Positions 1 through 64,000 of a stretch of 64,000 bases of DNA are shown piece by piece; within the stretch, counting starts at the first letter, position 1; every line of letters starts with the position of its first letter. The notes beneath the pieces were generated by a model that saw nothing but the letters and a program-made list of their open reading frames with translations, was not told the origin of the DNA and ran no database searches. Position numbers and translations under genes: made by a program. The stretch comes from Candidatus Hydrothermia bacterium (lineage in GTDB: Bacteria; Hydrothermota; Hydrothermia; UBA1063): assembly GCA_049719805.1 (NCBI GenBank), contig JBNARF010000002.1, positions 342,628 to 406,627 on the forward strand, given 5' to 3'.

Positions 1-134
1 TCTTCCCTGAAATTGATATTGATAAAGTTAAGAAAATCTTTGGAATGGATATTGCAATAGTAACTACAGCAAAAACTGACGAAGAAGCCATGAAGCTCCT
101 TGAGGCTTTTGGCTTTCCTTTTGAAAGGGGGTAG
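1..134 (+). CDS. rplE: 50S ribosomal protein L5, C-terminal fragment (gene begins upstream of window)
   Basis: Frame 3 reads [43 protein letters not shown] with TAG at 132-134. This is a typical L5 C-terminus and lies directly upstream of rpsN, as in spc operons. Confidence 0.8.
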
Positions 135-140
135 TAAAAA

Positions 141-329
141 ATGGCAACAAAAGCAAAATTTACCAGGGCATTTAGCATTGAGCCGAAATTTAAGGTAAGG
201 AAGAAGAATCGCTGTAAAATATGCGGAAGACCTCGTGGATACATTCGAAAATTCGGAATTTGCAGAATATGTTTCAGAGAATTAGCGCTTAAGGGCGAAA
301 TCCCGGGTGTTAAAAAGGCGAGCTGGTAA
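141..329 (+). CDS. rpsN: 30S ribosomal protein S14, short Zn-ribbon type (type Z)
   Basis: 61-aa ORF with CKICGRP...CRICFRE (CxxC...CxxC). Position in the spc operon fits. Confidence 0.95.
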
Positions 330-340
330 GGAGGTAAGAC

Positions 341-739
341 ATGTTGACGGACCCAATTGCTGATATGATCACAAGGATAAGAAATTCCGTTAGAGCACGG
401 AAAGAGAAAACTACGATAAAGACAGTTTCTAAATTGAAGCTCGCAATTCTCGACATATTGAAGAGAGAAGGTTATATAAAAGACTACAAAATCTTGACCA
501 TGGATAAGGGTGGAGAAATTGAGGTGACTCTAAATTATCTTACTGGTGGTGTACCTGCTATTAACGATATTCAACGCGTTTCCAAGCCGGGCAGAAGAAT
601 TTACATTACGAAAGATGAAGTTCCCTGGATTAAGAGCGGGATGGGCATCGCTATTATTTCCACCTCCCAGGGGGTAATGACTGACAGAGAAGCAAGAAAG
701 AGAAAAATTGGTGGTGAGTATTTACTTTACGTTTGGTAA
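341..739 (+). CDS. rpsH: 30S ribosomal protein S8
   Basis: N-terminus MLTDPIADMITRIRN is the S8 signature. AAGGAGG SD upstream; operon order fits. Confidence 0.97.
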   Translation: MLTDPIADMITRIRNSVRARKEKTTIKTVSKLKLAILDILKREGYIKDYKILTMDKGGEIEVTLNYLTGGVPAINDIQRVSKPGRRIYITKDEVPWIKSGMGIAIISTSQGVMTDREARKRKIGGEYLLYVW

Positions 740-751
740 GGAGGTAATTAG

Positions 752-1303
752 ATGTCGAGGATCGGAAAAAAACCTATAGAGATTCCAAAAGGAGTTGAAG
801 TTAAAATTGAGGGTAACCGTGTGAAAGTGACGGGTCCAAAAGGGACCCTTGAGACGGAAATTCACCCTGAAATTACCGTCAAAATAGAGGGGAATCAAAT
901 CAAGGTAGAAAGGCCTTCCGATAAGAAGTTTCACCGTGCGCTTCATGGGACTATGAGGCAACTTATCAATAATATGATCGAGGGCGTCACAAAAGGGTTT
1001 TCAAAGGAGCTCGAGATAGTAGGCACAGGATATCGTGCGCGTATGGACGGAAGTAAACTTGTTATAAATATTGGATTTTCCCACCCAGTTGAAATTGATC
1101 CACCTCAAGGGATTCAATTTGAGGTTGAAGGGCAGAATATCATTAAGGTGAAGGGGATAGATAAACAGTTAGTTGGTAATGTAGCAGCAGCGATAAGAGA
1201 TATAAGACCACCTGAACCCTACAAAGGAAAGGGAATAAGATACCGTGGCGAGATCATAAGAAGAAAAGCAGGTAAAGCAGGTGTGAAGGCAGGAGGGAAA
1301 TAA
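752..1303 (+). CDS. rplF: 50S ribosomal protein L6
   Basis: [16 protein letters not shown]-terminus and [11 protein letters not shown] motif. AAGGAGG SD upstream. Confidence 0.97.
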
Positions 1304-1680
1304 TGGATAGGGAAACGAAGGTTTTGAAAAGGAAAAAGAGACACCTTAGGGTCAGAAAAAAGGTAAAAGGTACACCTGAAAGGCCTCGACTCGTGGTTTT
1401 TAAATCTAACAAACATATCTACGCTCAGTTAGTAATTGATCCACCTGTGGGACCCTGTAAGGTGATTACGGGTGCTTCGACCCTTTCTCCTGAAATAAAG
1501 GACCAGTTAAAGACCGTAAAGGGTAAGGTTGAAAAAGCCAGATTGGTTGGGAAGCTTGTGGCACAGAGAGTTCTGGAAAAAGGATTTAAAAAGATTGTAT
1601 TCGATAGAGGTGGTTTCAAATACCACGGTAGAGTTAAGGCCTTGGCTGAAGGAGCCCGTGAAGCAGGGCTTGAATTTTAG
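1303..1680 (+). CDS. rplR: 50S ribosomal protein L18
   Basis: [16 protein letters not shown] and [23 protein letters not shown] are typical L18. The ATG overlaps the rplF TAA by 1 nt. Confidence 0.95.
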
Positions 1681-1693
1681 GGGGTAAGTAGAT

Positions 1694-2245
1694 ATGGCAC
1701 TTTTAGAAGAATTTGAAAGAGAATATACGGAGTTAATTGAGAATATAGTTTATATCAATAGAGTAACGAAGGTAACAAAGGGTGGTAAAAATCTTAAGAT
1801 GTCCGTCTGGGTGGTTGTGGGTGACGGAAACGGAAGAGTAGGGATAGGTCACGGAAAGGCTGCTGAGACTCCAGAGGCTATTCAGAAGGCATTGAGACGC
1901 GCGAGAAAAAGTATGAAGACCTGTGTACTTAAGAACGGTACGATGCCCTATGAAGTTATTGTAAAAGAGGGTGCGTCCAAAATTCTGTTAAAACCAGCTG
2001 CACCAGGAACTGGTATTATTGCCACTCAAGCCGTAAGGTCTGTGCTTGAAGCAGCAGGCTATCAGAATGTTCTAACCAAGTCCCTCGGATCTAATAATCC
2101 CATTAATTTGATGAAGGCAACGTTCAAAGCTATAACGTCTTTAGTCGATCCAGAGAAAGTGGTCAAAGAGAGGGGATTAAATCATGAAAAAGTTTTAAGG
2201 AGGTTTGGCCGTGTCAGACAAGTTGTTGAAGGTGAAACAGATTAA
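1694..2245 (+). CDS. rpsE: 30S ribosomal protein S5
   Basis: [36 protein letters not shown] is an S5 dsRBD-type motif. Operon order fits. Confidence 0.95.
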
Positions 2246-2411
2246 AAGTTCTATAGATGTTAATAAAAAACACAAGCTAATACTCGAAGCCTTAGGACTT
2301 GGAAGGATAGGAAAAGAAAGAATTCACAGAGACACGCCGCAAATTAGAGGTATGATTGAAAAGGTAAGGTATTTACTTCAGGTTGAGGAAATAGAGGAGG
2401 AGAAAAAATGA
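2211..2411 (+). CDS. rpmD: 50S ribosomal protein L30
   Basis: [30 protein letters not shown] is L30-like. The ORF track begins at TTG 2205, only 1 nt after AAGGAGG (2197-2203). GTG 2211 gives normal SD spacing. Confidence 0.85.
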
Positions 2412-2860
2412 CAGATTTAAGTTCTCTTAGTCCTAAAAAAGGTGCAGTGAAGAGAGGAAAGCGTGTTGGTAGAGGCCCCGGTTCTGGTCATGGTAAGACC
2501 TCCTGTAGAGGTCATAAAGGTCAAAAAGCCCGAAGTGGGGGAGCAAAGCCCGTTTGGTTTGAGGGTGGTCAGATGCCGCTCTACAGGAGACTACCAAAAA
2601 GAGGGTTCTATAATCCCTTCCGGGTTGAGTTCCAGGTTATAAACCTCGACACTATTGATAAGTATTTCGAAAGTGGAGAAACAGTAAATAAGGACATGCT
2701 TATAAAAAAGGGTTTGATCAAAGACCTGAGTTTTCCTGTTAAGATACTTGGGAGAGGCGAAATTACAAAAGCTTTAATTTTTGATGTGGATAAAGTCTCG
2801 GAAAGTGCAAAGGAAAAAATTGAAAAAGCGGGTGGTAAGGTAAATGTTAAAGAATCTTGA
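2408..2860 (+). CDS. rplO: 50S ribosomal protein L15
   Basis: Gly/Arg/Lys-rich N-terminus ([24 protein letters not shown]) and [16 protein letters not shown]. Confidence 0.95.
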
Positions 2861-4157
2861 TGCTATCCCAAAAGTAGTAGAATTAAGAAAGCGTATCCTA
2901 TTTACATTGTTAATAATCATAATATACAGAGTTGGAACTCATATCCCACTTCCGGGAATTAATGGCGCTGCTCTTGCAGAGTTTTTCAAAGCTCAGTTCA
3001 CTGGCACAATCTTTGGTCTTTACGACATATTTGTTGGCGGTGCGCTACAAAGGGCAGCCATCTTTGGAGCGGGAATAATGCCTTACATTTCCGCTTCCAT
3101 TATCATTCAGCTCCTTACCACTACATGGCCCTATTTAGAGAGGCTTTACAAAGAAGGAGAACATGGTAGGCGTTTGATAAACAGGTACACTCGTTATTTT
3201 ACGGTGGTTGTAGCTGGAATACAGGCTTTCGGTATCGCACTTTTTCTCCAGAGCGTTGTTGCACCTTCAGGTGCAAGGGTGGTCCCAAATCCTGGCCCTG
3301 GTTTTATGTTTCAGACCATTGTTTCTCTTGTGGCAGGTACCTTGTTCTTAATGTGGCTTGGCGAGCAAATAACAGATAATGGAATTGGTAACGGAATATC
3401 CGTTCTAATATTTGCAGGTTCACTGGACTCTATACCATATGAATTTTCACAGACTATACAACTTCTGAAAACAGGATCTATTTCGCCCTTAGCTTTTCTA
3501 TTCCTGATTGTAATCATTGTTTTAACAGTTGCTGGCGTGGTTCTTATAACAGAAGCTCAGAGAAGAATACCCATTCAATACGCCAAAAGGGTAGTAGGAC
3601 GAAGGGTCTACGGTGGTCAGTCTACATATTTACCCCTTACCCTTAATACTGCAGGAGTAATTCCGATAATCTTTGCTCAAACGATCTTGATGATTCCCAG
3701 TAATATTTTTATGTTTATGAAAGTTGAATCCCTCCAGAACCTGGTGGCAAAATTCAGGCCAGGAAATCTACTATATGACCTCATATATGCTTTATTGATT
3801 GTTTTCTTCGCATACTACTATACGTCCATCGTACTGAACCCTAAGGATCTTGCAGATAACTTGCAGAGGTATTCAGGTTTCATTCCAGGTGTAAGGCCCG
3901 GTCAAAAGACCGCTGAGTACATCGACAGAGTTATGAGCAGAATTCTGTTACCTGGTGCTCTAGCTTTCGCGATAATTGCTATAGTACCTTATCATCTTAT
4001 GAAATGGACGAACGCTCCTCTTTATTTTGGTGGAACCAGAATTTTAATTATTGTGGGTGTAGCGCTGGAGCTGATGCAACAAATCAATTCCTATTTAATA
4101 ATGAATCAGTATGAAGGTCTTCTTAAGAAAGGTAAAATAAGAGGATGGAGAGGCTGA
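2844..4157 (+). CDS. secY: preprotein translocase subunit SecY
   Basis: 437-aa polytopic membrane protein with GIMPYISASII and GEQITDNGIGNGISVLIF motifs. Lies after rplO. Confidence 0.97.
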   Translation: MLKNLDAIPKVVELRKRILFTLLIIIIYRVGTHIPLPGINGAALAEFFKAQFTGTIFGLYDIFVGGALQRAAIFGAGIMPYISASIIIQLLTTTWPYLERLYKEGEHGRRLINRYTRYFTVVVAGIQAFGIALFLQSVVAPSGARVVPNPGPGFMFQTIVSLVAGTLFLMWLGEQITDNGIGNGISVLIFAGSLDSIPYEFSQTIQLLKTGSISPLAFLFLIVIIVLTVAGVVLITEAQRRIPIQYAKRVVGRRVYGGQSTYLPLTLNTAGVIPIIFAQTILMIPSNIFMFMKVESLQNLVAKFRPGNLLYDLIYALLIVFFAYYYTSIVLNPKDLADNLQRYSGFIPGVRPGQKTAEYIDRVMSRILLPGALAFAIIAIVPYHLMKWTNAPLYFGGTRILIIVGVALELMQQINSYLIMNQYEGLLKKGKIRGWRG

Positions 4158-4789
4158 GACTCGTATTTCTCGGACCCCCAGGGGCTGGCAAGGGTACCCA
4201 GGCTGATAGACTTGAAAGGGAATTCGGTATCGTTAAAATTTCAACAGGTGATATTTTGAGGGAAGCCGTCTCACTAGGAACTACATTGGGAGAAATTGCT
4301 CGTGTCTACATGGAAAGAGGTGAACTTGTACCGGACGATATTATCATAGGACTTGTGAGGGAAAAAATCGTAGACCTTGATGAATTTGTATTAGACGGTT
4401 TCCCTAGAAACGTAAATCAAGCTGAGGGCCTTGATAGACTATTGGGTGTAATTGATAAAAAGATAACAGCGGCAGTATATTTTGAAGTTCCTGACGAAGA
4501 AGTTAAAAGGAGGCTCCTTGCCAGGAGGATATGCCCGAAGTGCAAAAAGGTCTATAATTTGATAACCGATCCACCGAAAGAAGATGAGTTATGCAATGAT
4601 TGCAAAGTAAAACTGGAAAGAAGGTCTGATGATAATGAGGAGACAATAGAGAACAGGTTAAAAGTTTATTACGAACTAACAAAACCTCTTTTAACTTATT
4701 ATGGTGAGAAGGGTGTTCTGGTTAAAATTGATGGAAGTGGATCGCCCGATGAGGTATATCAAAACCTCTTAAGGGTTTTAAAGCGATGA
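4145..4789 (+). CDS. adk: adenylate kinase with Zn-binding lid
   Basis: P-loop GPPGAGKGTQ. Lid has CPKC...CNDC. Confidence 0.97.
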   Translation: MERLRLVFLGPPGAGKGTQADRLEREFGIVKISTGDILREAVSLGTTLGEIARVYMERGELVPDDIIIGLVREKIVDLDEFVLDGFPRNVNQAEGLDRLLGVIDKKITAAVYFEVPDEEVKRRLLARRICPKCKKVYNLITDPPKEDELCNDCKVKLERRSDDNEETIENRLKVYYELTKPLLTYYGEKGVLVKIDGSGSPDEVYQNLLRVLKR

Positions 4790-5544
4790 TATACATAAAA
4801 AAGAGTAAGGAAATAGACTGGATAAGAAAATCTTCGGAAATCCTCCGGAAGGTCTTCGAAAAAGTGGATTCAGAGATAAGGGTAGGACTAAAAGCAAAAG
4901 AACTTGATGAAATAATTCACGATGAGATCCGGCGTATGGGTGCGGAGCCTGCCTTTTTGGGATACAGGGGGTATCCAGCATCCAGCTGTATTTCGTTCAA
5001 TGAAGAGGTGGTACATGGAATACCCGATGAAAGGCGTTTTGAGAGGGGAGATGTAATCAAAGTGGATATAGGGGTAAGATATAAAGGATATTTTAGTGAT
5101 GCAGCAAAAACTTATTATCTTAATGATAATAATAACCTTGACGTCAATAGACTTCTGAATGGGACAAAACTTGCACTTTTAAATGGTATGGAAGCTATAA
5201 GGGAAGGAATTAAGCTAGGTAATGTTTCTAATGCCATTGAAAAGACGGCAAAGATGTTTAACCTGGGTGTTATTAAACTTTTAGGCGGGCATGGTGTTGG
5301 TATTTTCCTCCACGAAGATCCTTTCGTCCCTAATTTTGGCGAACCAGAAGTTGGACCTGTTTTGAAGGAAGGCTATGTTCTTGCCATTGAGCCCATGTTT
5401 TCTCTTGGAACAGGGGAAGTGAAAGAAAAGGGTGATGGGTGGACTTACGTAACTCGTGATGGTTCACTGGCAGCGCATTTTGAAGAAACGGTTCTTGTTA
5501 CAAAATATGGTTATGAAAATTTAACAAAGGTGGTTTATGGATAA
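4786..5544 (+). CDS. map: methionine aminopeptidase, type I
   Basis: Pita-bread fold motifs VVHGIP, DIGV..GYFSDAA, GHGVG and a LAIEP-type region. Position after adk fits. Confidence 0.93.
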
Positions 5545-5758
5545 TAAAAAGAATGTAATAAAGATGGAAGGGACCGTGAAGGAAGTTTTACCTAATGCTA
5601 TGTTTAGAGTCACGCTGGACAACGGAGTTACAGTACTTGCTCACATTTCAGGTAAAATGAGAATGAACTTTATCAAAATCCTTCCAGGGGATAGAGTGAT
5701 CGTAGAACTCTCACCCTACGACCTCACAAGGGGTCGAATTGTTTACAGGTATAAGTAG
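5537..5758 (+). CDS. infA: translation initiation factor IF-1
   Basis: 72-aa S1-like protein: [16 protein letters not shown]...[30 protein letters not shown]. Confidence 0.97.
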
Positions 5759-5767
5759 GTTTTTGTT

Positions 5768-5796
5768 TTGACTTTACTTATCCATTGCTATAAAAT
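5768..5796 (+). promoter_or_regulatory. candidate sigma70-type promoter internal to the r-protein cluster (upstream of rpmJ-rpsM-rpsK-rpsD-rpoA-rplQ)
   Basis: TTGACT (5768-5773), 17-nt spacer, TAAAAT (5791-5796), in the 67-nt infA-rpmJ gap. Confidence 0.4.
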
Positions 5797-5825
5797 AATT
5801 TAACTTTCTAACGGGGGTATATTTT

Positions 5826-5939
5826 ATGAAAGTAAGATCATCAGTTAAAAAAATTTGCAACAAATGCAAGATTATTAAGAGAAAAGGCAGAGTTATGGTG
5901 ATCTGTGAAAATCCGAAGCATAAGCAAAGACAAGGATAG
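5826..5939 (+). CDS. rpmJ: 50S ribosomal protein L36 (Zn-binding form)
   Basis: Absent from the ORF track because it is under 60 aa. ATG 5826 to TAG 5937-5939 encodes [44 protein letters not shown] lies 8 nt upstream. Confidence 0.92.
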
Positions 5940-5947
5940 GGGGAAAA

Positions 5948-6325
5948 ATGGCAAGAATTGCAGGCGTTGATTTGCCAAGAGATAAGAAGATATTAATAGC
6001 ACTTACATATATTTATGGAATTGGACTTTCTACGGCAAAGAAAATACTGGAGGCTACTCAGATATCACCTGACAAAAGGACCAAGGATCTTACTCCCGAA
6101 GAAGTGGCAAAGTTGAGGGATGAAGTGGCAAAGTATAAAGTTGAGGGTGCTTTAAGAGCGGAGATTCAAAGAAATATCAAAAGGCTTATTGATATAGGCT
6201 GTTACAGAGGTCTAAGACATCAGGCAGGACTTCCCGTTCGAGGTCAAAGAACAAGGTGCAATGCAAGAACGAGAAAAGGTCCCAGGGGTAATATGTTTAA
6301 GAAGAAGAAAACCACGGGCAAATAA
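5948..6325 (+). CDS. rpsM: 30S ribosomal protein S13
   Basis: [14 protein letters not shown] and [19 protein letters not shown] motifs. Confidence 0.97.
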
Positions 6326-6338
6326 GGGAGGCTTTTAG

Positions 6339-6749
6339 ATGGCAACGCAGAAAGGTTCAAGAGAATCTCAGGCACAAAAAAGGAAGAGAAAAGCTAAAGC
6401 AATTGAACCTATAGGTATCGCTCATATTCAGTCTACTTTCAACAATACCATAGTTACTATTACTGATTTAAAGGGCAATGTAATTACCTGGGCTAGTGGA
6501 GGAACCGTCGGATTTTCAGGCACCAGAAAAGGTACTCCCTTTGCTGCTGGCGCTGCCGCACAGAAGGCGGCTAAAGAGGCTAAGGACTTAGGACTTCAAA
6601 AGGTTGAAGTTTGGGTTAAAGGTCCTGGCCCTGGCAGGGAAACGGCTATAAGAGCTATTCAGTCTGCCGGACTTGAAGTTATTGGAATAAAAGACGTTAC
6701 ACCTATACCACACAATGGTTGTAGGCCACCAAAAAGAAGGAGGGTCTAG
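6339..6749 (+). CDS. rpsK: 30S ribosomal protein S11
   Basis: [18 protein letters not shown] and [13 protein letters not shown] motifs. Confidence 0.97.
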
Positions 6750-6755
6750 GAAAAC

Positions 6756-7385
6756 ATGGCACGTTATACGGGTCCCAAATGTAGGTTATGTAGAAGAGAG
6801 GGAATTAAATTATTTTTGAGGGGAGAACGTTGCAAAACCAGTAAATGTGCCCTGGAGAGGAGAAAGTCTGTCCCGGGCGCCCCACCAACTGCAGCTAGAA
6901 AAAAGTTGTCTATTTACGGGATTCAGCTTAGAGAAAAGCAAAAAGTAAAGAGGATTTACGGAGTTCTGGAGGCTCAATTTAAGAGATACTTTGAGATGGC
7001 AAGGAAAATGCCCGGTAATACTGGAGAAAATCTGCTTTCCCTTCTTGAAAGAAGACTTGACAATGTTTGCTTTTTGCTTGGATTCGCTAGTTCTCGTAAT
7101 CAAGCCAGGCAGCTGGTGAGACACGGTCATGTATTGGTAAACGGGAAAAAGGTTGATATACCTTCTTACCTTGTTAATGTAAATGATGTCATCGAAGTAA
7201 GAGAGTCTTCTCGTGATATTCCTTTTGTGGTGGAAAATTTAGAAGCAAGAAGTCCTTTCGATGTTCCAACGTGGCTTGAACTTGACAAAGAACATTTCAG
7301 GGGAAGGGTTGTCCGCTTGCCAGAGAGAAGTGACATTACCTTTGCCATTAATGAAACACTAATTGTTGAGCTTTACTCCAAGTAA
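6756..7385 (+). CDS. rpsD: 30S ribosomal protein S4 (N-terminal Cys cluster form)
   Basis: [23 protein letters not shown]-terminus plus an S4 RNA-binding domain (RRLDNV...[20 protein letters not shown]). Confidence 0.97.
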
Positions 7386-7394
7386 GGAGGCACT

Positions 7395-8411
7395 ATGCTC
7401 AAGTACAATCCGCAGGATCAGATAGATTTCAGCTTTATAAAGGAAATAAAGTACGTTTTTCCCCTTGGCGTTTATAAGGAAGAATTAGTACAAGATTACG
7501 GAAGATTCCAGTTTACTCCTCTGGAAAGGGGTTTCGGACACACCATTGGGAATGCCCTGAGAAGGGTTATGCTTTCCTCAATTCCCGGTTATAGTATAGT
7601 GGGTGTAAAGATAGATGGGGTTTCACATGAATTCTCAACAATAAATGGAGTTTACGAGGATGTTACGCAGATAGTTCTCAATCTTAAAAAAGTTAGGCTC
7701 AAGTTTGAATCCGATGTTGAAGACTCAGCCTTTTTAAGAATAACTGCGACGGATAAAAGGGAATATAAAGCAGGGGATATAAAAGCTCCTTCATATGTAA
7801 AGATTCTCAATCCTGAGCAGCATCTTTTTACTATTACCGGTGAGGATACAGTTGTTAACATGGAGCTATACGCTGTGAGGGGAAGGGGATATGTTCCTGC
7901 TGAGGAAATAGATCTACAGGAACTTCCGGTGGGATATATTAAGATTGATGGCATTTTTTCTCCGGTTACCAAAGTTAATTTCACTGTAGAGAATGTTAGA
8001 ATAAAGGCCAGGACAGATTTTGAAAAGCTTATTTTAGAAGTATGGACTGACGGTTCGGTCACTCCTGATGAAGTTCTGAAATACTCCGTAGATCTTCTTA
8101 TAGACGTCTTTTCTAGATTTTATAAAGAAACAGAACTGTTTAAAGAAGTTAAGCCAGTTATAGACTATGAGTATAAGATGAGAGTCAAAGAGCTTCTTGA
8201 GAAGGACATTGATGAACTTGAGCTTTCCAGGAGATTACTGAATATCCTGAAAGATGAAGGTATACACAAGATCAAGGAATTGGTGACACTTTCCAAGGAT
8301 CATCTTTTGAAAATGAGGAACATGGGAGAGAAATCCGTTAAGGAGATCGAGGAAAAGCTACGGGAATTCGGTTTGACCTTTGACATGAATATCAGGGAAT
8401 TTGAAGATTAG
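7395..8411 (+). CDS. rpoA: DNA-directed RNA polymerase subunit alpha
   Basis: 338 aa. N-terminal domain has FQFTPLERGFGHTIGNALRRVMLSSIPG. C-terminal domain has LELSRRLLNILKDEGIHKIKEL. Confidence 0.97.
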   Translation: MLKYNPQDQIDFSFIKEIKYVFPLGVYKEELVQDYGRFQFTPLERGFGHTIGNALRRVMLSSIPGYSIVGVKIDGVSHEFSTINGVYEDVTQIVLNLKKVRLKFESDVEDSAFLRITATDKREYKAGDIKAPSYVKILNPEQHLFTITGEDTVVNMELYAVRGRGYVPAEEIDLQELPVGYIKIDGIFSPVTKVNFTVENVRIKARTDFEKLILEVWTDGSVTPDEVLKYSVDLLIDVFSRFYKETELFKEVKPVIDYEYKMRVKELLEKDIDELELSRRLLNILKDEGIHKIKELVTLSKDHLLKMRNMGEKSVKEIEEKLREFGLTFDMNIREFED

Positions 8412-8422
8412 GAGGAAGGTCA

Positions 8423-8812
8423 ATGAGACACTTAAAGAAAGTCAAAAAATTAGGAATGGTTAAGGAGCATAGAAGAGCCGTTTTGAGAAATCAGGTAATG
8501 TCACTCTTTATACATGGCAGGATTGTCACGACTTTGCCCAAGGCTAAGGAAACCAGAAGGCTTGCAGAGAAATTAATTACTATTGCAAAAAAGAAAGATT
8601 TATCAGCGGTAAGACTTGCTGCAACTTACATTAATGATAGAAAAATTTTAGAAAGATTATTTAAAGAAATTGCTCCCATTTTTGAGGGTAAAGAAGGAGG
8701 TTATACAAGGATACTGAGGCTCCCACCCAGGAAGGGAGACAATGCAAGAATGGCTATTTTGGAGCTCGTGGAAAAGCCTTCTAAACCTTTTGAGACCAAA
8801 GCGAAAGGCTGA
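8423..8812 (+). CDS. rplQ: 50S ribosomal protein L17
   Basis: MRHLKKVKKLG...HRRAVLRN and GGYTRILRL motifs. Confidence 0.96.
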   Translation: MRHLKKVKKLGMVKEHRRAVLRNQVMSLFIHGRIVTTLPKAKETRRLAEKLITIAKKKDLSAVRLAATYINDRKILERLFKEIAPIFEGKEGGYTRILRLPPRKGDNARMAILELVEKPSKPFETKAKG

Positions 8813-8837
8813 TAATATCAGCCTTTCGCTTTTTTTC
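8802..8837 (+). terminator. rho-independent terminator closing the r-protein cluster
   Basis: A perfect 12-bp stem, CGAAAGGCTGAT (8802-8813) paired with ATCAGCCTTTCG (8817-8828), with a 3-nt loop, followed by CTTTTTTT. It overlaps the rplQ stop codon. Confidence 0.8.
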
Positions 8838-8896
8838 ACTTTTATATTCTTTTACAAGATTACTTCTTTTAATCCCTTTTATCCCTGGAGGTCTTC

Positions 8897-10642
8897 ATGA
8901 AAATAAAACAATTATTATCTGGCAATGAAGCTATTGCCAGAGGAGCCTGGGAAGCGGGTGTTCGGGTTGCCACGGCTTACCCGGGTACTCCGTCTACAGA
9001 AATACTTGAAAATATTGCAAAGTATGATGAAATATATGCTGAATGGTCAACTAATGAGAAAGTTGCTTTTGAGGTAGCCCTTGGAGCTGCCATCGCCGGG
9101 GCGCGAAGTATTACCTCAATGAAACACGTGGGATTAAATGTCGCCGCTGATCCCCTTTTTACCTCTTCGTATACAGGAATAAATGCCGGTTTTGTGATTG
9201 TAACCTGTGACGATCCTGGAATGCATTCCTCTCAGAATGAACAGGATAACAGAAGATATGCGAAGTTTGCAAAATTGCCCCTCATAGAGCCATCGGATTC
9301 TCAGGAAGCAAAGGATTTTTTAAAGGAGGCCTTTAAAATTTCGGAGATGTTTGATACTCCTGTGCTTTTTAGAATGACTACAAGGCTCTCCCATTCTAAG
9401 ACCGTGGTGGAACTTGGTGATAGAGAGGAGGTTCCCCTTAGAGATTATGTCAAGGATTTCAAGAAATATGTGATACTTCCAGCCAATGCAAAAGTAAGGC
9501 ATTATATTGTAGAAGAAAGGCTTAAAAAACTCAGAGAATTCGCAAACAGTACCTGGCTAAATCGAATTGAAGAGGGAAATAAATCCCTGGGGATTGTAAC
9601 CAGTGGCATTTCATATCAGTATGCGAGAGAAGTTTTCCCTGATGCCACTTTTCTTAAGCTTGGAATGTCTTTTCCTTTCCCCGATGAACTTTTCAAAAAA
9701 TTCGCAGCTATGGTTGATAGAATCATCGTTATCGAAGAAAATGAGCCTTTCCTGGAAGAGGAAATAAAAATTCTTGGATATAGAGGCGTTGAAGGTAAAA
9801 AGTACATTCCCCTTTGTGATGAACTGTCACCCGACGTTGTGAGAAAGGGTGTTCTTGGAGAAGAACTTCCTCACCCCGAACCAGTAAAGGCTGTTATGCG
9901 GCCCCCCGTTTTCTGTGCAGGATGTCCACATACGGGTATATTTTACAATTTGTGGAGGCTTAAGGTAACTGTTACTGGGGATATTGGATGCTATACCTTG
10001 AGTGCCCTACCACCTTATGAATCCATAGATACTACAATCTGTATGGGAGCAGGCATTACTAATGCTTTTGGATTTGAGTTAGCACGCGGGAAAGAGTTTG
10101 CAAAGAAACTCTTCGGGGTGATAGGTGATTCTACTTTCCTTCACACTGGTATACCTGGGCTTATAGACATTGTTTACAATAAAGGTATTACAAAAATAAT
10201 CATTCTGGACAACAGGATAACGGCAATGACAGGCCATCAGGACCATCCGGGAACGGGTAGGACTGCTAAGGGAGAACCAACTAAGTCTGTAGATCTTAAA
10301 GAAATTGTAAAAGCTTCTGGTATTCAAAAGGTTTATGAAGTTGATCCTCACGACCTGCGGGGTACCAGGGAGATTATGAAAGAGGTACTCGAGTTTGATG
10401 AACCTGCAGTAATCATTTCTAAAAGACCATGTGCCTTGCTCCCTGAAGAAAGAAGAAAGCAGGCCCAGAGGCCAAAGCGAAAAGTAAATACTGAGGTATG
10501 CAGGGGCGAAAAATGTATGGGTTGCATAAAGCTGGGATGCCCGGCTATAAGTATGAAAGATGGGAAGGCCTTTATCTCAGATCTTCTATGTGTTGGATGT
10601 GATCTGTGTATCCAGGTGTGCCCCTTCGGGGCTATTTCGTAG
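8897..10642 (+). CDS. iorA: indolepyruvate:ferredoxin oxidoreductase, alpha subunit
   Basis: 581 aa. N-terminus GNEAIARGAWEAGVRVATAYPGTPSTEI. TPP-binding region GDSTFLHTG. C-terminal double 4Fe-4S Cys motifs (CxxCxxCxxxCP type: CVGCDLCIQVCP). Confidence 0.85.
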   Translation: MKIKQLLSGNEAIARGAWEAGVRVATAYPGTPSTEILENIAKYDEIYAEWSTNEKVAFEVALGAAIAGARSITSMKHVGLNVAADPLFTSSYTGINAGFVIVTCDDPGMHSSQNEQDNRRYAKFAKLPLIEPSDSQEAKDFLKEAFKISEMFDTPVLFRMTTRLSHSKTVVELGDREEVPLRDYVKDFKKYVILPANAKVRHYIVEERLKKLREFANSTWLNRIEEGNKSLGIVTSGISYQYAREVFPDATFLKLGMSFPFPDELFKKFAAMVDRIIVIEENEPFLEEEIKILGYRGVEGKKYIPLCDELSPDVVRKGVLGEELPHPEPVKAVMRPPVFCAGCPHTGIFYNLWRLKVTVTGDIGCYTLSALPPYESIDTTICMGAGITNAFGFELARGKEFAKKLFGVIGDSTFLHTGIPGLIDIVYNKGITKIIILDNRITAMTGHQDHPGTGRTAKGEPTKSVDLKEIVKASGIQKVYEVDPHDLRGTREIMKEVLEFDEPAVIISKRPCALLPEERRKQAQRPKRKVNTEVCRGEKCMGCIKLGCPAISMKDGKAFISDLLCVGCDLCIQVCPFGAIS

Positions 10643-10651
10643 GAGGATGGT

Positions 10652-11239
10652 ATGAATGGCGTTTTAAATGTTATTATAGCGGGTGTTGGTGGTCAGGGAA
10701 TTTTGACGGCTTCGGAACTTCTTGCTAAAGTTGCCATGGAAGCAGGCTTAGATGCAAAAAAGAGCGAAGTTCACGGTATGTCTCAAAGGGGCGGGAGCGT
10801 GGTAAGTCACGTGAGATTAGGGCCTAAAGTTTATTCTCCCCTTATTGAAAAGGGAGCATGTGATGTAATACTTTCCTTTGAGAAAGCAGAGGCTTTAAGG
10901 TGGATTCACTATTTAAAGCCTAATGCAAAGGTAATTATAAACGATCTTGAAATAATACCTACCACTGTCTCTTTGAAACTTGATAGCTATCCTAAGGATG
11001 TGGAAAAAATCATCAGAGAAAAAGCAAATGCAGAGGTTTATTTAGTACCAGCGACAGAGCTTGCTAAACAAGCCGGTGATGCCAGGACTGCCAATACTGT
11101 TCTTTTGGGGGCTCTTTCCCGTTTTCTACCTTTTGAAGTTGCTCTCTGGGAAAAGGTTATTTCAGAAAATGTCAAGAAAGATACCGTTGAAGTGAATTTG
11201 AGAGCTTTTCATCTCGGTAGAAAACACCTGCAAATTTAA
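10652..11239 (+). CDS. iorB: indolepyruvate:ferredoxin oxidoreductase, beta subunit
   Basis: 195 aa. GVGGQGILTASELLAK, typical of the gamma-type domain of 2-oxoacid:ferredoxin oxidoreductases. Starts 9 nt after iorA. Confidence 0.85.
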   Translation: MNGVLNVIIAGVGGQGILTASELLAKVAMEAGLDAKKSEVHGMSQRGGSVVSHVRLGPKVYSPLIEKGACDVILSFEKAEALRWIHYLKPNAKVIINDLEIIPTTVSLKLDSYPKDVEKIIREKANAEVYLVPATELAKQAGDARTANTVLLGALSRFLPFEVALWEKVISENVKKDTVEVNLRAFHLGRKHLQI

Positions 11240-11253
11240 AAAGGAGTTTTTTG

Positions 11254-12570
11254 ATGGCTAAATATACTTTTAAGGGGGGAATTCACCCACCTTATAATAA
11301 AGTTACTACATCAAAACCCATTGAGAGGCTTTCGGTGCCTCCTGTTCTTTACATTCCTTTAAGCCAACATACTGGCAAGCCCGCAAAACCCGTAGTTAAA
11401 AGGGGTGATGAAGTTAAGAAGGGACAATTGATTGCAGAGGCAGATGGCTTTATATCCGCTAATATCCATGCTCCCACTTCCGGTAAAATACGCACTATTA
11501 TTGACCATCCTCATCCTGTGCTCCTCTCGAGTAGTAATGCCATTATCATTGAGGCCGATGGAAAAGACGAATGGCTTGAAGAACCTAAAGAAAGGGAGAA
11601 TTGGAGGGACCTCTCTGCAGAAGATATAGTTTCAATCGTAAGAAATGCTGGTATTGTAGGACTTGGTGGAGCCGCCTTTCCCACACACGTTAAGCTTTCT
11701 CCACCTAAGGAGAAACCCATCGATACGGTGATAATTAATGGTGCAGAGTGCGAGCCTTATTTGACGGCTGACGATAGAATTTTGCAGGAAAAAGCGTATG
11801 AGGTACTCTGGGGAGCCTATCTCATTAGAAAGGCAGTAAATGCAAAAAAGGTTTATATAGCTGTCGAGGATAACAAACCCAAAGCCATTGAGAAGGTTAA
11901 AGAAGTTATTGGTGAATTCGTTGACTTCGAGCTAAAAGTGGTAAAAACAAAATATCCTGAAGGTGCTGAAAAACAGCTTATTAAGGCTTTAACGGGCCGG
12001 GAAGTGCCCCGTGGTGGGCTTCCCATGGATGTTGGTTGTCTTGTACAGAATGTACAGACTTCACTTGCTATTTATGAGGCTGTGAGGTTTGGAAAACCCC
12101 TTATCGAACGAGTGGTAACATTATCTGGAGACGGTGCCAAGGGTCCAGGTAACTATCTGGTAAGGATAGGGACGAGATTTGCCGATGTAGTAGAAATGAC
12201 CGGCGGTATGGCTGAGAATGTAGTAAAAGTAATAAATGGTGGGCCAATGATGGGAATTGCTCAGTATACCCTGGAAGTTCCTGTGATAAAGGGTACGTCC
12301 GGAATTCTACTTTTCACGCCCAGGGTAGCGAAGGAGTTTAAAGAGTATAGTTGCATTAGATGTTCAAAATGTGTGGACGTGTGTCCTATGGGACTTTTGC
12401 CCCTTATGCTTGTAGATTATGTAAAAGCTAAAAAATTTGTTGAAGCTAAGGAAAATTACGGGCTTCTGGATTGTATTGAATGTGGTTCATGTGCTTTTGT
12501 TTGTCCCTCTAAAATTAATCATGTGCAGTGGATAAAGTTTGGCAAGCAGGAACTCAGGAGGCTATCATGA
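11254..12570 (+). CDS. rnfC: Rnf electron transport complex subunit C
   Basis: FKGGIHPP N-terminus, GLGGAAFPTHVK, NGAECEPYLTADDR, and two 4Fe-4S motifs (CIRCSKCVDVCP, CIECGSCAFVCP). ATG 11254 lies 7 nt after AAAGGAG; the track starts at TTG 11251. Confidence 0.9.
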   Translation: MAKYTFKGGIHPPYNKVTTSKPIERLSVPPVLYIPLSQHTGKPAKPVVKRGDEVKKGQLIAEADGFISANIHAPTSGKIRTIIDHPHPVLLSSSNAIIIEADGKDEWLEEPKERENWRDLSAEDIVSIVRNAGIVGLGGAAFPTHVKLSPPKEKPIDTVIINGAECEPYLTADDRILQEKAYEVLWGAYLIRKAVNAKKVYIAVEDNKPKAIEKVKEVIGEFVDFELKVVKTKYPEGAEKQLIKALTGREVPRGGLPMDVGCLVQNVQTSLAIYEAVRFGKPLIERVVTLSGDGAKGPGNYLVRIGTRFADVVEMTGGMAENVVKVINGGPMMGIAQYTLEVPVIKGTSGILLFTPRVAKEFKEYSCIRCSKCVDVCPMGLLPLMLVDYVKAKKFVEAKENYGLLDCIECGSCAFVCPSKINHVQWIKFGKQELRRLS

Positions 12571-13520
12571 CGAACAGCTTTATTCTGTCAGTATCTCCCC
12601 ATTTAAGAACAAATGAGAGCGTAAAAAAGGTAATGTGGTTTACAGTTTTTACGCTGGTATTCCCTGCTGCAGGAGCCGTATATTTCTTCGGTTTTTACCC
12701 CCTTCTGGTTATGCTTGTTAGCGCTCTGACGGCGGTATTAGCAGAAGCAGTTACATTAAAACTAAGGGGTAGAGACGTTTCTCAATGCCTTGATGGAAGT
12801 GCTGTAATTACCGGTATTCTTTTAGCTCTCACCTTGCCGCCCAAATATCCCCTCTGGGAAGCTGCTCTTGGTTCTGCTTTTGCCATAGTCTTTGCCAAGC
12901 AATTTTTTGGTGGGATAGGGCAGAATATTTTTAACCCCGCACTTATTGGGAGGGCTTTCCTCATGGCTTCATTCCCTACTGACACCACCACCTGGGTTCC
13001 CACGAGATTTATGAATCCTGATACCTTTACAGGTGCTACACCTTTAGCAACCTTTAAGTTTAGCAAGATTATGACACCTTATAAGGATCTATTCTTTGGA
13101 AATGTTTCCGGGAGTATGGGTGAAACTTCAGCCCTTTTGATTTTGATTGGTGGTCTCATTCTAATCCTCAAAGGTTACGTAGACTGGCGATTACCTTTAT
13201 CTTATATTGTCTCCACTGCTTTCTTTGGTGGAATTCTCTGGCTAATTAATCCAAGTAAATTTCCTGATCCCCTCTTCCACATCTTGGCTGGTGGGCTTAT
13301 GCTGGGAGCTTTTTATATGATTACTGATATGGTAACTTCACCAATTACTCCACGGGGTAGAGTGATCTATGGAATTATCGCTGGCTTTCTCGTGGTACTT
13401 ATAAGGCTTTTCTCGGGGTATCCTGAGGGAGTAATGTTTAGTATTTTGATTTCCAATACTATAAGGCCCTGGATTGATAGAATGGCAAAACCCAGAATTT
13501 TGGGGGAGGTCAGGAAATGA
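12567..13520 (+). CDS. rnfD: Rnf complex subunit D (membrane, FMN-carrying)
   Basis: Polytopic NqrB/RnfD-like protein with SPHL..., FFGGIGQNIFNPAL and MITDMVTSP motifs. Start taken at ATG 12567 (ATGA overlap with the rnfC stop), not the track extension at 12528. Confidence 0.9.
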   Translation: MTNSFILSVSPHLRTNESVKKVMWFTVFTLVFPAAGAVYFFGFYPLLVMLVSALTAVLAEAVTLKLRGRDVSQCLDGSAVITGILLALTLPPKYPLWEAALGSAFAIVFAKQFFGGIGQNIFNPALIGRAFLMASFPTDTTTWVPTRFMNPDTFTGATPLATFKFSKIMTPYKDLFFGNVSGSMGETSALLILIGGLILILKGYVDWRLPLSYIVSTAFFGGILWLINPSKFPDPLFHILAGGLMLGAFYMITDMVTSPITPRGRVIYGIIAGFLVVLIRLFSGYPEGVMFSILISNTIRPWIDRMAKPRILGEVRK

Positions 13521-14491
13521 AAAAAGAGTATCAGATGATAATTGTGCTTACGGCCATAATTGGGTTTGCAGGTGGTATTCTGGCTTATACTTACGTGGCA
13601 ACAAGTAAAGATATCGAGAAAAATACTAATGAGGCAAAGAGAAAGGCCCTTGTAAGCGTTGTCCAGGGTGTCTCCACTTATGATGAATCTAAGATAGATG
13701 ATAACACTTTTATTTTAACTGCAAAAGATTCTGCTGGTAACGTTGTGGGTTATGGGGTGATGTTATCTGGTGGTGGATTCCAGGGACCCATAAAAATTAT
13801 GGTGGGTTTTGATAAGGACGTGAAAAAAGTGCTCGGAATTGAGATACTTGAGAATTCAGAGACTCCAGGTCTTGGAAATAGAATAGTTGAGAACTGGTTC
13901 AAGGAGCAATTTAAGGGTAAGATACCACCGCTTAGTGCTGTGAAAGGGAGAGCTCCTGAAAATGAAAGGGAGATTCAAGCTATAACAGGTGCGACAATAT
14001 CTTCTAAATCGGTTACCAACATCGTTAACAGGGCTCAAGAAGTGTTAAGAAGTTTCCTGAAAGGTGGTGAGCAAACTTCAGAATATGAGAAAGCTGTCCT
14101 TGAATCTTCCAGCAAAATTTTTGGGGAAGAAGCAAAGGTCGAGAAAAAGGGTGAAATTTTCATAATCAGAGACAAATCGGGGGAAATTTTAGGCTATGCT
14201 TGCATTTCTAAAGCTCTGGGATATGAGGATACCATAACAGTGCTTGTATTATCGGATAGCCTTATTTCTAAGGTTATTGATGTAAAGGTAATTAAGGGGG
14301 CAGAATACTTTACCAATGAAAAGAAGATTTCCCCGCTTCTTGACAAGATAAAAGTAAGTAAACCACCCATTACTTTGAAGGAGATTCAAACTGTGACAGG
14401 TGCGACAATTACCCAAGACGCTATCGTTTCAGCTGTAAATAGTGCTTTTGAAAATTTGAAAAAAGGAGTTAATTTAAATGGCATCAAATAA
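13517..14491 (+). CDS. rnfG: Rnf complex subunit G, unusually long, with two FMN_bind-type modules
   Basis: N-terminal TM helix, ETPGLG motif, and two flavinylation-type motifs: ITGATIS (aa 156-162) and VTGATIT (aa 293-299). 324 aa against roughly 200 aa for the RnfG proteins I know. Confidence 0.85.
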   Translation: MKKEYQMIIVLTAIIGFAGGILAYTYVATSKDIEKNTNEAKRKALVSVVQGVSTYDESKIDDNTFILTAKDSAGNVVGYGVMLSGGGFQGPIKIMVGFDKDVKKVLGIEILENSETPGLGNRIVENWFKEQFKGKIPPLSAVKGRAPENEREIQAITGATISSKSVTNIVNRAQEVLRSFLKGGEQTSEYEKAVLESSSKIFGEEAKVEKKGEIFIIRDKSGEILGYACISKALGYEDTITVLVLSDSLISKVIDVKVIKGAEYFTNEKKISPLLDKIKVSKPPITLKEIQTVTGATITQDAIVSAVNSAFENLKKGVNLNGIK

Positions 14492-15083
14492 TAAAAGTTT
14501 AAGTAGCGAATTTTTTAAAGGGTTTTTCAGAGAAAACCCTGTATTAGTTCAGCTTTTGGGGCTCTGCTCGGTACTTGCTGTATCAAATGCGGTGGTAAAT
14601 AGTATATCCATGGGACTCTCGGTACTTTTTGTTCTCTTTTTCTCATCCTTTGTAATTGGGCTAATAAAGGATTTTATACCCAATGAGGTCAGGATACCAT
14701 CATTTATCGTGGTAATTGCGACCTTCGTTACCATAGCAGATCTATTCCTTAAGGCAAAGTTTCCAGATATATCTAAAGCCCTTGGTCCATATATACCTCT
14801 AATAGTTGTTAATTGTATAATCCTTGGAAGGCAGGAAGCTTTTACAAGGAAGAATAAGCTTATTCCTTCTATTATGGATGCCCTGGGAATGAGCATCGGC
14901 TACATAATAGCAATTTTGCTCATGGGCATAATACGAGAAATACTGGGCTTCGGTACTTTACTGGGTTTCAAAATATTGGGTTCCTGGTACAAGCCCATCC
15001 TTGTAATGATTTTGCCCCCTGGTGCCTTCTTAACCCTGGCTATGTTAATTGGAATGATGAATTTTATTACTAAAAAGGAATAG
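14478..15083 (+). CDS. rnfE: Rnf complex subunit E
   Basis: NqrD/RnfE-like: NPVLVQLLGLCSVLAVS, LGPYIPLIVVNCIILGR. Confidence 0.9.
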   Translation: MASNNKSLSSEFFKGFFRENPVLVQLLGLCSVLAVSNAVVNSISMGLSVLFVLFFSSFVIGLIKDFIPNEVRIPSFIVVIATFVTIADLFLKAKFPDISKALGPYIPLIVVNCIILGRQEAFTRKNKLIPSIMDALGMSIGYIIAILLMGIIREILGFGTLLGFKILGSWYKPILVMILPPGAFLTLAMLIGMMNFITKKE

Positions 15084-15092
15084 GAGGAATTT

Positions 15093-15677
15093 ATGTTAAG
15101 GCCTTTAATAATATTCTTTGCCGCATCAATAACGAATAACTTTATTTTGACTTACTTTTTAGGCTTATGTCCTTTCCTTGGAGTTTCTGCAAGGGTTTCA
15201 TCAGCCATTGGGATGGGTTTCGCAGCCACCTTTGTTATGACTATGACAGCAATTATTACTAATCTCCTGGATCATCTCGTCTTGAGGCCTTTACACCTGG
15301 ACTTCTTGCAAATTATCGTATTTATCTTTGTCATCGCCGTTCTTGTTCAGTTTGTGGAGATGGTTATTAAGAAAACTTCACCAGCTTTATACAAGGCACT
15401 GGGTATATTTCTTCCCCTTATTACTACCAATTGTATCGTGTTAGGTCTTGCACTTCTTGGCTCTATGAGAAATTACAACTTAATTGAGAATACCTTTTTC
15501 GGATTTGGTGCCGGTGTTGGCTTTACTATAGCACTCCTCCTTATAGCGGGAATAAGGGAAGAACTTGAAGTGAGGGATGTACCTAAGGCACTTAGGGGTG
15601 CTCCGATTACCCTTATAATTGCAGGTCTTATGGCTTTTGCTTTTATGGGATTTTCTGGTATTATCTCTTTGCAATAG
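15093..15677 (+). CDS. rnfA: Rnf complex subunit A
   Basis: NqrE/RnfA-like: NNFILTYFLGLCPFLGVS, LGIFLPLITTNCIVLG. Confidence 0.9.
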   Translation: MLRPLIIFFAASITNNFILTYFLGLCPFLGVSARVSSAIGMGFAATFVMTMTAIITNLLDHLVLRPLHLDFLQIIVFIFVIAVLVQFVEMVIKKTSPALYKALGIFLPLITTNCIVLGLALLGSMRNYNLIENTFFGFGAGVGFTIALLLIAGIREELEVRDVPKALRGAPITLIIAGLMAFAFMGFSGIISLQ

Positions 15678-15687
15678 GAGGAATGAT

Positions 15688-16512
15688 ATGTCTACTCTTA
15701 TCGCAAGTATTGTTTTGTCTTTAGGGCTGGGACTCTTTTTTGCAATATTTCTTGTGATATCTTATAAGAAGCTTGCTGTGCATGAAGATCCCAGGGTTGA
15801 GCTTATTCTTGAGAGGCTTCCGGGTGCGAACTGTGGTGCCTGTGGATACCCTGGCTGTGCGGGCTATGCGGAAGCTCTTGCTTCGGGGAAAGAGACTAAC
15901 GTTGCAAAATGTGCTCCAGGTGGTCAGGATGTTGCCAATCAAGTGGCCCATATTCTTGGGCTCGATGCTGTGAGCGTTGAGAAAAAAGTAGCCAAATTGA
16001 TGTGCCGTGGTTCCGTGGAAAATGCCGTAAGAAGGGCAAACTATAATGGGATATCTTCATGTAGAGTTGCTGATTTTACCCTTAAAGGGGATAAAGGATG
16101 TGTATATGGTTGTCTCGGTTTGGGGGATTGTGTAGCAGCTTGTAAATTTGGTGCGATGTACATGGGAGAAGATGGTCTTCCTCACATCATAGAGGAAAAG
16201 TGCACTGCTTGTGGTAAATGTGTTGAAGCATGTCCCAGGGGACTTCTAGAATTGGTTCCAGTAACCCGGAAAGTTTTCGTTTTCTGCAAAAGTTTAGATA
16301 GGGGACCGGTGGCTAAAAGTTATTGCAAAGTAGCCTGCATCGGTTGTGGACTCTGTGTAAAAGCTGCACCTGAAGGAAGTATGAAGCTTGAAAATAATCT
16401 TGCAATAATCATAGATCCAGAAAGGGTTGATGAAAAAGCTGAGGATATAATAAAACCCTGTCCCACTGGTGCTATAACTCTTGATGAAAAGTTTGCAACT
16501 GTGAAATCATGA
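15688..16512 (+). CDS. rnfB: Rnf complex subunit B (polyferredoxin)
   Basis: N-terminal TM helix, LPGANCGACGYPGCAGYAEAL cluster, and several CxxCxxCxxxCP motifs. ATG 15688 follows AGGAGG (15676-15681). The track extension from 15619 overlaps rnfA. Confidence 0.9.
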   Translation: MSTLIASIVLSLGLGLFFAIFLVISYKKLAVHEDPRVELILERLPGANCGACGYPGCAGYAEALASGKETNVAKCAPGGQDVANQVAHILGLDAVSVEKKVAKLMCRGSVENAVRRANYNGISSCRVADFTLKGDKGCVYGCLGLGDCVAACKFGAMYMGEDGLPHIIEEKCTACGKCVEACPRGLLELVPVTRKVFVFCKSLDRGPVAKSYCKVACIGCGLCVKAAPEGSMKLENNLAIIIDPERVDEKAEDIIKPCPTGAITLDEKFATVKS

Positions 16513-16925
16513 GTGAAAAAATAAAAGGAATTATAGTTTCGAAGAAAAGTGAAAAGACATATCTGGTTAAGATACTGAAAGAAGGTGGTTGTGCTTCATG
16601 TACACTATCTAAGTTCTGTAGCCTTGGTAAATCAGAGGATTCTGAAAACTTAATTGAAGTGACCGGCGAGAATCTAAAGGTAGGTGACCTGGTAAGTATT
16701 GAGGAAAGAACTTCAGGGATTATGATTGCTAGTTTTCTCATTTTTATTGTGCCTATTATTTTTTTTATAGTTGGATATTACGTCGGGAAATGCATAGGCT
16801 TGTCAGAACCGCTAAGAACGGTATGTGGCTTTTTCCTTCTCAGTGTTTATATGTTAATTCTTCATTTTCTTGACAGGAAACTCAAAGAAATACTTTTCAG
16901 TTTTAAGATAAAGCGAGTTCTTTAA
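16509..16925 (+). CDS. RseC/MucC-like (SoxR-reducing-system type) small membrane protein
   Basis: N-terminal beta region with a Cys pair (GGCASCTLSKFC), then two TM helices. ATGA overlap with rnfB, the usual genomic partner of this family. Confidence 0.65.
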   Translation: MSEKIKGIIVSKKSEKTYLVKILKEGGCASCTLSKFCSLGKSEDSENLIEVTGENLKVGDLVSIEERTSGIMIASFLIFIVPIIFFIVGYYVGKCIGLSEPLRTVCGFFLLSVYMLILHFLDRKLKEILFSFKIKRVL

Positions 16926-19900
16926 GGTCACTATAAAGGAGTTGGGATAGCTTGTCTGTGTAGAATTGGGAAACATCTACTTTTTTGTTTTTTAGCTCCT
17001 CAGCAAGCATTCTGTACATTACGACCTCACAGTATTTATTTTCTGTTTTTTGAATGAGATCAGCAGTTTCACTTATGGTTTTTTCTGCTTTTTCCAACTC
17101 ATGTGATATTAATAATCCCCTTATCTCAGCTATTCTGAGGAGAAGTTTTTGTTTTAAGTTCAGCCTTGATTCATTATTCTTAAGCTCTACCAGTTGTTTT
17201 TGATGGAACTTTCCAAAAATCAGTTCGAAAAGCAGAATGTCGAAATATTGTTTCATAAGATGACTGCTTTTTGCGCGTTGCAAGATGGATTCAAGATCTA
17301 TTTCTACTTGACTTTTCGACAACAGGGACAACGCATACATCGATGTGGAAATCGCCAGTTCGCTTAGAAGGTCTTGTAGGGCAACGGATTCTTTTAGAAG
17401 AGGTAAGAGAATCCCGATGTACTCTTCGGGATTTTGAGAAAATACAACAAGTGCCTCACTTATTGATGCTATAGCGATCTTCTTTGTGCGAGGGTCTTTG
17501 CACGTAGAAATATGTTTTGCAATCCTTTTTAAACTGGTTATATCACCCAGCATTGTATAAACTGGTATTAGGTAACTTGCTGCTCTCTCGAAAGCAAATG
17601 GATAATTTTCTTTTTGTGAAGTATCGAGAATTTCCTCTAATTTTTCAGCATGATACCTGTAGTCTCCAAGGTACGCTTTAACACCATGAAATATAGCTTT
17701 GAAGGCTAAAATGTCTTTTGTAAGTCCCAATTCTTCACAGTTTTCGATCGCTCTCTCAAGATAATTGATAGCCAGGGTATACTCACCGTAGTTAACATAA
17801 ATCATTGCCAGGTTGTAATATGAATGATGTAGTAGGTGTTTTAAATTTTCTCTTCGTATAATCTCTAAGGCTTTTTCATGTGTGATTCTCGCACGTTCCA
17901 GATCCTGTACTGCGTACTGAAGGGTCGCATAATTATGCATAATGGCAGCAAGATAGTCCGGTTTATCTGTAAGTCTTGCATGGTAAATTGCTGATTCTAA
18001 ATATGAAAGTGCTTTATCATATTTTCTAAGTTGTCTGTAGCATTTACCCAGATTTGCGTAAGCTTTTGCTAATATTTCGTGATTTTCTTCTTCTTTTTGA
18101 AGCTCCGGGATTTCCTCCAGAATAAGAATTGCTTCTGTTAGATTTTTTTGAAAATCCAGGTAGTAGAGAGCTTTGAATATTAAAGCGTTCGAGAGAATAT
18201 CTTTATCGCCCAGTTCATTTGCAAGTTTTTCGATCTCTTGAACATTTAGTAAAAGATCCGTCTGATATTGTTTTTCATGCTGAATCCATGCAATATCTAA
18301 GCGAATTAATGCTTCTTGATATTTTTCAGCGTATTTTTGTGCAAGTTCGAGGGCCTGATTGAGTTTCTGCATACTTTCGTGGTACTCGCCTTCATATCTG
18401 AGACATAGTGCCCAATTTCTTAGTAAAGAAATTTTCTCAGCAATGGTTAATCTATGTTCAGCAATGTTAAAAATTCTCTGAATGTGAATTATAGCCTTTT
18501 TGAAATTTCTTTGCTTAATTTCATTTTTAACGAGAAGTTCGAGATAGGGAATAGCTTTGTTTTCCATCCCGCTTTCGATATAATGTTCGTACAAAACATT
18601 TGGGCTGAGTCTGTATGTTTCCTCAGGATTCTCTTCCAGGGCTCTAACTATTTTGTAATGCATGCTGATTCTTTTTTCTTTAGGAATCTGTGAAATAATT
18701 ATTTCCCTGATAAAGGGGCTTGTGAACCTGTAGAGGTTATAAGGGATAATTTCCTCTATGTAACCATTTCTGGTGAGATTCTCAAAAATTTCAAGTAGCT
18801 GATTAGGAGGGTAATTAGTTATTGCCGAAATTATAGATGTTGTAAAGTCCATATTATATAGGGCGCAATAATCTATAACTTCCTTTTCTTGTGGCGTAAG
18901 GCCTGCCAATTCTTCGACCAGAGGAAGGAGGAAGTTTTCTGTATCAACGTAATAAGAATCTGTAATAAGGAAGTGGTCTTCATGGGGGATGATTTTTCTA
19001 GAAATCAAGAGTGTATTTAACAGTTTATTAATGTAAAAAGGTCTTCCCCCTGTTTTAACCATAACCCAGTCAATGAATTCATCAGGTGGGTCAACTCGCA
19101 AAAGCTGCCATAATATAGTTTTGACTTCTTCTCTTTTTAAGGGTGTTATGTCAAAGAAATGTAGCTCCCCGTATACTCCTTTTAGGGCTTCTTCGAGGAA
19201 ATTTTTCGATCTCTTTGAAATGATAAAAGAGATATTTCTTGTTAATTCATCTTTAAGTATGTTTACTAGTGTTTTAGTACATTTTTGAGTCATTAAATGC
19301 CCATTGTCAATTGCAATTACAGTGTGTTTAGGTTCGAGTTTTTTCAAAATCTCCAGGGTTATAGAGAGCAATTTTAATTCACTTATTGTCAAAGTGACTT
19401 CATCTTGTACAAGCTCCGGGAGAATAGCGCCTACTACTCTTTTCTGGTTCTCGTCCAGTTCTTTAACAAATTCAGGTGTCAAAATTTCTCTAAGGAGTGC
19501 TTTAATAAGCGGAAATGGTGATAATAGATCTTTCTCTTCAATAGTGACTTTGATGAATTCGATGTCCAGTAATTTTGAGATTTTTCCTATTTCTTCAATT
19601 ATTCTGGTAATTCCGATACCCTTCATGCCCCTTAATATCGCAATAAATCTTCTGTTCGAATTTCTAAAATCGTTTAATAGTTTGGTGAAAGCGTTAATCT
19701 CTGTTTCTCTTCCAATAATACGGAGGTTTGAGAGTGAAAGATCAAGTATTTCTTCTTTAGGTTCTGATTTGGTAACAATTTTACCTCTTCCCATTTTTTT
19801 GCTGTTTAAGGCTCGTTCGTCGGCTGTTTTTAATAGTTCATCTGCTGTCAAACCATCTATGGGGAATTGAGATATCCCCATGCTGATGGATATCTTTAGA

Positions 19901-20262
19901 TTTTTTGTCGGTCCGTAGTTCTGAGACTCAAGCTGTTCTTTTACTCTTTGTGCAATTTTTACCGCGTCATCCAGAGGTACATCAGGTAAGATTATTACGA
20001 ACTCGTCTCCTCCATATCTGAATATCAGGTCAGATTCTCTAAGAAAGTTCCTCATATTTTCTGCAAATTGTCTAAGAACCTCATCGCCCACCTGGTGTCC
20101 AAAATTGTCGTTTATCATTTTGAAGAAATCCATGTCCACGAAGACAAGACAGAGTGGTAAACCTTTTCGCTTCGCTCTTGAGATTTCTTCGTTTAGCCTG
20201 AAAAAGAAGTAGTTCCTGTGATAAAGACCTGTTAATGGATCGTGCAGATAAATCTCAGCCAT
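16903..20262 (-). CDS. diguanylate cyclase (N-terminal GGDEF) fused to an AAA_16/STAND-like module with a degenerate P-loop and a long C-terminal TPR array
   Basis: DPLTGLYHRNYF at aa 8, RESD I-site 5 residues before GGDEF (aa 84-88), IIGRETE...GMKGIGIT (aa 212-219), GGRPFYINKL, then about 600 aa of TPR-like helical repeats. Confidence 0.85.
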   Translation of the reverse strand: MAEIYLHDPLTGLYHRNYFFFRLNEEISRAKRKGLPLCLVFVDMDFFKMINDNFGHQVGDEVLRQFAENMRNFLRESDLIFRYGGDEFVIILPDVPLDDAVKIAQRVKEQLESQNYGPTKNLKISISMGISQFPIDGLTADELLKTADERALNSKKMGRGKIVTKSEPKEEILDLSLSNLRIIGRETEINAFTKLLNDFRNSNRRFIAILRGMKGIGITRIIEEIGKISKLLDIEFIKVTIEEKDLLSPFPLIKALLREILTPEFVKELDENQKRVVGAILPELVQDEVTLTISELKLLSITLEILKKLEPKHTVIAIDNGHLMTQKCTKTLVNILKDELTRNISFIISKRSKNFLEEALKGVYGELHFFDITPLKREEVKTILWQLLRVDPPDEFIDWVMVKTGGRPFYINKLLNTLLISRKIIPHEDHFLITDSYYVDTENFLLPLVEELAGLTPQEKEVIDYCALYNMDFTTSIISAITNYPPNQLLEIFENLTRNGYIEEIIPYNLYRFTSPFIREIIISQIPKEKRISMHYKIVRALEENPEETYRLSPNVLYEHYIESGMENKAIPYLELLVKNEIKQRNFKKAIIHIQRIFNIAEHRLTIAEKISLLRNWALCLRYEGEYHESMQKLNQALELAQKYAEKYQEALIRLDIAWIQHEKQYQTDLLLNVQEIEKLANELGDKDILSNALIFKALYYLDFQKNLTEAILILEEIPELQKEEENHEILAKAYANLGKCYRQLRKYDKALSYLESAIYHARLTDKPDYLAAIMHNYATLQYAVQDLERARITHEKALEIIRRENLKHLLHHSYYNLAMIYVNYGEYTLAINYLERAIENCEELGLTKDILAFKAIFHGVKAYLGDYRYHAEKLEEILDTSQKENYPFAFERAASYLIPVYTMLGDITSLKRIAKHISTCKDPRTKKIAIASISEALVVFSQNPEEYIGILLPLLKESVALQDLLSELAISTSMYALSLLSKSQVEIDLESILQRAKSSHLMKQYFDILLFELIFGKFHQKQLVELKNNESRLNLKQKLLLRIAEIRGLLISHELEKAEKTISETADLIQKTENKYCEVVMYRMLAEELKNKKVDVSQFYTDKLSQLLYSDLKELALS

Positions 20263-20279
20263 AACAACTTATTAGAATT

Positions 20280-20308
20280 ATTCTATTGTCATTTTTGGGG
20301 AAAGTCAA
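20280..20308 (-). promoter_or_regulatory. candidate promoter of the GGDEF-STAND-TPR gene
   Basis: On the minus strand, TTGACT (20308-20303), 17 nt, TAGAAT (20285-20280). The ATG lies 17 nt downstream with no SD. Confidence 0.45.
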
Positions 20309-20319
20309 TTCTTGTCAAT

Positions 20320-20607
20320 ATGGTTTATAATTACAGTGTGTCAATTAAAATTAAGATAAGAGTAACGCCCGGCGCAAAGAAATACGGTATTGAATTTGAT
20401 GAAAAAAAAGATTTTTTTATTGTTTCGGTAAAAGAACCTGCGACGGATAATCTTGCAAACAGAGCTTTGGTGGAAATGTTTTCACGTAGGCTGGGTTTAC
20501 CAAAGGAGAAAGTAAAGATTATTAAAGGCTTCAGAGAGCCCCGCAAAATTCTGGAAATTCTGGAAGAGCTGGATTTTTCCGAGATCAAAAGGAGGCTTCT
20601 TGGATGA
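20320..20607 (+). CDS. DUF167 (YggU-like) protein
   Basis: IKIRVTPGAKK...LANRALVEMFSRRLGLPKEKVKIIKG matches the YggU family pattern. Start taken at ATG 20320. The track GTG 20242 would overlap the divergent gene. Confidence 0.7.
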   Translation: MVYNYSVSIKIKIRVTPGAKKYGIEFDEKKDFFIVSVKEPATDNLANRALVEMFSRRLGLPKEKVKIIKGFREPRKILEILEELDFSEIKRRLLG

Positions 20608-21146
20608 CTTTCCTCATTAATATTTTTTTAGTTTTCTCTATTCAAGTAGTTGATTCTGTCGTCCTCTATAGGTTTAGAAGCGCGACTTTATCGCCTTTTT
20701 CTGACTTCACTTTCAAAGGCTTATCTTATTCTGCAAACACGGAAGTCATACTCACCGGTTCCCTAATTTACTGGTCATTCTCTGAAAGAAGGGATTTAAA
20801 TTTAATGAAATCCTATACTGCGGGACTTATATCCTCTTCGATTATAACTCAGTCGTTGAAATTTGTCGTGGGCAGGACAAGACCCGATGGTGAAAATTCC
20901 CGGACGAATTCTTCTTTTCCATCCGGTCATTCCGCAGTAGCTTTTTACGTTGCAGGGTATTTTAGCGGTATTTACCCTAAGTACAGAATTCCTCTCTACA
21001 CCTGGGCCTGTGGTGTTGCCCTCTCTCGGGTATATCTGAAAAGGCATTGGCCTTCGGATGTGATAGCCGGAGCAATAATAGGATGGGGAACTGCGAAGTT
21101 TTTTTACCGTCATAAAGACTGGTTTAGCAAAGTTTCTATTTTTTAA
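20604..21146 (+). CDS. PAP2-family membrane phosphatase
   Basis: Three PAP2 motifs: KFVVGRTRP, PSGHS, SRVYLKRHWPSDV. AAGGAGG SD; ATGA overlap with the DUF167 gene. Confidence 0.85.
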   Translation: MTFLINIFLVFSIQVVDSVVLYRFRSATLSPFSDFTFKGLSYSANTEVILTGSLIYWSFSERRDLNLMKSYTAGLISSSIITQSLKFVVGRTRPDGENSRTNSSFPSGHSAVAFYVAGYFSGIYPKYRIPLYTWACGVALSRVYLKRHWPSDVIAGAIIGWGTAKFFYRHKDWFSKVSIF

Positions 21147-21495
21147 AAAAAAGCTGAATCCCTATTAGGATTAAAAATATAGCAAAGGCCTTTCTAAGAG
21201 TATTAGGATCGATACGTTGTGCTAATGTTCCACCCAAAAGCCCCCCTAAAAGTAGGCCAAAAGCTATAGTGAGGCCCAATTTTAGATCGCAGTTTCCTGC
21301 TTTATAGTATTGGATAAATGCTAAAATTCCAACAGGTAAAAGTAGAGCAGCAAGCGATGTACCCTGGGCCTTGTGCTGGGGCATTTTGAAGAAGTAAATT
21401 AATATAGGAGTTATGACCGTGGCACCGCCCACTCCAAAAAATCCACTTATGATACCTGCAATAATTCCAATCAAGATTCCATAAAGAATCATCAT
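21136..21495 (-). CDS. half-size TauE/SafE (DUF81) family anion-exporter-like membrane protein
   Basis: 119 aa with about 4 TM helices. GFFGVGGATVITPIL and AQGTSLAA resemble TauE motifs. Confidence 0.65.
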   Translation of the reverse strand: MMILYGILIGIIAGIISGFFGVGGATVITPILIYFFKMPQHKAQGTSLAALLLPVGILAFIQYYKAGNCDLKLGLTIAFGLLLGGLLGGTLAQRIDPNTLRKAFAIFLILIGIQLFFKK

Positions 21496-21536
21496 ATCAA
21501 TGGCCTTATAATAAAGTTTTGGGATTGTAATTTAAA

Positions 21537-24500
21537 ATGATAAAACCGGAAAGGAGAAAAGTCGCAGTACTTTTCGCTGATATAAAGGGTTTTACGACCC
21601 TTTCGGAGTTTTTGGATCCCGAAGATTTGCAAGAGTTAGTAGATACGATATTTAGAGATTTCAGATATATTATTGAAAGTAATGGGGGATATTTAGATAA
21701 GATTATTGGAGACGCAATAATGGCGGTGTTTGGAGTACCATCCTCCAAGGGGGACGATACCAGGAGAGCTGTTTTGACCGCTTTACAGATGCAGGACACT
21801 CTCCGAAGAATAAATGAGGAGAAGAAGATTGATATTAAACTTAGAATAGGAATTAATTATGGTGAAGTTCTATGGTCTTCCATTGCTGGTGAAAAACCTA
21901 CTGTGATTGGAGATACCGTAAATGTAGCGCAAAGGGTGGAGGAGTTAGTGGAACCAGGTAGAGTTTTCGTTACAGAGTCAATTTACCAACTGGAGTACAG
22001 AAATTTTTATTTTGTTGAAGTTGGTCTTTTTAAGCTAAGAGGGCGGGATGAACCGGTTAAGGTCTTTGAAGTATTGAGCGAGAAAATACATGTCAATGAG
22101 TTTTCCATAAGGGGAAGATTTGTTACACCATTTACTGGTAGGGTCTTAGAGATGGAAGATCTATTAAGTTGGTTTAAATTCATAATGGAGAATCCAAAGA
22201 TATACTCTTTAATTTTGTGGGGGGAAGCCGGTATTGGAAAGACGCGTTTTTCCTCTGAGTTCAATAATGTTATTAACGACAATTTTAAAGATTTAAAAAC
22301 ATTTTTAGTGAAGTGTGATCCTGTGAAGCAAAGGCCATTTTACGTGCTTAAAGCTCTAATGGGGTTTTTGCTGGAAGAGATGTTTGGCAAAGAATATGCA
22401 CTACCGAAGGTTATAGACGTTTTTGTAAATGACTTTGGGATTTTAGAGGTGGAAGCGGAAATTCTCGCGAGGAGAATAGAACTCTTTTTGAAGGGAGAAT
22501 TAACTTTAACACAGTCTGATATTTTATTGGAATTTATATCCCAGATCAAAGTTATTTTAGAAAATTTTGCCAGGAATAGAAGAGGAGTTGTAATTTTTAT
22601 AGACGATTCACAATATGCTGATTCTGAAACTCTTGAATTCTTTAGTAGACTCAAAAAGGAAGAGTTCGATACCCTTATTCTCTTATTTTTCTCTTCAAGG
22701 GAGAAATTAATGTTTCTTGATTTTGACAAAGAGATCCAGCTTTCAGGTCTTGGTGAGGATTTCATTAGAGAGGTATGTGTTACGATCCTGGGAGTTGAGA
22801 AAGAGAATATATCCAGGGATTTTATATCCTGGATAGAGGCCAAAACCAGAGGCAATCCTTATTTTGTTGAGGAACTTGTGTATTATCTTAAAACTAAAGA
22901 CCTTCTGGACTTAAACCCTCTTCGTTTAAAATCTGAGGATGTTAGCGTGCCAGAATCCGTTTCCGGGGTGCTTCTGAGTTTAGTAGATGAGTTGCAAGAA
23001 GATGTTAGAGAGGTGATAAAAACTGCATCGGTGGTCGGAAAGAATTTCTGGAAGAATTTTCTCGAAAGAATATTGAGACGGAGTATTGAGTATGAACTTT
23101 CAATTCTTGTAAAAGAGGGTTTAATTGTTCCTCAGATTCAGTCCTACCTGAAGGATGATGAAGAATATACCTTCAGGAACGACCTTTTGAGAGAAAGTGT
23201 TTATTCGCTTCTAACGAAAAAGGAAAAAGAGAATCTCCACAAAATAGTTGCTGAAGAATTGGAAAGGATTACCGAAAAAGATGAGCACTTGCTTTATCTT
23301 ACTGCATGCAATTTCGACAAGGCTGCCAACCGAGAAAAAGCTCATTATTATTATGAATTAGCCGGGGATAAGGCGTTTTTAAAAGGATACTATTCATATG
23401 CTCTAAAGGCTTATGAAGCCATAGAACCAAATGAGGAAATTTTCTATAAAATAGCACAGTGTCTGGAAGGGCTCGGTGAATTTGAGAAGTCCAAAGAAAT
23501 AATCCTGTGCAATTTAGAGAGGCTTGAGGAAAACTCTTTGTTGAGAACAAAATTCGAAATTCTTTTGTCGGGCATCCTGGAAAAAGAACATAAGTTTCAG
23601 GAAGCTTTTAATTTCCTTGAGAGGGCATCAAATTCAGAGGATCCTGATTTAAGAGCTTATGCTATTTATAAAAAAGCATGGGTCTACTTCCGCATGGGAG
23701 ATTACGAGAAGGCAATGGAATTTGCTCATGCAAGTATGAAAATCATAGAAGATTTTGGGTTAAGTTCACGGGATGCCATCAAAACATTGGGGGCTTGTTT
23801 CACATTGCTTGGAATAATAAATCAGTCAAAGGGAGATGAGAAAAATCTGATGGATGCTCTTGAATATTATGAGAAAGCAAGGATTCTCTTTGAAGAAATA
23901 GGCGAGGTAATTTCACAGGCCAAAATTCTTATTAATATTAGTCAAATTCTTCTGGCTTTACAAAAATATACGGAAGCTGAAAGTTACCTTCAAGAATCTT
24001 TTGAGGTGGTCAAAAAATCTGGTAGTAGATTTCTAATGGCTGTTGTTTTAAATAATTTAGGCAGGGTTTACTACAACTCGAGGAAACATGTTGAGAAGGC
24101 AAGAGAATATTATCATGAAGCCTATAATATCTTTCGAAGTCTAAATTTGCAAGATTATTGTATTGACACTGGATTTAATCTGGCCGGATTTTTAATAGAG
24201 CAGGGCGAATATGATAAGGCACAAGAAATACTAGATAATATTTCAAAGAATGCACATGAACTTAATCAGTATAGGCGTGGGCTTTTCTATATACTGGGTG
24301 CCTTACTTTTCTTCAGGAGTGGGCTATATGATCAGGCTTTGTCTTATTTTGAGAAAGCGCAAAGTATATACGAAAGTTTAAGTAGTAAGGACAGGATATT
24401 TCAGGTAAAAACTTATCTTGGAGCTATAGCATACCTCAGGGGCGACGAAGGTTCTGCAATAAGTTATGTACTGGATGCTCTAAATTTCCTGACTGAGGCA

Positions 24501-24860
24501 GATGTAAAGATTCCGCGCGTTGTTGACTCATTGATTGTGAACGGATTAGTCCAGTTTTTATGCCGAAGAAAGATAGAATTTCCTGAATTTGTGGATATTG
24601 AAGCATTTAGAGAAGAAGTTCGCTATCATGCCATGGACATCAAACTTTCCTGGACCGTTCTTCTGAAATTCACGAAAAATAAAGGTATATCAGAATTAGG
24701 AGATTTATTTACCAGAGAGCAATTAAAAGACCTTCATGTCTCTCAGAATTTTCCGTTTTTTGAGGAAGCGCAGGATTTATCTGGATTTCTTAAACTCCTC
24801 GATTCATGGAACGCCGTTTTGCTGAAAAAGTTAATCCTTGCTATAAACCGTTTGACTTAG
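21537..24860 (+). CDS. class III adenylate/guanylate cyclase (N-terminal) fused to an AAA_16/STAND ATPase and a C-terminal TPR array
   Basis: VAVLFADIKGFT, DKIIGDAIMAVFG and GDTVNVAQR are cyclase catalytic motifs. Intact Walker A GEAGIGKT (22221-22244) and Walker B VIFIDDSQYAD. RGNPYFVEEL, then TPR-like repeats. Confidence 0.85.
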   Translation: MIKPERRKVAVLFADIKGFTTLSEFLDPEDLQELVDTIFRDFRYIIESNGGYLDKIIGDAIMAVFGVPSSKGDDTRRAVLTALQMQDTLRRINEEKKIDIKLRIGINYGEVLWSSIAGEKPTVIGDTVNVAQRVEELVEPGRVFVTESIYQLEYRNFYFVEVGLFKLRGRDEPVKVFEVLSEKIHVNEFSIRGRFVTPFTGRVLEMEDLLSWFKFIMENPKIYSLILWGEAGIGKTRFSSEFNNVINDNFKDLKTFLVKCDPVKQRPFYVLKALMGFLLEEMFGKEYALPKVIDVFVNDFGILEVEAEILARRIELFLKGELTLTQSDILLEFISQIKVILENFARNRRGVVIFIDDSQYADSETLEFFSRLKKEEFDTLILLFFSSREKLMFLDFDKEIQLSGLGEDFIREVCVTILGVEKENISRDFISWIEAKTRGNPYFVEELVYYLKTKDLLDLNPLRLKSEDVSVPESVSGVLLSLVDELQEDVREVIKTASVVGKNFWKNFLERILRRSIEYELSILVKEGLIVPQIQSYLKDDEEYTFRNDLLRESVYSLLTKKEKENLHKIVAEELERITEKDEHLLYLTACNFDKAANREKAHYYYELAGDKAFLKGYYSYALKAYEAIEPNEEIFYKIAQCLEGLGEFEKSKEIILCNLERLEENSLLRTKFEILLSGILEKEHKFQEAFNFLERASNSEDPDLRAYAIYKKAWVYFRMGDYEKAMEFAHASMKIIEDFGLSSRDAIKTLGACFTLLGIINQSKGDEKNLMDALEYYEKARILFEEIGEVISQAKILINISQILLALQKYTEAESYLQESFEVVKKSGSRFLMAVVLNNLGRVYYNSRKHVEKAREYYHEAYNIFRSLNLQDYCIDTGFNLAGFLIEQGEYDKAQEILDNISKNAHELNQYRRGLFYILGALLFFRSGLYDQALSYFEKAQSIYESLSSKDRIFQVKTYLGAIAYLRGDEGSAISYVLDALNFLTEADVKIPRVVDSLIVNGLVQFLCRRKIEFPEFVDIEAFREEVRYHAMDIKLSWTVLLKFTKNKGISELGDLFTREQLKDLHVSQNFPFFEEAQDLSGFLKLLDSWNAVLLKKLILAINRLT

Positions 24861-24873
24861 TAACTTTTACAAT

Positions 24874-24902
24874 TTGACTATAGCTCAAGGTTAATATATA
24901 AT
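24874..24902 (+). promoter_or_regulatory. candidate promoter of the lipoprotein gene
   Basis: TTGACT (24874-24879), 17 nt, TATAAT (24897-24902), then AGGGAGG SD 7 nt before ATG 24923. Confidence 0.5.
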
Positions 24903-24922
24903 TTCCTAAGGGAGGTGACGTG

Positions 24923-25855
24923 ATGAAAAGGTTAATAATGTTGATGATGTTTTTTATATTTGTCCTATCCTTTTCATGTAAAAGGCCACAAAGTTATGAG
25001 GACGAAGCTGTAACTGCGGTGGGTGAAATTTCGGACGTTAATTCTGATGCTGATTCCAGTGAGGCTCAAGTTCAACTGGCTAAATTGCCTGAACCTGAAG
25101 GTATTCCCATTCTGGTTGGTATTGACAAGTCATTCTGGATTAAAGACCCCACAGATCCAACTCCATTATTACACATGGTTAACCTTTACACCAACCTTTA
25201 TTTAAGAAGCTCTTCCAGCTTTGGTGAATATTACTATGACACTTTGTATCGAACATGGGCGATGACTTCTCCAGATTTTCAAGGTGTAATACTTAACTGG
25301 ACAAATTCATCGGATTCTTATAAACTCATTTTCAAGGTTGAAAGGTATCAGGAGGTCTCTCAATATTTGCATGTAATAAAAGGTGGGATCGATTTCGTAA
25401 AAAACTCCACTGATACTTTGTATTCTTCAACTTTTGATTTAAATACCGAAACTTCTACTCTTAACCTTGTCTACAGTATACTGGATGTACTTACCGCCAA
25501 TGTAAGTGCTGTGCGTTCTGCAAAGTTTACACCATTTAATGGGGTTATAAACGGTGTAGTGGTGGGAAGAAACGGGAAATCCACTTTAATTGTAGATACC
25601 GTTAAATCAGACGATACCAGGAGAGTATCCGTCAGATTTGTGAGGTTAGGAATTGTTTTTGATATTAGAGCAAATGTTTCAGCCGCAAGTGCAGCCACAA
25701 ATGCACCCAGATACAGAGACATTTCCGGTGACTTTTATGCCAATGGGGCTCGTATAGGTAATGTTTCTGGTAGAAAATATGAATATGATACGCCCGAGCA
25801 CAAGAGCTTTTTACAGATTGAATTAAACTCTGGAAGGATAATCAGAATCTGGTAA
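24923..25855 (+). CDS. hypothetical lipoprotein with no family I recognise
   Basis: Signal peptide with lipobox LSFSC, then an acidic linker, then a Ser/Thr/Asn/Val-rich region that is probably beta-rich. Has its own promoter and SD. Confidence 0.6.
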   Translation: MKRLIMLMMFFIFVLSFSCKRPQSYEDEAVTAVGEISDVNSDADSSEAQVQLAKLPEPEGIPILVGIDKSFWIKDPTDPTPLLHMVNLYTNLYLRSSSSFGEYYYDTLYRTWAMTSPDFQGVILNWTNSSDSYKLIFKVERYQEVSQYLHVIKGGIDFVKNSTDTLYSSTFDLNTETSTLNLVYSILDVLTANVSAVRSAKFTPFNGVINGVVVGRNGKSTLIVDTVKSDDTRRVSVRFVRLGIVFDIRANVSAASAATNAPRYRDISGDFYANGARIGNVSGRKYEYDTPEHKSFLQIELNSGRIIRIW

Positions 25856-25870
25856 AATAAGAGTTGAAAA

Positions 25871-26269
25871 CTACTTAGCTTGCAATATTTTGAAAAGACC
25901 TTTTGCTTCAGCTAGTATTTCATGGTTATCGCTTACAATTTTAGAATTTGTAAAAGCCCAACCATTTCTCACATCATCGACAGCGCCTTCTATTGTGATG
26001 GTTTTTCCGATTTCCACCGGTTTTTTAAATTTTATTTCGAGCTTTGCAGTAACGCCCATAAGACCCATAGAGGCAACGGCATGCGCCATGGCCTCATCCA
26101 TGAGGGTTGCCAGGATACCACCATGCACAATATCCTTATAACCCTGGAGGGTTTTATCCGGGGTATATTTTATGACGGCTTTTTTATCACCCCTCTCAAT
26201 TTTGAGCTTTAATCCTCTTGGATTTTCCTGACCGCAAGCGAAACAGTATTTGTCGTCTTCCAATATCAT
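25871..26269 (-). CDS. PaaI/hotdog-fold acyl-CoA thioesterase
   Basis: CFACGQENPRGLKL N-terminus and HGGILATLMDEAMAHA, typical of PaaI-type thioesterases. Confidence 0.75.
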   Translation of the reverse strand: MILEDDKYCFACGQENPRGLKLKIERGDKKAVIKYTPDKTLQGYKDIVHGGILATLMDEAMAHAVASMGLMGVTAKLEIKFKKPVEIGKTITIEGAVDDVRNGWAFTNSKIVSDNHEILAEAKGLFKILQAK

Positions 26270-26748
26270 TTATCTTTAAGGAACCGCCAGCGTGAAAATT
26301 TAAATATTAACTTTTTCTGGTCATCGTCCAGCTCAAGTCTTTGGGGAAAATAGTCCTTTGTTATTAGCTTTAAGTAATTGAAGTTTTCGCTGTCTTTGGG
26401 GTACAAAAATAGAATTGAGTCATTAATGACAATGTTGTAGCTTATAGTATCTTCAAAGAAACTAAAATTTAAGAATTTCATTGCTTGATCTGATAAGGGT
26501 TCTTTGCTTACTTTTCCATTTGTTTCCACAAATAGAGTGTCTTTGATAATTTTATAAACCTCACGAGAGGGTTTCTTGATTTCAAAGGTAACAGTATTAT
26601 TTTTTTTTGTAAGTGTACCGATAAATGTATCCTGAGAGGCGATATCTTTATAGACTACAATTTCCTGGAAATCACATGCAAAATTTTTGTATGAAAATGA
26701 TTTTAAAGAGTCTATACTTAATCCAAGTAGGAAAAGAAAGCTAAGCAT
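26266..26748 (-). CDS. hypothetical exported protein (possibly a LolA-like fold)
   Basis: N-terminal signal-like segment and a beta-rich sequence. The LolA-like assignment is only an impression. Overlaps the thioesterase start by 4 nt. Confidence 0.45.
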   Translation of the reverse strand: MLSFLFLLGLSIDSLKSFSYKNFACDFQEIVVYKDIASQDTFIGTLTKKNNTVTFEIKKPSREVYKIIKDTLFVETNGKVSKEPLSDQAMKFLNFSFFEDTISYNIVINDSILFLYPKDSENFNYLKLITKDYFPQRLELDDDQKKLIFKFSRWRFLKDK

Positions 26749-26751
26749 TTT

Positions 26752-27618
26752 CTATAATATCTCTTTCAATAAAATTGCAACTTCTTGGGGTTCCTTTGCC
26801 ACCTGAACTCCAGCTTCATTAAAAGCTTTTATCTTTTCTTCTGCAGTTCCTTCGCTTCCAGAAATTATTGCACCTGCGTGTCCCATTCTTTTTTCCTTGG
26901 GAGCAGTTCTTCCTGCAATGAAAGCAACAACGGGTTTTCCAAATTCGTTCTTTATGTATCTCGCTGCCTCTTGCTCGTCAGTACCTCCAATTTCTCCAAC
27001 GAGAACCACGGCTTTAGTTTCAGGATCATCTTTGAACAGCTTGAGTAGATCTATGAATTTTGTTCCAATAATTGGATCACCCCCTATCCCGACGGCTGTT
27101 GATTGACCAATGCCGTTGGCGGTTAAATGGCTTACTATCTCATAAGTTAAGGTTCCACTTCTTGATATTACACCGACATTGCCTCTTTTAAATATATGAC
27201 CTGGTAAAATTCCAACCTTTGCCTCTCCAGGTGTAATAAGTCCTGGACAGTTCGGGCCAATTAATCTTGCCCCTTTTTCCTGAACATAATGGACTACTTT
27301 AACCATGTCTTGTACAGGGATTCCCTCAGTAATGGCCACGATCAATTTAACACCTGCATCTGCTGCCTCTAAAATGGCATCAGCAGCAAAGGGGGCGGGC
27401 ACAAAAATACAGGAAACATCTACACCTTCCTTTTCAACTGCTTCTCTTACTGTATTGAACACGGGTATTCCCTCAACTAACTGACCACCTTTTCCCGGCG
27501 TAACTCCTGCCACCACTTTTGTTCCATATTCTTTCATTAATTTTGCATGAAAGGAACCGTCTCTTCCAGTGATGCCCTGAACCACAACTCTTGAATCCTT
27601 ATTTATAAGTATTGCCAT
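26752..27618 (-). CDS. sucD: succinyl-CoA ligase (ADP/GDP-forming) alpha subunit
   Basis: [23 protein letters not shown], and GHAGAII containing the catalytic His. AAGGAGGA SD. Confidence 0.93.
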
Positions 27619-27627
27619 ATTTCCTCC

Positions 27628-27656
27628 TTGCTTATCCCTACGTCATATTTGATAAT
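27628..27656 (+). promoter_or_regulatory. candidate promoter giving a leaderless nadC mRNA
   Basis: TTGCTT (27628-27633), 17 nt, GATAAT (27651-27656), 7 nt, ATG 27664. No SD. Confidence 0.4.
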
Positions 27657-27663
27657 TATAACG

Positions 27664-28506
27664 ATGGAGCATAGAATTTTAAAGAAGCTATTAGAATATC
27701 TTGAAGAGGATATACCTTTTGGGGATATTACTGGTGATCTTATTCCCGAGGACAAAGTAGCAAAGGCGCGAATTGAAGCACGTGAAAATTTTAAGGTCTT
27801 TGGGCTTAAATATGCGAGGTTGTTAATGGAATATTTCGATTTGAAAGTTAGACTTTCAAAATCCGACGAAGAATGGGTTAAAAGAGGCGATGTTCTAATC
27901 GAGGTTGAGGGAAATGCAAGAAAAATATTGATGCTCGAAAGAACCGTTTTAAATCTTATCAGTAGATTGTCAGGAATCACCACGCAGGTGGCTTATTTCG
28001 TAATAAAAGCCAAAAATATTAATAAAGATGTTATCATTGCTTGCACAAGGAAAACCACTCCAGGTTTGAGATATTTCGAAAAAATGGCTGTGAAGGCAGG
28101 CGGTGGAGATACTCATCGTTTTTCATTATCAGATTGTGTTATGATAAAGGATAATCATCTTAAGGTTCTTGGTGGCATTGAGAATGCTATAAGAGAGGCA
28201 AAACGTTTGTCCAGTTTTGCCCATAAAATTGAAGTTGAAGTGGAAAATATTGAGGATGCAATAAAAGCCGCGGAATTTGGAGCTGATATAGTAATGCTGG
28301 ATAATATGTTGCCTGAAGAAGTCAAAAAAGTTGTAGAACTTTACAAGGAAAAGGGATACTCAGGTAAGGTGTTATTAGAGGCCTCAGGTGGAATTACTTT
28401 TGACAATATAGAAGATTATGTGGAAACAGGTGTAGATATTATTTCCTCAGGTTTTCTGATTTATGGTGCAAAATGGGTAGATATTTCCATGGAGTTCGAA
28501 ACATGA
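27664..28506 (+). CDS. nadC: nicotinate-nucleotide (quinolinate) pyrophosphorylase
   Basis: LEEDIPFGDITG, RTVLNLISRLSGI, CTRKTTPGLR, GGGDTHRF, MLDN and ASGGIT motifs. Confidence 0.9.
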   Translation: MEHRILKKLLEYLEEDIPFGDITGDLIPEDKVAKARIEARENFKVFGLKYARLLMEYFDLKVRLSKSDEEWVKRGDVLIEVEGNARKILMLERTVLNLISRLSGITTQVAYFVIKAKNINKDVIIACTRKTTPGLRYFEKMAVKAGGGDTHRFSLSDCVMIKDNHLKVLGGIENAIREAKRLSSFAHKIEVEVENIEDAIKAAEFGADIVMLDNMLPEEVKKVVELYKEKGYSGKVLLEASGGITFDNIEDYVETGVDIISSGFLIYGAKWVDISMEFET

Positions 28507-29285
28507 GAATGGGAATTATTGGTTGTGGGGCTATTGGGAGTTTCATAGCCCGGGAAATAGATGAAGGGCAAGTGGAAAATGTGGAGCTTGTGGCTCTCTT
28601 TGATATAGATTTGGCTAAAGCTAAGGAGCTTGCCAGTAATTTAAAAAAGGAAGTCAGAATCTGCAAAGACTTCGAAGATTTTTTGAATACACCCATTGAT
28701 TTAGTTCTCGAGGCTGCTTCCCAGGAAGCTGTTAAGTCCCATGCTTTTAAAATAATTGAATCAGGTAGAGATCTGATTGTTATGAGCGCGGGAGCACTGG
28801 CTGACGATGATTTCCGGGAGAAGCTCTTCGCATTTGTTAGAAGGACTTCAAGAAAATTATACGTTCCTTCTGGTGCTGTAGCAGGGCTTGATGGTCTAAA
28901 GGCTTTTTCCAATGTGAAAATATATAAAGCGAGCCTTGTTACACGAAAACCCCCGTCCGGTATTGGTGCTGGAGGGGATGTACCGGTTGTCCTTTTTGAA
29001 GGCCCAGCGAAGGAAGCTGCAAAGAAATTTCCACAAAATATCAATGTTGCTATTGCGCTTGGTCTTGCAGGAGATATGCTTGAGAAATTGACGGTCAAGA
29101 TATTGAGTGACCCGGGAGTTACTGTTAACGAGCATCATATCGAGGTGGAATCAGAAGCTGGAGAGTTGAAAGTAATTCTAAGAAACAGACCTTTCCCTCA
29201 TAATCCCCGAACCAGCTTCCTCGCTGCTCTTTCGTGCCTTGAAATGGTAAAAAATATAGGAAGAAATATTATTATAGGGGGATAA
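28503..29285 (+). CDS. nadX: L-aspartate dehydrogenase
   Basis: MRMGIIGCGAIG Rossmann N-terminus, SAGAL, PSGAVAGLDGLKA, NVAIALGLAG. ATGA overlap with nadC, the arrangement known from Thermotoga-type NAD synthesis. Confidence 0.85.
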   Translation: MRMGIIGCGAIGSFIAREIDEGQVENVELVALFDIDLAKAKELASNLKKEVRICKDFEDFLNTPIDLVLEAASQEAVKSHAFKIIESGRDLIVMSAGALADDDFREKLFAFVRRTSRKLYVPSGAVAGLDGLKAFSNVKIYKASLVTRKPPSGIGAGGDVPVVLFEGPAKEAAKKFPQNINVAIALGLAGDMLEKLTVKILSDPGVTVNEHHIEVESEAGELKVILRNRPFPHNPRTSFLAALSCLEMVKNIGRNIIIGG

Positions 29286-29289
29286 AAGG

Positions 29290-30711
29290 ATGAAATCTCT
29301 TGCTGAAAGTATTGTAGATCTTCTAAAGTTGAAAAGGGTTGATTACGGAGATGTTAGGGTAGTCCGGATAGAAGAGGAGTTTATTAACGTTAGAAATGGC
29401 CTTGTTGAAAATATTGTTAGAACCCATAATGAAGGTATAGGAGTCCGGGTTTTAATTGAGGGGGTCTGGGGTTTTTCCTCCGTTAGCGACCTTTCTATCA
29501 AGGCTGCACAGGAGGCGGTGGAAAAGGCTGTGAAAATAGCAACTTCAATAAACAGGCTTGCGAGAACAGTAGAGCTTACGAAAGAAGATGTGTATGTCGA
29601 CAGCTATGTAAGTTCATTTCAAAAGGACCCTTTTAAGATCAATCTTGACGACAAAATAAACTTGTTATTGAAGGTTGATGAGTCTTTGAAGAAGCGACTT
29701 GTAAAGAAGAGGTACTCCAGTCTTGAGTTCAGAGATTTCAGGCAAATTTTTGCTTCCACAGATGGAAGTGTAATCGATCAAAGATTTGTTGATTCTGGCG
29801 CATTCATCAAGGTAGTTGCCATCAAAGATGATGAAGTACAGGAGAGGTCTTTTACAAATGTAATGAGGAAAGGATACGAATTTATTGAAGAGCTAAATTT
29901 GCCTGAAATTTCTCAAAAATTATCCGAAGAAGCAGTAGCTCTACTAAAGGCTCCTCTTTGCCCCGAGGGAGAGATGGACCTAATACTTATGCCCGATCAA
30001 ATGGCACTTCAGATTCATGAATCCATAGGACATGCTCTCGAGCTGGATAGAGTTCTCGGCTTTGAGGCTTCTTACGCTGGCACGAGCTTTGCAGCACTTG
30101 ATAAGCTAAATACATTTAAATACGGTTCTGAACTTTTGAATGTAGTACAGGATTCAACTATTCCCCATGGCCTTGGAACTTTCGGGTACGACGATGAAGG
30201 TGTAAAGGCTCAAAAAGTTTATCTGATAAAAAATGGTATTCTTACCGGATACCTTTCTTCTCGAGAGACTGCTCACTACATAGGCAGGAAAAGCTCAGGA
30301 GCTGCCAGAGCTCAGGATTGGTCCAGGATTCCAATAGTTAGAATGACCAATATAAATCTTGTGCCAGGGGAAAACACCCTGGAGGAGATGATACAGAGCA
30401 CAAAAAAGGGGCTTCTTCTTAAGACCAACAAGTCATGGTCCATTGATGATAAAAGGCTAAATTTCCAATTTGGAACAGAGATAGGTTATCTCATTGAAAA
30501 TGGGAAGATTGTTAGCGTGGTTAAAAATCCATCTTATACCGGTATTACCCCAATTTTCTGGAATAACCTTGAGATGGTGGGGGGTGATAAGGAATTTGAA
30601 CTTTATGGTTTGACAAATTGCGGGAAAGGGGAACCGGGTCAGTCCATGAGGGTTGGTCATGGAAGTCCGCCTTGTAAGTTTAGAAAAGTTAAAGTTTTGC
30701 CATCAAAATGA
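29290..30711 (+). CDS. tldD: TldD-family metalloprotease
   Basis: 473 aa with HESIGHALELD (HExxxH) and the C-terminal GxC...G motif region typical of TldD/PmbA. Confidence 0.85.
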   Translation: MKSLAESIVDLLKLKRVDYGDVRVVRIEEEFINVRNGLVENIVRTHNEGIGVRVLIEGVWGFSSVSDLSIKAAQEAVEKAVKIATSINRLARTVELTKEDVYVDSYVSSFQKDPFKINLDDKINLLLKVDESLKKRLVKKRYSSLEFRDFRQIFASTDGSVIDQRFVDSGAFIKVVAIKDDEVQERSFTNVMRKGYEFIEELNLPEISQKLSEEAVALLKAPLCPEGEMDLILMPDQMALQIHESIGHALELDRVLGFEASYAGTSFAALDKLNTFKYGSELLNVVQDSTIPHGLGTFGYDDEGVKAQKVYLIKNGILTGYLSSRETAHYIGRKSSGAARAQDWSRIPIVRMTNINLVPGENTLEEMIQSTKKGLLLKTNKSWSIDDKRLNFQFGTEIGYLIENGKIVSVVKNPSYTGITPIFWNNLEMVGGDKEFELYGLTNCGKGEPGQSMRVGHGSPPCKFRKVKVLPSK

Positions 30712-31670
30712 AGCGACTTATATCCTTTATTGTTCTGTTCATTCTTCTCTGTTTTGGTTGTGGAAAAAAGACGAGTTATGTAACGAAAACTTATACTGTG
30801 ATGGGTACCGTATTGAACGTTACCCTTCCCGAGAAAGATATCTTCTACGCTGACTCGGTTTTTTACATATTTAAGCTTATTGACTCCTTAATGAATCCTA
30901 TCAAAGAAGGTTCGGACATTTTTAAAATTAACCATTCTGATACATTTGTTGAGGTCCACCCCTTTACGTATGAGTGTATTGAAAAATCCTTAGAAGTCGC
31001 CAGGGTCACCGAAGGAGCTTTTGATATCACTGTGGGTGTGCTGGTTCATCTTTGGCACTTCGATGAGTATGGTAAGTATGTGTTTCCGGATGAAGATTCC
31101 ATTGAAAAGTATCGAAGATTTGTGAACTGGCGTGAGATAACCCTTAGAAATGGGAAAATAAAATTGGCGAAAAATCAGCAAATTACTGTGGCAGGAATTG
31201 CAAAAGGGTATGCCATAGAGAGGGCAGCCGATTTTCTCAAGAATAAAGGGGTTTCTTCCGGAATAATTGATGCCGGCGGTGATTTATATCTTATTGGAAA
31301 AAAATGGGGTGAAAGCTGGAAAGTAGGGGTTAGGGATCCCTTTACTAAAGGGATAAATAGAATTCTTGCTCTTTCAGACGTTTCTTGCTGTACATCCGGT
31401 GATTATGAGAGATATGTGGAACAAAATGGGAAGAGATACAGTCACATATTCTCCCCCTTTGATGGATATCCTGTTTCCAATGGTGTGAGAAGCGTAACGG
31501 TGATTTATAAAGATGCCACATACGCTGATGCTTTTGCTACGGCCCTTTTTGTGATGGGTCCGGACAAGGCTCCGGAGTTAAGAGAAAAAGTGAAGGGTCT
31601 TGAATACATGATAATAACCGATGACACCACGTTTTATTCAGAGGGATTTTCTAAATATTTAGTTCCTTAA
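30708..31670 (+). CDS. apbE: FAD:protein FMN transferase (ApbE), lipoprotein
   Basis: Lipobox LLCFGCG, FDITVG, AGIAKGYAIERAADFL, IDAGGDL, SGDYER, HIFSP and DAFATALFVMG motifs. Confidence 0.85.
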   Translation: MKRLISFIVLFILLCFGCGKKTSYVTKTYTVMGTVLNVTLPEKDIFYADSVFYIFKLIDSLMNPIKEGSDIFKINHSDTFVEVHPFTYECIEKSLEVARVTEGAFDITVGVLVHLWHFDEYGKYVFPDEDSIEKYRRFVNWREITLRNGKIKLAKNQQITVAGIAKGYAIERAADFLKNKGVSSGIIDAGGDLYLIGKKWGESWKVGVRDPFTKGINRILALSDVSCCTSGDYERYVEQNGKRYSHIFSPFDGYPVSNGVRSVTVIYKDATYADAFATALFVMGPDKAPELREKVKGLEYMIITDDTTFYSEGFSKYLVP

Positions 31671-32220
31671 GAAATTTCCTTGCTTCTTCTGGCCCAATTT
31701 CATAAATATCGTTACCGTATATATCAATCCCAACGATTAATGGAAAATCTTCTACAATCAGCCTGTAAATAGCTTCGGGTCCAAGTTCAGGGAATGCAAC
31801 AAGCTCCGATGATTTTATCTTCGTGGAAAGGAGGGCACCTGCGCCTCCCGTGGCTATGAAATATACGCCCTTATACTTAATTAATGCTTCCTTAACGTCA
31901 TTACTTCTTTTCCCCTTCCCTATAAAGCCTTTAACCCCGTTGGAAAGTAGAAGGGGCACATATGGGTCCATTCTTGTTGAGGTAGTAGGTCCTGCCGAAC
32001 CAATTACTCTTCCAGGAGGTGCTGGAGTTGGTCCACAGTAGTAAATAATTGAGCCTTCCAGGGGAAAAAGATCAAAGATTTTACTCTCCAGTAATTCTTT
32101 AAGTTTTTTGTGGGCTGCGTCTCTGGCTGTGTATATTTCGCCTGTAAGCAGAACAGAATCACCTGCTCTAAGTATTTCCAGGTCCTTTTCCTTTAAGGGA
32201 GTACATATTTTGTGTTCCAT
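31651..32220 (-). CDS. class I (Fe-S) fumarate/tartrate hydro-lyase, beta subunit
   Basis: 189 aa. GDSVLLTGEIYTARDAAHKK, GPTTSTRMD and GKGKRS motifs of the FumA C-terminal / TtdB family. Confidence 0.8.
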   Translation of the reverse strand: MEHKICTPLKEKDLEILRAGDSVLLTGEIYTARDAAHKKLKELLESKIFDLFPLEGSIIYYCGPTPAPPGRVIGSAGPTTSTRMDPYVPLLLSNGVKGFIGKGKRSNDVKEALIKYKGVYFIATGGAGALLSTKIKSSELVAFPELGPEAIYRLIVEDFPLIVGIDIYGNDIYEIGPEEARKFLKELNI

Positions 32221-32228
32221 ATTTTTAA

Positions 32229-32256
32229 ATTGTAATCTTAGTAACTAATTTTTCAA
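32229..32256 (-). promoter_or_regulatory. candidate promoter giving a leaderless fumarase-beta mRNA
   Basis: On the minus strand, TTGAAA (32256-32251), 16 nt, TACAAT (32234-32229), 8 nt, ATG 32220. Confidence 0.35.
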
Positions 32257-32263
32257 AAATCTC

Positions 32264-32293
32264 TTAAAATATTCATCGAATTTTCCTTAAAAT
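32264..32293 (+). promoter_or_regulatory. candidate promoter giving a leaderless LytR_C-gene mRNA
   Basis: TTAAAA (32264-32269), 18 nt, TAAAAT (32288-32293), 6 nt, ATG 32300. Confidence 0.3.
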
Positions 32294-32299
32294 TTTAGT

Positions 32300-34191
<1,892 letters not shown>

Positions 34192-34196
34192 TTAAA

Positions 34197-34268
34197 CTGG
34201 GGGACAGGGATTCGAACCCCGACCGGCGGATCCAGAGTCCGCTGTCCTGCCAGTTAGACGATCCCCCA
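34197..34268 (-). tRNA. tRNA-Gln (anticodon CTG), CCA not encoded
   Basis: The minus strand reads TGGGGGATCGTCTAACTGGCAGGACAGCGGACTCTGGATCCGCCGGTCGGGGTTCGAATCCCTGTCCCCCAG. It folds as a cloverleaf with anticodon loop CTCTGGA and T-loop TTCGAAT. Confidence 0.9.
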
Positions 34269-34269
34269 G

Positions 34270-34347
34270 TGGTAGCGCCACCGGGATTTGAACCCGGGTC
34301 TCCTGGCTGAGAACCAGGTGTCCTGAGCCGGACTAGACGATGGCGCC
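34270..34347 (-). tRNA. tRNA-Glu (anticodon CTC), CCA encoded
   Basis: The minus strand reads GGCGCCATCGTCTAGTCCGGCTCAGGACACCTGGTTCTCAGCCAGGAGACCCGGGTTCAAATCCCGGTGGCGCTACCA. Anticodon loop TTCTCAG and a Glu-type D-arm. Confidence 0.9.
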
Positions 34348-34419
34348 ACTTTTTAAAGTAGATATATATTATAGGCTTTTTGCCGGAAATACAAGTTGAA
34401 ACGCCTTGAAACAAAGTGT

Positions 34420-34448
34420 TTGTTTTTGACTTCTATAGGGTTTATAAT
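34420..34448 (+). promoter_or_regulatory. candidate promoter giving a leaderless GAF/HD-GYP mRNA
   Basis: TTGTTT (34420-34425), 17 nt, TATAAT (34443-34448), 7 nt, ATG 34456. Confidence 0.4.
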
Positions 34449-34455
34449 TTTTTAA

Positions 34456-36207
34456 ATGCTAGATTTTGAAGGAAATATTTATAGTCTCCTTAAAAGCTGG
34501 GGTTTAAAAGTTGCTAAAGTTTACTTTATCCATAAAATTCAGCTTTCTGAGTTTACAGAAGAAATACTAAAAGCCGGATCTAAAAGCCACATAATATTAC
34601 AAAGAAATAATTCAGTATATTTTGTTCGATGGCCAAACATCATCGTTTTTGAAGAGTGCGGTGAGCCTGAAAGGGTTAAGGAGTGGGCGGAGGCTCATAC
34701 TTCGTTTTTAAATTTTCTACTGGATTTAATGACCGGGCGTTACAGTCTCGATAGTATGACAGACTTCATAAGACTTCTCTCTGATATCAGGGATTACTAT
34801 CAAGTTTATGGCCTAATTGTGGAGAAAATTTGTCATCTTACTTCTTCAACGATTGGAGCTCTTACTGTTTATGACAAAAATTTGAATATGTTATTTGGTA
34901 AAGGTTCAGGATATGTTAATCGTGAATTGCATGGTGATGTTGACGTAGAACACACATTTGTTTTTCATCTCACTCCTGAAACCGCTGCAAGTAAAGCATT
35001 GGAGATGAGAGATTTGATAGTTATTAACAATACTTCCTTAGAGGAAAGGATATTAAAAAAGTTCGTCGAATACTATAAAGTGGATAGAGTAATAGTTGCA
35101 CCACTTTTTGTTGAATCAGAACTGTTTGGCGTTATTTATCTGGGTAGATTTTTAGGCTATCCTGAATACCAGCAGGAAGAAATTAAAATCCTAAGAATGC
35201 TCCTCCCCTATCTTACTTCAGTGGTAAGACTCCTAAAATACCAGGAGGATTCAATAAGGAAGCTCAAAGCATTACTTTTCGTTAAGACAATTTCTGAAGA
35301 TATTCTTTCCGAGACGAATATTTACAAAATATTAGACATTGCAAGGGACTATATATTGGAGCTTCTAAAATTTGAAGAATTTGCATTTATTAGTATTGAA
35401 GGTGATGAGTATAAAGTTATTTATTCTCACAATTTTCATTCTTCGCAATTGGAAGCATTGATAGATGGGGCTGGTTGTATAAGTAAAGTTTTAAATAAGG
35501 CGAACAATGAGGACGAAGAGATTACCTTTGAGTGTTTAGAACAAGAGGTGATGGAAAAGATGGGTTATAAATCTCTGTTGGCTGCACCTATAAAAATTGA
35601 CAGTCAGTTCTCCTTTGTTTTAATTCTTGGGTCTAAAATAAGGGGTACTTTAGAAAAGGGGGATTCGGATTTTCTTAGAGTCGTTATAAATTCCATAGGA
35701 GTTGCATTAAAAAATCTTTCACTTTATCAAAAAAGTTTAGAAACGCTGGATAAGGTTATAGAAATGCTCTCCCAGTTGGAAAGTAAAAAAGATTACTTCA
35801 CTGCTAACCATTCTAAGGAGGTTGCTGAGTTTGCTCTGAAGATTTCAAAGGAGTTAATGTTGCCCGAGGAAGAAATGAAAAACATATATGTTGCGGGTCT
35901 TTTACATGACCTGGGTAAAGTTGTGGTGGAAAAGGCAGTGCTACTGAAAAAGTCTGCTTTAAATGAAGATGAATGGAAGGAGATTAAGTCGCATCCCCAT
36001 TGGGGGCGGGAGATTCTCGAAAATATTCCCGGGCTCAGCGCTGTGGCTAATTATGTGGAGACTCATCATGAGAAGTTCGACGGGAGTGGTTACCCTTTTG
36101 GCCTAAAAGCAGAAGAAATTCCTCTTGGAGGGAGGATTCTTTGTATTGCCGATGCAGTAGTCACTATGCTTTCAGATAGGCCTTATAGAAAGGCATTGAC
36201 CAGATAA
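34456..36207 (+). CDS. GAF-domain / HD-GYP c-di-GMP phosphodiesterase, prematurely terminated by an in-frame TAA
   Basis: The C-terminal part has HSKEV, LLHDLGK, HPHWG and HHEKFDGSGYPFGL (HD and GYP motifs). The upstream ~430 aa look like GAF-type sensor repeats. The ORF stops at RPYRKALTR*. Confidence 0.8.
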   Translation: MLDFEGNIYSLLKSWGLKVAKVYFIHKIQLSEFTEEILKAGSKSHIILQRNNSVYFVRWPNIIVFEECGEPERVKEWAEAHTSFLNFLLDLMTGRYSLDSMTDFIRLLSDIRDYYQVYGLIVEKICHLTSSTIGALTVYDKNLNMLFGKGSGYVNRELHGDVDVEHTFVFHLTPETAASKALEMRDLIVINNTSLEERILKKFVEYYKVDRVIVAPLFVESELFGVIYLGRFLGYPEYQQEEIKILRMLLPYLTSVVRLLKYQEDSIRKLKALLFVKTISEDILSETNIYKILDIARDYILELLKFEEFAFISIEGDEYKVIYSHNFHSSQLEALIDGAGCISKVLNKANNEDEEITFECLEQEVMEKMGYKSLLAAPIKIDSQFSFVLILGSKIRGTLEKGDSDFLRVVINSIGVALKNLSLYQKSLETLDKVIEMLSQLESKKDYFTANHSKEVAEFALKISKELMLPEEEMKNIYVAGLLHDLGKVVVEKAVLLKKSALNEDEWKEIKSHPHWGREILENIPGLSAVANYVETHHEKFDGSGYPFGLKAEEIPLGGRILCIADAVVTMLSDRPYRKALTR

Positions 36208-36315
36208 GAAGTAATCTTCGAATTAATTAAAGAAAAAGGTCGGCAATTTGATCCTCAGCTTGTGGACATCGTTATAAAAATTCTTGAAAGAGAATCTGAA
36301 GCTTTTTTAAATTAA
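36208..36315 (+). other. in-frame continuation encoding the missing conserved HD-GYP C-terminus
   Basis: The codons directly after TAA 36205-36207, in the same frame, read EVIFELIKEKGRQFDPQLVDIVIKILERESEAFLN* (stop 36313-36315). G.QFDP is the usual end of HD-GYP domains. Confidence 0.7.
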
Positions 36316-36333
36316 AATTCAACGTGGTTTTAT

Positions 36334-37356
36334 CTATTTCAGTAACTTTTTAATATCCTCTACGACTTCTTTGAGAGGAGGACAATCAAAAAATCTTCTA
36401 CCTGTTACCTCGTTGGCATAACTTTTGTATAGGTTGCTTACGGTCCTTTTCCAATCTTCGGGCAAACTGGGTGGATAGATGGATACTTTTTCCTTCCAGT
36501 GAATTTTATCTTCCTTTTTTACTTTTTCCACTTCTTTGTACCATGACGTTTCTCGATAGTAGATCCTTAGAATTTCCTTGCTCATAGGTATTCCATCGTA
36601 GGTAAATCTACATTCATCTAGGGTTCCAAGAACGTCTACAATCATGATATTTCGGTTTTCGTCAAGAGCAAATTCAAATTTACCATCCTCATTCACAAAA
36701 CCAAGCTTGCTGACGATATCGGTTAATATATTGTTGAGCTTAAATGCTATCTCCTTCAGCAAGTTAAACTCGCCATCATATAAGCCACTTATTTTACGGG
36801 CTTCGCTTTCCGTTATGTATCGATCGGTGGTTTCAAGTCTTGTTGAAAAATCTAATAATGGTTGAGAAAGCTTTGTATTGGGTTCGGGAATGGATGAAAG
36901 GCCGTAATCCTCTGGTTTGGCATCTCCTGAACGTAAACGCTTTAATAGTGAGGAGCCTTCGGGGATGGTGTTACGGTAAATAACTTCAAGGGGTATCAAA
37001 AAGTTTCCATTTAAATCTCTAAAAGCCGAGTAATCATAATTACTGTTTTTCAACTCGGGTCTTATTACTCGGACCATGCGAAATTCCATTTCGTTTGAAG
37101 GGCTTGAGACTTCAGCCAGTACCTTGGGTACTCCATCTTCAACGATTCCAATATAGTGATGACTTATTCCAAATTTATTTAAGGTCTCAAAAAAGTAGGC
37201 CGCTGCAATGCAGATGGCTTTTCCCTTGTCTTCGATATGATCTGGCATCTCCCCCCAGTCGAAAACTGAATACCTGTCCGAGAAGATGAATCGTCCAATA
37301 CCAGGTTTTTGTGGTTCTGGCTCCCTGATCACTTTTAGGTCCTTAACGCTGCCCAT
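36334..37356 (-). CDS. purC: phosphoribosylaminoimidazole-succinocarboxamide (SAICAR) synthase, long form
   Basis: GSVKDL, FSDRYSVFDWG, LIPLEVIYRN, DFSTRLETTDR and MIVDVLGTLDECRF motifs. Overlaps purE by 14 nt. Confidence 0.88.
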   Translation of the reverse strand: MGSVKDLKVIREPEPQKPGIGRFIFSDRYSVFDWGEMPDHIEDKGKAICIAAAYFFETLNKFGISHHYIGIVEDGVPKVLAEVSSPSNEMEFRMVRVIRPELKNSNYDYSAFRDLNGNFLIPLEVIYRNTIPEGSSLLKRLRSGDAKPEDYGLSSIPEPNTKLSQPLLDFSTRLETTDRYITESEARKISGLYDGEFNLLKEIAFKLNNILTDIVSKLGFVNEDGKFEFALDENRNIMIVDVLGTLDECRFTYDGIPMSKEILRIYYRETSWYKEVEKVKKEDKIHWKEKVSIYPPSLPEDWKRTVSNLYKSYANEVTGRRFFDCPPLKEVVEDIKKLLK

Positions 37357-37819
37357 CTAAAACCTCCTGATCCGCTTTTTCAATTTCTTCTTTAAGTGAA
37401 TTTTGATATTTTTCAATGAGATTAGTAACCTCTGGATATTTGAGAGCTATTATTTTGGCTGCAGCCAGTGCTGCTTGCTCAGGTTCAAGAACCACAAGGG
37501 GAGCAACACCTTTCGGCATCCTTAAGGAAGAGTATATATCCGCACCACAAAATTTATCGGAGTAGGGCGGACATGCAATAACCGGCTTTGTGGTATGGGC
37601 ATCTACAAAACCACTAAGTGCATTACTTCTTCCTGCCACGGTTATAATTACATCAACGTTTTGATACTCTTTTAAAATATCTAGAACCTTTAAAGGCACC
37701 TTATGAGCAGAAGCAATTCTTAATATGACGTCGATACCAAATTTTTGGAGGTCTTTTTTTATTTCCTCTGAAAAAGGGAGATCACTCTTTGATCCCATTA
37801 ATACGAGGACCTGGGGCAT
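37343..37819 (-). CDS. purE: AIR carboxylase / N5-CAIR mutase catalytic subunit
   Basis: VLVLMGSKSDL, ASAHKVP and VAGRSNALSG motifs. GAGGAGG SD. Confidence 0.92.
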   Translation of the reverse strand: MPQVLVLMGSKSDLPFSEEIKKDLQKFGIDVILRIASAHKVPLKVLDILKEYQNVDVIITVAGRSNALSGFVDAHTTKPVIACPPYSDKFCGADIYSSLRMPKGVAPLVVLEPEQAALAAAKIIALKYPEVTNLIEKYQNSLKEEIEKADQEVLDGQR

Positions 37820-37864
37820 GATACCTCCTCTGTTTAATAAGAAATCCTATATATATATTTATAG

Positions 37865-37937
37865 TGGGCCGTGCAGGACTCGAACCTGCGGCCACCGGAT
37901 TAAAAATCCGGTGCTCTACCTCCTGAGCTAACGGCCC
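37865..37937 (-). tRNA. tRNA-Lys (anticodon TTT), CCA not encoded
   Basis: The minus strand reads GGGCCGTTAGCTCAGGAGGTAGAGCACCGGATTTTTAATCCGGTGGCCGCAGGTTCGAGTCCTGCACGGCCCA. Anticodon loop TTTTTAA. Confidence 0.9.
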
Positions 37938-37975
37938 TTAGACGATTTTTAGTATAAAGGATTTTGGATGGCGAT

Positions 37976-40126
37976 TCAAAAACTCATGGAAAAGATAGTA
38001 CCATCCCTTCCTGCAAGGAAGATATAATTGTTCCAGAAAACCGGCGAATTTTCAAGGACCCTGGGAACTGGCAAAACCCATAAGAGATTTCCATTAGTGA
38101 GGTTCAAACAGTAAAGTTCTCCAAAATCACCGGCGGGAGTAGTGGAGGATACTAAAACGAATGAGTCAACAATTACAGGCACTGAGAATATAAGGTTCCC
38201 TGTGTCAAAATTCCATATTCTAAGACCTGAGTGAGAGTTATGTGTGAAGATCTTTCCAAAGGCTGTTGCGACGACGGTAAAGGTGTCTTTTATGGAAAGA
38301 GCGCCAACTATTGGTTCTTGTAGGTTAAAAGACCAGCTTAGGAAATTTTTATTAATATCAAATGCGCCAATTTCACCTCCATTATTACCATAATATATCT
38401 TACCATTCCAGTAGGTGAGAAATGCTTCTATAGGGGCTGATGTCTTTGTTCCTCCGATTTCAACACCACTTTTCGCATCAATTACATAAATTTTACCTGT
38501 AAGGTCAGCAATATATACATGGTCTTCATATATCCCAGGTGTATTTTTCAGCATTCCCGTGGTGACGAATTTCCACTCAATCTGATCCTTGTTTATGTTG
38601 TACGCATAAAGACCATCCTGGAAGGTGGGTATGTAAATAAATTCACCAAAAGCCACTGGTGGGGATACTATAGCGCCGTCTATTTTCTTATTTCTAATAA
38701 TTTGACCTGCTTTGTTGAGGATGTATACATATCCCTCCTGAGTTCCTACTATTATATTATTTTCATAGATGGCTGGTGAATGTAAAATAGCACCTTCAAG
38801 TTGCGTGGTCCACAGGATATTTCCACCTGTGTCCAGGGCGTATAATTTTCCGGAAGATGTTCCAATGTAAAGAATTCCGCTATCTATCGCAGGTTGAGCA
38901 GGTGTACCATCCAGGTTCCTTGACCATGCTATTCGTGGGGGTGTTTTGCTCAAAGCGCAGGGGGCATTGAAGTTGTGGGATTCATTACCCATATAAGATG
39001 GGTAAACGACTTCGGATTTAGTGGTTGCTGTAAAGAAAAACTTTCTATAGACCGCAAAAAGAGCACCGAGCAGCACAATTAATGAGACAACAATGACTGG
39101 AACAGGAGATTTTTTCTTCTTTTTAACCACTCTAATTTCAGGAGTTGTCGGAATTAACTTTTCCTTTTCTTCTTCAACCTCTTCTTCAGCAACTTCAATT
39201 GGTGTTTCAGTTGAAATAACTTCCAGACCCTGTTTTTCAAGATTTTCTAAAATTTTAGCCGCTTCTTCGAGATTAATTTCTTCTATATGCCCTATATTAC
39301 TTGGTTCTTCTTTTAATCCTATGAGAACACTCTCTTTTAGTCCGAGCTTGGAATTGATCTCCTCCACTGCTTTGCTCATTTTCGCAAGAAGCTCGTCGTA
39401 TTCTTTCACTTTCTTGATTACTTCCATTAGTCTGTTTCTTGCTTCAGGCTCTTCGGGCCCACCCATTCTAATTTTGATAACAAGTTTTCCCGCCTCTTCT
39501 TCGTAAAGGTTTTTCTGGGTTTCAACTTCTTTCATACTATCGGTAATAAAATCTTTTATTTTCTCGAGTCGATTGTAAAGTTCTTCCAGTTGTTTTAAGT
39601 ATGTTTGCCCTTTACCCTGGAGCCTTCGCGCACGAAGTTCTTCTTCCTGCTGTAAAAGAGTACTAATAGGCGTTACGTTCTCTACCTTTATTGTTGTTGG
39701 TGGTGTCATACCCTTTACTTTCTGGAAGTCTTCTTCAGTATCAGCTTCAAGAAGTGCCTTGAATTGGTTGTAGTTGTGCTGAACCATGGCCATTTGTTTT
39801 GCAATTGACGTTAACTTGGATTTTCCTTGGTCAGATGGAATGTCCCCAAGTAATATGCCTATTTTTGTTTTGTTATATTCAATATCAAGTTCTTTTAGTT
39901 CATTGGAAAGTCTTTCTACCTCTTCTTGAACGCCATGGAGGAGGGTTTCCAGTTCTCGTGAGAGAAAGTTAATCTCTTTTTCATAATCATTTTTCAGAAT
40001 TTTGAATTGTTTCTCTGTAATTTCCCCTTTTTCGTAAAATTCATTTAATTTTGAAAGGGCTCGGGTAACCGAGCTATACTTTTCCTTTAAATCTTCTATG
40101 CGCTCAATTAAACTTAGTAGTTCCAT
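37976..40126 (-). CDS. bitopic membrane protein: long N-terminal coiled coil, one TM helix, C-terminal PQQ/BamB-like beta-propeller
   Basis: About 340 aa of heptad-rich E/K/L sequence, then KKKKSPVPVIVVSLIVLLGALFAVY, then repeated ...G.(I/L)YA(L/Y)D..(T/S)G...W propeller blades. Start set at ATG 40126 because of the promoter geometry. The track starts at GTG 40150. Confidence 0.7.
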   Translation of the reverse strand: MELLSLIERIEDLKEKYSSVTRALSKLNEFYEKGEITEKQFKILKNDYEKEINFLSRELETLLHGVQEEVERLSNELKELDIEYNKTKIGILLGDIPSDQGKSKLTSIAKQMAMVQHNYNQFKALLEADTEEDFQKVKGMTPPTTIKVENVTPISTLLQQEEELRARRLQGKGQTYLKQLEELYNRLEKIKDFITDSMKEVETQKNLYEEEAGKLVIKIRMGGPEEPEARNRLMEVIKKVKEYDELLAKMSKAVEEINSKLGLKESVLIGLKEEPSNIGHIEEINLEEAAKILENLEKQGLEVISTETPIEVAEEEVEEEKEKLIPTTPEIRVVKKKKKSPVPVIVVSLIVLLGALFAVYRKFFFTATTKSEVVYPSYMGNESHNFNAPCALSKTPPRIAWSRNLDGTPAQPAIDSGILYIGTSSGKLYALDTGGNILWTTQLEGAILHSPAIYENNIIVGTQEGYVYILNKAGQIIRNKKIDGAIVSPPVAFGEFIYIPTFQDGLYAYNINKDQIEWKFVTTGMLKNTPGIYEDHVYIADLTGKIYVIDAKSGVEIGGTKTSAPIEAFLTYWNGKIYYGNNGGEIGAFDINKNFLSWSFNLQEPIVGALSIKDTFTVVATAFGKIFTHNSHSGLRIWNFDTGNLIFSVPVIVDSFVLVSSTTPAGDFGELYCLNLTNGNLLWVLPVPRVLENSPVFWNNYIFLAGRDGTIFSMSF

Positions 40127-40133
40127 GCTAAAT

Positions 40134-40162
40134 ATTATAGAACCAGACACCTAAAAAGTCAA
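40134..40162 (-). promoter_or_regulatory. consensus promoter giving a leaderless mRNA for the coiled-coil/propeller gene
   Basis: On the minus strand, TTGACT (40162-40157), exactly 17 nt, TATAAT (40139-40134), 7 nt, ATG 40126. Confidence 0.55.
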
Positions 40163-40198
40163 TAGCCTGAATCGGAAATAACTGAGATTAAATCCCGT

Positions 40199-41023
40199 CT
40201 ATTCTCTGAGTCTATCAGAAGGTTCTAAAGAATCATGAGGCAATTCTCTTAGTATACTGTCCGAATCTGGCAGTGTAACTACCTCTTTTTGACTCTCCTC
40301 AGTTTTCTCATACTCTTCTGGGATGATATTCCTTAGTTTCATAATATAGAGGATTTTTTCTGCTCTTCTCTTTACATAACGAGAAGGATTTGAAGGGTTA
40401 TACTTAAGGGGATTTGGGAGAACAGAGGCTAAAAGTGCAGCCTCTTCAGGAGTAAGATTAAGAGCTGGTTTTTGGAAGTAAAATCTGGAAGCACCTTCAG
40501 CTCCAAAGATTCCAGGTCCCCATTCTGCAATATTTAAATATAATTCGAGTATTCTTTTCTTTGTCAATTTCTTTTCGATTCTTATTGTGAGTACTGCTTC
40601 CTGAATTTTTCTGATAAGGGTTTTGCGGGGGCCCAGAAAAAGGTTTTTGGCCAATTGCTGACTTATGGTGCTCCCCCCATATTGAAGCTTTTTCTTTTTG
40701 ATGTTCTTTTCTAATGCGATTTTTATTCCTTCGAGGTCAAAACCTTCGTGCCTGTAAAATTTGTCGTCCTCTGCGATGAGTACGGCTTTAACGAGGTAAG
40801 GGGATATTCGTGACAGTGGCACATATGTTTTGTAAATTTTGTAACTTTTTTTATTCTTTTTGGCAGATTCAATGCGGTGTCTCATCAGAGCGGTTAGTTC
40901 GGGAGTGTGGTTTTTCAGGGAATTTACATCATAGAGAAAGGGTGGGACAAAAATATAACCTAAGCCGACTATCAGAAATAAAATCAAAAGAAAATTTAGA
41001 ACTTTTTTCATGAAGTGAGCCAA
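40199..41023 (-). CDS. mtgA: monofunctional peptidoglycan glycosyltransferase (GT51)
   Basis: N-terminal TM helix plus AVLIAEDDKFYRHEGFD, GGSTISQQLAKNLFL and RKIQE motifs. TTG start 9 nt after GGAG. Confidence 0.85.
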   Translation of the reverse strand: MAHFMKKVLNFLLILFLIVGLGYIFVPPFLYDVNSLKNHTPELTALMRHRIESAKKNKKSYKIYKTYVPLSRISPYLVKAVLIAEDDKFYRHEGFDLEGIKIALEKNIKKKKLQYGGSTISQQLAKNLFLGPRKTLIRKIQEAVLTIRIEKKLTKKRILELYLNIAEWGPGIFGAEGASRFYFQKPALNLTPEEAALLASVLPNPLKYNPSNPSRYVKRRAEKILYIMKLRNIIPEEYEKTEESQKEVVTLPDSDSILRELPHDSLEPSDRLRE

Positions 41024-41061
41024 ATTATTTTACTCCACTTCACTCGAACAAAATATTGCTG

Positions 41062-41090
41062 TTTACAATTCGGTATAGCAATTCTATTAA
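41062..41090 (+). promoter_or_regulatory. possible promoter of the Clp ATPase gene
   Basis: TTTACA (41062-41067), 17 nt, TATTAA (41085-41090). It overlaps an inverted repeat ATTGCT...AGCAAT. I recognised no CIRCE or CtsR box. Confidence 0.3.
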
Positions 41091-41120
41091 TTTTATAAAC
41101 AGAGACTTTCGGAGGTAGTG

Positions 41121-43568
41121 ATGAGGTTTGACAGATTTACGGAGGGTGCACAGGAAGCACTTATAAGGGCTCAAGAGCTCCTTGCCAAATTTAAACACAA
41201 TCAGCTGGACGTGGAACATATTTTTTATGGACTCCTGGAGGAGGAAGATGGTGTTGTTTCTCAAATTTTCGAAAAGCTTGGTGTTCATCCAGTTCTTGTA
41301 AAAGAGAAGATAAAAGAGGCTCTATTAAAAGTACCACAGACTGAAATTCATGGTTCAAGACCCATACAAATATACATCACGCCCAGAGCCCAGGAGGTAA
41401 TCCAGCAGGCCTTCTTTGAGGCTGAAAAGTTAAAAGACGAATTTGTTGCTCAGGAACATCTACTTCTTGCCATTGAAAATGTGGGTGGAGGAGCATCTGC
41501 GAGGATTTTAAAAGAATTCGGGATTGACAAGGAGAAAATTTATAAAGCTCTTTATGAAATCCGAGGAGGGCAGCGGGTTACTGAGCCCACAGCTGAAAGT
41601 AAATATAATGCTTTAGCTAAATATACAGTTGATATCACCAGGCTAGCAGAACAGGGCAAGCTCGACCCTGTAATTGGAAGGGATAATGAAATTGATAGGG
41701 TAATCCAGATTATTTTGAGGAAAACAAAGAACAATCCTGTTTTGATTGGTGAGCCAGGTGTGGGAAAGACAGCCATCGTTTATGGACTTGCTTTAAGGAT
41801 TCATGAGAAAAAAGTTCCGGATTTTTTGAAAGATAAACGTATTCTTATGTTAGACATGGGGGCGCTGCTGGCAGGATCGAAATTCAGAGGAGAGTTTGAG
41901 GAACGTCTGAAAGCTGTTCTGGACGAGGTAAAAAGACAAAAAGACAGGATTATTCTTTTTATCGATGAACTTCATACCATCGTTGGTGCGGGTGCTGCGG
42001 AGGGGGCCATCGATGCTGCCAATCTTCTAAAGCCCGGACTTGCATCAGGGGAGTTGCGAGTTATTGGTGCCACTACACTGGATGAATACAGGCAAAGGAT
42101 TGAAAAAGATGGTGCACTGGAGAGAAGATTCCAACCTGTTTATGTAAAGGAACCCAGTGTTGAGGAAACTATTGATATTTTAAGGGGTCTCAGAGAAAGA
42201 TTTGAAGCACACCATAGGGTTAAGATAGCGGACTCTGCTCTTGTGGCAGCGGCAAAGCTCGCGGACAGATATGTGCAGGGCAGAAAGCTTCCTGATAAAG
42301 CAATTGACTTATTAGATGAGGCCTGTGCTATGCTCAGAATAAAACTTTCTGAGATGCCGGAGGAGTTAAAGAATTTACAGAACAAGATTGGAAGTTTAAG
42401 GGATCAAATTTCCCTTATGAGCCAGTTTGCGGGGGAGGGCGATAATCAGAGGTTGAAAGAGGAACTCGAGAAATTTGAGAGGGATTTTATAGAAAAGAAG
42501 GATCAATGGTTAAAAGAGAAAAGTATGGATGATGTAGTGGATGAGAATGATATAGCCTACGTTGTATCAAAATGGACAGGAATTCCAACGATGAGACTTC
42601 TGGAGGATGAAGCTAAAAGGCTTCTTTACCTCGAAGAGGAACTCAAGAAGAGAGTGAAAGGGCAGGATTACGCTATAAAGGTTGTAGCGGAAGCTATAAG
42701 ACGTTCCAGAGCCGGTCTTGGTCCTAAAAATAGGCCCATTGGTGTTTTTATGTTTTTAGGCCCGACAGGTGTGGGTAAAACCCACCTCGCGAGACAACTG
42801 GCTTATATACTCTTTAATGATGAGGATGCTCTCCTAAGAATTGACATGTCTGAATACATGGAAAAACATGCTGTTTCGAGGCTTATTGGGGCACCACCGG
42901 GATATATTGGATTTGAAAGAGGAGGACAGCTTACCGAGGCAGTAAGAAGAAGACCCTATCAGGTAATTCTCTTTGATGAAATAGAAAAGGCGCACCCGGA
43001 TGTTTTTAACATAATGCTACAAATTTTTGATGCTGGGAGACTTACAGATTCCCAGGGTCACGTTGTGGATTTCAGGAATACACTGATTATTATGACTTCA
43101 AATATTCAGTATCAGTTTAACGACTCTCCAAAGATAGGATTTTTAAAAGATGATTCTGAGGTTACAAAGATTCACCAGTCCAGGGTTAATTCCATAATGC
43201 CTGAACTCTTAAAGTTTTTTAAAATTGAATTTTTGAACAGGATTGACGAGTTCGTTTTCTTTAATCCCCTGGGTAAAGATGAGGTTAAGCAAATTGTTGA
43301 GCTTCAGCTTCAAGAAGTCAAAGAGAGTCTTTCTGAAAATGGTATTAACTTTACCTGGACATCAAGGGCCGTGGATTACCTGGCAGAAATCGGGTATAAT
43401 CCTGAACTTGGCGCACGTCCTTTAAGGCGAGCAATACAGACATATATTGAAAATCCTATAGCTGATAGGATACTCGCCGGTGAATTTAAACCCGGTGACG
43501 ATATAATCGTTGATTATGATGAGGAAATTAAATTCTTAAAAGGTACTGTTAAAACGTCACAAAATTGA
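41121..43568 (+). CDS. clpC: Clp/Hsp100 double-AAA+ ATPase, ClpC-like (short middle domain, ClpP-loop-like KIGF)
   Basis: Clp_N repeats. Two Walker A motifs ([16 protein letters not shown]). About 85 aa between [10 protein letters not shown] and [13 protein letters not shown] tripeptide region in D2. ATG 41121 lies 5 nt after GGAGG. Confidence 0.8.
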
Positions 43569-43594
43569 TTTTTTGTTCTATCTAAGTGTGCTTT

Positions 43595-44446
43595 TTAGTG
43601 TCTGTCACTTGGGTATTTCCAGTCTTTATCGAGGCACATTCGGGATAATCTGGTTATGGTGGGAATTTTTCGCTTGTGCTCCGAAGACACCACGCGTTGG
43701 TAAATATCTAGTATTGCTTCTTCTTTCAGATTTAATACTTCGGAAGTCTCTCTAACTGAAAGTTCTAATTCTACCAAGCAATAGAGAACACGATCAATTT
43801 CATAATACGTGTGTCCCAATTCTTCCTCATCTGTTTGCCCCACCCAAAGCCCGGCTGAAGGTTTTTTCCTGATTATTTCCGTTGGGATTCCAACGTAGTC
43901 GGACATTTGCCATACCTGAGTTTTGTAAAGGTCGCCAATGGGATAAAAATCTACTGCTATGTCACCATATTTTGTCCCGTATCCAAGGAGAAGTTCCGTT
44001 TTATTCGAGGTTCCTATTACGAATCCCCCGAGAGTGTTTGCATAGAGGTAGTTCAGAATCATTCTAATTCTGGGTTTTACATTTGCCAGGGCAAGTTTTT
44101 GGTTTTTGTTAGCAGCCTCTATTTCTTCGTATCGCTCTTTAAACCACTCGATGGCAGCGTTTATTGGAATAATTCTGTAGTTTATGTTGAACTTTTTGAC
44201 GAGGTCCAATGCATGTTCAATGTCTTCCTGAGGAGACACACCTTCTTCAGGCATTATGAGACATAGTAGGTTATCACCTAAAGCTTCTTTACTTAAAACG
44301 GCCACAAGGGATGAATCCACACCGCCGGATAATGCCACTATACCCACTTTTACGCCGAGTTTTTCATATCGGTCCCTTATGGAGTTAACAATAATTTTCT
44401 TGTAGAGTTCAAGTTCTTCATTTTTCAATAGAATATCTATATCCAT
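43595..44446 (-). CDS. nadE: NAD+ synthetase, stand-alone synthetase (PP-loop) subunit
   Basis: ALSGGVDSSLVA PP-loop (SGGxDS), GTSNKTELLLGY and DLYKTQV motifs. Confidence 0.9.
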   Translation of the reverse strand: MDIDILLKNEELELYKKIIVNSIRDRYEKLGVKVGIVALSGGVDSSLVAVLSKEALGDNLLCLIMPEEGVSPQEDIEHALDLVKKFNINYRIIPINAAIEWFKERYEEIEAANKNQKLALANVKPRIRMILNYLYANTLGGFVIGTSNKTELLLGYGTKYGDIAVDFYPIGDLYKTQVWQMSDYVGIPTEIIRKKPSAGLWVGQTDEEELGHTYYEIDRVLYCLVELELSVRETSEVLNLKEEAILDIYQRVVSSEHKRKIPTITRLSRMCLDKDWKYPSDRH

Positions 44447-45279
44447 TTACTCATCTCCTCGTACGCCCTCAAAACTTCTTCAAGAATCTCTCTCCTGACT
44501 TCTCTTACCCTGATGTCCCTTCTTCGGAGTCTTTTGGCCTCTTCAAGGTCAACTTCTATTACCTCAAAGTCCTCTTCTAAAAGTTTAAGCCTTTTAATAA
44601 TTTTAGCACTGGCAGAGTAGACAGCACTGCCACCCCAGTAGGTTATTCCCTCCTGTACTCCACACATATTAGCAAACACCACGGGCAGTATGTTGTCTAA
44701 AACCCTCACCTTCAGAAAGTCATCCCAGGTGTCGATTTTTCCTCTGTCAAAAGGTGATGCAGAAAGAGCAAATATGACTTCTGCACCGCGGAAGGTCAAA
44801 GCCCTGGCTGGTTCGGGGAACCACAGGTCCTCACTTATGAGAATTCCGATTTTTCCAAAGGGAGTCTCAAAAACAGGCAAAGTAGAGCCCGCTTTAAAGT
44901 ATTTTAACTCGTCGAAAAGACGGTAGTTTACAAGCTGTGTTTTTGCATATTTTCCGATTATCCTTCCGGAATTAATTAGTGCGGCAGAGTTATAAAAGAA
45001 TCCTCTTTCGTCCTTGTCTACAAAGCCTATAATTGCCCAGATTTTAAGTTCTTCTGTCCTCTTCAGAATCCGCTTTAAAGATTCTAAATTTTCGTCAACT
45101 TTATCAAGGTAAATGTCGCCGGAACCGTAACCCATGGTGGTGAGTTCTGGAAATACTACGATATGGGCACCACTGTTTTTTCCTCTCTCCAGTGCTTCCA
45201 CAATCTTTTTCTCATTATACTCTATATATCCTAGCCGTGATGATATTTGTGCGATTCCAACCTTAATTGTTCTTTTCAT
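44437..45279 (-). CDS. carbon-nitrogen hydrolase (nitrilase superfamily), probable glutaminase partner of NadE
   Basis: IVVFPEL (Glu), a Lys region, and an ISEDLWFPE region at the position of the catalytic stretch. Overlaps the nadE start by 10 nt. Confidence 0.8.
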   Translation of the reverse strand: MKRTIKVGIAQISSRLGYIEYNEKKIVEALERGKNSGAHIVVFPELTTMGYGSGDIYLDKVDENLESLKRILKRTEELKIWAIIGFVDKDERGFFYNSAALINSGRIIGKYAKTQLVNYRLFDELKYFKAGSTLPVFETPFGKIGILISEDLWFPEPARALTFRGAEVIFALSASPFDRGKIDTWDDFLKVRVLDNILPVVFANMCGVQEGITYWGGSAVYSASAKIIKRLKLLEEDFEVIEVDLEEAKRLRRRDIRVREVRREILEEVLRAYEEMSKWI

Positions 45280-45288
45280 ATTTTCCCC

Positions 45289-45777
45289 TTAGAAGCCTAT
45301 TTCAAAATTCTGGTCAAAACGTCCTGTAATATACCATCTCCCTCTTGATCCCCTGAAATCAGGCAAGTCATAACTAATTTCAAGGGATCCAGCTGAGCCT
45401 CTGGCATTAAAAACGTTACTACCAAACTTCAATCTTCCTCCAAATGAGTAATCATTGTGATCAGAATAGAGATGGGTATGATACACAACTCCCAGGCCTG
45501 CGTAAGGAGAGAAATATTTTGTTGGGTATATGAAATTTACGGTTAGGGGAGCATTAATCTCCTTATAGTCGTTTCGAAACACATATTCTCCGGACCCTTC
45601 TAATGACAAAAATTTTACAGGATAATATCCAGCTGTAAAGCCTATAACTGGGTAAGCATTGCCATTTTCAAATATCAAAGAGGAGTTGGCACCGAAACGG
45701 AATTTTGTGCCCTTTGTTCGGGCAAAAACCGGACATATAAACATAAAGATTGCTAAGATAATTATAGTTCTGTTCAT
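45289..45777 (-). CDS. small outer-membrane beta-barrel protein
   Basis: Signal peptide, alternating beta-strand pattern, and a C-terminal ...NFEIGF ending in Phe (OMP sorting signature). Confidence 0.6.
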   Translation of the reverse strand: MNRTIIILAIFMFICPVFARTKGTKFRFGANSSLIFENGNAYPVIGFTAGYYPVKFLSLEGSGEYVFRNDYKEINAPLTVNFIYPTKYFSPYAGLGVVYHTHLYSDHNDYSFGGRLKFGSNVFNARGSAGSLEISYDLPDFRGSRGRWYITGRFDQNFEIGF

Positions 45778-45854
45778 GGTTATAGTATAATCTTTGTGCC
45801 GCTAAAAGTAAAGTTCGCCAGAGGTAACTTATAATTAATCGGAGGAGAAAAGGT

Positions 45855-46415
45855 ATGAACAAGGTTATTTGTGCGTTCTTTTTATCTTCTGCCTTGATAT
45901 TCGGACAAAGTAATCGCACCTCTGAGGTGAGGATCGATGGCGTTGTGGACTCTCTGGAATACAATTCGATGGTAAGTCTTGTTCCTGACACTCTGACCAT
46001 GTACTATAACGTGGATTCTCTAAGAATTTACATAGCTTTAAAATCCAGTGTTCCCGGGTGGCTTGCTATAGGATTTGATCCTGAAAAGGGAATGAAAAAT
46101 GCCGATATGATTGTATTGTATCAGGAAAAGGACGGGAACTGGATATTGAAGGATGAATATTCCAGGGGAATTTACGGGCCGCATATGGAGGATGAAAAGA
46201 TTGGGGGTAAGAATGACATAGAGAATTTTAAAGTTGAGGTTTTCAATCACTATAAGGTAGTGGAGTTTGTCCGAAAGCTCAGTACCGGCGATAAATATGA
46301 CCGCGTTCTTATACCCGGGCGGAAGGTAAAAGTTATTTTTGCTGCAGCAAAATCTTCTGATATAAGGAAAAAGCATGATCTTTTGAAAGGTATGAAAGAG
46401 ATAACATTGGAGTAA
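45855..46415 (+). CDS. secreted DOMON-like domain protein
   Basis: Signal peptide. IDGVVDSLEYNS...LRIYIALKSSVPGWLAIGFDP...NADMIVLY resembles DOMON/EB_dh-type ligand-binding domains. This is an impression only. GGAGGAG SD. Confidence 0.45.
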   Translation: MNKVICAFFLSSALIFGQSNRTSEVRIDGVVDSLEYNSMVSLVPDTLTMYYNVDSLRIYIALKSSVPGWLAIGFDPEKGMKNADMIVLYQEKDGNWILKDEYSRGIYGPHMEDEKIGGKNDIENFKVEVFNHYKVVEFVRKLSTGDKYDRVLIPGRKVKVIFAAAKSSDIRKKHDLLKGMKEITLE

Positions 46416-46420
46416 CAAAG

Positions 46421-46762
46421 ATGGGCGTCGTTCACGCTGTTTTAAATATATTAGCTTTTTTATTTTTAAGTTTAGGCATTTATTTTGCCAAAAGACACAG
46501 GTTAAGTGTTCATCATGTACTTGTTTTTTCAGCAAGTTCTTTATTGTCTGCCAGTGTTGTGATGATGCTAATTTACTCTGGTGGACTTATTAATTTGCAC
46601 TGCTTTTTCGGGATTATCGTTTGGTTTACTATGTTTGTGTCGGTTACCGTGGGTTTCTTGTTTAGAAAACGGCTGGTGAAGAGGAAAGTACATAAGGTAC
46701 TCGGATTAATAAGTGTTTTGTCAATAGCTTTGCAAGTTATATTCGCTTTTATACCCTTATGA
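46421..46762 (+). CDS. small 4-TM, His-bearing membrane protein (possible b-type cytochrome partner of the DOMON protein)
   Basis: 113 aa with four predicted TM helices and His at or near helix ends (H5, H26, H31, H32, H59, H91). Starts 5 nt after the DOMON gene. ATGA overlap with polA. Confidence 0.45.
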   Translation: MGVVHAVLNILAFLFLSLGIYFAKRHRLSVHHVLVFSASSLLSASVVMMLIYSGGLINLHCFFGIIVWFTMFVSVTVGFLFRKRLVKRKVHKVLGLISVLSIALQVIFAFIPL

Positions 46763-49245
46763 GATTTTTGATTGTTGACGGTGCTTCTCTTGCTTTTCGT
46801 AGCTATTATGCCTTTGCAGATAAACCTCTTATAAATAGTAAGGGAATAAAAACCAGCGCGCCCTATGCCTTTACCAATTCTTTTCTCAAACTTTTGCGGG
46901 AATTGAAACCAACTCATGTGGCTGTGGTATTTGATGCTAAAGGTAAGACTTTTCGTCACGAAATTTACACGGAGTACAAAGCCCAACGTCCTAAAGCACC
47001 GCCTGATTTCTTGATACAGCTTTCGTACATTAAGGATATTCTCGACGCCTTCAATGTTAAGAGGCTTGAGATACCCGGAGTAGAAGCCGATGACGTAATT
47101 GCAACATTAAGTAAAAAGGCAGAAAAAGACGGTTTTGAAGTTTTTCTTGCCACTCTTGACAAAGATATGTACCAGCTGGTTAGCGAAAAAGTAAAGATTA
47201 TCGATACCAGAGGCGGAGATTTAAAGATAGTCGGAGTTCAGGAAGTTATAGAAAAGTTTGGTGTCGCTCCAGATCAAATTCCTGATCTTCTCTCTCTAAT
47301 TGGCGATAAAATTGATAATATACCTAACGTCCCCGGGATTGGTGAAAAAACCGGTGTGGAACTTATAAGAAAATACGGGAGTGTTTTTAACATACTGGAA
47401 TCCCGGGAAGAGAGTGATTTACTGAGAAGAGTTAAACACTATAGGGATCAAATTCTCAGTACTCTGGAGCTCGTAAAATTGAGGGATGATGTTAGTTTTG
47501 AGATAGATTACGACGAGTTTAAGCTAAAGGAGTTCGACAGGCGAAGACTTTTGAGGATTTTTGGCGAATTAGAGTTTTATTCTCTCATGATGGATCTTGC
47601 AGAAAAGCCCGATGTTGAGGTTATAGATTGTAAAGCGATCCCTCTTGATTTTTTAAACTCGGATACTTTATCTGTGGAGGTGGGTGATAATTACTTTTAT
47701 TTAGCAAAGGATAAAGATCGAGTCTATAAGTTAAATAGGGAAATTGCTCTTTCATTTCTACGAGGGTTTAACGGGCGCCTTATAACTTTCGAATCCAAAA
47801 AACTTTTTAAACTGTTAGAAAACATTAACATTGGTTTTGATGTATTGCTGGCCACATTTTTGGTAAACAGTGACAGGCCTAAATTTGACCCAGAATCCAT
47901 AATCGCTGAGTACACAGGATGTTCCCTTGGCATATCTCAGGAACAAAAACTTGCTCGTTTGTGCGCGTTGAATTTTATCTGCTACCAGGTTCTCCAAAAT
48001 GAATTATCAAAAATGGAACTTGATTCTTTACTTTATAAGATTGAGATACCCTTCCAGAAAGTTCTGGCTCAAATGGAGAAAACCGGAATTAAGATAGATG
48101 TGAATAAATTGCATGATTTGAGTAATAAGTTTCAACGAGAGTTAAAACTAATAGAGGCCAAGATTTATGAGTTAGCCGGGTCCCCATTTAACATTAACTC
48201 TCCTAAACAACTCTCAGAGGTTTTGTTTAACAGGTTAAAGTTAAGACCCGTGAAGAAAACGAAAACAGGATATTCTACGGACGAAGAAACCCTAAGGAAA
48301 CTGGCAGAAGAGCATCCTTTACCTCGTTTAATTCTTGATTACAGGGAGCTTTTCAAAATTAAGTCCACTTACCTGGATTCCTTTCTGGAACTTTTAGATC
48401 CGGCAACTTTAAGAATTTATCCAACCTTCAATCAGGTTGGTGCAGCTACCGGAAGAATATCCTGTTTAAATCCCAATTTTCAAACTTTACCCATAAAATC
48501 AAGTATCGGTCGAGATGTAAGAGATCTGGTGGTCGCTGATGAGGGCTTTAAAATCCTTACTGTGGATTATTCGCAAATAGAACTGAGAATCCTCGCTCAC
48601 TTTTCTGGAGACAGGAGATTGATAGAAATTTTTAGAAACGATCAAGATGTCCATGCCATCACTGCCTCGTATATCTTCAATAAGCCGGTAAATGAGGTGA
48701 CGGAGTTAGAGCGCAGAAAAGCTAAGACCGTAAATTTTGGAATTATTTACGGTATCTCACCCTATGGTTTATCCAAGGAGTTAAATATGGAAGTAGCGGA
48801 GGCTGAAAAACTGATATCCATGTTTTTTGCAACCTATCCGGGCGTTATGGAATGGATTCAGGAAACCTTGAAATTTGCAAAAGAACGTGGGTATGTGAGG
48901 ACTTTACTGGGTAGGGTAAGACATATACCGGGTCTTTTATCGTCTGATTCTATCATCTACGAGCAATCCAAGAGAATTGCCATCAATACACCTATTCAAG
49001 GTACTGCCGCTGATTTGATGAAAATTGCGATGATTAAGATATATGAAGAGCTAAAGAGTAGGGATTTTCAATCGAGAATGCTGTTACAAATTCACGACGA
49101 AATACTTTTTGAAGTTAAAAATGAAGAGGAAGAAGAAGTAATTACCCTCGTTAAAGATGTGATGGAGAATGTGATTTCACTAAAAGTTCCTTTAAAGGTC
49201 TCAATTGGGACGGGTGAAAGCTGGCTTCAGGCTTCAAATAAATAA
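46759..49245 (+). CDS. polA: DNA polymerase I
   Basis: 828 aa. 5' nuclease domain (LIVDGASLAFRSYYA, GIGEKTG). Polymerase motifs A (DYSQIELRILAH), B (RRKAKTVNFGIIYG) and C (QIHDE). Confidence 0.97.
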   Translation: MRFLIVDGASLAFRSYYAFADKPLINSKGIKTSAPYAFTNSFLKLLRELKPTHVAVVFDAKGKTFRHEIYTEYKAQRPKAPPDFLIQLSYIKDILDAFNVKRLEIPGVEADDVIATLSKKAEKDGFEVFLATLDKDMYQLVSEKVKIIDTRGGDLKIVGVQEVIEKFGVAPDQIPDLLSLIGDKIDNIPNVPGIGEKTGVELIRKYGSVFNILESREESDLLRRVKHYRDQILSTLELVKLRDDVSFEIDYDEFKLKEFDRRRLLRIFGELEFYSLMMDLAEKPDVEVIDCKAIPLDFLNSDTLSVEVGDNYFYLAKDKDRVYKLNREIALSFLRGFNGRLITFESKKLFKLLENINIGFDVLLATFLVNSDRPKFDPESIIAEYTGCSLGISQEQKLARLCALNFICYQVLQNELSKMELDSLLYKIEIPFQKVLAQMEKTGIKIDVNKLHDLSNKFQRELKLIEAKIYELAGSPFNINSPKQLSEVLFNRLKLRPVKKTKTGYSTDEETLRKLAEEHPLPRLILDYRELFKIKSTYLDSFLELLDPATLRIYPTFNQVGAATGRISCLNPNFQTLPIKSSIGRDVRDLVVADEGFKILTVDYSQIELRILAHFSGDRRLIEIFRNDQDVHAITASYIFNKPVNEVTELERRKAKTVNFGIIYGISPYGLSKELNMEVAEAEKLISMFFATYPGVMEWIQETLKFAKERGYVRTLLGRVRHIPGLLSSDSIIYEQSKRIAINTPIQGTAADLMKIAMIKIYEELKSRDFQSRMLLQIHDEILFEVKNEEEEEVITLVKDVMENVISLKVPLKVSIGTGESWLQASNK

Positions 49246-49261
49246 AATTTTCAAAGTGGAC

Positions 49262-49290
49262 TTGACTTTGGGTGAGTTTTACCTTAATAA
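49262..49290 (+). promoter_or_regulatory. possible promoter of the FIST-HK-RR-mglA operon
   Basis: TTGACT (49262-49267), 17 nt, TAATAA (49285-49290). Confidence 0.3.
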
Positions 49291-49349
49291 TATTATTATT
49301 GCAAAAGGAGGGTTAGAAAATTTTCCTGAATGATGATTGGTGGAAAAAG

Positions 49350-50630
49350 ATGCAGAGGGAACCAACCACACCAAGGATTGGTGTGGGTAGGGTAGGGCCT
49401 GAAGGAGCTGGTACAGAAAGGCCTATTATCGTAACGGGCATGGCAACAGGTATTTCTCAGGACCCCTCCCCATGGAAGGCAGGTGTCCAGGCCGGGAAAG
49501 GAGCTCTCGATAAACTCGGGAAATTAAAGCCGGATTTCGCTCTTGTTTTTGTCACTGGGAATTACGAGTTAGACCTGGTGGTTAAGGGTGTTTTGCAGTC
49601 TATAGGTAAAGATGTTCCCGTGGTGGGGGTTAAGACCCTGGGTGTTCTTTTTAACGAAAAGCAGGTTATTAATTCAGGTGTGCTCGTTGGCGTCATCAAA
49701 AGCGATACATACAAAATTGTGCATTCCTTTGGCAAGAACGTTCATCAGGGTTTGCACTCTGCTCTCGAATCCGCCTGTATTCCTGTTTTGGAGCAGTTGA
49801 GAGCAAGAAAAGGAGAGGGATATGAATATTTGAATCTATTCCTGATTTTAGACTCATATGTTAATGGAGATATTCTTGTCTCTGAAGTTTCTCGTATAGT
49901 AGATGGGTATGACCCGGGTATATCCTTTTACGGTGGAATTTTAGATTTTGAAGAAATATCAAAAGAATGTGCACTAAATACTGGCACCGAGACTTTAAAT
50001 GGTGGAATTCTTTGTGTTGGATTTTACTCCAAAGTTCCACCTGCTTTAGGGTATGGCCACGGGCTTCATCCATTGGTTCCCAAAAGGGCTACCAAAGTTG
50101 GGGGTAATGTAATCTATCATTTTGATAATAGACCCGCATTTGAGGTCTGGAAGGAGTTCCTTGTTAAGAAAGGCATACCCGAGGCTGATATAATTAAGAA
50201 TCCTGCTCAGTACCTGGGGATGTATCAGTTCGGCGTCCCTGATCCTAATAATCCAAAGTACCCTAAGGTAAGGATAGCAGTGGGTATAACCAGGGAAGGT
50301 GGAATTAAACTGGCGGGAGATGTACCTGAGAATTCAACAGTGTGGTTTATGGAAGCCCGTAAAGAAAGAATGATGGAAGCTGTTAGTCAGGGTATTGATG
50401 ACGCTTTTTCAAAAACAGACCAAAGGAAACCCCTTGGTTCCATTGTATTAGAAAGCTTACACAGGTTTGCTTCTTTGGGAAGCGAGTTTTACAGTGAAGT
50501 TAGTGCTTTTCAGAGAAAGATTGCCTTACCTCTTATAGGTTTTACAACCTTTGGGGAGTTTTTGCGACCACAGCCCGAATATAAATGGTTCCATAATTCT
50601 TCCTTTACGATTCAAATTCTTACGGAGTGA
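49350..50630 (+). CDS. FIST-domain sensory protein
   Basis: PDFALVFVTGNY...PVVGVKTLGV (FIST_N-like) and IGFTTFGEF (FIST_C-like). N-terminal ~30 aa uncertain. Confidence 0.7.
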   Translation: MQREPTTPRIGVGRVGPEGAGTERPIIVTGMATGISQDPSPWKAGVQAGKGALDKLGKLKPDFALVFVTGNYELDLVVKGVLQSIGKDVPVVGVKTLGVLFNEKQVINSGVLVGVIKSDTYKIVHSFGKNVHQGLHSALESACIPVLEQLRARKGEGYEYLNLFLILDSYVNGDILVSEVSRIVDGYDPGISFYGGILDFEEISKECALNTGTETLNGGILCVGFYSKVPPALGYGHGLHPLVPKRATKVGGNVIYHFDNRPAFEVWKEFLVKKGIPEADIIKNPAQYLGMYQFGVPDPNNPKYPKVRIAVGITREGGIKLAGDVPENSTVWFMEARKERMMEAVSQGIDDAFSKTDQRKPLGSIVLESLHRFASLGSEFYSEVSAFQRKIALPLIGFTTFGEFLRPQPEYKWFHNSSFTIQILTE

Positions 50631-50639
50631 TTTTGCTGG

Positions 50640-52022
50640 ATGGATTTAGTAGGAGAGACCGAGTTTAAGAAACTGCTCTCCTTATCAGGAGAGATTTTTA
50701 TTATACTTGATAGAAGGAAAAAGGTGATTACATACGCAAGTCCCAATGTGAGTGAATTAGGATATTCTGTAAATGAAGTCCTGAACGTAAATTTCCTGAA
50801 TTTGGTTGCAGGGCACGTAAAGCCAATTTTGGAGAAACGTTTTAATGAGTCTCCATCAAAGCCAATGTACGGATTAAGATTAATACTGAAGAGCAAGGAA
50901 AATGTCTATATGCCCTATTCCCTTAATTACCTTGTAGACAACGAAAAAATATACCTTGCTCTCCAAAAGGAAAAGGGAATTAATCTCTCGGAAATTGTAA
51001 TAGATTCGCTGGATTTTGGAATTATTTTTACTGATACAGAATTTAAAATTTTGTACCACAATGCTTTTTTATCTAATTATTTTGAAAGGGCATCTTTTTC
51101 CCATCTGGAACAACTTCCTTATGGATTGGGTCAAAAGCTAATCGAGTATTTAAGGCTTGGAACCAAAAATGTTGAAATAGAGTATATACCTGGGCGCCAC
51201 CTGGGAATACAGATAGAACCCCTGGAACTCACTGATGTTTCAGGTTATCTAATAAAATTGAAAGATATTACAAGTCAAAAAATGATTCAAAAATCAATGT
51301 CTGAGCTTGATAGTTATTTTTCGCTGGGTCAACTGGCATCCGGTCTCGCCCACGAAATTAAAAATCCCCTTGCAGGAATGAAATTTATTGCCCTTAGTTT
51401 AAAAAGAGAGTTAAATTCTCCGCCACACATAGAAATGATTGAAAGGTTGATAAAGCAGATAGACAGAATTAATGCTTTAGTGAAAACCTTTTTCAGTCAG
51501 GTGAAAACCAAAGCTGTGGATTTTAAAAAGTGCAATATTAAGGAGACAGTCGAGGAAATTAAGAGCTTTTTAAACAGCGATTTAATTCAAAATGGCATTA
51601 TCTTTGAGTATTTAGAGAATTCGCCCGGGTCGGTTTATGCAGATCGAAATCACTTGTATACTATACTTCTTAATCTTATTCAGAACGCCGTAGACGCATT
51701 AAAAAGTCAAAAGGGGCTTAGAAAAATAGAAGTGCAGGTGAGGCAAAGTGACACAAAGTGCCCGGATTGTGGTCAAAAACTTGTGGAAATCGAGGTTAAA
51801 GATACCGGCCCTGGTATAAAAAAAGAGGACCTGGAAAGGATTTTCTATCCCTTCTTTACAACAAAGGCCGAAGGGGTGGGCCTTGGTTTATTTCTGGTCC
51901 ATAAAATGGTTAAAGAAAACAAAGGTTTTATAAGGGTTTTTTCTGAGGTTGGAAAGGGGACAAGTTTTGTTTTATACTTACATCCTGTTACCCCCGAGGC
52001 TATGGGGTGTGTAAAAAAGTAA
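50640..52022 (+). CDS. cytoplasmic PAS-domain sensor histidine kinase
   Basis: No TM segments. H-box LASGLAHEIKNPLAG, N-box LIQNAVDA, G1 DTGPGI, G2 GVGLGL. Confidence 0.9.
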   Translation: MDLVGETEFKKLLSLSGEIFIILDRRKKVITYASPNVSELGYSVNEVLNVNFLNLVAGHVKPILEKRFNESPSKPMYGLRLILKSKENVYMPYSLNYLVDNEKIYLALQKEKGINLSEIVIDSLDFGIIFTDTEFKILYHNAFLSNYFERASFSHLEQLPYGLGQKLIEYLRLGTKNVEIEYIPGRHLGIQIEPLELTDVSGYLIKLKDITSQKMIQKSMSELDSYFSLGQLASGLAHEIKNPLAGMKFIALSLKRELNSPPHIEMIERLIKQIDRINALVKTFFSQVKTKAVDFKKCNIKETVEEIKSFLNSDLIQNGIIFEYLENSPGSVYADRNHLYTILLNLIQNAVDALKSQKGLRKIEVQVRQSDTKCPDCGQKLVEIEVKDTGPGIKKEDLERIFYPFFTTKAEGVGLGLFLVHKMVKENKGFIRVFSEVGKGTSFVLYLHPVTPEAMGCVKK

Positions 52023-52038
52023 TTAAGGAGGTGTGATT

Positions 52039-53502
52039 ATGCCCATTAGGGTACTTTTAGTAGACGACGAGGAAGATATTCTTTGGGGGCTATCTGAAGA
52101 GCTCAGTAGAAATAAGATTGAAGTTGATACTGCTACTAATGGACTTGAGGCCCTTGAAAAAATTAAGAAAAAACAATACGACTTTCTTGTGACTGATATT
52201 AGAATGCCAGGCCTCAGTGGTTCTGAGCTTCTTATAGAGACAAAGAAAATTCAGCCGGATATTAAGGTTATTGTGATGACTGCATATGGTTCCGACGAAG
52301 TAAAGCAGGATGTGCTCACCAAGGGAGCTATAAGTTATCTTGAAAAGCCCTTTGATTTTGATCAGATTCTCAATGTAATAATGGAGAAACAGGTAGCCGG
52401 GGAAGAAGAGACTCTTCGTAATCTTACGCTACAGCAATTTTTACAGCTGGTTTCCATGGAGGGAAAGTCTTGTGAGATCGTGGTTAACACATCCGAAGGA
52501 GAAGGAAAGATCTTCTTCGAGGAGGGAGAGGTTATAAATGCATCCATCGGGAAACTAAGGGGTGAAGAAGCTTTTTCAAGGATTCTGAAAGAACCTGAAA
52601 GTTCCTTTAAGGTTAAGTGGGGAAGTCCAAAAGTTAAGAGGGAAATTGAAAAACCATTTCATGCATTGCTATTAAGTGCAGCTGTTCAAAAGGACGAAGA
52701 AGTTGCGTTTAAGGAGGAACTGGGTGGCTTTGATCTCGAAAGTCTATCCGAGCTCTTCAAAGATGAGGGTGTACAAGAAGAAGTAGAGGCTGTACCCGCT
52801 GAAGAGGAGTCTACTTTAGAGCCATATACTGCCCCTGTTGAGGAGGAAATTGAAGTCCCCTTAGAAGAAAGTGTTGAAGAGAAGATTGAAGAGAAGATCG
52901 AAGAGGAAAAGGAACAGCCATCCGTCACCCTGGAAGAAGTTGAGAAACTTTTAGAGGGGATTAGTGAAAGAGTTGAGGAAGCTCCTGCTGCGCCTGAACC
53001 AGAATTTAAAGCAGAGGAAGTAATTGAGAAGCCTGCCGAAGAGGAGGTAATAATTAGAGAGGTTAAGCCCTCTGAAAAAGAATTGAAAGCTGTTGAAGAA
53101 ATAAAACCAGCTGCACCTGCTCCATCTCATGTAAAATTGAGTCAAGAGCTTAAAGAAAAGTTTACTGGTGTGGTAAAAGAAATATCTGATATTCTTGCGC
53201 TTCTTGTGGTTGATTCAGATGGTAATATAGTAAGTTCTTCAGAAAGGGTTTCAACAGGTGTTCCACAGGTTATAAAGATATGGGCTCCCGCTTTAAAGAA
53301 CATAGTGCAGAGTGCCGGTAAGACCTCTATTGGATCTATTAAAGATATAACTTTAACATCCGATAAGTATCACCTTTTAATTACCGATGCTAAAAATGGC
53401 TCAATGCTGATAGTTGCAGTGATACCGGTCAAAAGTATGAAAATTGCCCTTGTTAAAATTAAGATTAAGGAGCTAATAACAGAAATTGCGAAAGTCGTTT
53501 AA
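52039..53502 (+). CDS. response regulator: receiver, DUF4388/PATAN-like domain, ~140-aa Glu/Pro-rich linker, Roadblock/LC7-like C-terminal domain
   Basis: Receiver: LLVDDEED, FLVTDIRMPG, VMTAYG, LEKPF. DUF4388-like: LQQFLQLVSMEGKSCEIVV...GKIFFEEGEVINAS...GEEAF. Acidic linker 52693-53130. C-terminus ALLVVDSDGNIV...ITLTSDKYHLLI...MLIVAVI. ATG 52039 lies 7 nt after AAGGAGG. Confidence 0.8.
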   Translation: MPIRVLLVDDEEDILWGLSEELSRNKIEVDTATNGLEALEKIKKKQYDFLVTDIRMPGLSGSELLIETKKIQPDIKVIVMTAYGSDEVKQDVLTKGAISYLEKPFDFDQILNVIMEKQVAGEEETLRNLTLQQFLQLVSMEGKSCEIVVNTSEGEGKIFFEEGEVINASIGKLRGEEAFSRILKEPESSFKVKWGSPKVKREIEKPFHALLLSAAVQKDEEVAFKEELGGFDLESLSELFKDEGVQEEVEAVPAEEESTLEPYTAPVEEEIEVPLEESVEEKIEEKIEEEKEQPSVTLEEVEKLLEGISERVEEAPAAPEPEFKAEEVIEKPAEEEVIIREVKPSEKELKAVEEIKPAAPAPSHVKLSQELKEKFTGVVKEISDILALLVVDSDGNIVSSSERVSTGVPQVIKIWAPALKNIVQSAGKTSIGSIKDITLTSDKYHLLITDAKNGSMLIVAVIPVKSMKIALVKIKIKELITEIAKVV

Positions 53503-53548
53503 AATTTCGCTATAATAGCTTTATACTTTCTCTTGGGGGAGTTATAAG

Positions 53549-54169
53549 GTGCTTATTGATTTCAGAAAACACGAGATAAAGTTTAAAATAGTTTATTATG
53601 GCCCCGGTTTGAGCGGTAAAACTACTAATATAAAGAGAATTTATGAACGTTTCACGGGTAAAAAAGGACAGCTTCTCTCTATCGACACTAAGGGCGAGAG
53701 AACGTTATTTTTTGACCTTCTTCCCTTGCAGCTTTCCATTATAAAAGGTTATAACACTATTTTTAGTCTTTATACTGTCCCTGGTCAGGTATTTTATAAG
53801 CAGGCAAGAAAATTAGTTTTAAGAAATGCAGATGGGGTTATCTTCGTCGCGGATTCTAATCCAGAGAGGCTTGAGGAGAATATCAAAATTTATGAAGAAA
53901 TGCACAACACCCTAATTGAATACGGGATGTGGAGTTCTACAAGAAAGGTCCCCATAATTGTCCAGTATAATAAAAGGGACGATCCAAATGCTCTTCCTGT
54001 ATCATTATTAGAAGAAAAAGTCAACAAATACAAATATCCGTACGTCCTTGCTATAGCAACAGAAGGCAAAGGTGTCTTTCAGACTTTGCAAATTATGATT
54101 AACGAGGTAATTAAAAACTCGCTTAAGCAACAACAACTTCAATTTTTATTACAGCAACAAAAGAAGTAG
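53549..54169 (+). CDS. mglA: MglA-type Ras-like small GTPase
   Basis: KIVYYGPGLSGKTTN, ERTLFFDLLP, YTVPGQVFY (TVPGQ instead of DxxGQ) and QYNKRD. I could align it to Myxococcus MglA from memory over most of its length. GTG start after GGGGGA. Confidence 0.85.
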   Translation: MLIDFRKHEIKFKIVYYGPGLSGKTTNIKRIYERFTGKKGQLLSIDTKGERTLFFDLLPLQLSIIKGYNTIFSLYTVPGQVFYKQARKLVLRNADGVIFVADSNPERLEENIKIYEEMHNTLIEYGMWSSTRKVPIIVQYNKRDDPNALPVSLLEEKVNKYKYPYVLAIATEGKGVFQTLQIMINEVIKNSLKQQQLQFLLQQQKK

Positions 54170-54261
54170 TAAAACTCCTTTTCTGTTTAAACTTTTAAAA
54201 ATCCTAAAAACCTAAATATTGGGAAAGTTGGGCAAATTTAAGTTAAATTATTAAATACAAA

Positions 54262-54630
54262 TCATGGAAGTGCTTCTCTAAATTTGGTAGCAAACTTGCC
54301 CATAGTAATCTTTGTAACACCCCAATTACCTTTCCTGGTTAGAACTACAATATGTACGTAATTGGAATCCGGGATTATCCTGATTATGATAAAATGTTCA
54401 TTCGTTGTGAGAAGTACATCCTCGCAAACGCCTAAATTTGCATTTTCTGTGGCGCTCATGGCTTTTCTCGCAACTTCTGTAAGATATGCAAGAGGTATTG
54501 AAACGTCGATAGATTCGTCAGTGGTGTGTCCAGTAATGGGTATTGCATCATCAAGGTTTACAATCATGGACATGAGGACTTCATCTACGCTACTTAGAAA
54601 CTCTTGCATCACATCATCAATTTTTGCCAT
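54262..54630 (-). CDS. mglB: Roadblock/LC7-domain protein, MglB-like
   Basis: 122 aa with the Roadblock pattern (LMSMIVNLDDAIPI...NLGVCEDVLLTTNEHFIIIRII...VHIVVLT). Starts 1 nt after the pilT stop. Convergent with mglA. Confidence 0.6.
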   Translation of the reverse strand: MAKIDDVMQEFLSSVDEVLMSMIVNLDDAIPITGHTTDESIDVSIPLAYLTEVARKAMSATENANLGVCEDVLLTTNEHFIIIRIIPDSNYVHIVVLTRKGNWGVTKITMGKFATKFREALP

Positions 54631-54631
54631 T

Positions 54632-55786
54632 TTAAATTCCTCCTTTCTCTTTTGCTTTTCTCATGGCCATCCTTTCAAAAATTTCCCAATTTCTTCCACC
54701 CTCTCCTCCCGAGGCAATCCCTTTCATCCTTAATTCAAGAACTTCTCTTTTGGATGCATAGGAGAGGGCGGTATCCTCCGAAATATACCCAAGTTTATAC
54801 CAATAATATAAGGATTGATCAAAGGTTTGCATTCCGTAAGGAATGTATCCATCAGCAACGGCATCGAAGATTTCATGAGTTCTCTTTGGATCAAGAATCA
54901 TTTCTTTTATTCTTTGCGTATTTATCATTACTTCACAGGCGGGGATTCTACCGGGCATGTCATCTCTTGGAATTAGTCTTTGGGATACTACTGCTTTCAA
55001 TACTGAGGCAAGCTGATGTCTAACTTGTTCCTGCTGATGCGCTGGGAAGATGCTTACAATCCTGTTTATAGTTTCTCTTGCGTCTAAGGTGTGAAGAGTA
55101 GAAAGAACGAGGTGCCCTGTTTCTGCTGCAAGCAAAGCTATTTCTGCTGTTTCTTGATCCCTTATTTCACCCACCATAATTACATTAGGATCCTGTCTCA
55201 GGGCTTCCCTGAGCCCGTCGGCAAAACTTAAGACATCAAGACCCACTTCTCTTTGGCTTATTATACTTTTCACATCCCTCAACAAGTACTCTATAGGATC
55301 TTCGATGGTAACTATGTGAACAGATTTATTAATATTTATATAGTTTATCATTGCGGCGAGGGTAGTGGATTTTCCAGAGCCAGCAACTCCTGTGACGAGA
55401 ACAAGACCCCTGTCCTCCATCGCGATTCTTTCAAGGCATGCAGGCAAATTCAGTTCCTGTATGGTCTTTATCAAGGGGGGAATTGCTCTTATTGCAAAGG
55501 ACCATGTACCTCTCTGACTAAAAATATTTACTCTGAATCTTCCGATGTTAGGGAAACTAAAAGCAACGTCAACGCTCAAACGTTCTCTTAGTTCCTTCTG
55601 TTTTGACGGTGAGAGGTAAACCCTTATTAGCTCCTCGGTATCTTCTCTTGTCACGACAGGATAATTGTCTCTCATGTAGAGTTTCCCGTAGATTCTGAAA
55701 ATAGGAGGATGGCCTACTTTTATATGTACGTCTGATGCTTCTCTTTCTTTTGCATCTAGAAGAAGCCTTTCAAGATCAATTCCCAT
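54632..55786 (-). CDS. pilT: type IV pilus retraction ATPase PilT-like, with a C-terminal extension
   Basis: Walker A GVAGSGKSTT, HIVTIEDPIEY, MVGEIRD, His box GHLVLSTLHT. 384 aa, about 40 aa longer than the PilT proteins I know. Confidence 0.85.
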   Translation of the reverse strand: MGIDLERLLLDAKEREASDVHIKVGHPPIFRIYGKLYMRDNYPVVTREDTEELIRVYLSPSKQKELRERLSVDVAFSFPNIGRFRVNIFSQRGTWSFAIRAIPPLIKTIQELNLPACLERIAMEDRGLVLVTGVAGSGKSTTLAAMINYININKSVHIVTIEDPIEYLLRDVKSIISQREVGLDVLSFADGLREALRQDPNVIMVGEIRDQETAEIALLAAETGHLVLSTLHTLDARETINRIVSIFPAHQQEQVRHQLASVLKAVVSQRLIPRDDMPGRIPACEVMINTQRIKEMILDPKRTHEIFDAVADGYIPYGMQTFDQSLYYWYKLGYISEDTALSYASKREVLELRMKGIASGGEGGRNWEIFERMAMRKAKEKGGI

Positions 55787-55795
55787 AGTTTATTA

Positions 55796-55824
55796 ATTTT
55801 AATTTTAAGTCTTAATTAAGTCAA
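55796..55824 (-). promoter_or_regulatory. candidate promoter giving a near-leaderless pilT-mglB mRNA
   Basis: On the minus strand, TTGACT (55824-55819), 17 nt, TAAAAT (55801-55796), 9 nt, ATG 55786. No SD. Confidence 0.45.
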
Positions 55825-55848
55825 TTAGTTTTGTTATTTATGGCTTGT

Positions 55849-57132
55849 TTATTTAGTCTTACTGGGATTTTCAAAGGAATTTTCTATTAAAACAGGAGTT
55901 CCCATAAAGCCAAAAAATTCCCGGAGTTTGTTTTCAATAAACTTTATTTCGTTGCTTTTCATCTTTCTATCAGTTGTTATGATGAATTTAGGGGGCATTA
56001 TATCTACTTGTCGGAATTTGAAAATTTGGGTTGAGAAAGGATAATTTTTCTCAAGAAAACTTATAAATGAATTTATTTCAGCCTTTGTTAGTTTCCTTTG
56101 CCAGTTTTCACGAGCGTTTTTCACCACTTCTTTCAGGATGTTTACGCCTTCACCTGTAATCGTTGAGGTGTATAAAAAAGGGGCGTAATTAATAAATTGT
56201 AGTTCTGATTTGAAATATTGTAATATTTTTGCACGGTCTTCTTTTTTTATTAGATCTAATTTATTTATGGTCACAACTATTGCGCGCCCATTTTCTACTA
56301 TCAGGTTGGCAATTTTCTTATCAAGATTCGAAATTTCCTGTGAGGCATCGAGTACGAGAATCCCCACCTCCGCAAATCTTATAGATTGCTCGCTTCTCAA
56401 AGCACCATAGAGTTCTACCGGGTCGCTGTATTTTTTTCTGATTCCCGCTGTATCAACGATTATAAAATCTTCTGTTTCAATATCGATGGAGTCCCTTGTA
56501 GTACCCGGGATTGGTGAGACTATGGCTTCATCTAAACCGCAGAGTCTATTAAAAAGGGAACTTTTCCCAACATTGGGCTTTCCTAGGATAGCAATTCTCG
56601 GCTTTGAAGATTTCTCGGTTTTTTTCTCAGAATATCCTAATGTTTTGAGTTTTTCTGTAATGATATCCAGTAGTTCCTGAAGGCCTTTACCGTGCGCAGC
56701 TGAAATAGAAAGTGGATCACCAAAGCCCAGAGAATAAGCTGAAAATAGGTCGTGTTTTTTTATGTCAATTTTGTTTGCCACAAGGATTACCTCTTTTCCT
56801 TTTTTTCTAAGCCACTCTGAGATCTCCTGGTCGTAGGGTAAAACTCCTTCCGAGGCATCAATTACAAAAATAATGATATCTGACTCTGTTACAGTCTGAT
56901 CAATTTTTTCCTTTACTTTTTCCCAAATTTGGTCCTCTTCTGGAGGATAAAGACCTCCTGTATCCGTGAGATAAAAAGGAATATCTACATAATCAACCAA
57001 TTTTTTTATTCGATCCCTGGTGAGGCCAGGTTTAGCGTCGGTAATTGCTAAGGGCTTTTTAATTAATTTATTAAATAAAGTGGATTTGCCAGTGTTTACT
57101 CTTCCTACGATGGAAACCATGGGTATCTTCAT
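55849..57132 (-). CDS. der: ribosome-associated GTPase Der (EngA), double G-domain
   Basis: Two P-loops (GRVNTGKST, GKPNVGKSS), two DTGG/DTAG motifs, NKxD motifs, and a KH-like C-terminus. Confidence 0.95.
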   Translation of the reverse strand: MKIPMVSIVGRVNTGKSTLFNKLIKKPLAITDAKPGLTRDRIKKLVDYVDIPFYLTDTGGLYPPEEDQIWEKVKEKIDQTVTESDIIIFVIDASEGVLPYDQEISEWLRKKGKEVILVANKIDIKKHDLFSAYSLGFGDPLSISAAHGKGLQELLDIITEKLKTLGYSEKKTEKSSKPRIAILGKPNVGKSSLFNRLCGLDEAIVSPIPGTTRDSIDIETEDFIIVDTAGIRKKYSDPVELYGALRSEQSIRFAEVGILVLDASQEISNLDKKIANLIVENGRAIVVTINKLDLIKKEDRAKILQYFKSELQFINYAPFLYTSTITGEGVNILKEVVKNARENWQRKLTKAEINSFISFLEKNYPFSTQIFKFRQVDIMPPKFIITTDRKMKSNEIKFIENKLREFFGFMGTPVLIENSFENPSKTK

Positions 57133-57650
57133 GGCAGGTTCTCTCTCAAAATATTTTTTAATTCCTGGATTGAGTGCAAAATCCTTACGCCTTCAAAGTT
57201 TTGAAGTTTTTTCAGATTTTCCATATCTATGGCACGCATATATAGTATGTGATTTTTACCGGACTTTGTTGTAAATTCCATTATTTCTTTAATGTCGCTG
57301 GGCAAAATATATATTGGCATTCTAAGTTTACCACCTTGACTAAAGATGTTCGTCACAAGATTATCACTTATTCCATGTACCATTTTCGCTATAGTATTTG
57401 TGGTACAGGGTGCGATGACAATAAAGTCATACCTTCCTGTGAAAAGTTTTATAACCTGAAACACGTTGGTCTCAGTATCCTCGTAGACTTTAAAGTCCAT
57501 TAATTGTTCCAGTAATTTATATCTTGAGAGGATTTCCTTTGCAGATCTGCTTAGAAAAATGTCAACTTTATCTGACCCGAGGTTTTTTATTATATTTACA
57601 ACCTCATAGAGAAACATTTCTGCACCTGTTATGCACCAGGCAATTCTCAT
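57129..57650 (-). CDS. flavoprotein of the HFCD/Flavoprotein (PF02441-like) family
   Basis: RIAWCITGA and IAPCTTNTIAKMVHGISDNLV resemble dipicolinate synthase B and archaeoflavoprotein-type proteins. Start at ATG 57650 (ATGA overlap with the M50 gene), not the track start at 57683. Confidence 0.6.
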   Translation of the reverse strand: MRIAWCITGAEMFLYEVVNIIKNLGSDKVDIFLSRSAKEILSRYKLLEQLMDFKVYEDTETNVFQVIKLFTGRYDFIVIAPCTTNTIAKMVHGISDNLVTNIFSQGGKLRMPIYILPSDIKEIMEFTTKSGKNHILYMRAIDMENLKKLQNFEGVRILHSIQELKNILRENLP

Positions 57651-58681
57651 GGTACCACCTTTATAGGTGTTGGAGTAAAACAAAGTATAAAAATAATTAA
57701 AGACAATGCTGAAAGTACATTACAGGAAAGGGGTAATTTTTCCTCGGAGTAAAGGGGTTCAGGATGCCTTGTGCCAAGAATTATAAGCAAGATACCCCAT
57801 ACCCACCACCCACTCCATAAAAAGCCGAGGGGTATTAATATTAAAGTTATTACTCTCGATATTATATTATGGGCTTTTTTCCCAAGGATACCAAAAAGTA
57901 TATGCCCACCATCTAATTGACCTACGGGTAAAAGATTCAGTGCAGTTACAAAAAAGCCTATCCAACCTGCAAAGGCCATAGGATGCAAAACCAGTGCCTG
58001 GTTCTGGGGCACTTTCCCCACCGTGGCGTAAGAGAGAAGTTGGAAGATCAGAGGATTTCCGAGGGCAATTAGTCCCTCTTTATATTCCATAACTTTACTA
58101 AGGGAAAGCCCAATTATAGTAACAGGAATTGAGGTGAGGAAACTCATTATAGGTCCAGCAGCTCCTATTCTAATAAGAGCCTTTCTGTCGGTGATTGGAG
58201 ATTTTATCCTTATGAATGCCCCTAATGTGCCAAGTAATGGATTTGGAGCCGGAATAAAATGGGGCAGTGTTGATGCGACGCCACTTTTTCTTGAAACAAT
58301 GTAGTGGCCTAACTCATGAAGTCCCAAAATAAGAAGGAGTGAGATTGAAAATGGTAATCCCTTGAAAAGGTATCTCCAGTTTTGCCATGGAACATAGCCC
58401 TGTTGTAGGGCCCCAGCCACTAGGGTAGTAAAAAGTGTTAATAAGAAGAGAATAAGGGGCATTACGTAATTGTTTGGTGGTACCTTAAATTTGAAAAGTT
58501 CTATGTAATAATAATCGCTATCTCGAGAGATTTTAATTATCAGATCTTGTTCTTTTAGTGCTTGTTTAATTTTCTGGATAGAAAGGTCAGGATCTTCATG
58601 AAAAATCAATTTGATTTTGTTTCCTTCAATTTCTATAATGCTACCGAATTTTTCAATTTCTTTAATTATTCCCTCATCCAT
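57647..58681 (-). CDS. M50-family site-2 metalloprotease
   Basis: Polytopic membrane protein with HELGHY (HExxH) and NLLPVGQLDGGH motifs. Confidence 0.85.
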   Translation of the reverse strand: MDEGIIKEIEKFGSIIEIEGNKIKLIFHEDPDLSIQKIKQALKEQDLIIKISRDSDYYYIELFKFKVPPNNYVMPLILFLLTLFTTLVAGALQQGYVPWQNWRYLFKGLPFSISLLLILGLHELGHYIVSRKSGVASTLPHFIPAPNPLLGTLGAFIRIKSPITDRKALIRIGAAGPIMSFLTSIPVTIIGLSLSKVMEYKEGLIALGNPLIFQLLSYATVGKVPQNQALVLHPMAFAGWIGFFVTALNLLPVGQLDGGHILFGILGKKAHNIISRVITLILIPLGFLWSGWWVWGILLIILGTRHPEPLYSEEKLPLSCNVLSALSLIIFILCFTPTPIKVVP

Positions 58682-60134
58682 TGTAAACCTTTCTTCCGTT
58701 TATGAAAACGGCTTTAACTTTTTCTAATTTTTCGTCCATTACAACAAAATCTGCTTTGTAGCCATGCGCTATTTTTCCGATATCCCCCTCATCGAAAGTT
58801 AAATAAGCACCGTACTCAGTATATCTTGAAATAGCTTCCTCAATATCTATTCTCTCTTCCTGAATTGGGTGATTAATAGCCGACTTGATGCCAAAAAGGG
58901 GAGAAGGTGGCATTGCATCGGAACCAAAAGCGTACCACACGCCTTCCTTAATAAATGTGTTAATAGGGTTATTAAATCTGTAAAAATCCCCCAGCTTTTT
59001 GTGGTAAAGCCCCATTTCCATACCCCAATTACCTGCGAAATTTGGTTGCATGGAAACTTTTATCTTTCGCCTGGCAATGCGAGGTATATCATCTCTATCG
59101 GGAAACTCGCAGTGTTCTATTCTTAAAAGTTCAGGTGTTTTTATTCTTTCAGCTATCTCAATTAATTTTTTTATGGCTAAGTTCCCAATGGCGTGTACTG
59201 CTACCTGTATGTTGTTTTCAAAATATTTTTTCAATATACTCTCGAAGTTATCAGGAAGCAAAAATAATCCCTGTTTTTTCCTTTCACCGTATGGGAAAGA
59301 AAAATAGGCAGACTCACCACCCACTGAACCATCAGCAAAATACTTCACACCCATGAATTTAAAAAAGTCGTCTCCCAGGCCACTTTCTACACCTGCTAAG
59401 ATAAGGATATCCGGTTCAACGCCCTCAACATAATATCTAACCCTTATTTTTAACTCGCCGTCTTTCCACTTTTTTTGTAAGAATTTGAAATTCCTTAACC
59501 CACCGATTTCGCTTATTGTTGTTATACCTTCTTTTATAAATCTTTCCTGAGCAAGATCAAATGCTTTATTCAGAAGCTCCATAGAAGGTGGAAACAGATT
59601 ATTAATGTGTAGTGGTACATCTTCTAAGAAAATTCCATCAACTTCTGAAATCTTAGAAAAATCAAATTGTGATCTGGATAAAATAAGATTTAGAAAAGGA
59701 GTGTTTCCTACCCCGATATGACCACAAACCCTGCGAAGAAAAATAGGTTTTTTCTTTGAAATTTTGTCAAGGTCTTCACGAGTGGGCAACTTTCCTTCTT
59801 TCCATCTTGACTCGTCGAATTCAGTGAATATGTAGACTTCCAGGTCTTGATTGTTTAGAGTATTTCTTATTCTTTCCGCTGCTTCTTCCCATGAAGTTGT
59901 ATCTTCTAAACTGTTCACACTATTAATACCGTAACCCATCATATGCGTATGTGTATCGATAAATCCGGGTAATAGTATCCCGTCTTCAAACTCGAAGTAT
60001 TCTGCGAAGTTTTTGAAAAGTTCTGCATCGCTTACAGGTACTATATCTTCAATTTTATCATTAACCACTATGGCAATTTTCCCCTCTTCAAACTTTCCAT
60101 TTACGAAGATTTTCCTGGTTTTAATAATTTTCAT
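58674..60134 (-). CDS. metal-dependent amidohydrolase (Amidohydro_3-like)
   Basis: GFIDTHTHM (HxH), AVHAIGN and FGSDA motifs. 486 aa. Confidence 0.78.
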   Translation of the reverse strand: MKIIKTRKIFVNGKFEEGKIAIVVNDKIEDIVPVSDAELFKNFAEYFEFEDGILLPGFIDTHTHMMGYGINSVNSLEDTTSWEEAAERIRNTLNNQDLEVYIFTEFDESRWKEGKLPTREDLDKISKKKPIFLRRVCGHIGVGNTPFLNLILSRSQFDFSKISEVDGIFLEDVPLHINNLFPPSMELLNKAFDLAQERFIKEGITTISEIGGLRNFKFLQKKWKDGELKIRVRYYVEGVEPDILILAGVESGLGDDFFKFMGVKYFADGSVGGESAYFSFPYGERKKQGLFLLPDNFESILKKYFENNIQVAVHAIGNLAIKKLIEIAERIKTPELLRIEHCEFPDRDDIPRIARRKIKVSMQPNFAGNWGMEMGLYHKKLGDFYRFNNPINTFIKEGVWYAFGSDAMPPSPLFGIKSAINHPIQEERIDIEEAISRYTEYGAYLTFDEGDIGKIAHGYKADFVVMDEKLEKVKAVFINGRKVYNG

Positions 60135-60137
60135 GAT

Positions 60138-60938
60138 CTAATAGAGGTAGTTTTCCGGGTTCACATTTTTGCCCAGATATCTGATCTCGTAATGTAGATG
60201 AGGGCCAGTACTAATACCGCTATTTCCAGAAAGCGCAATTATATCCCCCTTTTTTACAACCTGCCCCTCTTTTACGAGGATTTCTTTAAGATGACCGTAA
60301 TAAGTTTCATATTTTGAGCCGTGAGCGAGGGTCAAGGTTAAGCCAAGAAGCCTATCCTCGCCTATTTTTAAAACGATTCCATCGGCCGGTGCCTTTACCG
60401 GCGTTCCGATGGGAGTTACAATATCTATACCACTATGAGCTGTTGTATAGGACTGCGAGATATATCCCTCAACAGGTTTTCCCCTTGGCAAAAATCTTTC
60501 ATCATCATAAAGGATGGTAGCGTATTTTCTGAATTCTGATGAAACTTTCCCTAATGCTTTTCTTGCGGAATCGCTCAATGTATCATGTTCTGAGGGGTAT
60601 TGCTGCTGGCCGGAAAAGATCATCTCTTTCTTAGGAGCCTGGTCAACCCCGAGCATGCTCAAAATCTTCACTCTCAGTTCTTCAAGAGCATACAGTTTTT
60701 TCTCAAGTTCTTTTACTTTGGCGTTTTCCTCTTTTAGCGCTTGATTTTCCACCTCAAGGGCCCTTGCTTTCAATGCAAGCAAGTAAAGCCTGCTATAGAA
60801 CCCGGCAGAAATAAAAACTGCAATGAAGAATATAACAAGAAGAGCCCTTATAATTTTCCATCTTTTGTGGGAGATGTTAAATCTCTTTATAAAATCACCT
60901 GAATTTGAAGTAATTATTATGCTGTAATACCTTTTCAT
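60138..60938 (-). CDS. M23 (LytM-type) peptidase with N-terminal TM helix and coiled coil
   Basis: HSGIDI, GHL and GNSGISTGPHLHYEIR motifs. Confidence 0.88.
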   Translation of the reverse strand: MKRYYSIIITSNSGDFIKRFNISHKRWKIIRALLVIFFIAVFISAGFYSRLYLLALKARALEVENQALKEENAKVKELEKKLYALEELRVKILSMLGVDQAPKKEMIFSGQQQYPSEHDTLSDSARKALGKVSSEFRKYATILYDDERFLPRGKPVEGYISQSYTTAHSGIDIVTPIGTPVKAPADGIVLKIGEDRLLGLTLTLAHGSKYETYYGHLKEILVKEGQVVKKGDIIALSGNSGISTGPHLHYEIRYLGKNVNPENYLY

Positions 60939-60973
60939 CTCTCAATTTTAAATTTTGAAGTTTGTACAATCAA

Positions 60974-61771
60974 TTAACGTCCGATAAGTTTAGTTTTTAT
61001 TTCCCGGAATTTTGTCCACATAAAGTCCTGATTATACCCAAATAAAGCGTGTTTTAAATTGTTCTTGATTTTTGGATCCTTTTTGTATATTTCTCCAAGG
61101 AATTCTCTCACAATTTTTCTCTTGTTTTCATCCTCAGAAATACATTTACCTTCCAAATCCATGGGGATTCTTGCAAGGTATGCGTACTTTATTATTTCCT
61201 TTTTTTCTAAAAGAATTATGGGTCTTGAAATGTAATATTCTCCATTAAAAAGCGGTTGTAGGGGCATTAAGGTACTTATACCCCTGGAATAGAACATGTT
61301 TAGAAACAATGTCTCCAGAACATCATCGAGGGTGTGAGCAAGGAGAATCTTGCGCGCCCCTATCTTTGATGCATATTCTAAAAGCAATCTCCTTCTTTCT
61401 CTGGAGCAAACAAAGCACGGCCTAAAAGGTTTTAACCTTTTTTCAATGATAATTTTACTCGATGTATCTTGGATTATTGCAAAAATAAATCTCCTCTCTT
61501 CCACGAACTTTTGAATAACGTCGGCATTCTTTAGATTTTTCAACGAGTTATCAATGAAAACAGCGTGGAGATTAAAACTCAAATTGTTTTTTGCTTTATA
61601 GTGAAAAAGAAGGTCTAACATCGTTAAACTGTCTATGCCACCCGAAAGGCCTGCAACAAAAACGTTATCTGTCCCGAGAACATTGAGGAATGTGTCTGTT
61701 TTTTTTATCTTGGCAAGCAGTTTATTTCGAAACCTTATGAGCTCTTCGTGCATTTTAATATTTTCTTGCAT
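60974..61771 (-). CDS. ttcA: PP-loop ATPase, TtcA-like tRNA thiolation enzyme
   Basis: GLSGGIDSLTML (SGGxDS), CFVCSRERR (CxxC plus the RR typical of TtcA), and AHTLDD. Confidence 0.72.
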   Translation of the reverse strand: MQENIKMHEELIRFRNKLLAKIKKTDTFLNVLGTDNVFVAGLSGGIDSLTMLDLLFHYKAKNNLSFNLHAVFIDNSLKNLKNADVIQKFVEERRFIFAIIQDTSSKIIIEKRLKPFRPCFVCSRERRRLLLEYASKIGARKILLAHTLDDVLETLFLNMFYSRGISTLMPLQPLFNGEYYISRPIILLEKKEIIKYAYLARIPMDLEGKCISEDENKRKIVREFLGEIYKKDPKIKNNLKHALFGYNQDFMWTKFREIKTKLIGR

Positions 61772-61790
61772 TATTTGCGAATTTATAGTT

Positions 61791-61818
61791 TTGCATAGCC
61801 TTTTTTTAACGTTATAAT
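61791..61818 (+). promoter_or_regulatory. candidate promoter of the 61845 gene
   Basis: TTGCAT (61791-61796), 16 nt, TATAAT (61813-61818), then AAAAGGGGG SD. Confidence 0.4.
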
Positions 61819-61844
61819 CATACGAAACGTGAAAAGGGGGTTTT

Positions 61845-62450
61845 ATGTTTAATTTAATAAGTTTATTAGTTTTATCAAGCTTCTCAATAGGATTTTTCGC
61901 TGACCCCTTAGCTCAAGGGGCATCTGTAAAAATAGGGACAAAAAGTGGGATAGTTTATTCAATTGTGACCTCTGGTAGAATTGGCGAAAAAAGGTATGAA
62001 TACTGGTTATATGATGGTGGTATGGATTCCTTAATAGATACTATTGGTGCTTTTCATTGGTTTAAGCTGGAAGTCAGAGCAGAGCGCCCTTACTTTGAGA
62101 GGAAAGGTGTGAAACTATATTTTCATGCTGGATTAGGAACTACATCAGATAGGGAATGGATTTTTAACGAAGGTACCAGAACCTGGAAAGAGTATAACTA
62201 CAAATCTGTAGGTGCTATAGCTGGAACGGGACTTTATGTATATCCGTTTCCGTTTATACTTGGCCTCCTTGAAACCGGGGAAAAGGCTGCCCGCAGGTCC
62301 GCCAGGATTGAAGATGGTTTCATGGTTCAGATCGAACTTATAAATCTATATTATCGCAGATTTTTTGGAGAAAGGCCTATTCCTGACTTTTTTAGGTCTT
62401 ATGACTATGGTGGCTTAGGGATGGGGATAGGAGTATATTACACTTTTTAA
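61845..62450 (+). CDS. hypothetical exported protein, possibly an outer-membrane beta-barrel
   Basis: Signal-like N-terminus, aromatic-rich alternating pattern, C-terminal GIGVYYTF ending in Phe. Confidence 0.45.
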   Translation: MFNLISLLVLSSFSIGFFADPLAQGASVKIGTKSGIVYSIVTSGRIGEKRYEYWLYDGGMDSLIDTIGAFHWFKLEVRAERPYFERKGVKLYFHAGLGTTSDREWIFNEGTRTWKEYNYKSVGAIAGTGLYVYPFPFILGLLETGEKAARRSARIEDGFMVQIELINLYYRRFFGERPIPDFFRSYDYGGLGMGIGVYYTF

Positions 62451-63003
62451 TAGCTGGTCTTTGCCAATTTCCTCCTCGTCTATATATAAGGACTAAACTG
62501 CAGGTAACAAAAATAAAGAATACGACGATGATAATGAATACATCCAAAAGAATCGTTCCCAATAGGTTAGCTTCTTATAAATCAAGGGTAATTGGAACTA
62601 AACTTTAGCAATATTTCCCATCCCGCGAGCTGATTACCTGTGGAATAACTAAAAGTGAAAAGGAATATCGGTGGAGAGGTTTGCTTTTTAAGTTTTCGGT
62701 GGAAGATCACATTTAGATATTAAAAACTTTCTAGTGGAAACAGAGTCATAGCAAGTGAAATCAAATCACAGTTCGGGCTATAATAGAAATAATTTTTTAA
62801 GTGAGTAACGTTTCTAAAAATTAAACTGTTCGCCCGGAAATTTCAGGGAATAGTGCAGATCCATCTTTTCGTAAATTAAGCATTGCTCAGTAGGTTACAT
62901 CATTGTTTTGATACTATAATACATTTTTTATTTTCTGCATTTTCTATTTTTGGGTTATAAATACCAACTCTTGGTGCAATTATTATTGTAAAATAGCGTT
63001 CGC

Positions 63004-63032
63004 TTGACTATACAGGATCTTTAACTTAGAAT
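63004..63032 (+). promoter_or_regulatory. candidate promoter of tRNA-Phe
   Basis: TTGACT (63004-63009), 17 nt, TAGAAT (63027-63032), 12 nt before the mature tRNA 5' end. Confidence 0.5.
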
Positions 63033-63044
63033 TTAGATCAACCT

Positions 63045-63117
63045 GCCGGGGTAGCTCAGTAGGTAGAGCACAGGACTGAAAATCCTGGTGTCCCCAGTTC
63101 GATTCTGGGCCCCGGCA
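63045..63117 (+). tRNA. tRNA-Phe (anticodon GAA), CCA not encoded
   Basis: GCCGGGGTAGCTCAGTAGGTAGAGCACAGGACTGAAAATCCTGGTGTCCCCAGTTCGATTCTGGGCCCCGGCA. Perfect cloverleaf with anticodon loop CTGAAAA. Confidence 0.93.
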
Positions 63118-63280
63118 TTTTTATTTTGCGTAGTCATCCAGAAATAATTTAAAACGCTAGCACGACTGCCGCATAATTCTCAACCGGCTTTTCTGTTTTG
63201 TCAAATATTCGAATAAATAAGCAAAGTCTACCTTTAAATTTTTTGGTTAAAACGGAATTTATTGATTTAACGAATTGAAA

Positions 63281-63451
63281 TTAGCCTATATTTATATCTT
63301 TTTCTGACCACTCAATGTCCTTAGAAGATTCTGAAGACCACTGAAGATACTGAATCAGGGTGTACACTATAAAAGCAATAACCACAACCAATATAGGGAT
63401 TAATATATATCCTATTTTGGACTTAGGTTCTTTTTTTGCTTCAGCCCCCAT
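63281..63451 (-). CDS. small (56 aa) single-TM hypothetical protein, below the ORF-track length cutoff
   Basis: On the minus strand, AGGAGGG SD 5 nt before ATG 63451. Encodes MGAEAKKEPKSKIGYILIPILVVVIAFIVYTLIQYLQWSSESSKDIEWSEKDINIG*. Confidence 0.45.
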   Translation of the reverse strand: MGAEAKKEPKSKIGYILIPILVVVIAFIVYTLIQYLQWSSESSKDIEWSEKDINIG

Positions 63452-63543
63452 AAATCCCTCCTTCTGTTTAGTAAATTATTAATTTTTCTCCTCGAATAGT
63501 CAAGAGGATGTTGCTTAAGAGGATATACTACTTTTTATAAGTG

Positions 63544-63572
63544 TAGAAAATTCTCAATTTTAGCGTTATAAT
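63544..63572 (+). promoter_or_regulatory. candidate promoter giving a near-leaderless uvrA mRNA
   Basis: TAGAAA (63544-63549), 17 nt, TATAAT (63567-63572), 9 nt, ATG 63582. No SD. Confidence 0.35.
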
Positions 63573-63581
63573 AGAAGCACT

Positions 63582-64000
63582 ATGAGGGATGATAAAATTG
63601 TTGTTAAGGGCGCGCGGGTTCACAATCTGAAGAACATCGATGTTGAAATTCCAAAGTATAAATTTGTTGTTATTACGGGCGTTTCTGGTTCTGGAAAGTC
63701 CTCCCTGGCTTTTGATACTATTTACGCTGAGGGGCAGAGAAGATATGTAGAATCTCTTTCTTCTTACGCCAGACAATTTTTAGGGTTGATGGAGAAACCC
63801 GACGTTGATTTCATAGAAGGATTATCACCGGCCATCTCAATTGAACAGAGGAAAGGGGGCTGGAATCCCCGTTCCACGGTAGGAACCGTAACAGAGATTT
63901 ATGATTATTTAAGACTGTTGTTCGCAAGAGTTGGAGTACCTTATTGTATTTATCACGACATTCCCTTGGTTAAAAAAAGCCTGGATGAGATTGTTGAAGA
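63582..64000 (+). CDS. uvrA: excinuclease ABC subunit A, N-terminal fragment (continues beyond window)
   Basis: [68 protein letters not shown] is the conserved UvrA N-terminus. The frame is open to the window end. Confidence 0.95.

Follow-up and report, generated by a model that had tools for sequence, protein, structure and literature searches.

Two genes that face away from each other in a bacterium with a small genome that belongs to the WOR-3/"Candidatus Hydrothermota" lineage each place a nucleotide cyclase ahead of a STAND NTPase module and a long series of TPR-like repeats. We asked whether such a pair represents a recent duplication, a phage-sensing alarm device, or ordinary signaling enzymes. 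To this end, we analyzed the two open reading frames (ORFs A and B) within a 64-kb stretch of DNA, referred to as the window here. Our results favor, with a probability of about 0.65, the view that both proteins are ordinary STAND-gated second-messenger synthases, for which we infer the products, the gating by ligand, and the activation by oligomerization.

Layout of the locus

Both reading frames were recovered exactly as delimited in the first-pass annotation, in coordinates as well as in length (Table 1). Pfam matches and AF2 models bear out the effector-STAND-TPR layout that it described, in which the catalytic head comes first, at the very N terminus, and Pfam likewise identifies the three genes said to lie between ORFs A and B, namely, those for a DUF167 protein, a PAP2 phosphatase, and a half-size TauE protein, in a spacer of 1274 bp. 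The DUF167 gene likely starts at the ATG at position 20320 rather than at the GTG at 20242, and the match of the 119-amino-acid TauE protein is restricted to profile positions 129 to 237. On its other side, ORF B is followed by a lipoprotein-like ORF without a Pfam domain. ORFs A and B are separate transcription units, with two separate promoter regions and three unrelated genes between them, and the locus is neither an operon nor a defense island.

Table 1. Positions of the genes and domains described in the text, counted from the first letter of the window
Feature	Residues	Position	Strand	Description or basis
ORF A	1-1119	16903..20262	-	1119 aa; GGDEF, STAND (AAA_16-type) NOD with degenerate Walker A, TPR/helical-repeat C terminus
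ORF A, arm and TPR-like repeats	546-1119	16906..18627	-	about 30 helices; Pfam TPR_12, TPR_1, TPR_MalT
ORF A, NOD (NBD-HD-WHD)	181-545	18628..19722	-	secondary-structure order of the model, conserved columns, hhalign against B
ORF A, degenerate Walker A	212-220	19603..19629	-	GMKGIGITR, Ile in place of Lys
ORF A, GGDEF domain	6-160	19783..20247	-	Pfam E 4.5e-45; TIGR00254 E 5e-50
DUF167 (YggU-like) gene		20320..20607	+	intervening; divergent from ORF A, 57-bp gap
PAP2-family lipid phosphatase gene		20604..21146	+	intervening between ORFs A and B
Half-size TauE/SafE membrane protein gene		21136..21495	-	119 aa, matching only the C-terminal half of the family model; 41-bp gap to the divergent ORF B
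ORF B	1-1107	21537..24860	+	1107 aa; class III adenylate cyclase, canonical STAND (AAA_16) NOD, TPR
ORF B, class III cyclase domain	5-173	21549..22055	+	Guanylate_cyc, Pfam E 4.4e-33
ORF B, NOD	199-580	22131..23276	+	Walker B F-I-D-D (354-357), R388, GNP (439-441), His568
ORF B, Walker A	229-237	22221..22247	+	canonical GEAGIGKTR, invariant in clade B
ORF B, arm and TPR repeats	581-1107	23277..24857	+	Pfam, AF2 model

Catalytic heads

The claim that both heads are intact holds, and their motifs are invariant in the orthologues compared (9 for ORF A and 8 for ORF B). ORF A scores 169 bits against TIGR00254 (cut-off, 37.4 bits) and carries DPLTG, DxDFFKxxND, the RESD I-site, GGDEF, and KxGRG in 9/9 orthologues. 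It thereby combines the features of an active, feedback-inhibited diguanylate cyclase: a GG[DE]EF motif (residues 84 to 88), the metal Asp (D43), the guanine-binding Asn and Asp (N51 and D60), and an RxxD I-site (RESD, 75 to 78) five residues upstream of GGDEF. The model of this head matches the Thermotoga maritima GGDEF structures 4urg and 4urs with TM scores of 0.91 to 0.93 and an rmsd of 1.4 to 1.8 Å (Foldseek). Judged by these motifs, the ORF A head is likely to be catalytically competent, with c-di-GMP as its predicted product.

ORF B has the residues expected of a class III cyclase of the Lys/Thr, class IIIb-like type, i.e., two metal Asp residues (D15 and D59), the substrate pair K55/T122, and the transition-state residues N129 and R133. 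T122 lies directly before V-I-G-D, at the position of the Asp in the mammalian adenylate cyclase C2 motif Y-D-I-W-G-N; this assignment is anchored on GDTVN, as the HMMER alignment is gapped there. CyaC, CyaB, and other class IIIb cyclases also use a Lys/Thr pair, and the closest structures to the head model are those of Pseudomonas aeruginosa CyaB (3r5g, TM score of 0.88) and Spirulina CyaC (1wc0), with TM scores ranging from 0.83 to 0.88 (Foldseek). The Mycobacterium tuberculosis protein Rv0386 has an unusual Gln/Asn substrate pair instead. The ORF B head thus likely represents a competent enzyme, and cAMP is its predicted product. Active-like dimers are found in 4urg and 1wc0, both of which are among the structural matches of the two heads.

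A common chassis with one degenerate P-loop

Full-length models of ORF A (pLDDT of 88.2) and ORF B (pLDDT of 87.9) both have PH0952 (6mfv), a STAND-TPR protein, as their best match in the PDB (E values of 1.5e-14 and 2.9e-16, respectively), over ∼800 columns. Both show the NBD-HD-WHD fold and, behind it, the repeat sensor; in ORF A the C terminus is modeled as all-helical, with ∼30 helices and a pLDDT mostly above 90. ORFs A and B thus have the NBD-HD-WHD-arm-TPR chassis in common with PH0952, MalT, and AfsR, although they share only 15% sequence identity with 6mfv and the effectors of these known proteins are DNA-binding domains, whereas those of ORFs A and B are nucleotide cyclases.

The NOD of ORF B is canonical. 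AAA_16 matches residues 199 to 375 with 37.8 bits, which passes the cut-off, and the Walker B sequence F-I-D-D agrees with the hhhhD[DE] pattern. In ORF A, the AAA_16 match (residues 182 to 329) reaches 27 bits and remains under the gathering score of 32.6 bits. Its NOD carries the GRE motif, a Walker B of I-D-N (318 to 320), a sensor-1-like R351, GxP (406 to 408), and a conserved WHD histidine, His535. The GRE motif had been proposed as a shared element; it is present in ORF A and in most ORF B orthologues, but ORF B of the window itself reads FTGRVLE. The GxP and WHD His positions are common to both proteins (GRP 406 to 408 and H535 in ORF A; GNP 439 to 441 and H568 in ORF B), in columns that show little or no variation among 45 sequences, and His535 and His568 may correspond to the phosphate-contacting WHD His of PH0952.

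The P-loop, also listed as a shared feature, is not one. At this site ORF A reads GMKGIGITR, with Ile where the Walker A lysine would be, and its Walker B is I-D-N; the corresponding sequences of ORF B, GEAGIGKTR and I-D-D, are canonical. In place of GxxxxGK[ST], all nine clade A sequences (ORF A and 8 orthologues) follow the pattern G-x-[KR]-G-x-G-[IL]-[TS]-R and lack the lysine, a departure also from PH0952, MalT, and AfsR. GK[TS], within GxxGxGK[TS], is kept in all 26 of the N-terminal-GGDEF STAND relatives compared from outside clade A, including the nearest one (P0241), and only in clade A is the lysine exchanged for Ile or Leu. The loss is specific to this clade. Walker B in clade A is I-[DN]-N (I-N-N in one orthologue), but D-N also occurs in many relatives with an intact Walker A and would not by itself prove inactivity. 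Given the loss of the Walker A lysine together with the Asp-Asn at Walker B, the NOD of ORF A is probably ATPase-dead, possibly serving as a nucleotide-independent scaffold or switch.

An ATP-gated NOD in ORF A that works like that of ORF B, with the Lys or Arg at P-loop position 3 or another residue substituting for the lost lysine, is unlikely in our view. A basic residue does occupy position 3 in all nine Lys-less orthologues, and other residues of the nucleotide pocket are retained (P-loop Thr219, Walker B Asp319, R351, GxP, and His535) in an NBD-HD region under strong purifying selection (omega of 0.07), so that some residual binding of nucleotide may persist. Position 3 is, however, already Arg in P0241, which has the lysine, and Lys in P0010; a basic residue thus stood at this position before the lysine was lost and did not arise to compensate for it. 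To our knowledge, active P-loop NTPases have the Walker A lysine almost without exception, and the long branch of clade A following the loss fits a relaxed or changed constraint.

Relationship between the two proteins

The proposed common chassis stands as far as homology is concerned. BLASTP aligns ORFs A and B with 22% identity over 673 amino acids (E value of 3e-7), and a profile-profile comparison with hhalign gives a probability of 99.7% and an E value of 8e-26 over 694 collinear columns. The two chassis are homologous end to end, with a similarity far beyond chance. Recent paralogy, for which the first-pass annotation had proposed a test, does not hold. The NOD modules are only ∼19 to 20% identical, and in a neighbor-joining (NJ) tree of these modules clade A joins P0241 in 98/100 bootstraps and clade B joins adenylate cyclase relatives in 99/100, while A and B are sisters in 0/100. 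Deep nodes of this tree are weak, the split between all GGDEF-type and all cyclase-type chassis reaching only 28/100. Each protein groups with its own effector-specific family, ORF A with N-terminal-GGDEF STAND proteins and ORF B with adenylate cyclase-AAA_16-TPR proteins, and we discarded recent duplication as an explanation of the pair. Consistently, a search with the ORF A chassis (residues 171 to 1119) returned ∼27 N-terminal-GGDEF clusters (at 50% identity) in the best 150 of 13368 matches, and clade B is not among them.

ORF B is an ordinary member of a very large class III adenylate cyclase-AAA_16-TPR family. Among the candidates scored, 2684 homologues had E values of ≤1e-5; those listed almost all combine Guanylate_cyc, AAA_16, and TPR and carry names such as "class 3 adenylate cyclase/TPR repeat protein" or "predicted ATPase/class 3 adenylate cyclase." The same domain order is found in class III adenylate cyclase-AAA_16/STAND-TPR proteins such as M. 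tuberculosis Rv0386, Rv1358, and Rv2488c and the relatives of TIGR03903, with which ORF B has in common the N-terminal cyclase, an AAA_16 module with canonical Walker A, Walker B, and GxP, and helical repeats. It differs from the mycobacterial proteins, with their adenylate cyclase-ATPase-LuxR architecture (bioRxiv 10.1101/2024.03.06.583649), and from TIGR03903 ("TOMM system kinase/cyclase fusion") in having neither a C-terminal LuxR helix-turn-helix nor an N-terminal kinase. TIGR03903 aligns to ORF B residues 24 to 581 with an E value of 1e-45, but its score of 156 bits is far below the cut-off of 706.

ORF A belongs with N-GGDEF-AAA_16-TPR and GGDEF-(AAA_16-like)-NB-ARC-TPR proteins from metagenomes (e.g., P0009, P0010, P0241-P0383, and P0011-P0027), as indicated by domain order, intact RxxD and GGDEF motifs, and the grouping of the chassis. 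These proteins are uncharacterized and annotated solely as "diguanylate cyclase (GGDEF)-like protein"; we found no paper on this family in the literature searched. Full-length or partial relatives come from "Ca. Aegiribacteria," "Ca. Stahlbacteria," Polyangiaceae, Longimicrobiaceae, Bacillota, Rubrivivax, and Meiothermus, and the nearest, P0241, from "Ca. Hydrothermota." ORF A is an uncharacterized variant, and both proteins are separately evolved, vertically inherited STAND signaling enzymes of the MalT/AAA_16 type.

Synteny and selection

The divergent arrangement is kept in five further genomes or contigs of close relatives (L001, L002, L003, L004, and L010), down to 43 to 50% identity, but is absent from a deeper Hydrothermota lineage (P0241/P0395). 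There, the order is Rnf-RseC-A'-DUF167-PAP2, with an intact P-loop in A' and no ORF B homologue within 10 kb of it. DUF167 and PAP2 are therefore old neighbors of ORF A next to which ORF B was placed later, and not a "1.3-kb insert" between the two as first described. TauE was not detected in two of the relatives compared, and DUF167 shows no sign of a functional tie to ORF A. The locus is part of the core genome and collinear across the lineage, with synteny persisting to 43 to 47% identity; the A-B adjacency is lineage-specific synteny and not a product of recent duplication. Selection is strongly purifying, with dN/dS values of 0.08 (ORF A) and 0.10 (ORF B), below 0.17 in each domain and 0.05 to 0.08 in the TPR regions, all of them approximate since the genomes compared are separated by a high dS (0.5 to 0.8).

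Plant NLRs offer an analogy for such a pair, as they can be encoded head to head, with a sensor whose P-loop is dispensable or degenerate and a P-loop-dependent helper. ORFs A and B are likewise a divergent STAND pair with one degenerate and one intact P-loop, but their NTPase clade is unrelated to that of the plant proteins, and three genes and two promoter regions lie between them. If they did work together, P-loop-dead A would hetero-oligomerize with B and one input would set both c-di-GMP and cAMP. We regard this as rather improbable. Wherever a genome or contig has a Lys-less A, ORF B does lie within 1.3 kb of it and is divergently oriented, and an A' whose P-loop is intact was seen in one lineage only, the one without a nearby B; this correlation, however, amounts to a single evolutionary event, and because the whole region is collinear, the adjacency carries little information. 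The homology over the entire chassis and the similar divergence of ORFs A and B from relatives (47 versus 48%, 47 versus 43%, and 50 versus 45% identity) would fit a functional pair, but NOD modules that are this dissimilar and not sisters make mixed oligomers less likely, and the genes are transcribed separately.

Absence of a defense context

A further possibility considered was that the pair is an Avs-like alarm device, in which TPRs sense phage proteins and a Pycsar- or CBASS-like nucleotide signal activates a killing effector. The likeness is real at the level of layout, since effector, NTPase, and repeats follow one another formally as in Avs; the ORF A model aligns with Avs3 (8dgc) with an E value of 1.2e-9 (Foldseek), and the ORF B cyclase domain, which has the class III fold of PycC, matches PADLOC PycC models (best E value of 4.3e-20). 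PH0952, a transcription-factor-type STAND protein, nevertheless fits both models better than Avs3. PADLOC models for Avs or other STAND-NTPase defense systems match neither protein; ORF A has no PADLOC match, and those of ORF B are PycC, a domain-level class III match, and a generic TPR model (PDLC01169, E value of 2.8e-8).

The genomic setting also argues against defense. The Pycsar layout of a cyclase beside a cNMP-binding effector with transmembrane or TIR domains is not seen around ORF B; no effector gene of the TIR, transmembrane, or cNMP-binding type lies next to ORF A or B, and no cNMP-binding domain was detected among the window ORFs scanned. The locus is surrounded by rnf, rseC, sucD, nadC, tldD, and guaB. 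Defense systems are typically patchy in distribution, and a locus of the Avs kind would be expected in a variable, island-like setting with a fast-evolving sensor. Here, the position is fixed and collinear in the five relatives down to 43% identity, and the low dN/dS of the TPR "sensor" is contrary to what an arms race would leave. The motif-predicted products are, moreover, common housekeeping messengers. We therefore consider an antiphage function very improbable, and the pair reads as ordinary core-genome regulators.

Proposed mode of action

In neither protein does a sensor precede the catalytic head, in line with the initial description; the NTPase/TPR part or partners must therefore provide the regulation. 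STAND proteins cycle between an ADP-bound closed state and an ATP-bound open state that oligomerizes (PMC6468293, PMC4381067, PMC10936776). Following this standard cycle, a ligand on the TPR sensor of ORF B would relieve autoinhibition, and the NOD would then swap ADP for ATP and oligomerize. Both class III cyclases, which pair head to tail, and GGDEF domains work only as dimers. Oligomerization would thus bring the N-terminal cyclase heads of ORF B together and allow cAMP to be made. A like logic may apply to ORF A, with dimerization of the GGDEF head yielding c-di-GMP and the product feeding back on the RxxD I-site; its control would then lie mainly with the TPR part and feedback inhibition.

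Within the 64-kb window, we found no receptor for cAMP or c-di-GMP (CRP/cNMP-binding, PilZ, or GEMM riboswitch), and the downstream pathway is therefore not visible there. The sole messenger-pathway candidate seen in the window is a putative HD-GYP phosphodiesterase at positions 34456-36207.

Gene organization of the A-B locus

The segment is part of a core chromosome (G+C of ~39%) and, by the source names of homologues, belongs to candidate division WOR-3/"Candidatus Hydrothermota (Hydrothermia)". Its genes include those for ribosomal proteins and for a 2-oxoacid:ferredoxin oxidoreductase, rpoA, the rnfCDGEAB-rseC cluster, sucD, nadC, tldD, guaB, a clpB-like gene, polA, and four tRNAs. The two giant open reading frames (ORFs) of the first-pass annotation, referred to as A and B here, are real, and their domain layout also stands: Pfam and NCBIfam models assign each of them an N-terminal catalytic head, an AAA_16-type NTPase module, and TPR repeats.

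Features of the A-B locus and a candidate signaling gene downstream (window coordinates)
Feature	Position	Strand	Length	Remarks
A	16903-20262	-	1119 aa	
A, GGDEF	residues 6-160			Pfam E 4.5e-45; TIGR00254 169 bits
A, AAA_16	residues 182-329			Pfam 27 bits, weak, under the 32.6-bit cutoff; TPR follows
A, Walker A	19603-19629 (residues 212-220)			
DUF167 gene	between A and B			probable start ATG 20320
PAP2 gene	between A and B			
TauE/SafE gene	21136-21495	-	119 aa	half-size
B	21537-24860	+	1107 aa	
B, Guanylate_cyc	residues 5-173			Pfam E 4.4e-33
B, AAA_16	residues 199-375			Pfam 37.8 bits; TPR follows
orf311	24920-25855	+		
GAF + HD_5/HD protein	34456-36207	+	583 aa	LLHDLGK and HHEKFDGSGYP; 9.6 kb downstream of B

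A points leftward, DUF167-PAP2 rightward, TauE leftward, and B rightward. Given that 57 bp separate the A start codon from that of DUF167 and 41 bp separate the divergent TauE and B genes, A and B have no common promoter region. The TauE product matches only the C-terminal half (one repeat) of the family model; there is no second half nearby, and three relatives keep the gene at the same size. The gene that follows B immediately in every relative (40 to 89% identity) is orf311, which has no Pfam match, a strong promoter-like site of its own (TTGACT-17-TATAAT, 24874-24902), and an N terminus, MKRLIMLMMFFIFVLSFSC, that looks like a lipoprotein signal. The A and B genes have a G+C content of 35 to 36% (18001-20000 and 22001-24000), 3 to 5 points lower than the flanking housekeeping genes (39 to 42%), probably owing to their Lys/Glu/Ile/Asn/Leu-rich repeats rather than to a foreign origin, which the conserved synteny described below disfavors.

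Two catalytic heads on a shared STAND-TPR chassis

In the GGDEF head of A, D43, N51, D60, the I-site (R75-E-S-D78), and the signature motif (G84-G-D-E-F88) are invariant among nine orthologues of 45 to 91% identity. The Asn/Asp pair of GGDEF enzymes is guanine specific, so that the expected product is c-di-GMP. In B, D15, K55, D59, T122, N129, and R133 are invariant among eight orthologues (43 to 84% identity). Here, T122 immediately precedes VIGDTVN and takes the place of the substrate-binding Asp in YDIWGNTVN of the mammalian adenylate cyclase C2 domain; the GDTVN motif served as the anchor for this placement, since HMMER opened a gap at that point. A Lys/Thr substrate pair characterizes the adenylate cyclases of class IIIb. 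The cyclase domain model of B superposes best on Pseudomonas aeruginosa CyaB (3r5g; TM score of 0.88, root mean square deviation of 1.5 Å) and Spirulina CyaC, and the GGDEF model of A superposes on a Thermotoga maritima GGDEF domain with TM scores of 0.91 to 0.93. Judging by motifs and models, both heads look active.

The shared chassis (the NBD-HD-WHD module, or NOD, with the arm and TPR repeats) proposed in the first-pass annotation was borne out at several levels. BLASTP aligns A and B over 673 residues (22% identity, E value of 3e-7), and a profile-profile comparison of the two orthologue sets gives a probability of 99.7% (E value of 8e-26) over 694 collinear columns at 20% identity, running from the GRE motif across the NTPase module and the arm into the TPR repeats. 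AlphaFold models of both proteins (pLDDT of 88.2 for A and 87.9 for B) contain a beta-alpha NBD, a helical domain, a winged helix, and ~30 repeat helices, and share their best Protein Data Bank (PDB) match, PH0952 (6mfv), a STAND protein with a TPR sensor (E values of 1.5e-14 and 2.9e-16). Avs3 (8dgc) is a weaker structural match of A (E value of 1.2e-9). Both PH0952 and Avs3 were reached by fold search; sequence searches of the PDB with the two family profiles matched the heads and generic TPR proteins but never the STAND module.

The Walker A lysine is lost in the A clade

The first-pass annotation had read a P-loop in both proteins. That of B is canonical (Walker A GEAG[IV]GKTR and Walker B hhhDD throughout its clade), whereas that of A is degenerate: in all nine sequences of its clade, Walker A is G-x-[KR]-G-x-G-[IL]-[TS]-R, without the lysine, and Walker B is I-D-N (once I-N-N). 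The GK[TS] motif is kept in 26 of 26 other STAND relatives with an N-terminal GGDEF domain that we compared, including the nearest relative of A, P0241 from deeper Hydrothermota (GDRGCGKTR/VDD), showing that the loss is a derived trait of the A clade. All lysine-less orthologues carry a basic residue at position 3 of the P-loop. We ruled this out as a compensation for the lost lysine, since it is already present in P0241 (Arg) and in a further homologue, P0010 (Lys), both of which retain the canonical lysine.

The rest of the pocket in A is kept (Thr219, Asp319, Arg351, G406-R-P408, and His535), and purifying selection on its NBD-HD region is strong (dN/dS of 0.07). The module is thus maintained as a structural or regulatory unit, one that most likely lacks ATPase activity. 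Since its lineage lost the Walker A lysine, strong purifying selection has acted on A, a STAND protein that lacks a P-loop by nature.

A and B belong to different families

To place the two chassis, we searched 1.84 billion representative proteins with that of A, from which the GGDEF domain had been removed. The cluster of A itself ranked first, with P0241 next (27% identity, E value of 5e-80) and a long tail behind; among the best 150 matches were ~27 clusters with an N-terminal GGDEF domain on the same chassis, and the B clade was absent. A neighbor-joining tree of NOD modules (51 sequences, 416 columns, 100 bootstraps) supports the A clade (100/100), A with P0241 (98/100), the B clade (99/100), and B with related adenylate cyclase (AC)-STAND proteins (99/100), while A and B were never joined (0/100). 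The A clade sits on a long branch amid GGDEF-type chassis. Since the deep nodes have little support (a clean split into GGDEF and cyclase types reaches 28/100), we limit our claim to A and B not being sisters. The recent paralogy that the first-pass annotation proposed to test is therefore rejected in favor of a distant relationship, at ~20% identity.

AC-STAND-TPR proteins are among the commonest large signaling proteins of bacterial genomes, and B is a routine member of this architecture. Almost all of its 2,684 scored homologues (E value of ≤1e-5) combine Guanylate_cyc, AAA_16, and TPR, many of them under the name "class 3 adenylate cyclase/TPR repeat protein"; B is also related to TIGR03903 and to mycobacterial AC-ATPase-LuxR proteins. 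To our knowledge, the gating of the cyclase by the STAND switch has hardly been studied in these proteins.

A, for its part, is a member of an uncharacterized GGDEF-STAND-TPR family, distinguished by its clade-specific lysine loss. A literature search for GGDEF combined with STAND, NB-ARC, or AAA_16 retrieved no paper with this architecture, and such proteins appear not to have been described before. Kaur et al. 2020 mention GGDEF solely in vWA-MoxR conflict systems, whose architecture differs. Generic GGDEF patterns dominated a contig search with the profile of A, which yielded one close orthologue (locus L010) and ten other loci where the match goes further than the GGDEF domain. In four of the ten it spans most of the protein (L011, L012, L018, and L030), and in six it reaches part of the NTPase module; a separate B-like gene was absent from the flanks (up to 10 kb) of all ten. 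Elsewhere in metagenomes, the proteins P0011 to P0027 (~1,200 to 1,330 aa) show a further uncharacterized architecture, in which an N-terminal GGDEF domain is followed by two modules, one AAA_16-like and then one NB-ARC, and by TPR repeats.

Synteny and selection at the locus

The gene order rnfCDGEAB-rseC-A-DUF167-PAP2-(TauE)-B-orf311-4HBT-...-guaB is present in five relatives (L001 [GCA_017880035.1], L002, L003 [GCA_900175155.1], L004, and L010), in which the identities of A and B range from 91/84% down to 47/43%. A protein 100% identical to B is encoded in GCA_049722865.1. The divergent arrangement and its intervening genes are conserved in the five relatives, except that TauE went undetected in L003 and L010. 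In deeper Hydrothermota (L007 and L090), a positional orthologue of A with an intact P-loop (P0241/P0395) adjoins rseC-rnf and faces DUF167-PAP2, with namZ inserted; PAP2 is followed by genes for ribosomal protein S15 and PNPase. What the first-pass annotation called a 1.3-kb insert between A and B is therefore the old neighborhood of A. No B-like gene lies within 10 kb of this orthologue, the B-like protein P0136 (35% identity) has no A-like neighbor, and distant GGDEF-STAND genes of other phyla have no cyclase-STAND neighbor, showing that the A-B pairing is a lineage-specific synteny. The lysine loss in A roughly coincides with B becoming its neighbor.

A and rseC are convergent, with 3' ends that overlap by 23 nucleotides in the window (16903-16925). 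The A-rseC-rnf adjacency persists in a deep Hydrothermota lineage (L090, 13402-13405) despite an identity of only 27% between the A proteins and the rearrangement of other neighbors. Either A is functionally tied to Rnf or redox status, or the adjacency may be no more than conserved synteny.

Identity to the closest genome (L001) is 91% for A and 84% for B, against 99 to 100% for the genes to their right. We rejected fast evolution or positive selection of A and B as an explanation, since synonymous divergence jumps across the same block, rnf included: dS is 0.2 to 0.8 from rnf through orf311 (~12500-25860) and ~0.01 from 4HBT on (25870 onward). The jump at ~25.86 kb points to a homologous-recombination (mosaic) boundary or a chimeric metagenome assembly. 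The dN/dS ratios are 0.08 (A) and 0.10 (B), below 0.17 in every domain, and 0.05 to 0.08 in the TPR regions.

Possible modes of action

In class III cyclases and in GGDEF enzymes alike, two catalytic domains have to come together, to complete the active site or to join two GTPs. In STAND proteins, a ligand at the repeat sensor leads to ADP/ATP exchange and oligomerization (PMC6468293, PMC4381067, PMC10936776). Activation by induced proximity of the heads would fit a head placed N terminal to the NOD on a linker of ~15 to 20 residues, modeled in A with low confidence (pLDDT of 56 to 66 at residues 160 to 180). B would run the full cycle from ligand sensing through nucleotide exchange to oligomerization. 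Lacking the lysine, A would rely on TPR-mediated interactions and I-site feedback, and its old linkage to rseC-rnf across ~27% protein identity may serve as a lead to its input, nothing more. The two might form a bacterial "sensor/helper" STAND pair, in which an ATPase-dead GGDEF-STAND protein coassembles with an ATPase-competent cyclase-STAND protein, a reading to which we assign a chance of roughly 8 to 10%. If true, one TPR-sensed input would jointly set the levels of c-di-GMP and cAMP. Having a canonical STAND-gated cyclase and a relative with a clade-wide lysine loss in one small genome offers a natural comparison that could reveal whether oligomerization-driven activation of dimer-dependent enzymes really requires nucleotide exchange.

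The layout had also raised the idea of an Avs-like alarm device. PADLOC matched A to no defense system and B only to PycC cyclase models at the domain level and one generic TPR model, and the locus shows no adjacent effector, island-like context, patchiness, or sign of diversifying selection. Together with the conserved synteny, this makes an Avs- or Pycsar-like role very improbable, and cautions that an effector-STAND-repeat layout by itself is no indicator of immune function.

No PilZ or cNMP-binding domain emerged when most window ORFs were scanned against Pfam, nor did an Rfam scan of the window detect a c-di-GMP (GEMM) riboswitch. One candidate for a c-di-GMP phosphodiesterase is the GAF protein with an HD-GYP-type domain, whose 583 aa fall short of the products called in relatives (619 to 639 aa). 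Further downstream, the stretch 49350-55786 holds a cluster for a FIST-domain protein, a histidine kinase, a DUF4388 (PatA_N) response regulator, and a small GTPase of the Ras/Arf type, and after it a gene for a T2SSE ATPase resembling PilT/PilB. The B-like cyclase P0136 of another lineage (L008) is encoded directly after a similar cluster of a histidine kinase, a sigma-54 response regulator, and a REC-PatA_N-Roadblock protein.

Follow-up and report, generated by a model that had tools for sequence, protein, structure and literature searches.

A conserved gene cassette joining a FIST–histidine kinase–response regulator trio to mglA in a WOR-3/Hydrothermae-type bacterium

Introduction

The Roadblock domain is a known GTPase-regulator fold, and in Thermus the MglA and MglB proteins affect pilus localisation and pilus-related functions. 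Gene neighbourhoods combining PATAN, MglA and MglB, among them the arrangement '<PATAN>MglA<MglB', have been tabulated by Wuichet & Sogaard-Andersen 2014, who list convergent layouts of this kind in Chloroflexi; the same neighbourhoods are attributed to Makarova et al. 2006. [quoted passage not shown] In Myxococcus xanthus, MglC binds RomR and MglB, not MglA, its target within RomR being a Glu-rich region (PMC4719450). On the sensory side, FIST proteins of the NosP type regulate the soluble kinases next to them (PMC12570481, PMC8846402).

The window considered here, a 64-kb stretch of DNA, comes from an uncultured WOR-3/Hydrothermae-type bacterium in which mglA, encoding the Ras-like switch of pilus polarity, shares an operon with genes for a FIST protein, a histidine kinase (HK) and a response regulator (RR). 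This wiring is real and conserved, is built from known parts and has not been previously characterised. The original prediction of a novel wiring was nevertheless too strong, since PATAN-MglA-MglB neighbourhoods were already tabulated; what stands of it is that the literature searchable here describes neither an input to MglA from FIST and a kinase nor one through a REC-PATAN-Roadblock fusion. The concept of FIST as the sole sensor also needs correction, because the NosP/NahK(NosK)/NosR layout already described likewise consists of a stand-alone FIST protein with a soluble kinase and a regulator. The difference lies in the output, which is a c-di-GMP enzyme in those systems, whereas the regulator of the window ends in PATAN–Roadblock.

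Organisation of the locus

The cassette comprises a tight plus-strand unit of four genes, with operon-like spacing and ribosome-binding sites, and a tightly spaced minus-strand pair facing mglA:

49262-49291, plus strand: sigma-70-like promoter candidate 5' of the FIST gene (TTGACT-18-AATAAT, 10/12 matches)
49350-50630, plus strand: FIST gene, stand-alone FIST_N + FIST_C, 426 aa
50640-52022, plus strand: HK gene, soluble histidine kinase, 460 aa, 9 nt after the FIST gene
52039-53502, plus strand: RR gene, ATG start, 16 nt after the HK gene
53549-54169, plus strand: mglA, group-1 MglA by sequence, 206 aa, GTG start, 46 nt after the RR gene
54262-54630, minus strand: 122-aa ORF, predicted Roadblock fold, MglC-like, with a 92-nt convergent spacer to mglA
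54632-55786, minus strand: pilT, PilT-family type IVa pilus ATPase, 384 aa
55796-55824, minus strand: sigma-70-like promoter candidate 5' of pilT (TTGACT-17-TAAAAT, 10/12 matches)

The ORF positions agree with the predicted FIST-HK-RR-mglA order and its gaps of 9, 16 and 46 nt. The longest RR ORF begins at GTG 52033, and the ATG at 52039 is preceded by an AGGAGG site. For the minus-strand pair, described beforehand as pilT-mglB, the position, the convergence and the identity of pilT (TIGR01420, PilT/PilU family, 437 bits vs a cut-off of 319; Pfam T2SSE E 4.8e-50) hold, whereas the mglB label does not; the 122-aa ORF, located 1 nt downstream of pilT, is discussed below. None of the six proteins contains membrane segments. 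As for the promoter candidates, the one in the 104-nt polA-FIST spacer is weak evidence, because such sites are not above chance in the region, and the one in the der-pilT spacer is likewise weak evidence.

Among the scanned window ORFs of at least 150 aa there are neither che genes nor pilus genes besides pilT, and none of either kind lies in the ~8 kb past the right end of the window, in agreement with the lack of Che/Frz genes stated beforehand. The scan skipped five overlapping or embedded ORFs, probably spurious, and the ORFs at 43595-44446, 44437-45279 and 60974-61771 were judged via their syntenic counterparts (NAD_synthase, CN_hydrolase and ATP_bind_3, respectively).

The GTPase and its input proteins

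When measured against the group-1 criteria of PMC4316618, the GTPase is, by its sequence, a clear group-1 MglA that carries its own predicted catalytic Arg and Gln. Its closest PDB relative is Thermus MglA (3t12, E 2.6e-60, 56% identity), followed by M. xanthus MglA (E 8e-53, 49% identity), and the best match outside MglA is Arf5, with E 3.8e-8. The hallmarks read from the translation (GPGLSGKTT, ERTLFFD and TVPGQ) are all present, GPGLSGKT beginning at residue 18, ERTLFFD at 50, TVPGQ at 76 and NKRD at 141, so that G2 carries RT (R51-T52) and G3 carries TVPGQ76-80.

All of the domain families expected of the signalling proteins, namely FIST_N/FIST_C, HisKA, HATPase_c, Response_reg and DUF4388/PATAN, were matched by profile searches. 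The FIST protein (FIST_N E 2.3e-14, FIST_C E 5.6e-19), in which no transmembrane segment was found, is cytoplasmic and a candidate NosP-type auxiliary sensor; its gene lies directly 5' of the kinase gene, an arrangement kept in lineages L001-L008 and L093. The kinase (HisKA E 8e-10, HATPase_c E 5e-23) retains an intact H-box, with H238 in HEIKNP and the H-E-x-x-N phosphatase motif, and its residues 115-448 match AtoS. Its description as a cytoplasmic PAS histidine kinase is well founded as regards solubility, since no transmembrane segment was found, and catalytic domains; PAS itself is seen weakly here, as two PAS-like regions (PAS E 0.004), and more clearly in orthologues (e.g. PAS_9 in L008). 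The FIST protein, a conjectural haem binder, has neither an NCBIfam match nor a relative in the PDB.

The response regulator and the two Roadblock domains

The RR has the architecture REC–PATAN–linker–Roadblock, the linker being a Glu-rich disordered stretch of 137 residues:

52039-52398, plus strand: receiver domain, residues 1-120 (Response_reg E 2.7e-27)
52420-52713, plus strand: PATAN (DUF4388) domain, residues ~128-225 (Pfam E 3e-14; AF2 pLDDT ~83)
52720-53130, plus strand: disordered linker, residues ~228-364 (AF2 pLDDT <50)
53143-53502, plus strand: C-terminal Roadblock/LC7 domain, residues ~369-487 (AF2 fold and family profile)

The receiver (AF2 pLDDT ~88, with Foldseek matches to receiver domains exclusively) has a complete phospho-acceptor set, D9/D10, D53, T81 and K103, which is invariant in 32 homologues. 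The linker consists of 32% Glu and 9% Pro and differs in length among RR homologues, the whole proteins ranging from 375 to 753 aa. Its Glu content recalls the Glu-rich MglC-binding region of RomR, a protein that the RR also resembles in having a disordered stretch rich in Pro and Glu after its receiver.

The C-terminal Roadblock domain, covalently joined here to a receiver, was underused in the original prediction. Its Pfam Robl_LC7 match is below threshold (E 0.006); the AF2 model (pLDDT ~89) has the order alpha-beta-beta-alpha-beta-beta-beta-alpha, and the best PDB match of the family profile is M. xanthus MglB (6h5b_B, E 2.9e-5), with CvnB5 at E 3.7e-5. For the 122-aa protein, a Roadblock fold is supported by its predicted model (pLDDT 66), to which Foldseek returns Roadblock/LC7 folds exclusively. 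The sole significant PDB relative of its family profile is M. xanthus MglC (7ct3, E 3.5e-5, residues 8-118, full length), no MglB being matched, and the protein itself matches neither Pfam Robl_LC7 nor the NCBIfam MglB model, even at E 10. When aligned with free MglB-like proteins by hhalign, the RR Roadblock reaches E 1.9e-9 vs 0.02 for the 122-aa family, the latter not being significant (probability 2%). Judged by these profiles, the 122-aa protein is MglC-like, not MglB, and of the window's two Roadblock domains that of the RR appears closer to MglB and the better MglB candidate. The identification of the gene beside pilT as mglB was not borne out. Both domains belong to a family that is typically PATAN-fused. 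In general, MglB-like and MglC-like domains are told apart here by weak profile matches (E about 1e-5), with CvnB scoring level with MglB.

Conservation in related genomes

Conservation of the neighbourhood extends well beyond close relatives, to L005-L009, L011, L094 and L095. Other WOR-3/Hydrothermae-type contigs, whose flanks are unrelated, have the HK–RR–mglA core as well, often with pilT, genes of pilus assembly or the 122-aa gene next to it. FIST is limited to one subclade, with no free mglB-like gene nearby there; FIST-HK-RR-mglA recurs with differing 5' flanks or neighbours in L005 (peptidase M14), L007 (VWA proteins and folC) and L008 (pilW-pilX-pilY1). The FIST-less L009, L011, L094 and L095 carry HK-RR-(mglB)-mglA, and all four keep the RR Roadblock beside a free MglB-like gene; the RR is thus not simply an 'MglB fused', and the role of its Roadblock may not be that of a GAP.

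In almost all of the sampled lineages with a readable downstream flank, mglA lies directly 3' of either the RR gene or a free MglB-like gene, and the gaps between genes are short or the genes overlap. The exceptions are L011, with mglA 5' of the kinase gene, and L093, where the FIST-HK-RR trio has no adjacent mglA and can therefore exist apart from the GTPase. The 122-aa gene is 45-92% identical in L001, L003, L008 and L009 and is also present in L095; it is convergent to mglA in L008, L009 and L095, whilst L009, L011 and L095 have both it and a free MglB-like gene. In L006, L008 and L009 the cassette adjoins pilus genes or pilT, pilT itself recurring in L006 and L009, and the L009 core lies between pilMNOQ and pilT. 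Both pilT and the 122-aa gene are missing from the vicinity in L007, and pilus genes are absent nearby in both L007 and L093.

Proposed mechanism and alternative explanations

By analogy with the described systems, this cytoplasmic cassette may link two-component signalling directly to MglA, the switch by which type IV pili are placed or activated, a reading to which we give a probability of about 0.55. Beyond domain identity and gene linkage, we infer the signal flow from these analogies. The stand-alone FIST protein would act like NosP, binding a small ligand, possibly haem with NO or another gas, and shifting the kinase/phosphatase balance of the adjacent kinase, which would in turn set the phosphorylation state of the receiver. 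The RR would serve as a scaffold: its PATAN domain would contact the pilus motor PilB/PilC, as in cyanobacterial PatA-type regulators, whilst its Roadblock would form dimers, either homotypic or with the 122-aa MglC-like protein. Such a dimer would dock MglA and alter its GTP state or location, working either in the manner of MglB, as a platform for GAP activity, or in that of RomR/MglC, by recruitment. MglA-GTP would then bias where PilB and PilT work. If this is true, a chemical cue could alter the polarity or activity of the pili, or the direction of twitching, with no Che/Frz array involved. Points against this reading are the L093 trio with no adjacent mglA, the surroundings of L007, the free MglB-like genes kept beside the RR Roadblock in L009, L011, L094 and L095, the weakness of the profile matches, and the place of pilT, whose adjacency alone does not fit the Synechocystis precedent, because the PATAN regulators there bound no PilT.

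A somewhat doubtful alternative is that MglA and MglB work here in the ordinary way, with a landmark resembling RomR. A canonical MglB encoded elsewhere would then be the GAP, and the RR and the MglC-like protein, as polar landmarks or recruiters analogous in function to RomR and MglC and with their localisation tuned by the kinase, would localise MglA and leave its nucleotide state alone. The RomR-like layout of the RR, MglC as the sole significant PDB relative of the 122-aa protein, the free MglB-like genes kept beside both other Roadblock domains in L009, L011, L094 and L095, and the ~150-aa Robl_LC7 proteins encoded in WOR-3 genomes all point this way. However, the 64-kb window contains no free MglB-like gene, nor do window-type contigs among the matches listed, and the RR Roadblock profile matches MglB best. 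The version first put forward, with the 122-aa protein as the MglB GAP and the RR as a phosphorylation-dependent input bearing an accessory second Roadblock, seems quite unlikely. It can draw on the Roadblock fold of that protein, on its gene lying within one gene of mglA, hence 'coupled' in the sense of PMC4316618, on the COG label 'Roadblock/LC7/MglB family' given to relatives by JGI and on the convergent Chloroflexi layouts, but it conflicts with the profile evidence above, with the length of 122 aa, which leaves out the C-terminal extension of 150-165-aa MglBs, and with its occurrence alongside a free MglB-like protein in L009, L011 and L095.

Adjacency with no direct wiring between the genes is very unlikely. 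The FIST-kinase-RR trio would then be self-contained, with a PATAN output on the pilus motor or something else, and mglA and the pilT–mglC-like pair would lie nearby since all serve pili, the RR not touching MglA. The L093 trio would fit such an arrangement, as would Synechocystis PixE, where PATAN alone is enough for output (bioRxiv 10.1101/2021.06.11.447907); yet the RR carries a fold dedicated to small-GTPase regulation, and the position of mglA is kept in almost every readable lineage sampled. Finally, and rather unlikely, the cassette could serve a pilus function besides directed motility (DNA uptake, adhesion or polar pilus placement) or a non-pilus polarity process, as might suit small-genome (~1.7 Mb contig) uncultured WOR-3 hosts, an MglA whose closest solved relative is from Thermus, and the lack of nearby pilus genes in L007 and L093. 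Against this, the window type, L006, L008 and L009 all have pilT or genes of pilus assembly next to the cassette, amid flanks that are otherwise unrelated.

Organization of the cassette

Flanked by polA upstream and der (engA) downstream, both recognized by Pfam, the six genes of the cassette form two converging units:

Genes of the cassette (window coordinates, strand, product)
49350-50630, plus: FIST protein, ORF of 426 aa
50640-52022, plus: histidine kinase (HK), ORF of 460 aa
52039-53502, plus: response regulator (RR), ORF of 487 aa
53549-54169, plus: small GTPase (mglA), ORF of 206 aa
54262-54630, minus: Roadblock-fold protein, ORF of 122 aa
54632-55786, minus: pilT, ORF of 384 aa

The plus-strand genes show operon-like spacing: the gaps of 9, 16 and 46 nt that had been read from the DNA are reproduced by the ORF coordinates, the second of them requiring that the regulator starts at ATG 52039, a codon with an AGGAGG site 5' of it that gives a length in agreement with a 487-aa database homologue. 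On the other strand, the pilT stop and the start of the 122-aa ORF are 1 nt apart, so that this pair is a tight unit too, and the two units are separated by a 92-nt spacer. None of the six proteins contains a membrane-spanning stretch, and all are predicted from their sequences to be soluble. Promoter and terminator scans gave candidates not above chance for the region, and Rfam and tRNA scans gave nothing associated with the locus. The pilT product scores 437 bits against TIGR01420, above the curated cut-off of 319, an assignment to the PilT/PilU family that fits PilT and PilU alike and with which the original gene name agrees.

The GTPase

From its matches, the small GTPase is MglA beyond reasonable doubt, as originally proposed. 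Its closest solved relative is Thermus MglA (PDB 3t12; E 2.6e-60, 56% identity), Myxococcus MglA matches at E 8e-53 (49% identity), and the top non-MglA match in the PDB search is Arf5 at E 3.8e-8. The protein has a single domain, its 206 aa being within the limit of fewer than 240 aa, and its catalytic residues are intact: the motifs GPGLSGKT (at residue 18), NKRD (at 141) and ATEGKG (at 170) are accompanied in G3 by TVPGQ (residues 76-80) in place of DxxGQ, and in G2 by R51-T52 within GERTLFFD, an arginine beside the conserved threonine that aligns with ERTLFFD of Thermus MglA. The three motifs recognized earlier in the translation (GPGLSGKT, ERTLFFD and TVPGQ) are all there. An arginine next to the G2 threonine and TVPGQ in G3 are the signatures of group-1 MglA (Wuichet and Sogaard-Andersen 2014, PMC4316618); the GTPase carries both and, judged by sequence matches, is itself closer to MglA proteins than to Arf, Ras or Rup. 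As for the neighbourhood typical of group 1, with a Roadblock gene within four genes, two Roadblock-fold domains lie at most one gene from mglA, neither of them a canonical MglB.

The response regulator

The regulator consists of a receiver (REC, residues 1-120), a PATAN domain (128-225), a 137-residue linker and a Roadblock domain (369-486), Response_reg and DUF4388 (PATAN) being identified by Pfam. The phospho-acceptor site is intact, with D9/D10, D53, T81 and K103 invariant across 32 homologues. Glu accounts for 32% and Pro for 9% of the linker (52720-53130, plus strand), for which disorder is predicted. It is reminiscent of the output region of M. xanthus RomR, which is rich in Pro and in Glu; MglC, a protein that also binds MglB, attaches to the Glu-rich part of RomR (PMC4719450). 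A Foldseek search with the model of the whole regulator retrieved receiver domains only and is thus uninformative on PATAN.

The C-terminus is modelled by AF2 as an alpha-beta-beta-alpha-beta-beta-beta-alpha Roadblock fold (pLDDT ~89). It scores 16.6 bits against Robl_LC7, below the cut-off of 23, and its own profile finds M. xanthus MglB (6h5b_B) as the first match at E 2.9e-5, with CvnB5 practically equal. The NCBIfam Thermus-MglB model NF052242 matches neither Roadblock domain of the window, and matches the free Roadblock protein of the related locus L009 at E 5.8e-5. No third Roadblock protein is encoded in the window. Profile comparisons by hhalign gave the following values:

Pairwise profile comparisons of Roadblock domains
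Regulator Roadblock against the 122-aa family: E 6e-19
Regulator Roadblock against the free MglB-like proteins of relatives: E 2e-9
122-aa family against the MglB-like proteins: E 0.02, not significant

The simple idea that the regulator carries a fused MglB was dropped, since L009, L011, L094 and L095 encode a free MglB-like protein besides the Roadblock domain of the regulator. Precomputed Pfam annotations contain the REC-PATAN-Roadblock architecture in a few distant homologues (P0069, P0072, P0076). In L010 (8001-11173), one of these, the distant REC-PATAN-Robl_LC7 protein P0069, precedes a 205-aa protein that is not a GTPase and another REC-PATAN protein, and 6 kb upstream lies an MCP gene; PATAN-Roadblock regulators thus occur also without an adjacent MglA.

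The 122-aa Roadblock protein

The gene next to pilT had been labelled mglB, a label that has to be replaced. The 122-aa protein has no match in Pfam or NCBIfam at E values up to 10, including the MglB model. The profile of its family, whose aligned members are 45-92% identical, finds M. xanthus MglC (7ct3) as its sole significant relative in the PDB (E 3.5e-5), aligned end to end (residues 8-118 of 122 against 7-117 of 120), and MglB is absent from the match list. In Foldseek, exclusively Roadblock/LC7 folds match its AlphaFold model, whose quality is moderate (pLDDT 66); this supports the fold and fits MglB and MglC alike. Because of the MglC-only profile match, the absence of MglB from it and the Roadblock-fold model, the protein is assigned, by profile and model, to the Roadblock proteins of MglC type and size and not to MglB. 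Its layout also differs from that of MglB, which has 150-165 aa, a C-terminal extension and a place in tandem with mglA, since the window gene encodes 122 aa, converges on mglA and follows pilT after 1 nt. The FDI surface of MglC (F25, D26, I28) stands opposite L26, D28 and I30 in an alignment that is weak here; within the family D28 is invariant, and position 30 is I or T. When the profile was also run against 1.8 billion representative proteins, it matched mostly proteins of ~120 aa or C-terminal parts of (REC-)PATAN proteins, which suggests a Roadblock subfamily habitually tied to PATAN.

The FIST protein and the kinase

According to Pfam, the 426-aa FIST protein comprises FIST_N and FIST_C and no other domain; PDB and NCBIfam searches found no relatives. 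The kinase combines HisKA and HATPase_c (Pfam), with the H-box at H238 (HEIKNP), which includes an H-E-x-x-N phosphatase motif. Its description as a soluble PAS kinase stands as regards HisKA/HATPase_c and the soluble form; PAS is marginal in the window copy (E 0.004), is seen in orthologues and is implied by an AtoS match over residues 115-448. The second-best NCBIfam match of the receiver is the NosR family, and the FIST and kinase genes overlap or abut in L005, L007, L008 and L093.

Stand-alone FIST-FIST_C proteins encoded beside soluble kinases constitute the NosP class of auxiliary sensors, haem- and NO-binding proteins that control how NahK/NosK autophosphorylate, the phosphate then passing to a regulator of the operon (PMC12570481, PMC8846402). 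In gene layout, the FIST-HK-RR trio follows the NosP-NahK/NosK-NosR arrangement.

Conservation across relatives

Annotations of the regulator's close homologues assign them to candidate division WOR-3 or Candidatus Hydrothermae, and the neighbourhoods of eleven homologues were checked with family HMMs. Near-complete contigs with this locus exist in GCA_017880035.1 (JAEDZT010002591.1, 1.69 Mb) and GCA_049722865.1. A profile search of contigs with the REC-PATAN alignment picked generic receiver motifs and missed close relatives; among the matches listed, the PATAN part was covered by L011-L018, of which L011 was the one useful locus.

Gene order at loci with regulator homologues
L001-L004, L091, L092: module as in the window, syntenic throughout
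L005: FIST-HK-RR-mglA, new flanks
L006: FIST-HK-RR-mglA, new flanks, convergent pilT, mglA truncated
L007: FIST-HK-RR-mglA, without pilT and without the 122-aa gene
L008: pilW-pilX-pilY1, then FIST-HK-RR-mglA, with a converging 122-aa gene
L093: FIST-HK-RR only, no mglA nearby
L009: pilM/N/O, secretin, HK-RR-mglB-like-mglA, with a converging 122-aa gene and pilT
L094: HK-RR-mglB-like-mglA, without FIST
L095: HK-RR-(148-aa weak MglB-like)-mglA, with a converging 122-aa gene
L011 (WOR-3): mglB-like-mglA-HK-RR-Roadblock (130 aa), on a single strand

The first six loci add little, being syntenic with the window throughout. The linkage is conserved across genomic contexts, as the earlier proposal had wanted checked, since FIST-HK-RR-mglA recurs with new flanks in L005, L006, L007 and L008. 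Kinase, REC-PATAN-Roadblock regulator and mglA make up the stable core, mglA being present in every sampled lineage but L093; genes for MglC-like and pilus proteins often accompany it. In L093 (4361-8608) the trio has the same regulator architecture, with no mglA nearby and RNase PH next, so that the trio is separable from the GTPase. In the Hydrothermae metagenome contig L006 (4507-6217), the match of mglA to the family extends as far as residue ~136, the ORF overlapping pilT thereafter, and the 122-aa gene is missing, a variant that represents a deletion or a misassembly.

FIST and a free MglB-like gene are mutually exclusive in the sampled loci (L001-L008 and L093 versus L009, L011, L094 and L095), which represent nine lineages, five of them with FIST and four with the MglB-like gene, the MglB-like genes standing in tandem with mglA and encoding 148-165 aa; no such gene is present in the window. 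In FIST-type loci the regulator is longer (470-630 aa, its acidic linker being long) than in MglB-type loci (375-430 aa). Judging from these loci, FIST is the mark of one subclade, and the exclusion may reflect a single evolutionary event.

Comparison with known systems

When compared with the Frz-driven system of M. xanthus (MglA, MglB, MglC, RomR/RomX), the cassette has in common a group-1 MglA that has TVPGQ and supplies its own Arg finger, partners of Roadblock fold that include an MglC-like protein of ~120 aa, a regulator in which the receiver is followed by a Pro/Glu-rich disordered region, and a putative functional link to PilB/PilT-driven pili. However, it has no nearby Frz/Che array, its input being the adjacent FIST protein and soluble kinase; the regulator adds PATAN and a fused Roadblock domain; the locus has no free MglB; and the genes are clustered, whereas mglA of M. 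xanthus lies apart from romR and frz (PMC4316618). Thermus thermophilus MglA has identical catalytic motifs and is likewise tied to type IV pili, but is encoded in a simple mglB>mglA> pair, whereas the Roadblock domains of the window are MglC-like or fused to the regulator and no window protein matches the NCBIfam Thermus-MglB model.

With the NosP-type systems of Pseudomonas, Legionella, Vibrio, Shewanella and Burkholderia (NosP-NahK/NosK-NosR(NarR)), the cassette shares a FIST_N-FIST_C protein beside a kinase free of membrane segments, a response regulator in the operon and the H-E-x-x-N phosphatase motif. In contrast to HD-GYP, GGDEF-EAL or an Hpt relay, the output here is PATAN-Roadblock and then MglA; the likeness is one of layout, and haem/NO sensing by the window FIST protein is putative. 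[quoted passage not shown] The order REC-PATAN of the window is the reverse of their PATAN-REC, an acidic linker and a Roadblock domain are extra, and the partner kinase is a classical HisKA rather than CheA-type one, with mglA as the next gene.

Neighbourhoods in which a PATAN protein is encoded beside group-1 mglA, and Roadblock genes run parallel or converge, are known from Chlorobi, Chloroflexi and Aquificae: 'PATAN>MglB>MglA>' and '<PATAN>MglA<MglB' are listed in the text and table S2 of Wuichet and Sogaard-Andersen 2014 (PMC4316618) and credited to Makarova et al. 2006. That catalogue, whose genome set does not extend to WOR-3/Hydrothermae, records no kinase or PATAN:Roadblock fusion for these three groups, and neither its text nor its supplements mention 'FIST'. 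When full texts were searched for MglA in connection with FIST and for PATAN in connection with small GTPases, nothing describing the cassette came up. Of the novelty originally claimed, the association of PATAN, MglA and Roadblock is already known, and in the literature searched neither the FIST/kinase input nor the fused regulator feeding MglA is described. The cassette combines parts of known kinds (NosP-style input, a PATAN/Roadblock scaffold regulator, a group-1 MglA and a pilT-adjacent MglC-like gene) and is not a new principle.

The conservons of actinobacteria also bring together genes for a histidine kinase (CvnA), a Roadblock protein (CvnB) and a GTPase of the MglA family (CvnD), along with CvnC, thereby linking two-component chemistry to a small GTPase, and CvnB5 scores like MglB against the profile of the regulator's Roadblock domain. 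Their kinase is a membrane protein, their MglA is of group 2 (GTPGQ, no Arg finger), and they are not associated with pili; they have no response regulator, whereas the window has one.

Proposed mechanism and alternatives

To activate MglA, MglB relies on a Roadblock dimer as platform. Putting this precedent together with those of the PATAN-motor interaction and of the NosP-type input leads to the proposal that the regulator acts as a phosphorylation-controlled scaffold, which would join the pilus motor (via PATAN) to MglA (via Roadblock). The regulator may heterodimerize with the MglC-like protein, or may hold it on the Glu-rich linker. These organisms are uncultured and we infer the wiring throughout by analogy; in our estimate it has a probability of about 0.55. 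The proposal can be extended to a minimal circuit that steers pili without a chemosensory array, in which the FIST protein (NosP-like, possibly gas- or haem-sensing) would gate the kinase, the regulator would serve as PATAN motor adaptor, RomR-like acidic landmark and one Roadblock half of the MglA regulator, and the MglC-like protein would complete the latter, so that one phosphorylation event would directly flip MglA. This extension is offered tentatively.

In the main alternative, the GAP function would instead be provided by a canonical MglB encoded elsewhere, leaving the cassette proteins as landmarks of the RomR/MglC kind. The likeness of the 122-aa protein to MglC and of the linker to RomR would suit such landmarks, and MglB as first match of the fused Roadblock domain would suit a direct role in MglA control. 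A search for canonical mglB with the MglB-like proteins of L009 and L011 as queries found no match on window-type contigs, a result that is not evidence of absence. We regard an MglB elsewhere as somewhat unlikely.

To our knowledge, Myxococcus is the only case in which it is understood how environmental signals reach the MglA polarity switch; the route there is indirect, via Frz and RomR, and the role of the PATAN proteins often found beside mglA is still unexplained. In the cassette, the genes for sensor, kinase, regulator and GTPase adjoin those for a second Roadblock protein and the retraction ATPase, and thanks to the fusion of Roadblock to a receiver, the control of a small GTPase by phosphorylation becomes directly testable in vitro. 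It would offer a compact system, predicted to be all-soluble, for a phosphorylation-driven bacterial Ras-like switch and, if the proposal is true, the NosP-type sensor paradigm would extend from c-di-GMP to a GTPase output.

Genomic surroundings

Window ORFs of at least 150 aa were scanned with Pfam, five overlapping or embedded ones, judged spurious, being left out; three further ORFs were assessed through their syntenic counterparts, which carry NAD_synthase, CN_hydrolase and ATP_bind_3. In agreement with the original prediction of an input devoid of Che/Frz genes in the window, no such gene was found among the scanned ORFs; CheA, CheW and MCP genes, as well as pilus genes besides pilT, are absent both from these ORFs and from ~8 kb beyond the right end. 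The other ORFs of this size encode housekeeping and unrelated signalling proteins (Pfam). Among the latter are two giant cytoplasmic proteins encoded by a divergent pair, one with GGDEF and TPR (16903-20262, minus strand, 1119 aa) and one with adenylate/guanylate cyclase, AAA_16 (STAND-like) and TPR (21537-24860, plus strand, 1107 aa). A GAF and HD_5/HD (HD-GYP-type) protein is encoded at 34456-36207 on the plus strand; its output is of the class usually paired with NosP systems, and the gene lies 13 kb from the FIST operon and is unlinked to it.

Five ORFs of 113-311 aa match no Pfam family at E 1e-6 (24920-25855, 26266-26748, 45289-45777, 46421-46762 and 61845-62450), and counterparts of the last three are called as genes in relatives. 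Finally, the stretch 8897-16512 on the plus strand holds pyruvate:ferredoxin oxidoreductase genes and, after them, a complete operon of Rnf type (RnfC, D, G, E, A and B-like), a gene content consistent with an anaerobic, ferredoxin-based energy metabolism.

Follow-up and report, generated by a model that had tools for sequence, protein, structure and literature searches.

A receiver–PATAN–Roadblock response regulator beside mglA as a putative MglA partner in Hydrothermia bacteria without mglB

To our knowledge, Myxococcus is the only case in which the route from outside signals to the MglA polarity switch is understood, the signals passing through the Frz pathway. The functions of RomR, MglB and MglC are being revised even in that organism (PMC13408092). 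MglB, described in Thermus thermophilus and Myxococcus xanthus, is a stand-alone Roadblock protein of 130–165 aa, and GAPs of this type merely position the intrinsic Arg and Gln of MglA (PMC3199381). RomR of M. xanthus, found with RomX, is part of the MglA polarity module in that species; it binds the Roadblock protein MglC with nanomolar affinity through a short helix and sequesters MglB (PMC12719032, PMC13408092). The PatA-type regulators PixG, PixE and LsiR of Synechocystis join a PATAN domain to a receiver, are fed by chemotaxis-like kinases and control the polarity of type IV pili; PATAN serves as their output domain and binds PilB1 and PilC (bioRxiv 10.1101/2021.06.11.447907). In the conservons of Actinobacteria, a kinase (CvnA), a Roadblock protein (CvnB), CvnC and an MglA-family GTPase (CvnD) are encoded in one operon. 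Finally, fusions of an N-terminal receiver with an MglB-like C-terminus that escapes Pfam were already listed by Wuichet and Sogaard-Andersen in 2014, who also reported PATAN–MglA gene neighbourhoods (PMC4316618).

The locus described here lies in a window of 64,000 nt, the whole stretch analysed, from a Candidatus Hydrothermia bacterium (GCA_049719805.1, contig JBNARF010000002.1, positions 342,628–406,627 of the forward strand). A co-directional row fist–hk–rr–mglA encodes a FIST sensor, a histidine kinase, the response regulator and MglA, with gaps of 9, 16 and 46 nt (Table 1); the sole promoter-like site reported for the row is upstream of fist (49262–49291). Wherever a family has the module, the kinase gene directly precedes that of the regulator, whose cognate kinase it presumably encodes; a FIST gene goes with the module in the families f1, f2, f8 and f10. 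As the initial annotation had proposed, the downstream neighbour is mglA: its product matches Thermus MglA (3t12, E 2.6e-60) and M. xanthus MglA (E 8e-53), and it carries the motifs GPGLSGKTT, GERT with the catalytic Arg, TVPGQ and NKRD.

Table 1. Features of the regulator locus, in coordinates of the window
Feature	Coordinates	Strand	Basis or remark
FIST-domain sensor protein, 426 aa	49350..50630	+	First in row; Pfam FIST E 2.3e-14, FIST_C E 5.6e-19
Cytoplasmic PAS-HisKA-HATPase histidine kinase, 460 aa	50640..52022	+	Pfam HisKA E 8.3e-10, HATPase_c E 5e-23
Response regulator gene, 487 aa	52039..53502	+	REC, PATAN, acidic linker, Roadblock
Receiver domain, residues 1-120	52039..52398	+	Pfam Response_reg; phospho-acceptor D53 at 52195-52197
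PATAN/DUF4388 domain, residues 125-221	52411..52701	+	Pfam PF14332
Acidic, Pro-containing disordered linker, residues 222-361	52702..53121	+	Composition and pLDDT
Linker island 1, residues 231-245, FDLESLSELFKDEGV, short helix	52729..52773	+	Conservation, model
12-nt tandem GAAGAGAAGATY x2 (+GAAGAG), encodes EEKIEEKIEE	52876..52905	+	Low-complexity
Linker island 2, residues 296-312, VTLEEVEKLLEGISERV, amphipathic helix at 298-312	52924..52974	+	Conserved across alignment
Roadblock/LC7 domain, residues 362-487	53122..53499	+	Profile vs PDB, model, Foldseek
mglA, Ras-like polarity GTPase, 206 aa	53549..54169	+	46 nt downstream of regulator gene (stop 53502)
Stand-alone Roadblock protein (MglC-like), 122 aa	54262..54630	-	1 nt after pilT; profile vs PDB
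PilT-like type IV pilus retraction ATPase, 384 aa	54632..55786	-	Pfam T2SSE E 4.8e-50

The regulator had been read from its sequence as a four-part protein next to mglA, and this is confirmed by Pfam, profile searches and a structure model. The list of open reading frames puts its start at a GTG (52033); since all homologues begin MP(I/L/K), the ATG at 52039 is the likely start. The receiver is intact (Pfam PF00072, residues 5–114, E 2.7e-27, 95.6 bits against a gathering cut-off of 30.2): among 24 aligned homologues D9, D53 (in FLVTDIRMPG), T81 and K103 are invariant and D10 nearly so, and its model superposes on Spo0F and other receivers at TM 0.9 (Foldseek). The PATAN segment, first placed at 52414–52677, matches positions 3–121 of the 122 in the PF14332 profile (E 3e-14, 53.6 bits against a cut-off of 25) and is modelled by AlphaFold2 with a pLDDT of about 80. 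The Glu/Pro-rich linker, first placed at 52693–53130, comprises 140 residues with 33% Glu, 8.6% Pro and a net charge of –34. Its pLDDT is below 50 apart from two helices (residues 233–241 and 298–312). The first of these belongs to an island with a conservation of 0.73, against 0.25–0.5 in the flanking linker, that is kept in Hydrothermae-type homologues. A DNA repeat noted in the linker does exist as a tandem of GAAGAGAAGATT (52876–52887) and GAAGAGAAGATC (52888–52899), encoding EEKIEEKI; the two 15-mers by which it was first described overlap by 3 nt and are offset by 1 nt. It is trivial, being ordinary low-complexity coding sequence from which no separate function is inferred, and a special role was rejected.

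The C-terminal region, first described as looking like a second Roadblock/LC7 domain at 53146–53499, scores below threshold with Pfam Robl_LC7 (PF03259, cut-off 23): the complete protein reaches 14.0 bits, the isolated domain 17.3 bits. A profile built from the C-terminal domains nevertheless matches, in the PDB, 7yh1 (E 1.5e-8), M. xanthus MglB (6h5b, E 5.6e-6) and CvnB5 (E 6e-6). The domain is modelled with a pLDDT of 92 and a pTM of 0.86 in the topology alpha-beta-beta-alpha-beta-beta-beta-alpha. A fold search with the full-length model returned receiver domains only; redone with the C-terminal domain alone, it finds 9jue (E 2.4e-9, TM 0.81), 3kye and the MglB structures 6hjm, 6izw and 6h5b (TM 0.75–0.81). 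Profile and structure prediction, the checks first suggested for this region, thus both confirm a true Roadblock domain. A single-sequence search with the domain against 1.8 billion representatives gave four matches and is too insensitive for mapping its distribution.

The likeness to MglB extends beyond the fold to a gene immediately upstream of and co-directional with mglA, and to a partner MglA with the intrinsic Arg and Gln. It ends in several respects. The regulator's Roadblock is not a stand-alone protein but forms the C-terminus of a response regulator of 487 aa. It ends with helix alpha3 and is devoid of the MglB-type C-terminal extension, whereas class MglBs carry a tail of 30–40 residues. 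The small-residue patch in helix alpha2 of MglB (Thermus A68/A72, M. xanthus A64/G68) is not evident, in a region of uncertain alignment: the positions matching A64/G68 are Lys/Gln in a HMMER alignment that is unreliable in this helix. In a tree of Roadblock proteins, the class MglB clade (99/98 support) excludes every regulator Roadblock domain. A profile built from 13 of these domains matches the family of the 122-aa protein (94.6% probability, E 7e-8) slightly better than MglB (85%, E 6e-6); shallow genus-only profiles detect neither MglB nor the 122-aa family (probabilities 0.2% and 3.2%). An origin as a recently fused MglB was rejected, as sister lineages have both proteins, the tree separates them and the profiles do not favour MglB. 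The domain is therefore an extra Roadblock lineage, and, because it coexists with separate MglB in families f9, f3 and f8, not ancestrally the GAP.

The resemblance to RomR pointed out in the initial annotation holds for the layout, with an N-terminal receiver, a long disordered Pro/Glu-rich region and short, potentially partner-binding helices, and for the membership in an MglA polarity module. It is an analogy only: no homology of the regulator with RomR is shown beyond the receiver. RomR has no PATAN, no Roadblock and no adjacent cognate kinase, and its C-terminal MglC-binding helix contains W394, while neither conserved linker helix of the regulator contains Trp. The PatA-type regulators share PATAN and receiver, but in reversed order, the receiver being N-terminal here, and have neither a Roadblock nor an MglA partner. 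With the conservons the locus shares a kinase, a Roadblock and an MglA-family GTPase in one operon, and CvnB5 is among the best PDB matches of the regulator's Roadblock; however, Cvn Roadblocks are stand-alone, without receiver or PATAN, and conservons are built on another MglA group (group 2).

The fusion itself is not exceptional. Receiver–PATAN–Roadblock proteins are numerous in this phylum, and P0080, for one, bears all three Pfam domains. The genome studied here holds a second copy, whose neighbours (DUF58, BatA and radical SAM genes) give no functional clue and, in the neighbourhood inspected, include no mglA or pilus genes. The link between PATAN/DUF4388 and MglA neighbourhoods that the initial annotation mentioned is likewise in print (PMC4316618). 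The fusion is thus a catalogued but unstudied type. The 2014 fusions are only listed, and the mglB-less context, the helix-bearing acidic linker and the pilT–Roadblock pair are absent there. What is new is the context: a long-linker regulator directly upstream of mglA in families without mglB.

In the lineage of the window, gene order places the regulator at the position of mglB. The order is fist–mglB–mglA–hk–RR–mglC-like in f8 and f3 (the FIST gene being detected in f8 loci only), hk–RR–mglB–mglA in f9, mglB–mglA in f4 and f7, and fist–hk–RR–mglA in f1 (the family of the window), f2 and f10. The association hk–RR–mglA is conserved across the class, with tight linkage in at least six families. 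Whole genomes were searched in six frames with a class MglB profile at a threshold of E <= 0.01. No match was obtained in 8/8 f1, 1/1 f10 and 1/3 f2 genomes; only weak matches (E 4e-6 and 1e-3) turn up in the other two f2 genomes, where they fall within long open frames of 363 and 485 aa to which the REC–PATAN region matches as well. The same search finds MglB in 15/15 tested genomes of f3, f6, f8 and f9 (E 1e-51 to 1e-80). Against the class profile, the MglBs of f4 and f7 score no better than E 1e-8 to 1e-11. In the genome of the window, Pfam Robl_LC7 gives the regulator C-terminus as best match, one 12-bit match and nothing more. Stand-alone mglB is absent genome-wide from the family of the window and from two related families.

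Several traits accompany this absence. The linker measures 140–314 residues in genomes without mglB, as opposed to 9–99 in genomes with it. MglA in the families without mglB still retains its own Arg and Gln for catalysis, together with the hydrophobic beta2 surface to which Roadblock GAPs bind. The equivalent of Thermus F59 in beta2, one of the MglA–MglB contact residues (PMC3199381), is Leu only in the clade without mglB. As for the linker helices, there is a weak hint, from motif scoring, that they copy the MglB tail motifs (ELFGxD, LLEGxS): scores are only 0.8–5.8 bits, yet they beat 196–200 of 200 shuffles in four of the six linkers of the mglB-less clade and in none of the 11 others, two f8 linkers coming close (3–4 of 200 shuffles reached their score). 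Since mglB may have been lost just once, a single event could underlie all of these correlations.

On balance, and with some reserve, we favour the view that the regulator is a putative phosphorylation-controlled Roadblock-type MglA partner in a type IV pilus polarity module, serving the FIST/histidine kinase pair, as suggested by sequence comparison and modelling. The phosphorylation-controlled MglA regulator proposed in the initial annotation finds comparative support in the conserved hk–RR–mglA linkage and in the regulator's place at the mglB position in mglB-less genomes. Linker length tracking mglB loss, the Leu in beta2 of MglA, the binding of PilB1 and PilC by PATAN in Synechocystis, the adjacent pilT and the PilB-like and PilT-like ATPases encoded elsewhere in the genome also count for it. 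Against it count a Roadblock that is tail-less, outside the MglB clade and slightly nearer in profile to the 122-aa family, the second copy located away from mglA and pilus genes, and the occurrence of the 122-aa protein in exactly the mglB-less genomes.

Mechanistically, the regulator's Roadblock would form either a homodimer or a heterodimer with the 122-aa Roadblock encoded next to pilT. This dimer would then bind MglA-GTP through its two-helix face and trigger hydrolysis like MglB or, alternatively, would hold the module together, as MglC and RomR do. By analogy with the cyanobacterial PatA-type regulators, PATAN may dock the regulator at the membrane or at the motor of the pilus. Once the kinase phosphorylates D53, the availability of the tethered Roadblock and of the two conserved linker helices would change, and an environmental signal entering via FIST/PAS would reset where MglA-GTP can persist. 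The GAP of MglA may be the regulator's Roadblock, the 122-aa Roadblock or a heterodimer of both. It is tempting, although quite unlikely in our estimate, to go further and propose that a tethered Roadblock under kinase control took the place of mglB in this WOR-3/Hydrothermia-type clade. The regulator's Roadblock, probably paired with the 122-aa protein in a heterodimer, would be the MglA GAP switched by phosphorylation, with the linker helices as intramolecular plugs or MglA-docking elements. If true, no earlier small-GTPase GAP would have its activity governed directly by two-component phosphorylation, and prokaryotes would have a Roadblock heterodimer that works on a GTPase, like the eukaryotic Ragulator.

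The 122-aa protein offers the best-surviving alternative. It could itself be the real substitute for MglB and the GAP, with the regulator's Roadblock pairing with or recruiting it and making no contact with MglA; the regulator would then scaffold it by analogy with RomR and MglC, which scaffold MglB in Myxococcus. This is a real possibility, if an unlikely one. Every tested genome of f1, f2 and f10, exactly those lacking mglB, yields the protein (A3-type) with E 1e-44 to 1e-79, the sole match outside these families being a partial one (E 6.5e-7) in one f9 genome. Within the genus it is far more conserved (87–96% identity) than the regulator (67–78%). In f3 and f8 the gene for its orthologue follows immediately on that of the regulator, which argues for a partnership of regulator and Roadblock. 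Aligned by hhalign with the regulator's Roadblock, it reaches 96% probability. The two conserved short helices of the linker recall the short helix of RomR that binds MglC (PMC12719032). What the protein resembles, however, speaks against a GAP. Labelled 'Roadblock/LC7/MglB family' by JGI, it has as best solved match MglC (7ct3, E 0.0033, residues 12–119), its sole characterized sequence match and not a GAP; a broader profile gives MglC at E 0.0036 and an Asgard Roadblock at E 0.0011, and no profile search of the PDB matched it to MglB. Its neighbours in the Roadblock tree (90/84 support) are the proteins of f3 and f8 that occur alongside MglB, and hence it is no MglB orthologue. Moreover, it is translationally coupled to pilT and not to mglA. 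The pilT–Roadblock pair is kept in family f2, and the genome of the window encodes two PilB/GspE-like and two PilT-like ATPases.

Decidedly improbable is a regulator that acts as MglA effector or pilus-motor regulator and uses its Roadblock for dimerization or localization only, MglA relying on its intrinsic GTPase or on an unrelated GAP. The generic occurrence of REC–PATAN–Roadblock proteins in the phylum, also away from mglA and including the second copy here, fits such a role, PATAN alone suffices as output domain in cyanobacteria, and RomR/RomX has been reinterpreted as an MglA-GTP effector and MglB sequesterer instead of a GEF (PMC13408092). Yet the tight hk–RR–mglA linkage and the exact mglB position of the regulator are at odds with it, as are the Arg, Gln and hydrophobic beta2 kept by MglA, which known systems bring into play only when a Roadblock protein binds. 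An assembly or search artefact behind the mglB loss, with the regulator merely accessory to a normal MglA/MglB module, is hardly credible: the majority of the genomes were assembled from metagenomes, the short Roadblock proteins diverge strongly in sequence and the f4 and f7 MglBs score low, but the genome of the window lies in three contigs and is estimated 100% complete, the same profile recovered MglB throughout f3, f6, f8 and f9, the two weak f2 matches lie in frames also matching REC–PATAN, Robl_LC7 adds a single 12-bit match, and the regulator–mglA spacer of 46 nt is too small for a gene.

As a putative phosphorylation-controlled MglA partner, the regulator belongs to a locus that is a compact natural case, with a single copy each of sensor, kinase, regulator and GTPase, in a small genome without stand-alone MglB. 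The link from phosphorylation to GTPase control would here be built into a single polypeptide. If its Roadblock is not a GAP, the regulator still represents a large unstudied class of PATAN–Roadblock response regulators, and the finding is then ordinary annotation. If the tethered Roadblock is the GAP, the locus would provide a testable minimal model of signal-gated bacterial polarity and of partner swapping on the Roadblock platform.

The observations of the initial annotation on the regulator, namely its domain content, a Roadblock C-terminus and an adjoining MglA, are confirmed; the interpretation given there finds support in part. The start codon is most likely ATG 52039 (product of 487 residues), because all homologues begin MP(I/L/K). 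Receiver and PATAN domains match Pfam above curated cut-offs (Response_reg, residues 5-114, E 2.7e-27; DUF4388/PATAN, residues 125-221, E 3e-14). Across 24 aligned homologues D9, D53, T81 and K103 never vary and D10 hardly does, which suggests a receiver competent for phosphorylation. In the full-length AlphaFold2 model, the receiver is followed by PATAN (pLDDT about 80), disorder over about residues 228-364, broken by helices 233-241 and 298-312, and a C-terminal alpha-beta-beta-alpha-beta-beta-beta-alpha unit. The linker (residues 222-361; Glu 33%, Pro 8.6%, net charge -34) has only two conserved islands (see table). The DNA repeat reported there is present, a 12-nt tandem encoding EEKIEEKI, but needs no special explanation. 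The islands recall tail motifs of class MglBs (SALSELFGED and DVQELFGGD, KLLEGIS and LLEGFS); scores beat nearly all shuffles in four of six linkers from families without mglB, and elsewhere only two f8 linkers come close. As scores are just 0.8-5.8 bits, the likeness appears faint and is not relied on.

On profile and model evidence, the C-terminus is a Roadblock domain, as first proposed. Pfam Robl_LC7 aligns to residues 382-459 at 14 bits, below its cut-off of 23; that this model misses such domains is a weakness noted by Wuichet and Sogaard-Andersen (PMC4316618). A profile from 15 C-terminal domains matches, among solved Roadblock proteins, 7yh1 (E 1.5e-8), Myxococcus xanthus MglB (6h5b, E 5.6e-6) and CvnB5 (3leq, E 6e-6). 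A model of the domain on its own has pLDDT 92 and pTM 0.86. Each of its best 50 Foldseek matches in the PDB has the Roadblock fold, among them Asgard Roadblock3 (9jue, E 2.4e-9, TM 0.81), Streptomyces 3kye and LAMTOR/MP1-p14; TM is 0.75-0.81 against M. xanthus and Thermus MglB. Profile search, model and Foldseek all speak against another fold.

The fusion is unstudied, as supposed, but not unusual: the homologue search yields >100 REC+PATAN proteins (340-650 aa), the same genome holds a second copy, and a 2014 report lists receiver plus MglB-like fusions and PATAN genes close to mglA of groups 1 and 5 (PMC4316618). The architecture is catalogued but unstudied. Precomputed annotation assigns all three Pfam domains to one homologue (P0080), JGI calls another (P0120) response regulator/Roadblock, and REC-PATAN proteins in many families of the phylum have Roadblock-like C-termini. 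The second copy adjoins DUF58/VWA, BatA-like and radical SAM genes, away from mglA and pilus genes. In a distant relative (locus L004) one row holds both split and fused versions; the stand-alone Robl_LC7 there is closely paralogous to the fused domain.

In a maximum-likelihood tree, class MglBs (MglB being the Roadblock-fold GAP of MglA) form one clade (support 99/98) and MglC-like proteins another (90/84), with the regulator Roadblocks in several long-branched groups outside both. In a matched-depth profile comparison, 13 regulator domains score 85% (E 6e-6) against MglB and 94.6% (E 7e-8) against the family of a stand-alone 122-aa Roadblock encoded nearby; genus-only profiles of the regulator domain detect neither. 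The C-terminal tail of class MglBs is absent from the regulator Roadblock. A fused MglB is rejected on tree position, matched profiles not favouring MglB, and the presence of both proteins in families f3, f8 and f9; because of this coexistence, the domain is, on these comparisons, an old third Roadblock lineage.

Regulator neighbourhoods were fetched in relatives across the class, and ORFs were scored with profiles of each component. The f3/f8 row seems to show the module in a fuller form, of which the window has a reduced version. In six-frame whole-genome searches, the class MglB profile matches f3, f6, f8 and f9 at E 1e-51 to 1e-80. No match at E <= 0.01 is obtained in the eight genomes of f1 (the window's own family; own genome 100% complete, assembled in 3 contigs), in one f2 genome of three or in the single f10 genome. 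In the other two f2 genomes the only matches are weak (E 4e-6 and 1e-3) and fall in long open frames, of 485 and 363 aa, which match the REC-PATAN region as well. The best Pfam Robl_LC7 match in the own genome is the regulator C-terminus. In the clade without mglB, linkers span 140-314 residues, versus 9-99 in lineages with mglB, and an A3-type 122-aa Roadblock occurs in all tested genomes, with no strong match elsewhere; in the f1 and f2 loci covered, its gene comes after pilT. MglA beta2 (about residues 53-59) reads LFFDLLP in f1, f2 and f10; every family with mglB has (F/Y)FDFLP. The altered residue corresponds to Thermus F59, which makes a hydrophobic contact with MglB (PMC3199381). The change may mark a switch of partner, or may have been inherited once from a shared ancestor. 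The Arg, Gln and beta2 hydrophobic stretch are otherwise kept; in known systems, a Roadblock dimer brings these into play, adding no catalytic residue (PMC3199381). Family f4, with its classical mglB-mglA pair, offers a further case in the class of mglA directly linked to pilus motor genes.

Features of the regulator, its relatives and their gene orders (RR, regulator; hk, kinase; L, fetched loci; G000, own genome)
Feature	Location	Details
Regulator ORF as listed	window 52033-53502 (+)	
Linker island 1	residues 231-245; window 52729-52773	FDLESLSELFKDEGV; conserved
Linker island 2	residues 296-312; window 52924-52974	VTLEEVEKLLEGISERV; conserved
pilT-like and 122-aa Roadblock pair	window 54262-55786 (-); L059:6154-7678; L060:2-1541	
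Second REC-PATAN copy	G000:C1:847923-848675; L053:7055-8182 (-)	375 aa; Roadblock-like C-terminus
Row in distant relative	L004:1799-7248	REC-PATAN (208 aa), Robl_LC7 (120 aa), PAS kinase, REC-PATAN-Roadblock (415 aa)
f8, f3 order	L040, L042, L043, L045, L048	fist-mglB-mglA-hk-RR-mglC-like (128-129 aa); five genes, FIST gene ahead detected in f8 loci only
f9 and a metagenome relative		hk-RR-mglB-mglA
f4, f7 order		divergent mglB-mglA
f1 (own), f2, f10 order		fist-hk-RR-mglA; no gene between RR and mglA
f4 mglB-mglA, then three T2SSE-type ATPase genes within 1.2-2 kb	L055:7866-12656; L058:8905-12926	two of about 585-614 aa in L055 (one just 355 aa in L058), one PilT-like (382 aa)

In the window, mglA (53549-54169) begins 46 nt downstream of the regulator; its product matches Thermus MglA (3t12, E 2.6e-60) and carries the P-loop GPGLSGKTT, the intrinsic Arg, TVPGQ and NKRD. 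Co-directional genes for a FIST protein and a PAS-HisKA-HATPase kinase lie upstream (gaps of 9 and 16 nt), with one promoter-like site, before fist. A pilT-like gene converges on mglA, followed after 1 nt by that of the 122-aa protein, which has no Pfam match, is named Roadblock/MglB family by JGI and by sequence matches only MglC among solved structures (7ct3, E 0.0033 over full length). It is related to the regulator Roadblock (hhalign probability 96%, E 1.2e-9). Conservation of the pilT-Roadblock operon suggests that the 122-aa protein works with the retraction ATPase. In f2, the two genes overlap by 8 nt, unlinked from mglA. There is thus a pilus system that MglA could control: the genome encodes two PilB/GspE-like ATPases and two PilT-like ones.

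On balance, the regulator is probably a phospho-controlled Roadblock-type partner of MglA. The FIST/PAS kinase would phosphorylate D53, and PATAN, an output domain binding PilB1 and PilC in Synechocystis (bioRxiv 10.1101/2021.06.11.447907), would hold the regulator at the pilus motor or membrane. We infer that the tethered Roadblock would then dimerise, engage the MglA switch and substitute for the lost MglB; that it is itself part of the GAP is somewhat doubtful. The main rival assigns the GAP role to the 122-aa protein, with the regulator as no more than its scaffold. This reading is unlikely; it fits the adjacency of regulator and mglC-like genes in f3 and f8, and also the pair of conserved short linker helices, as RomR of Myxococcus binds MglC through a short helix (PMC12719032). 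A heterodimer of both Roadblocks would reconcile these readings. Such roles are not readable from sequence, as the recent reinterpretation of RomR/RomX shows: once taken for a GEF, it is now seen as an effector and as sequestering MglB (PMC13408092). By lacking mglB, this lineage presents the MglA module in a new variant and is well suited to experiments as a minimal system.
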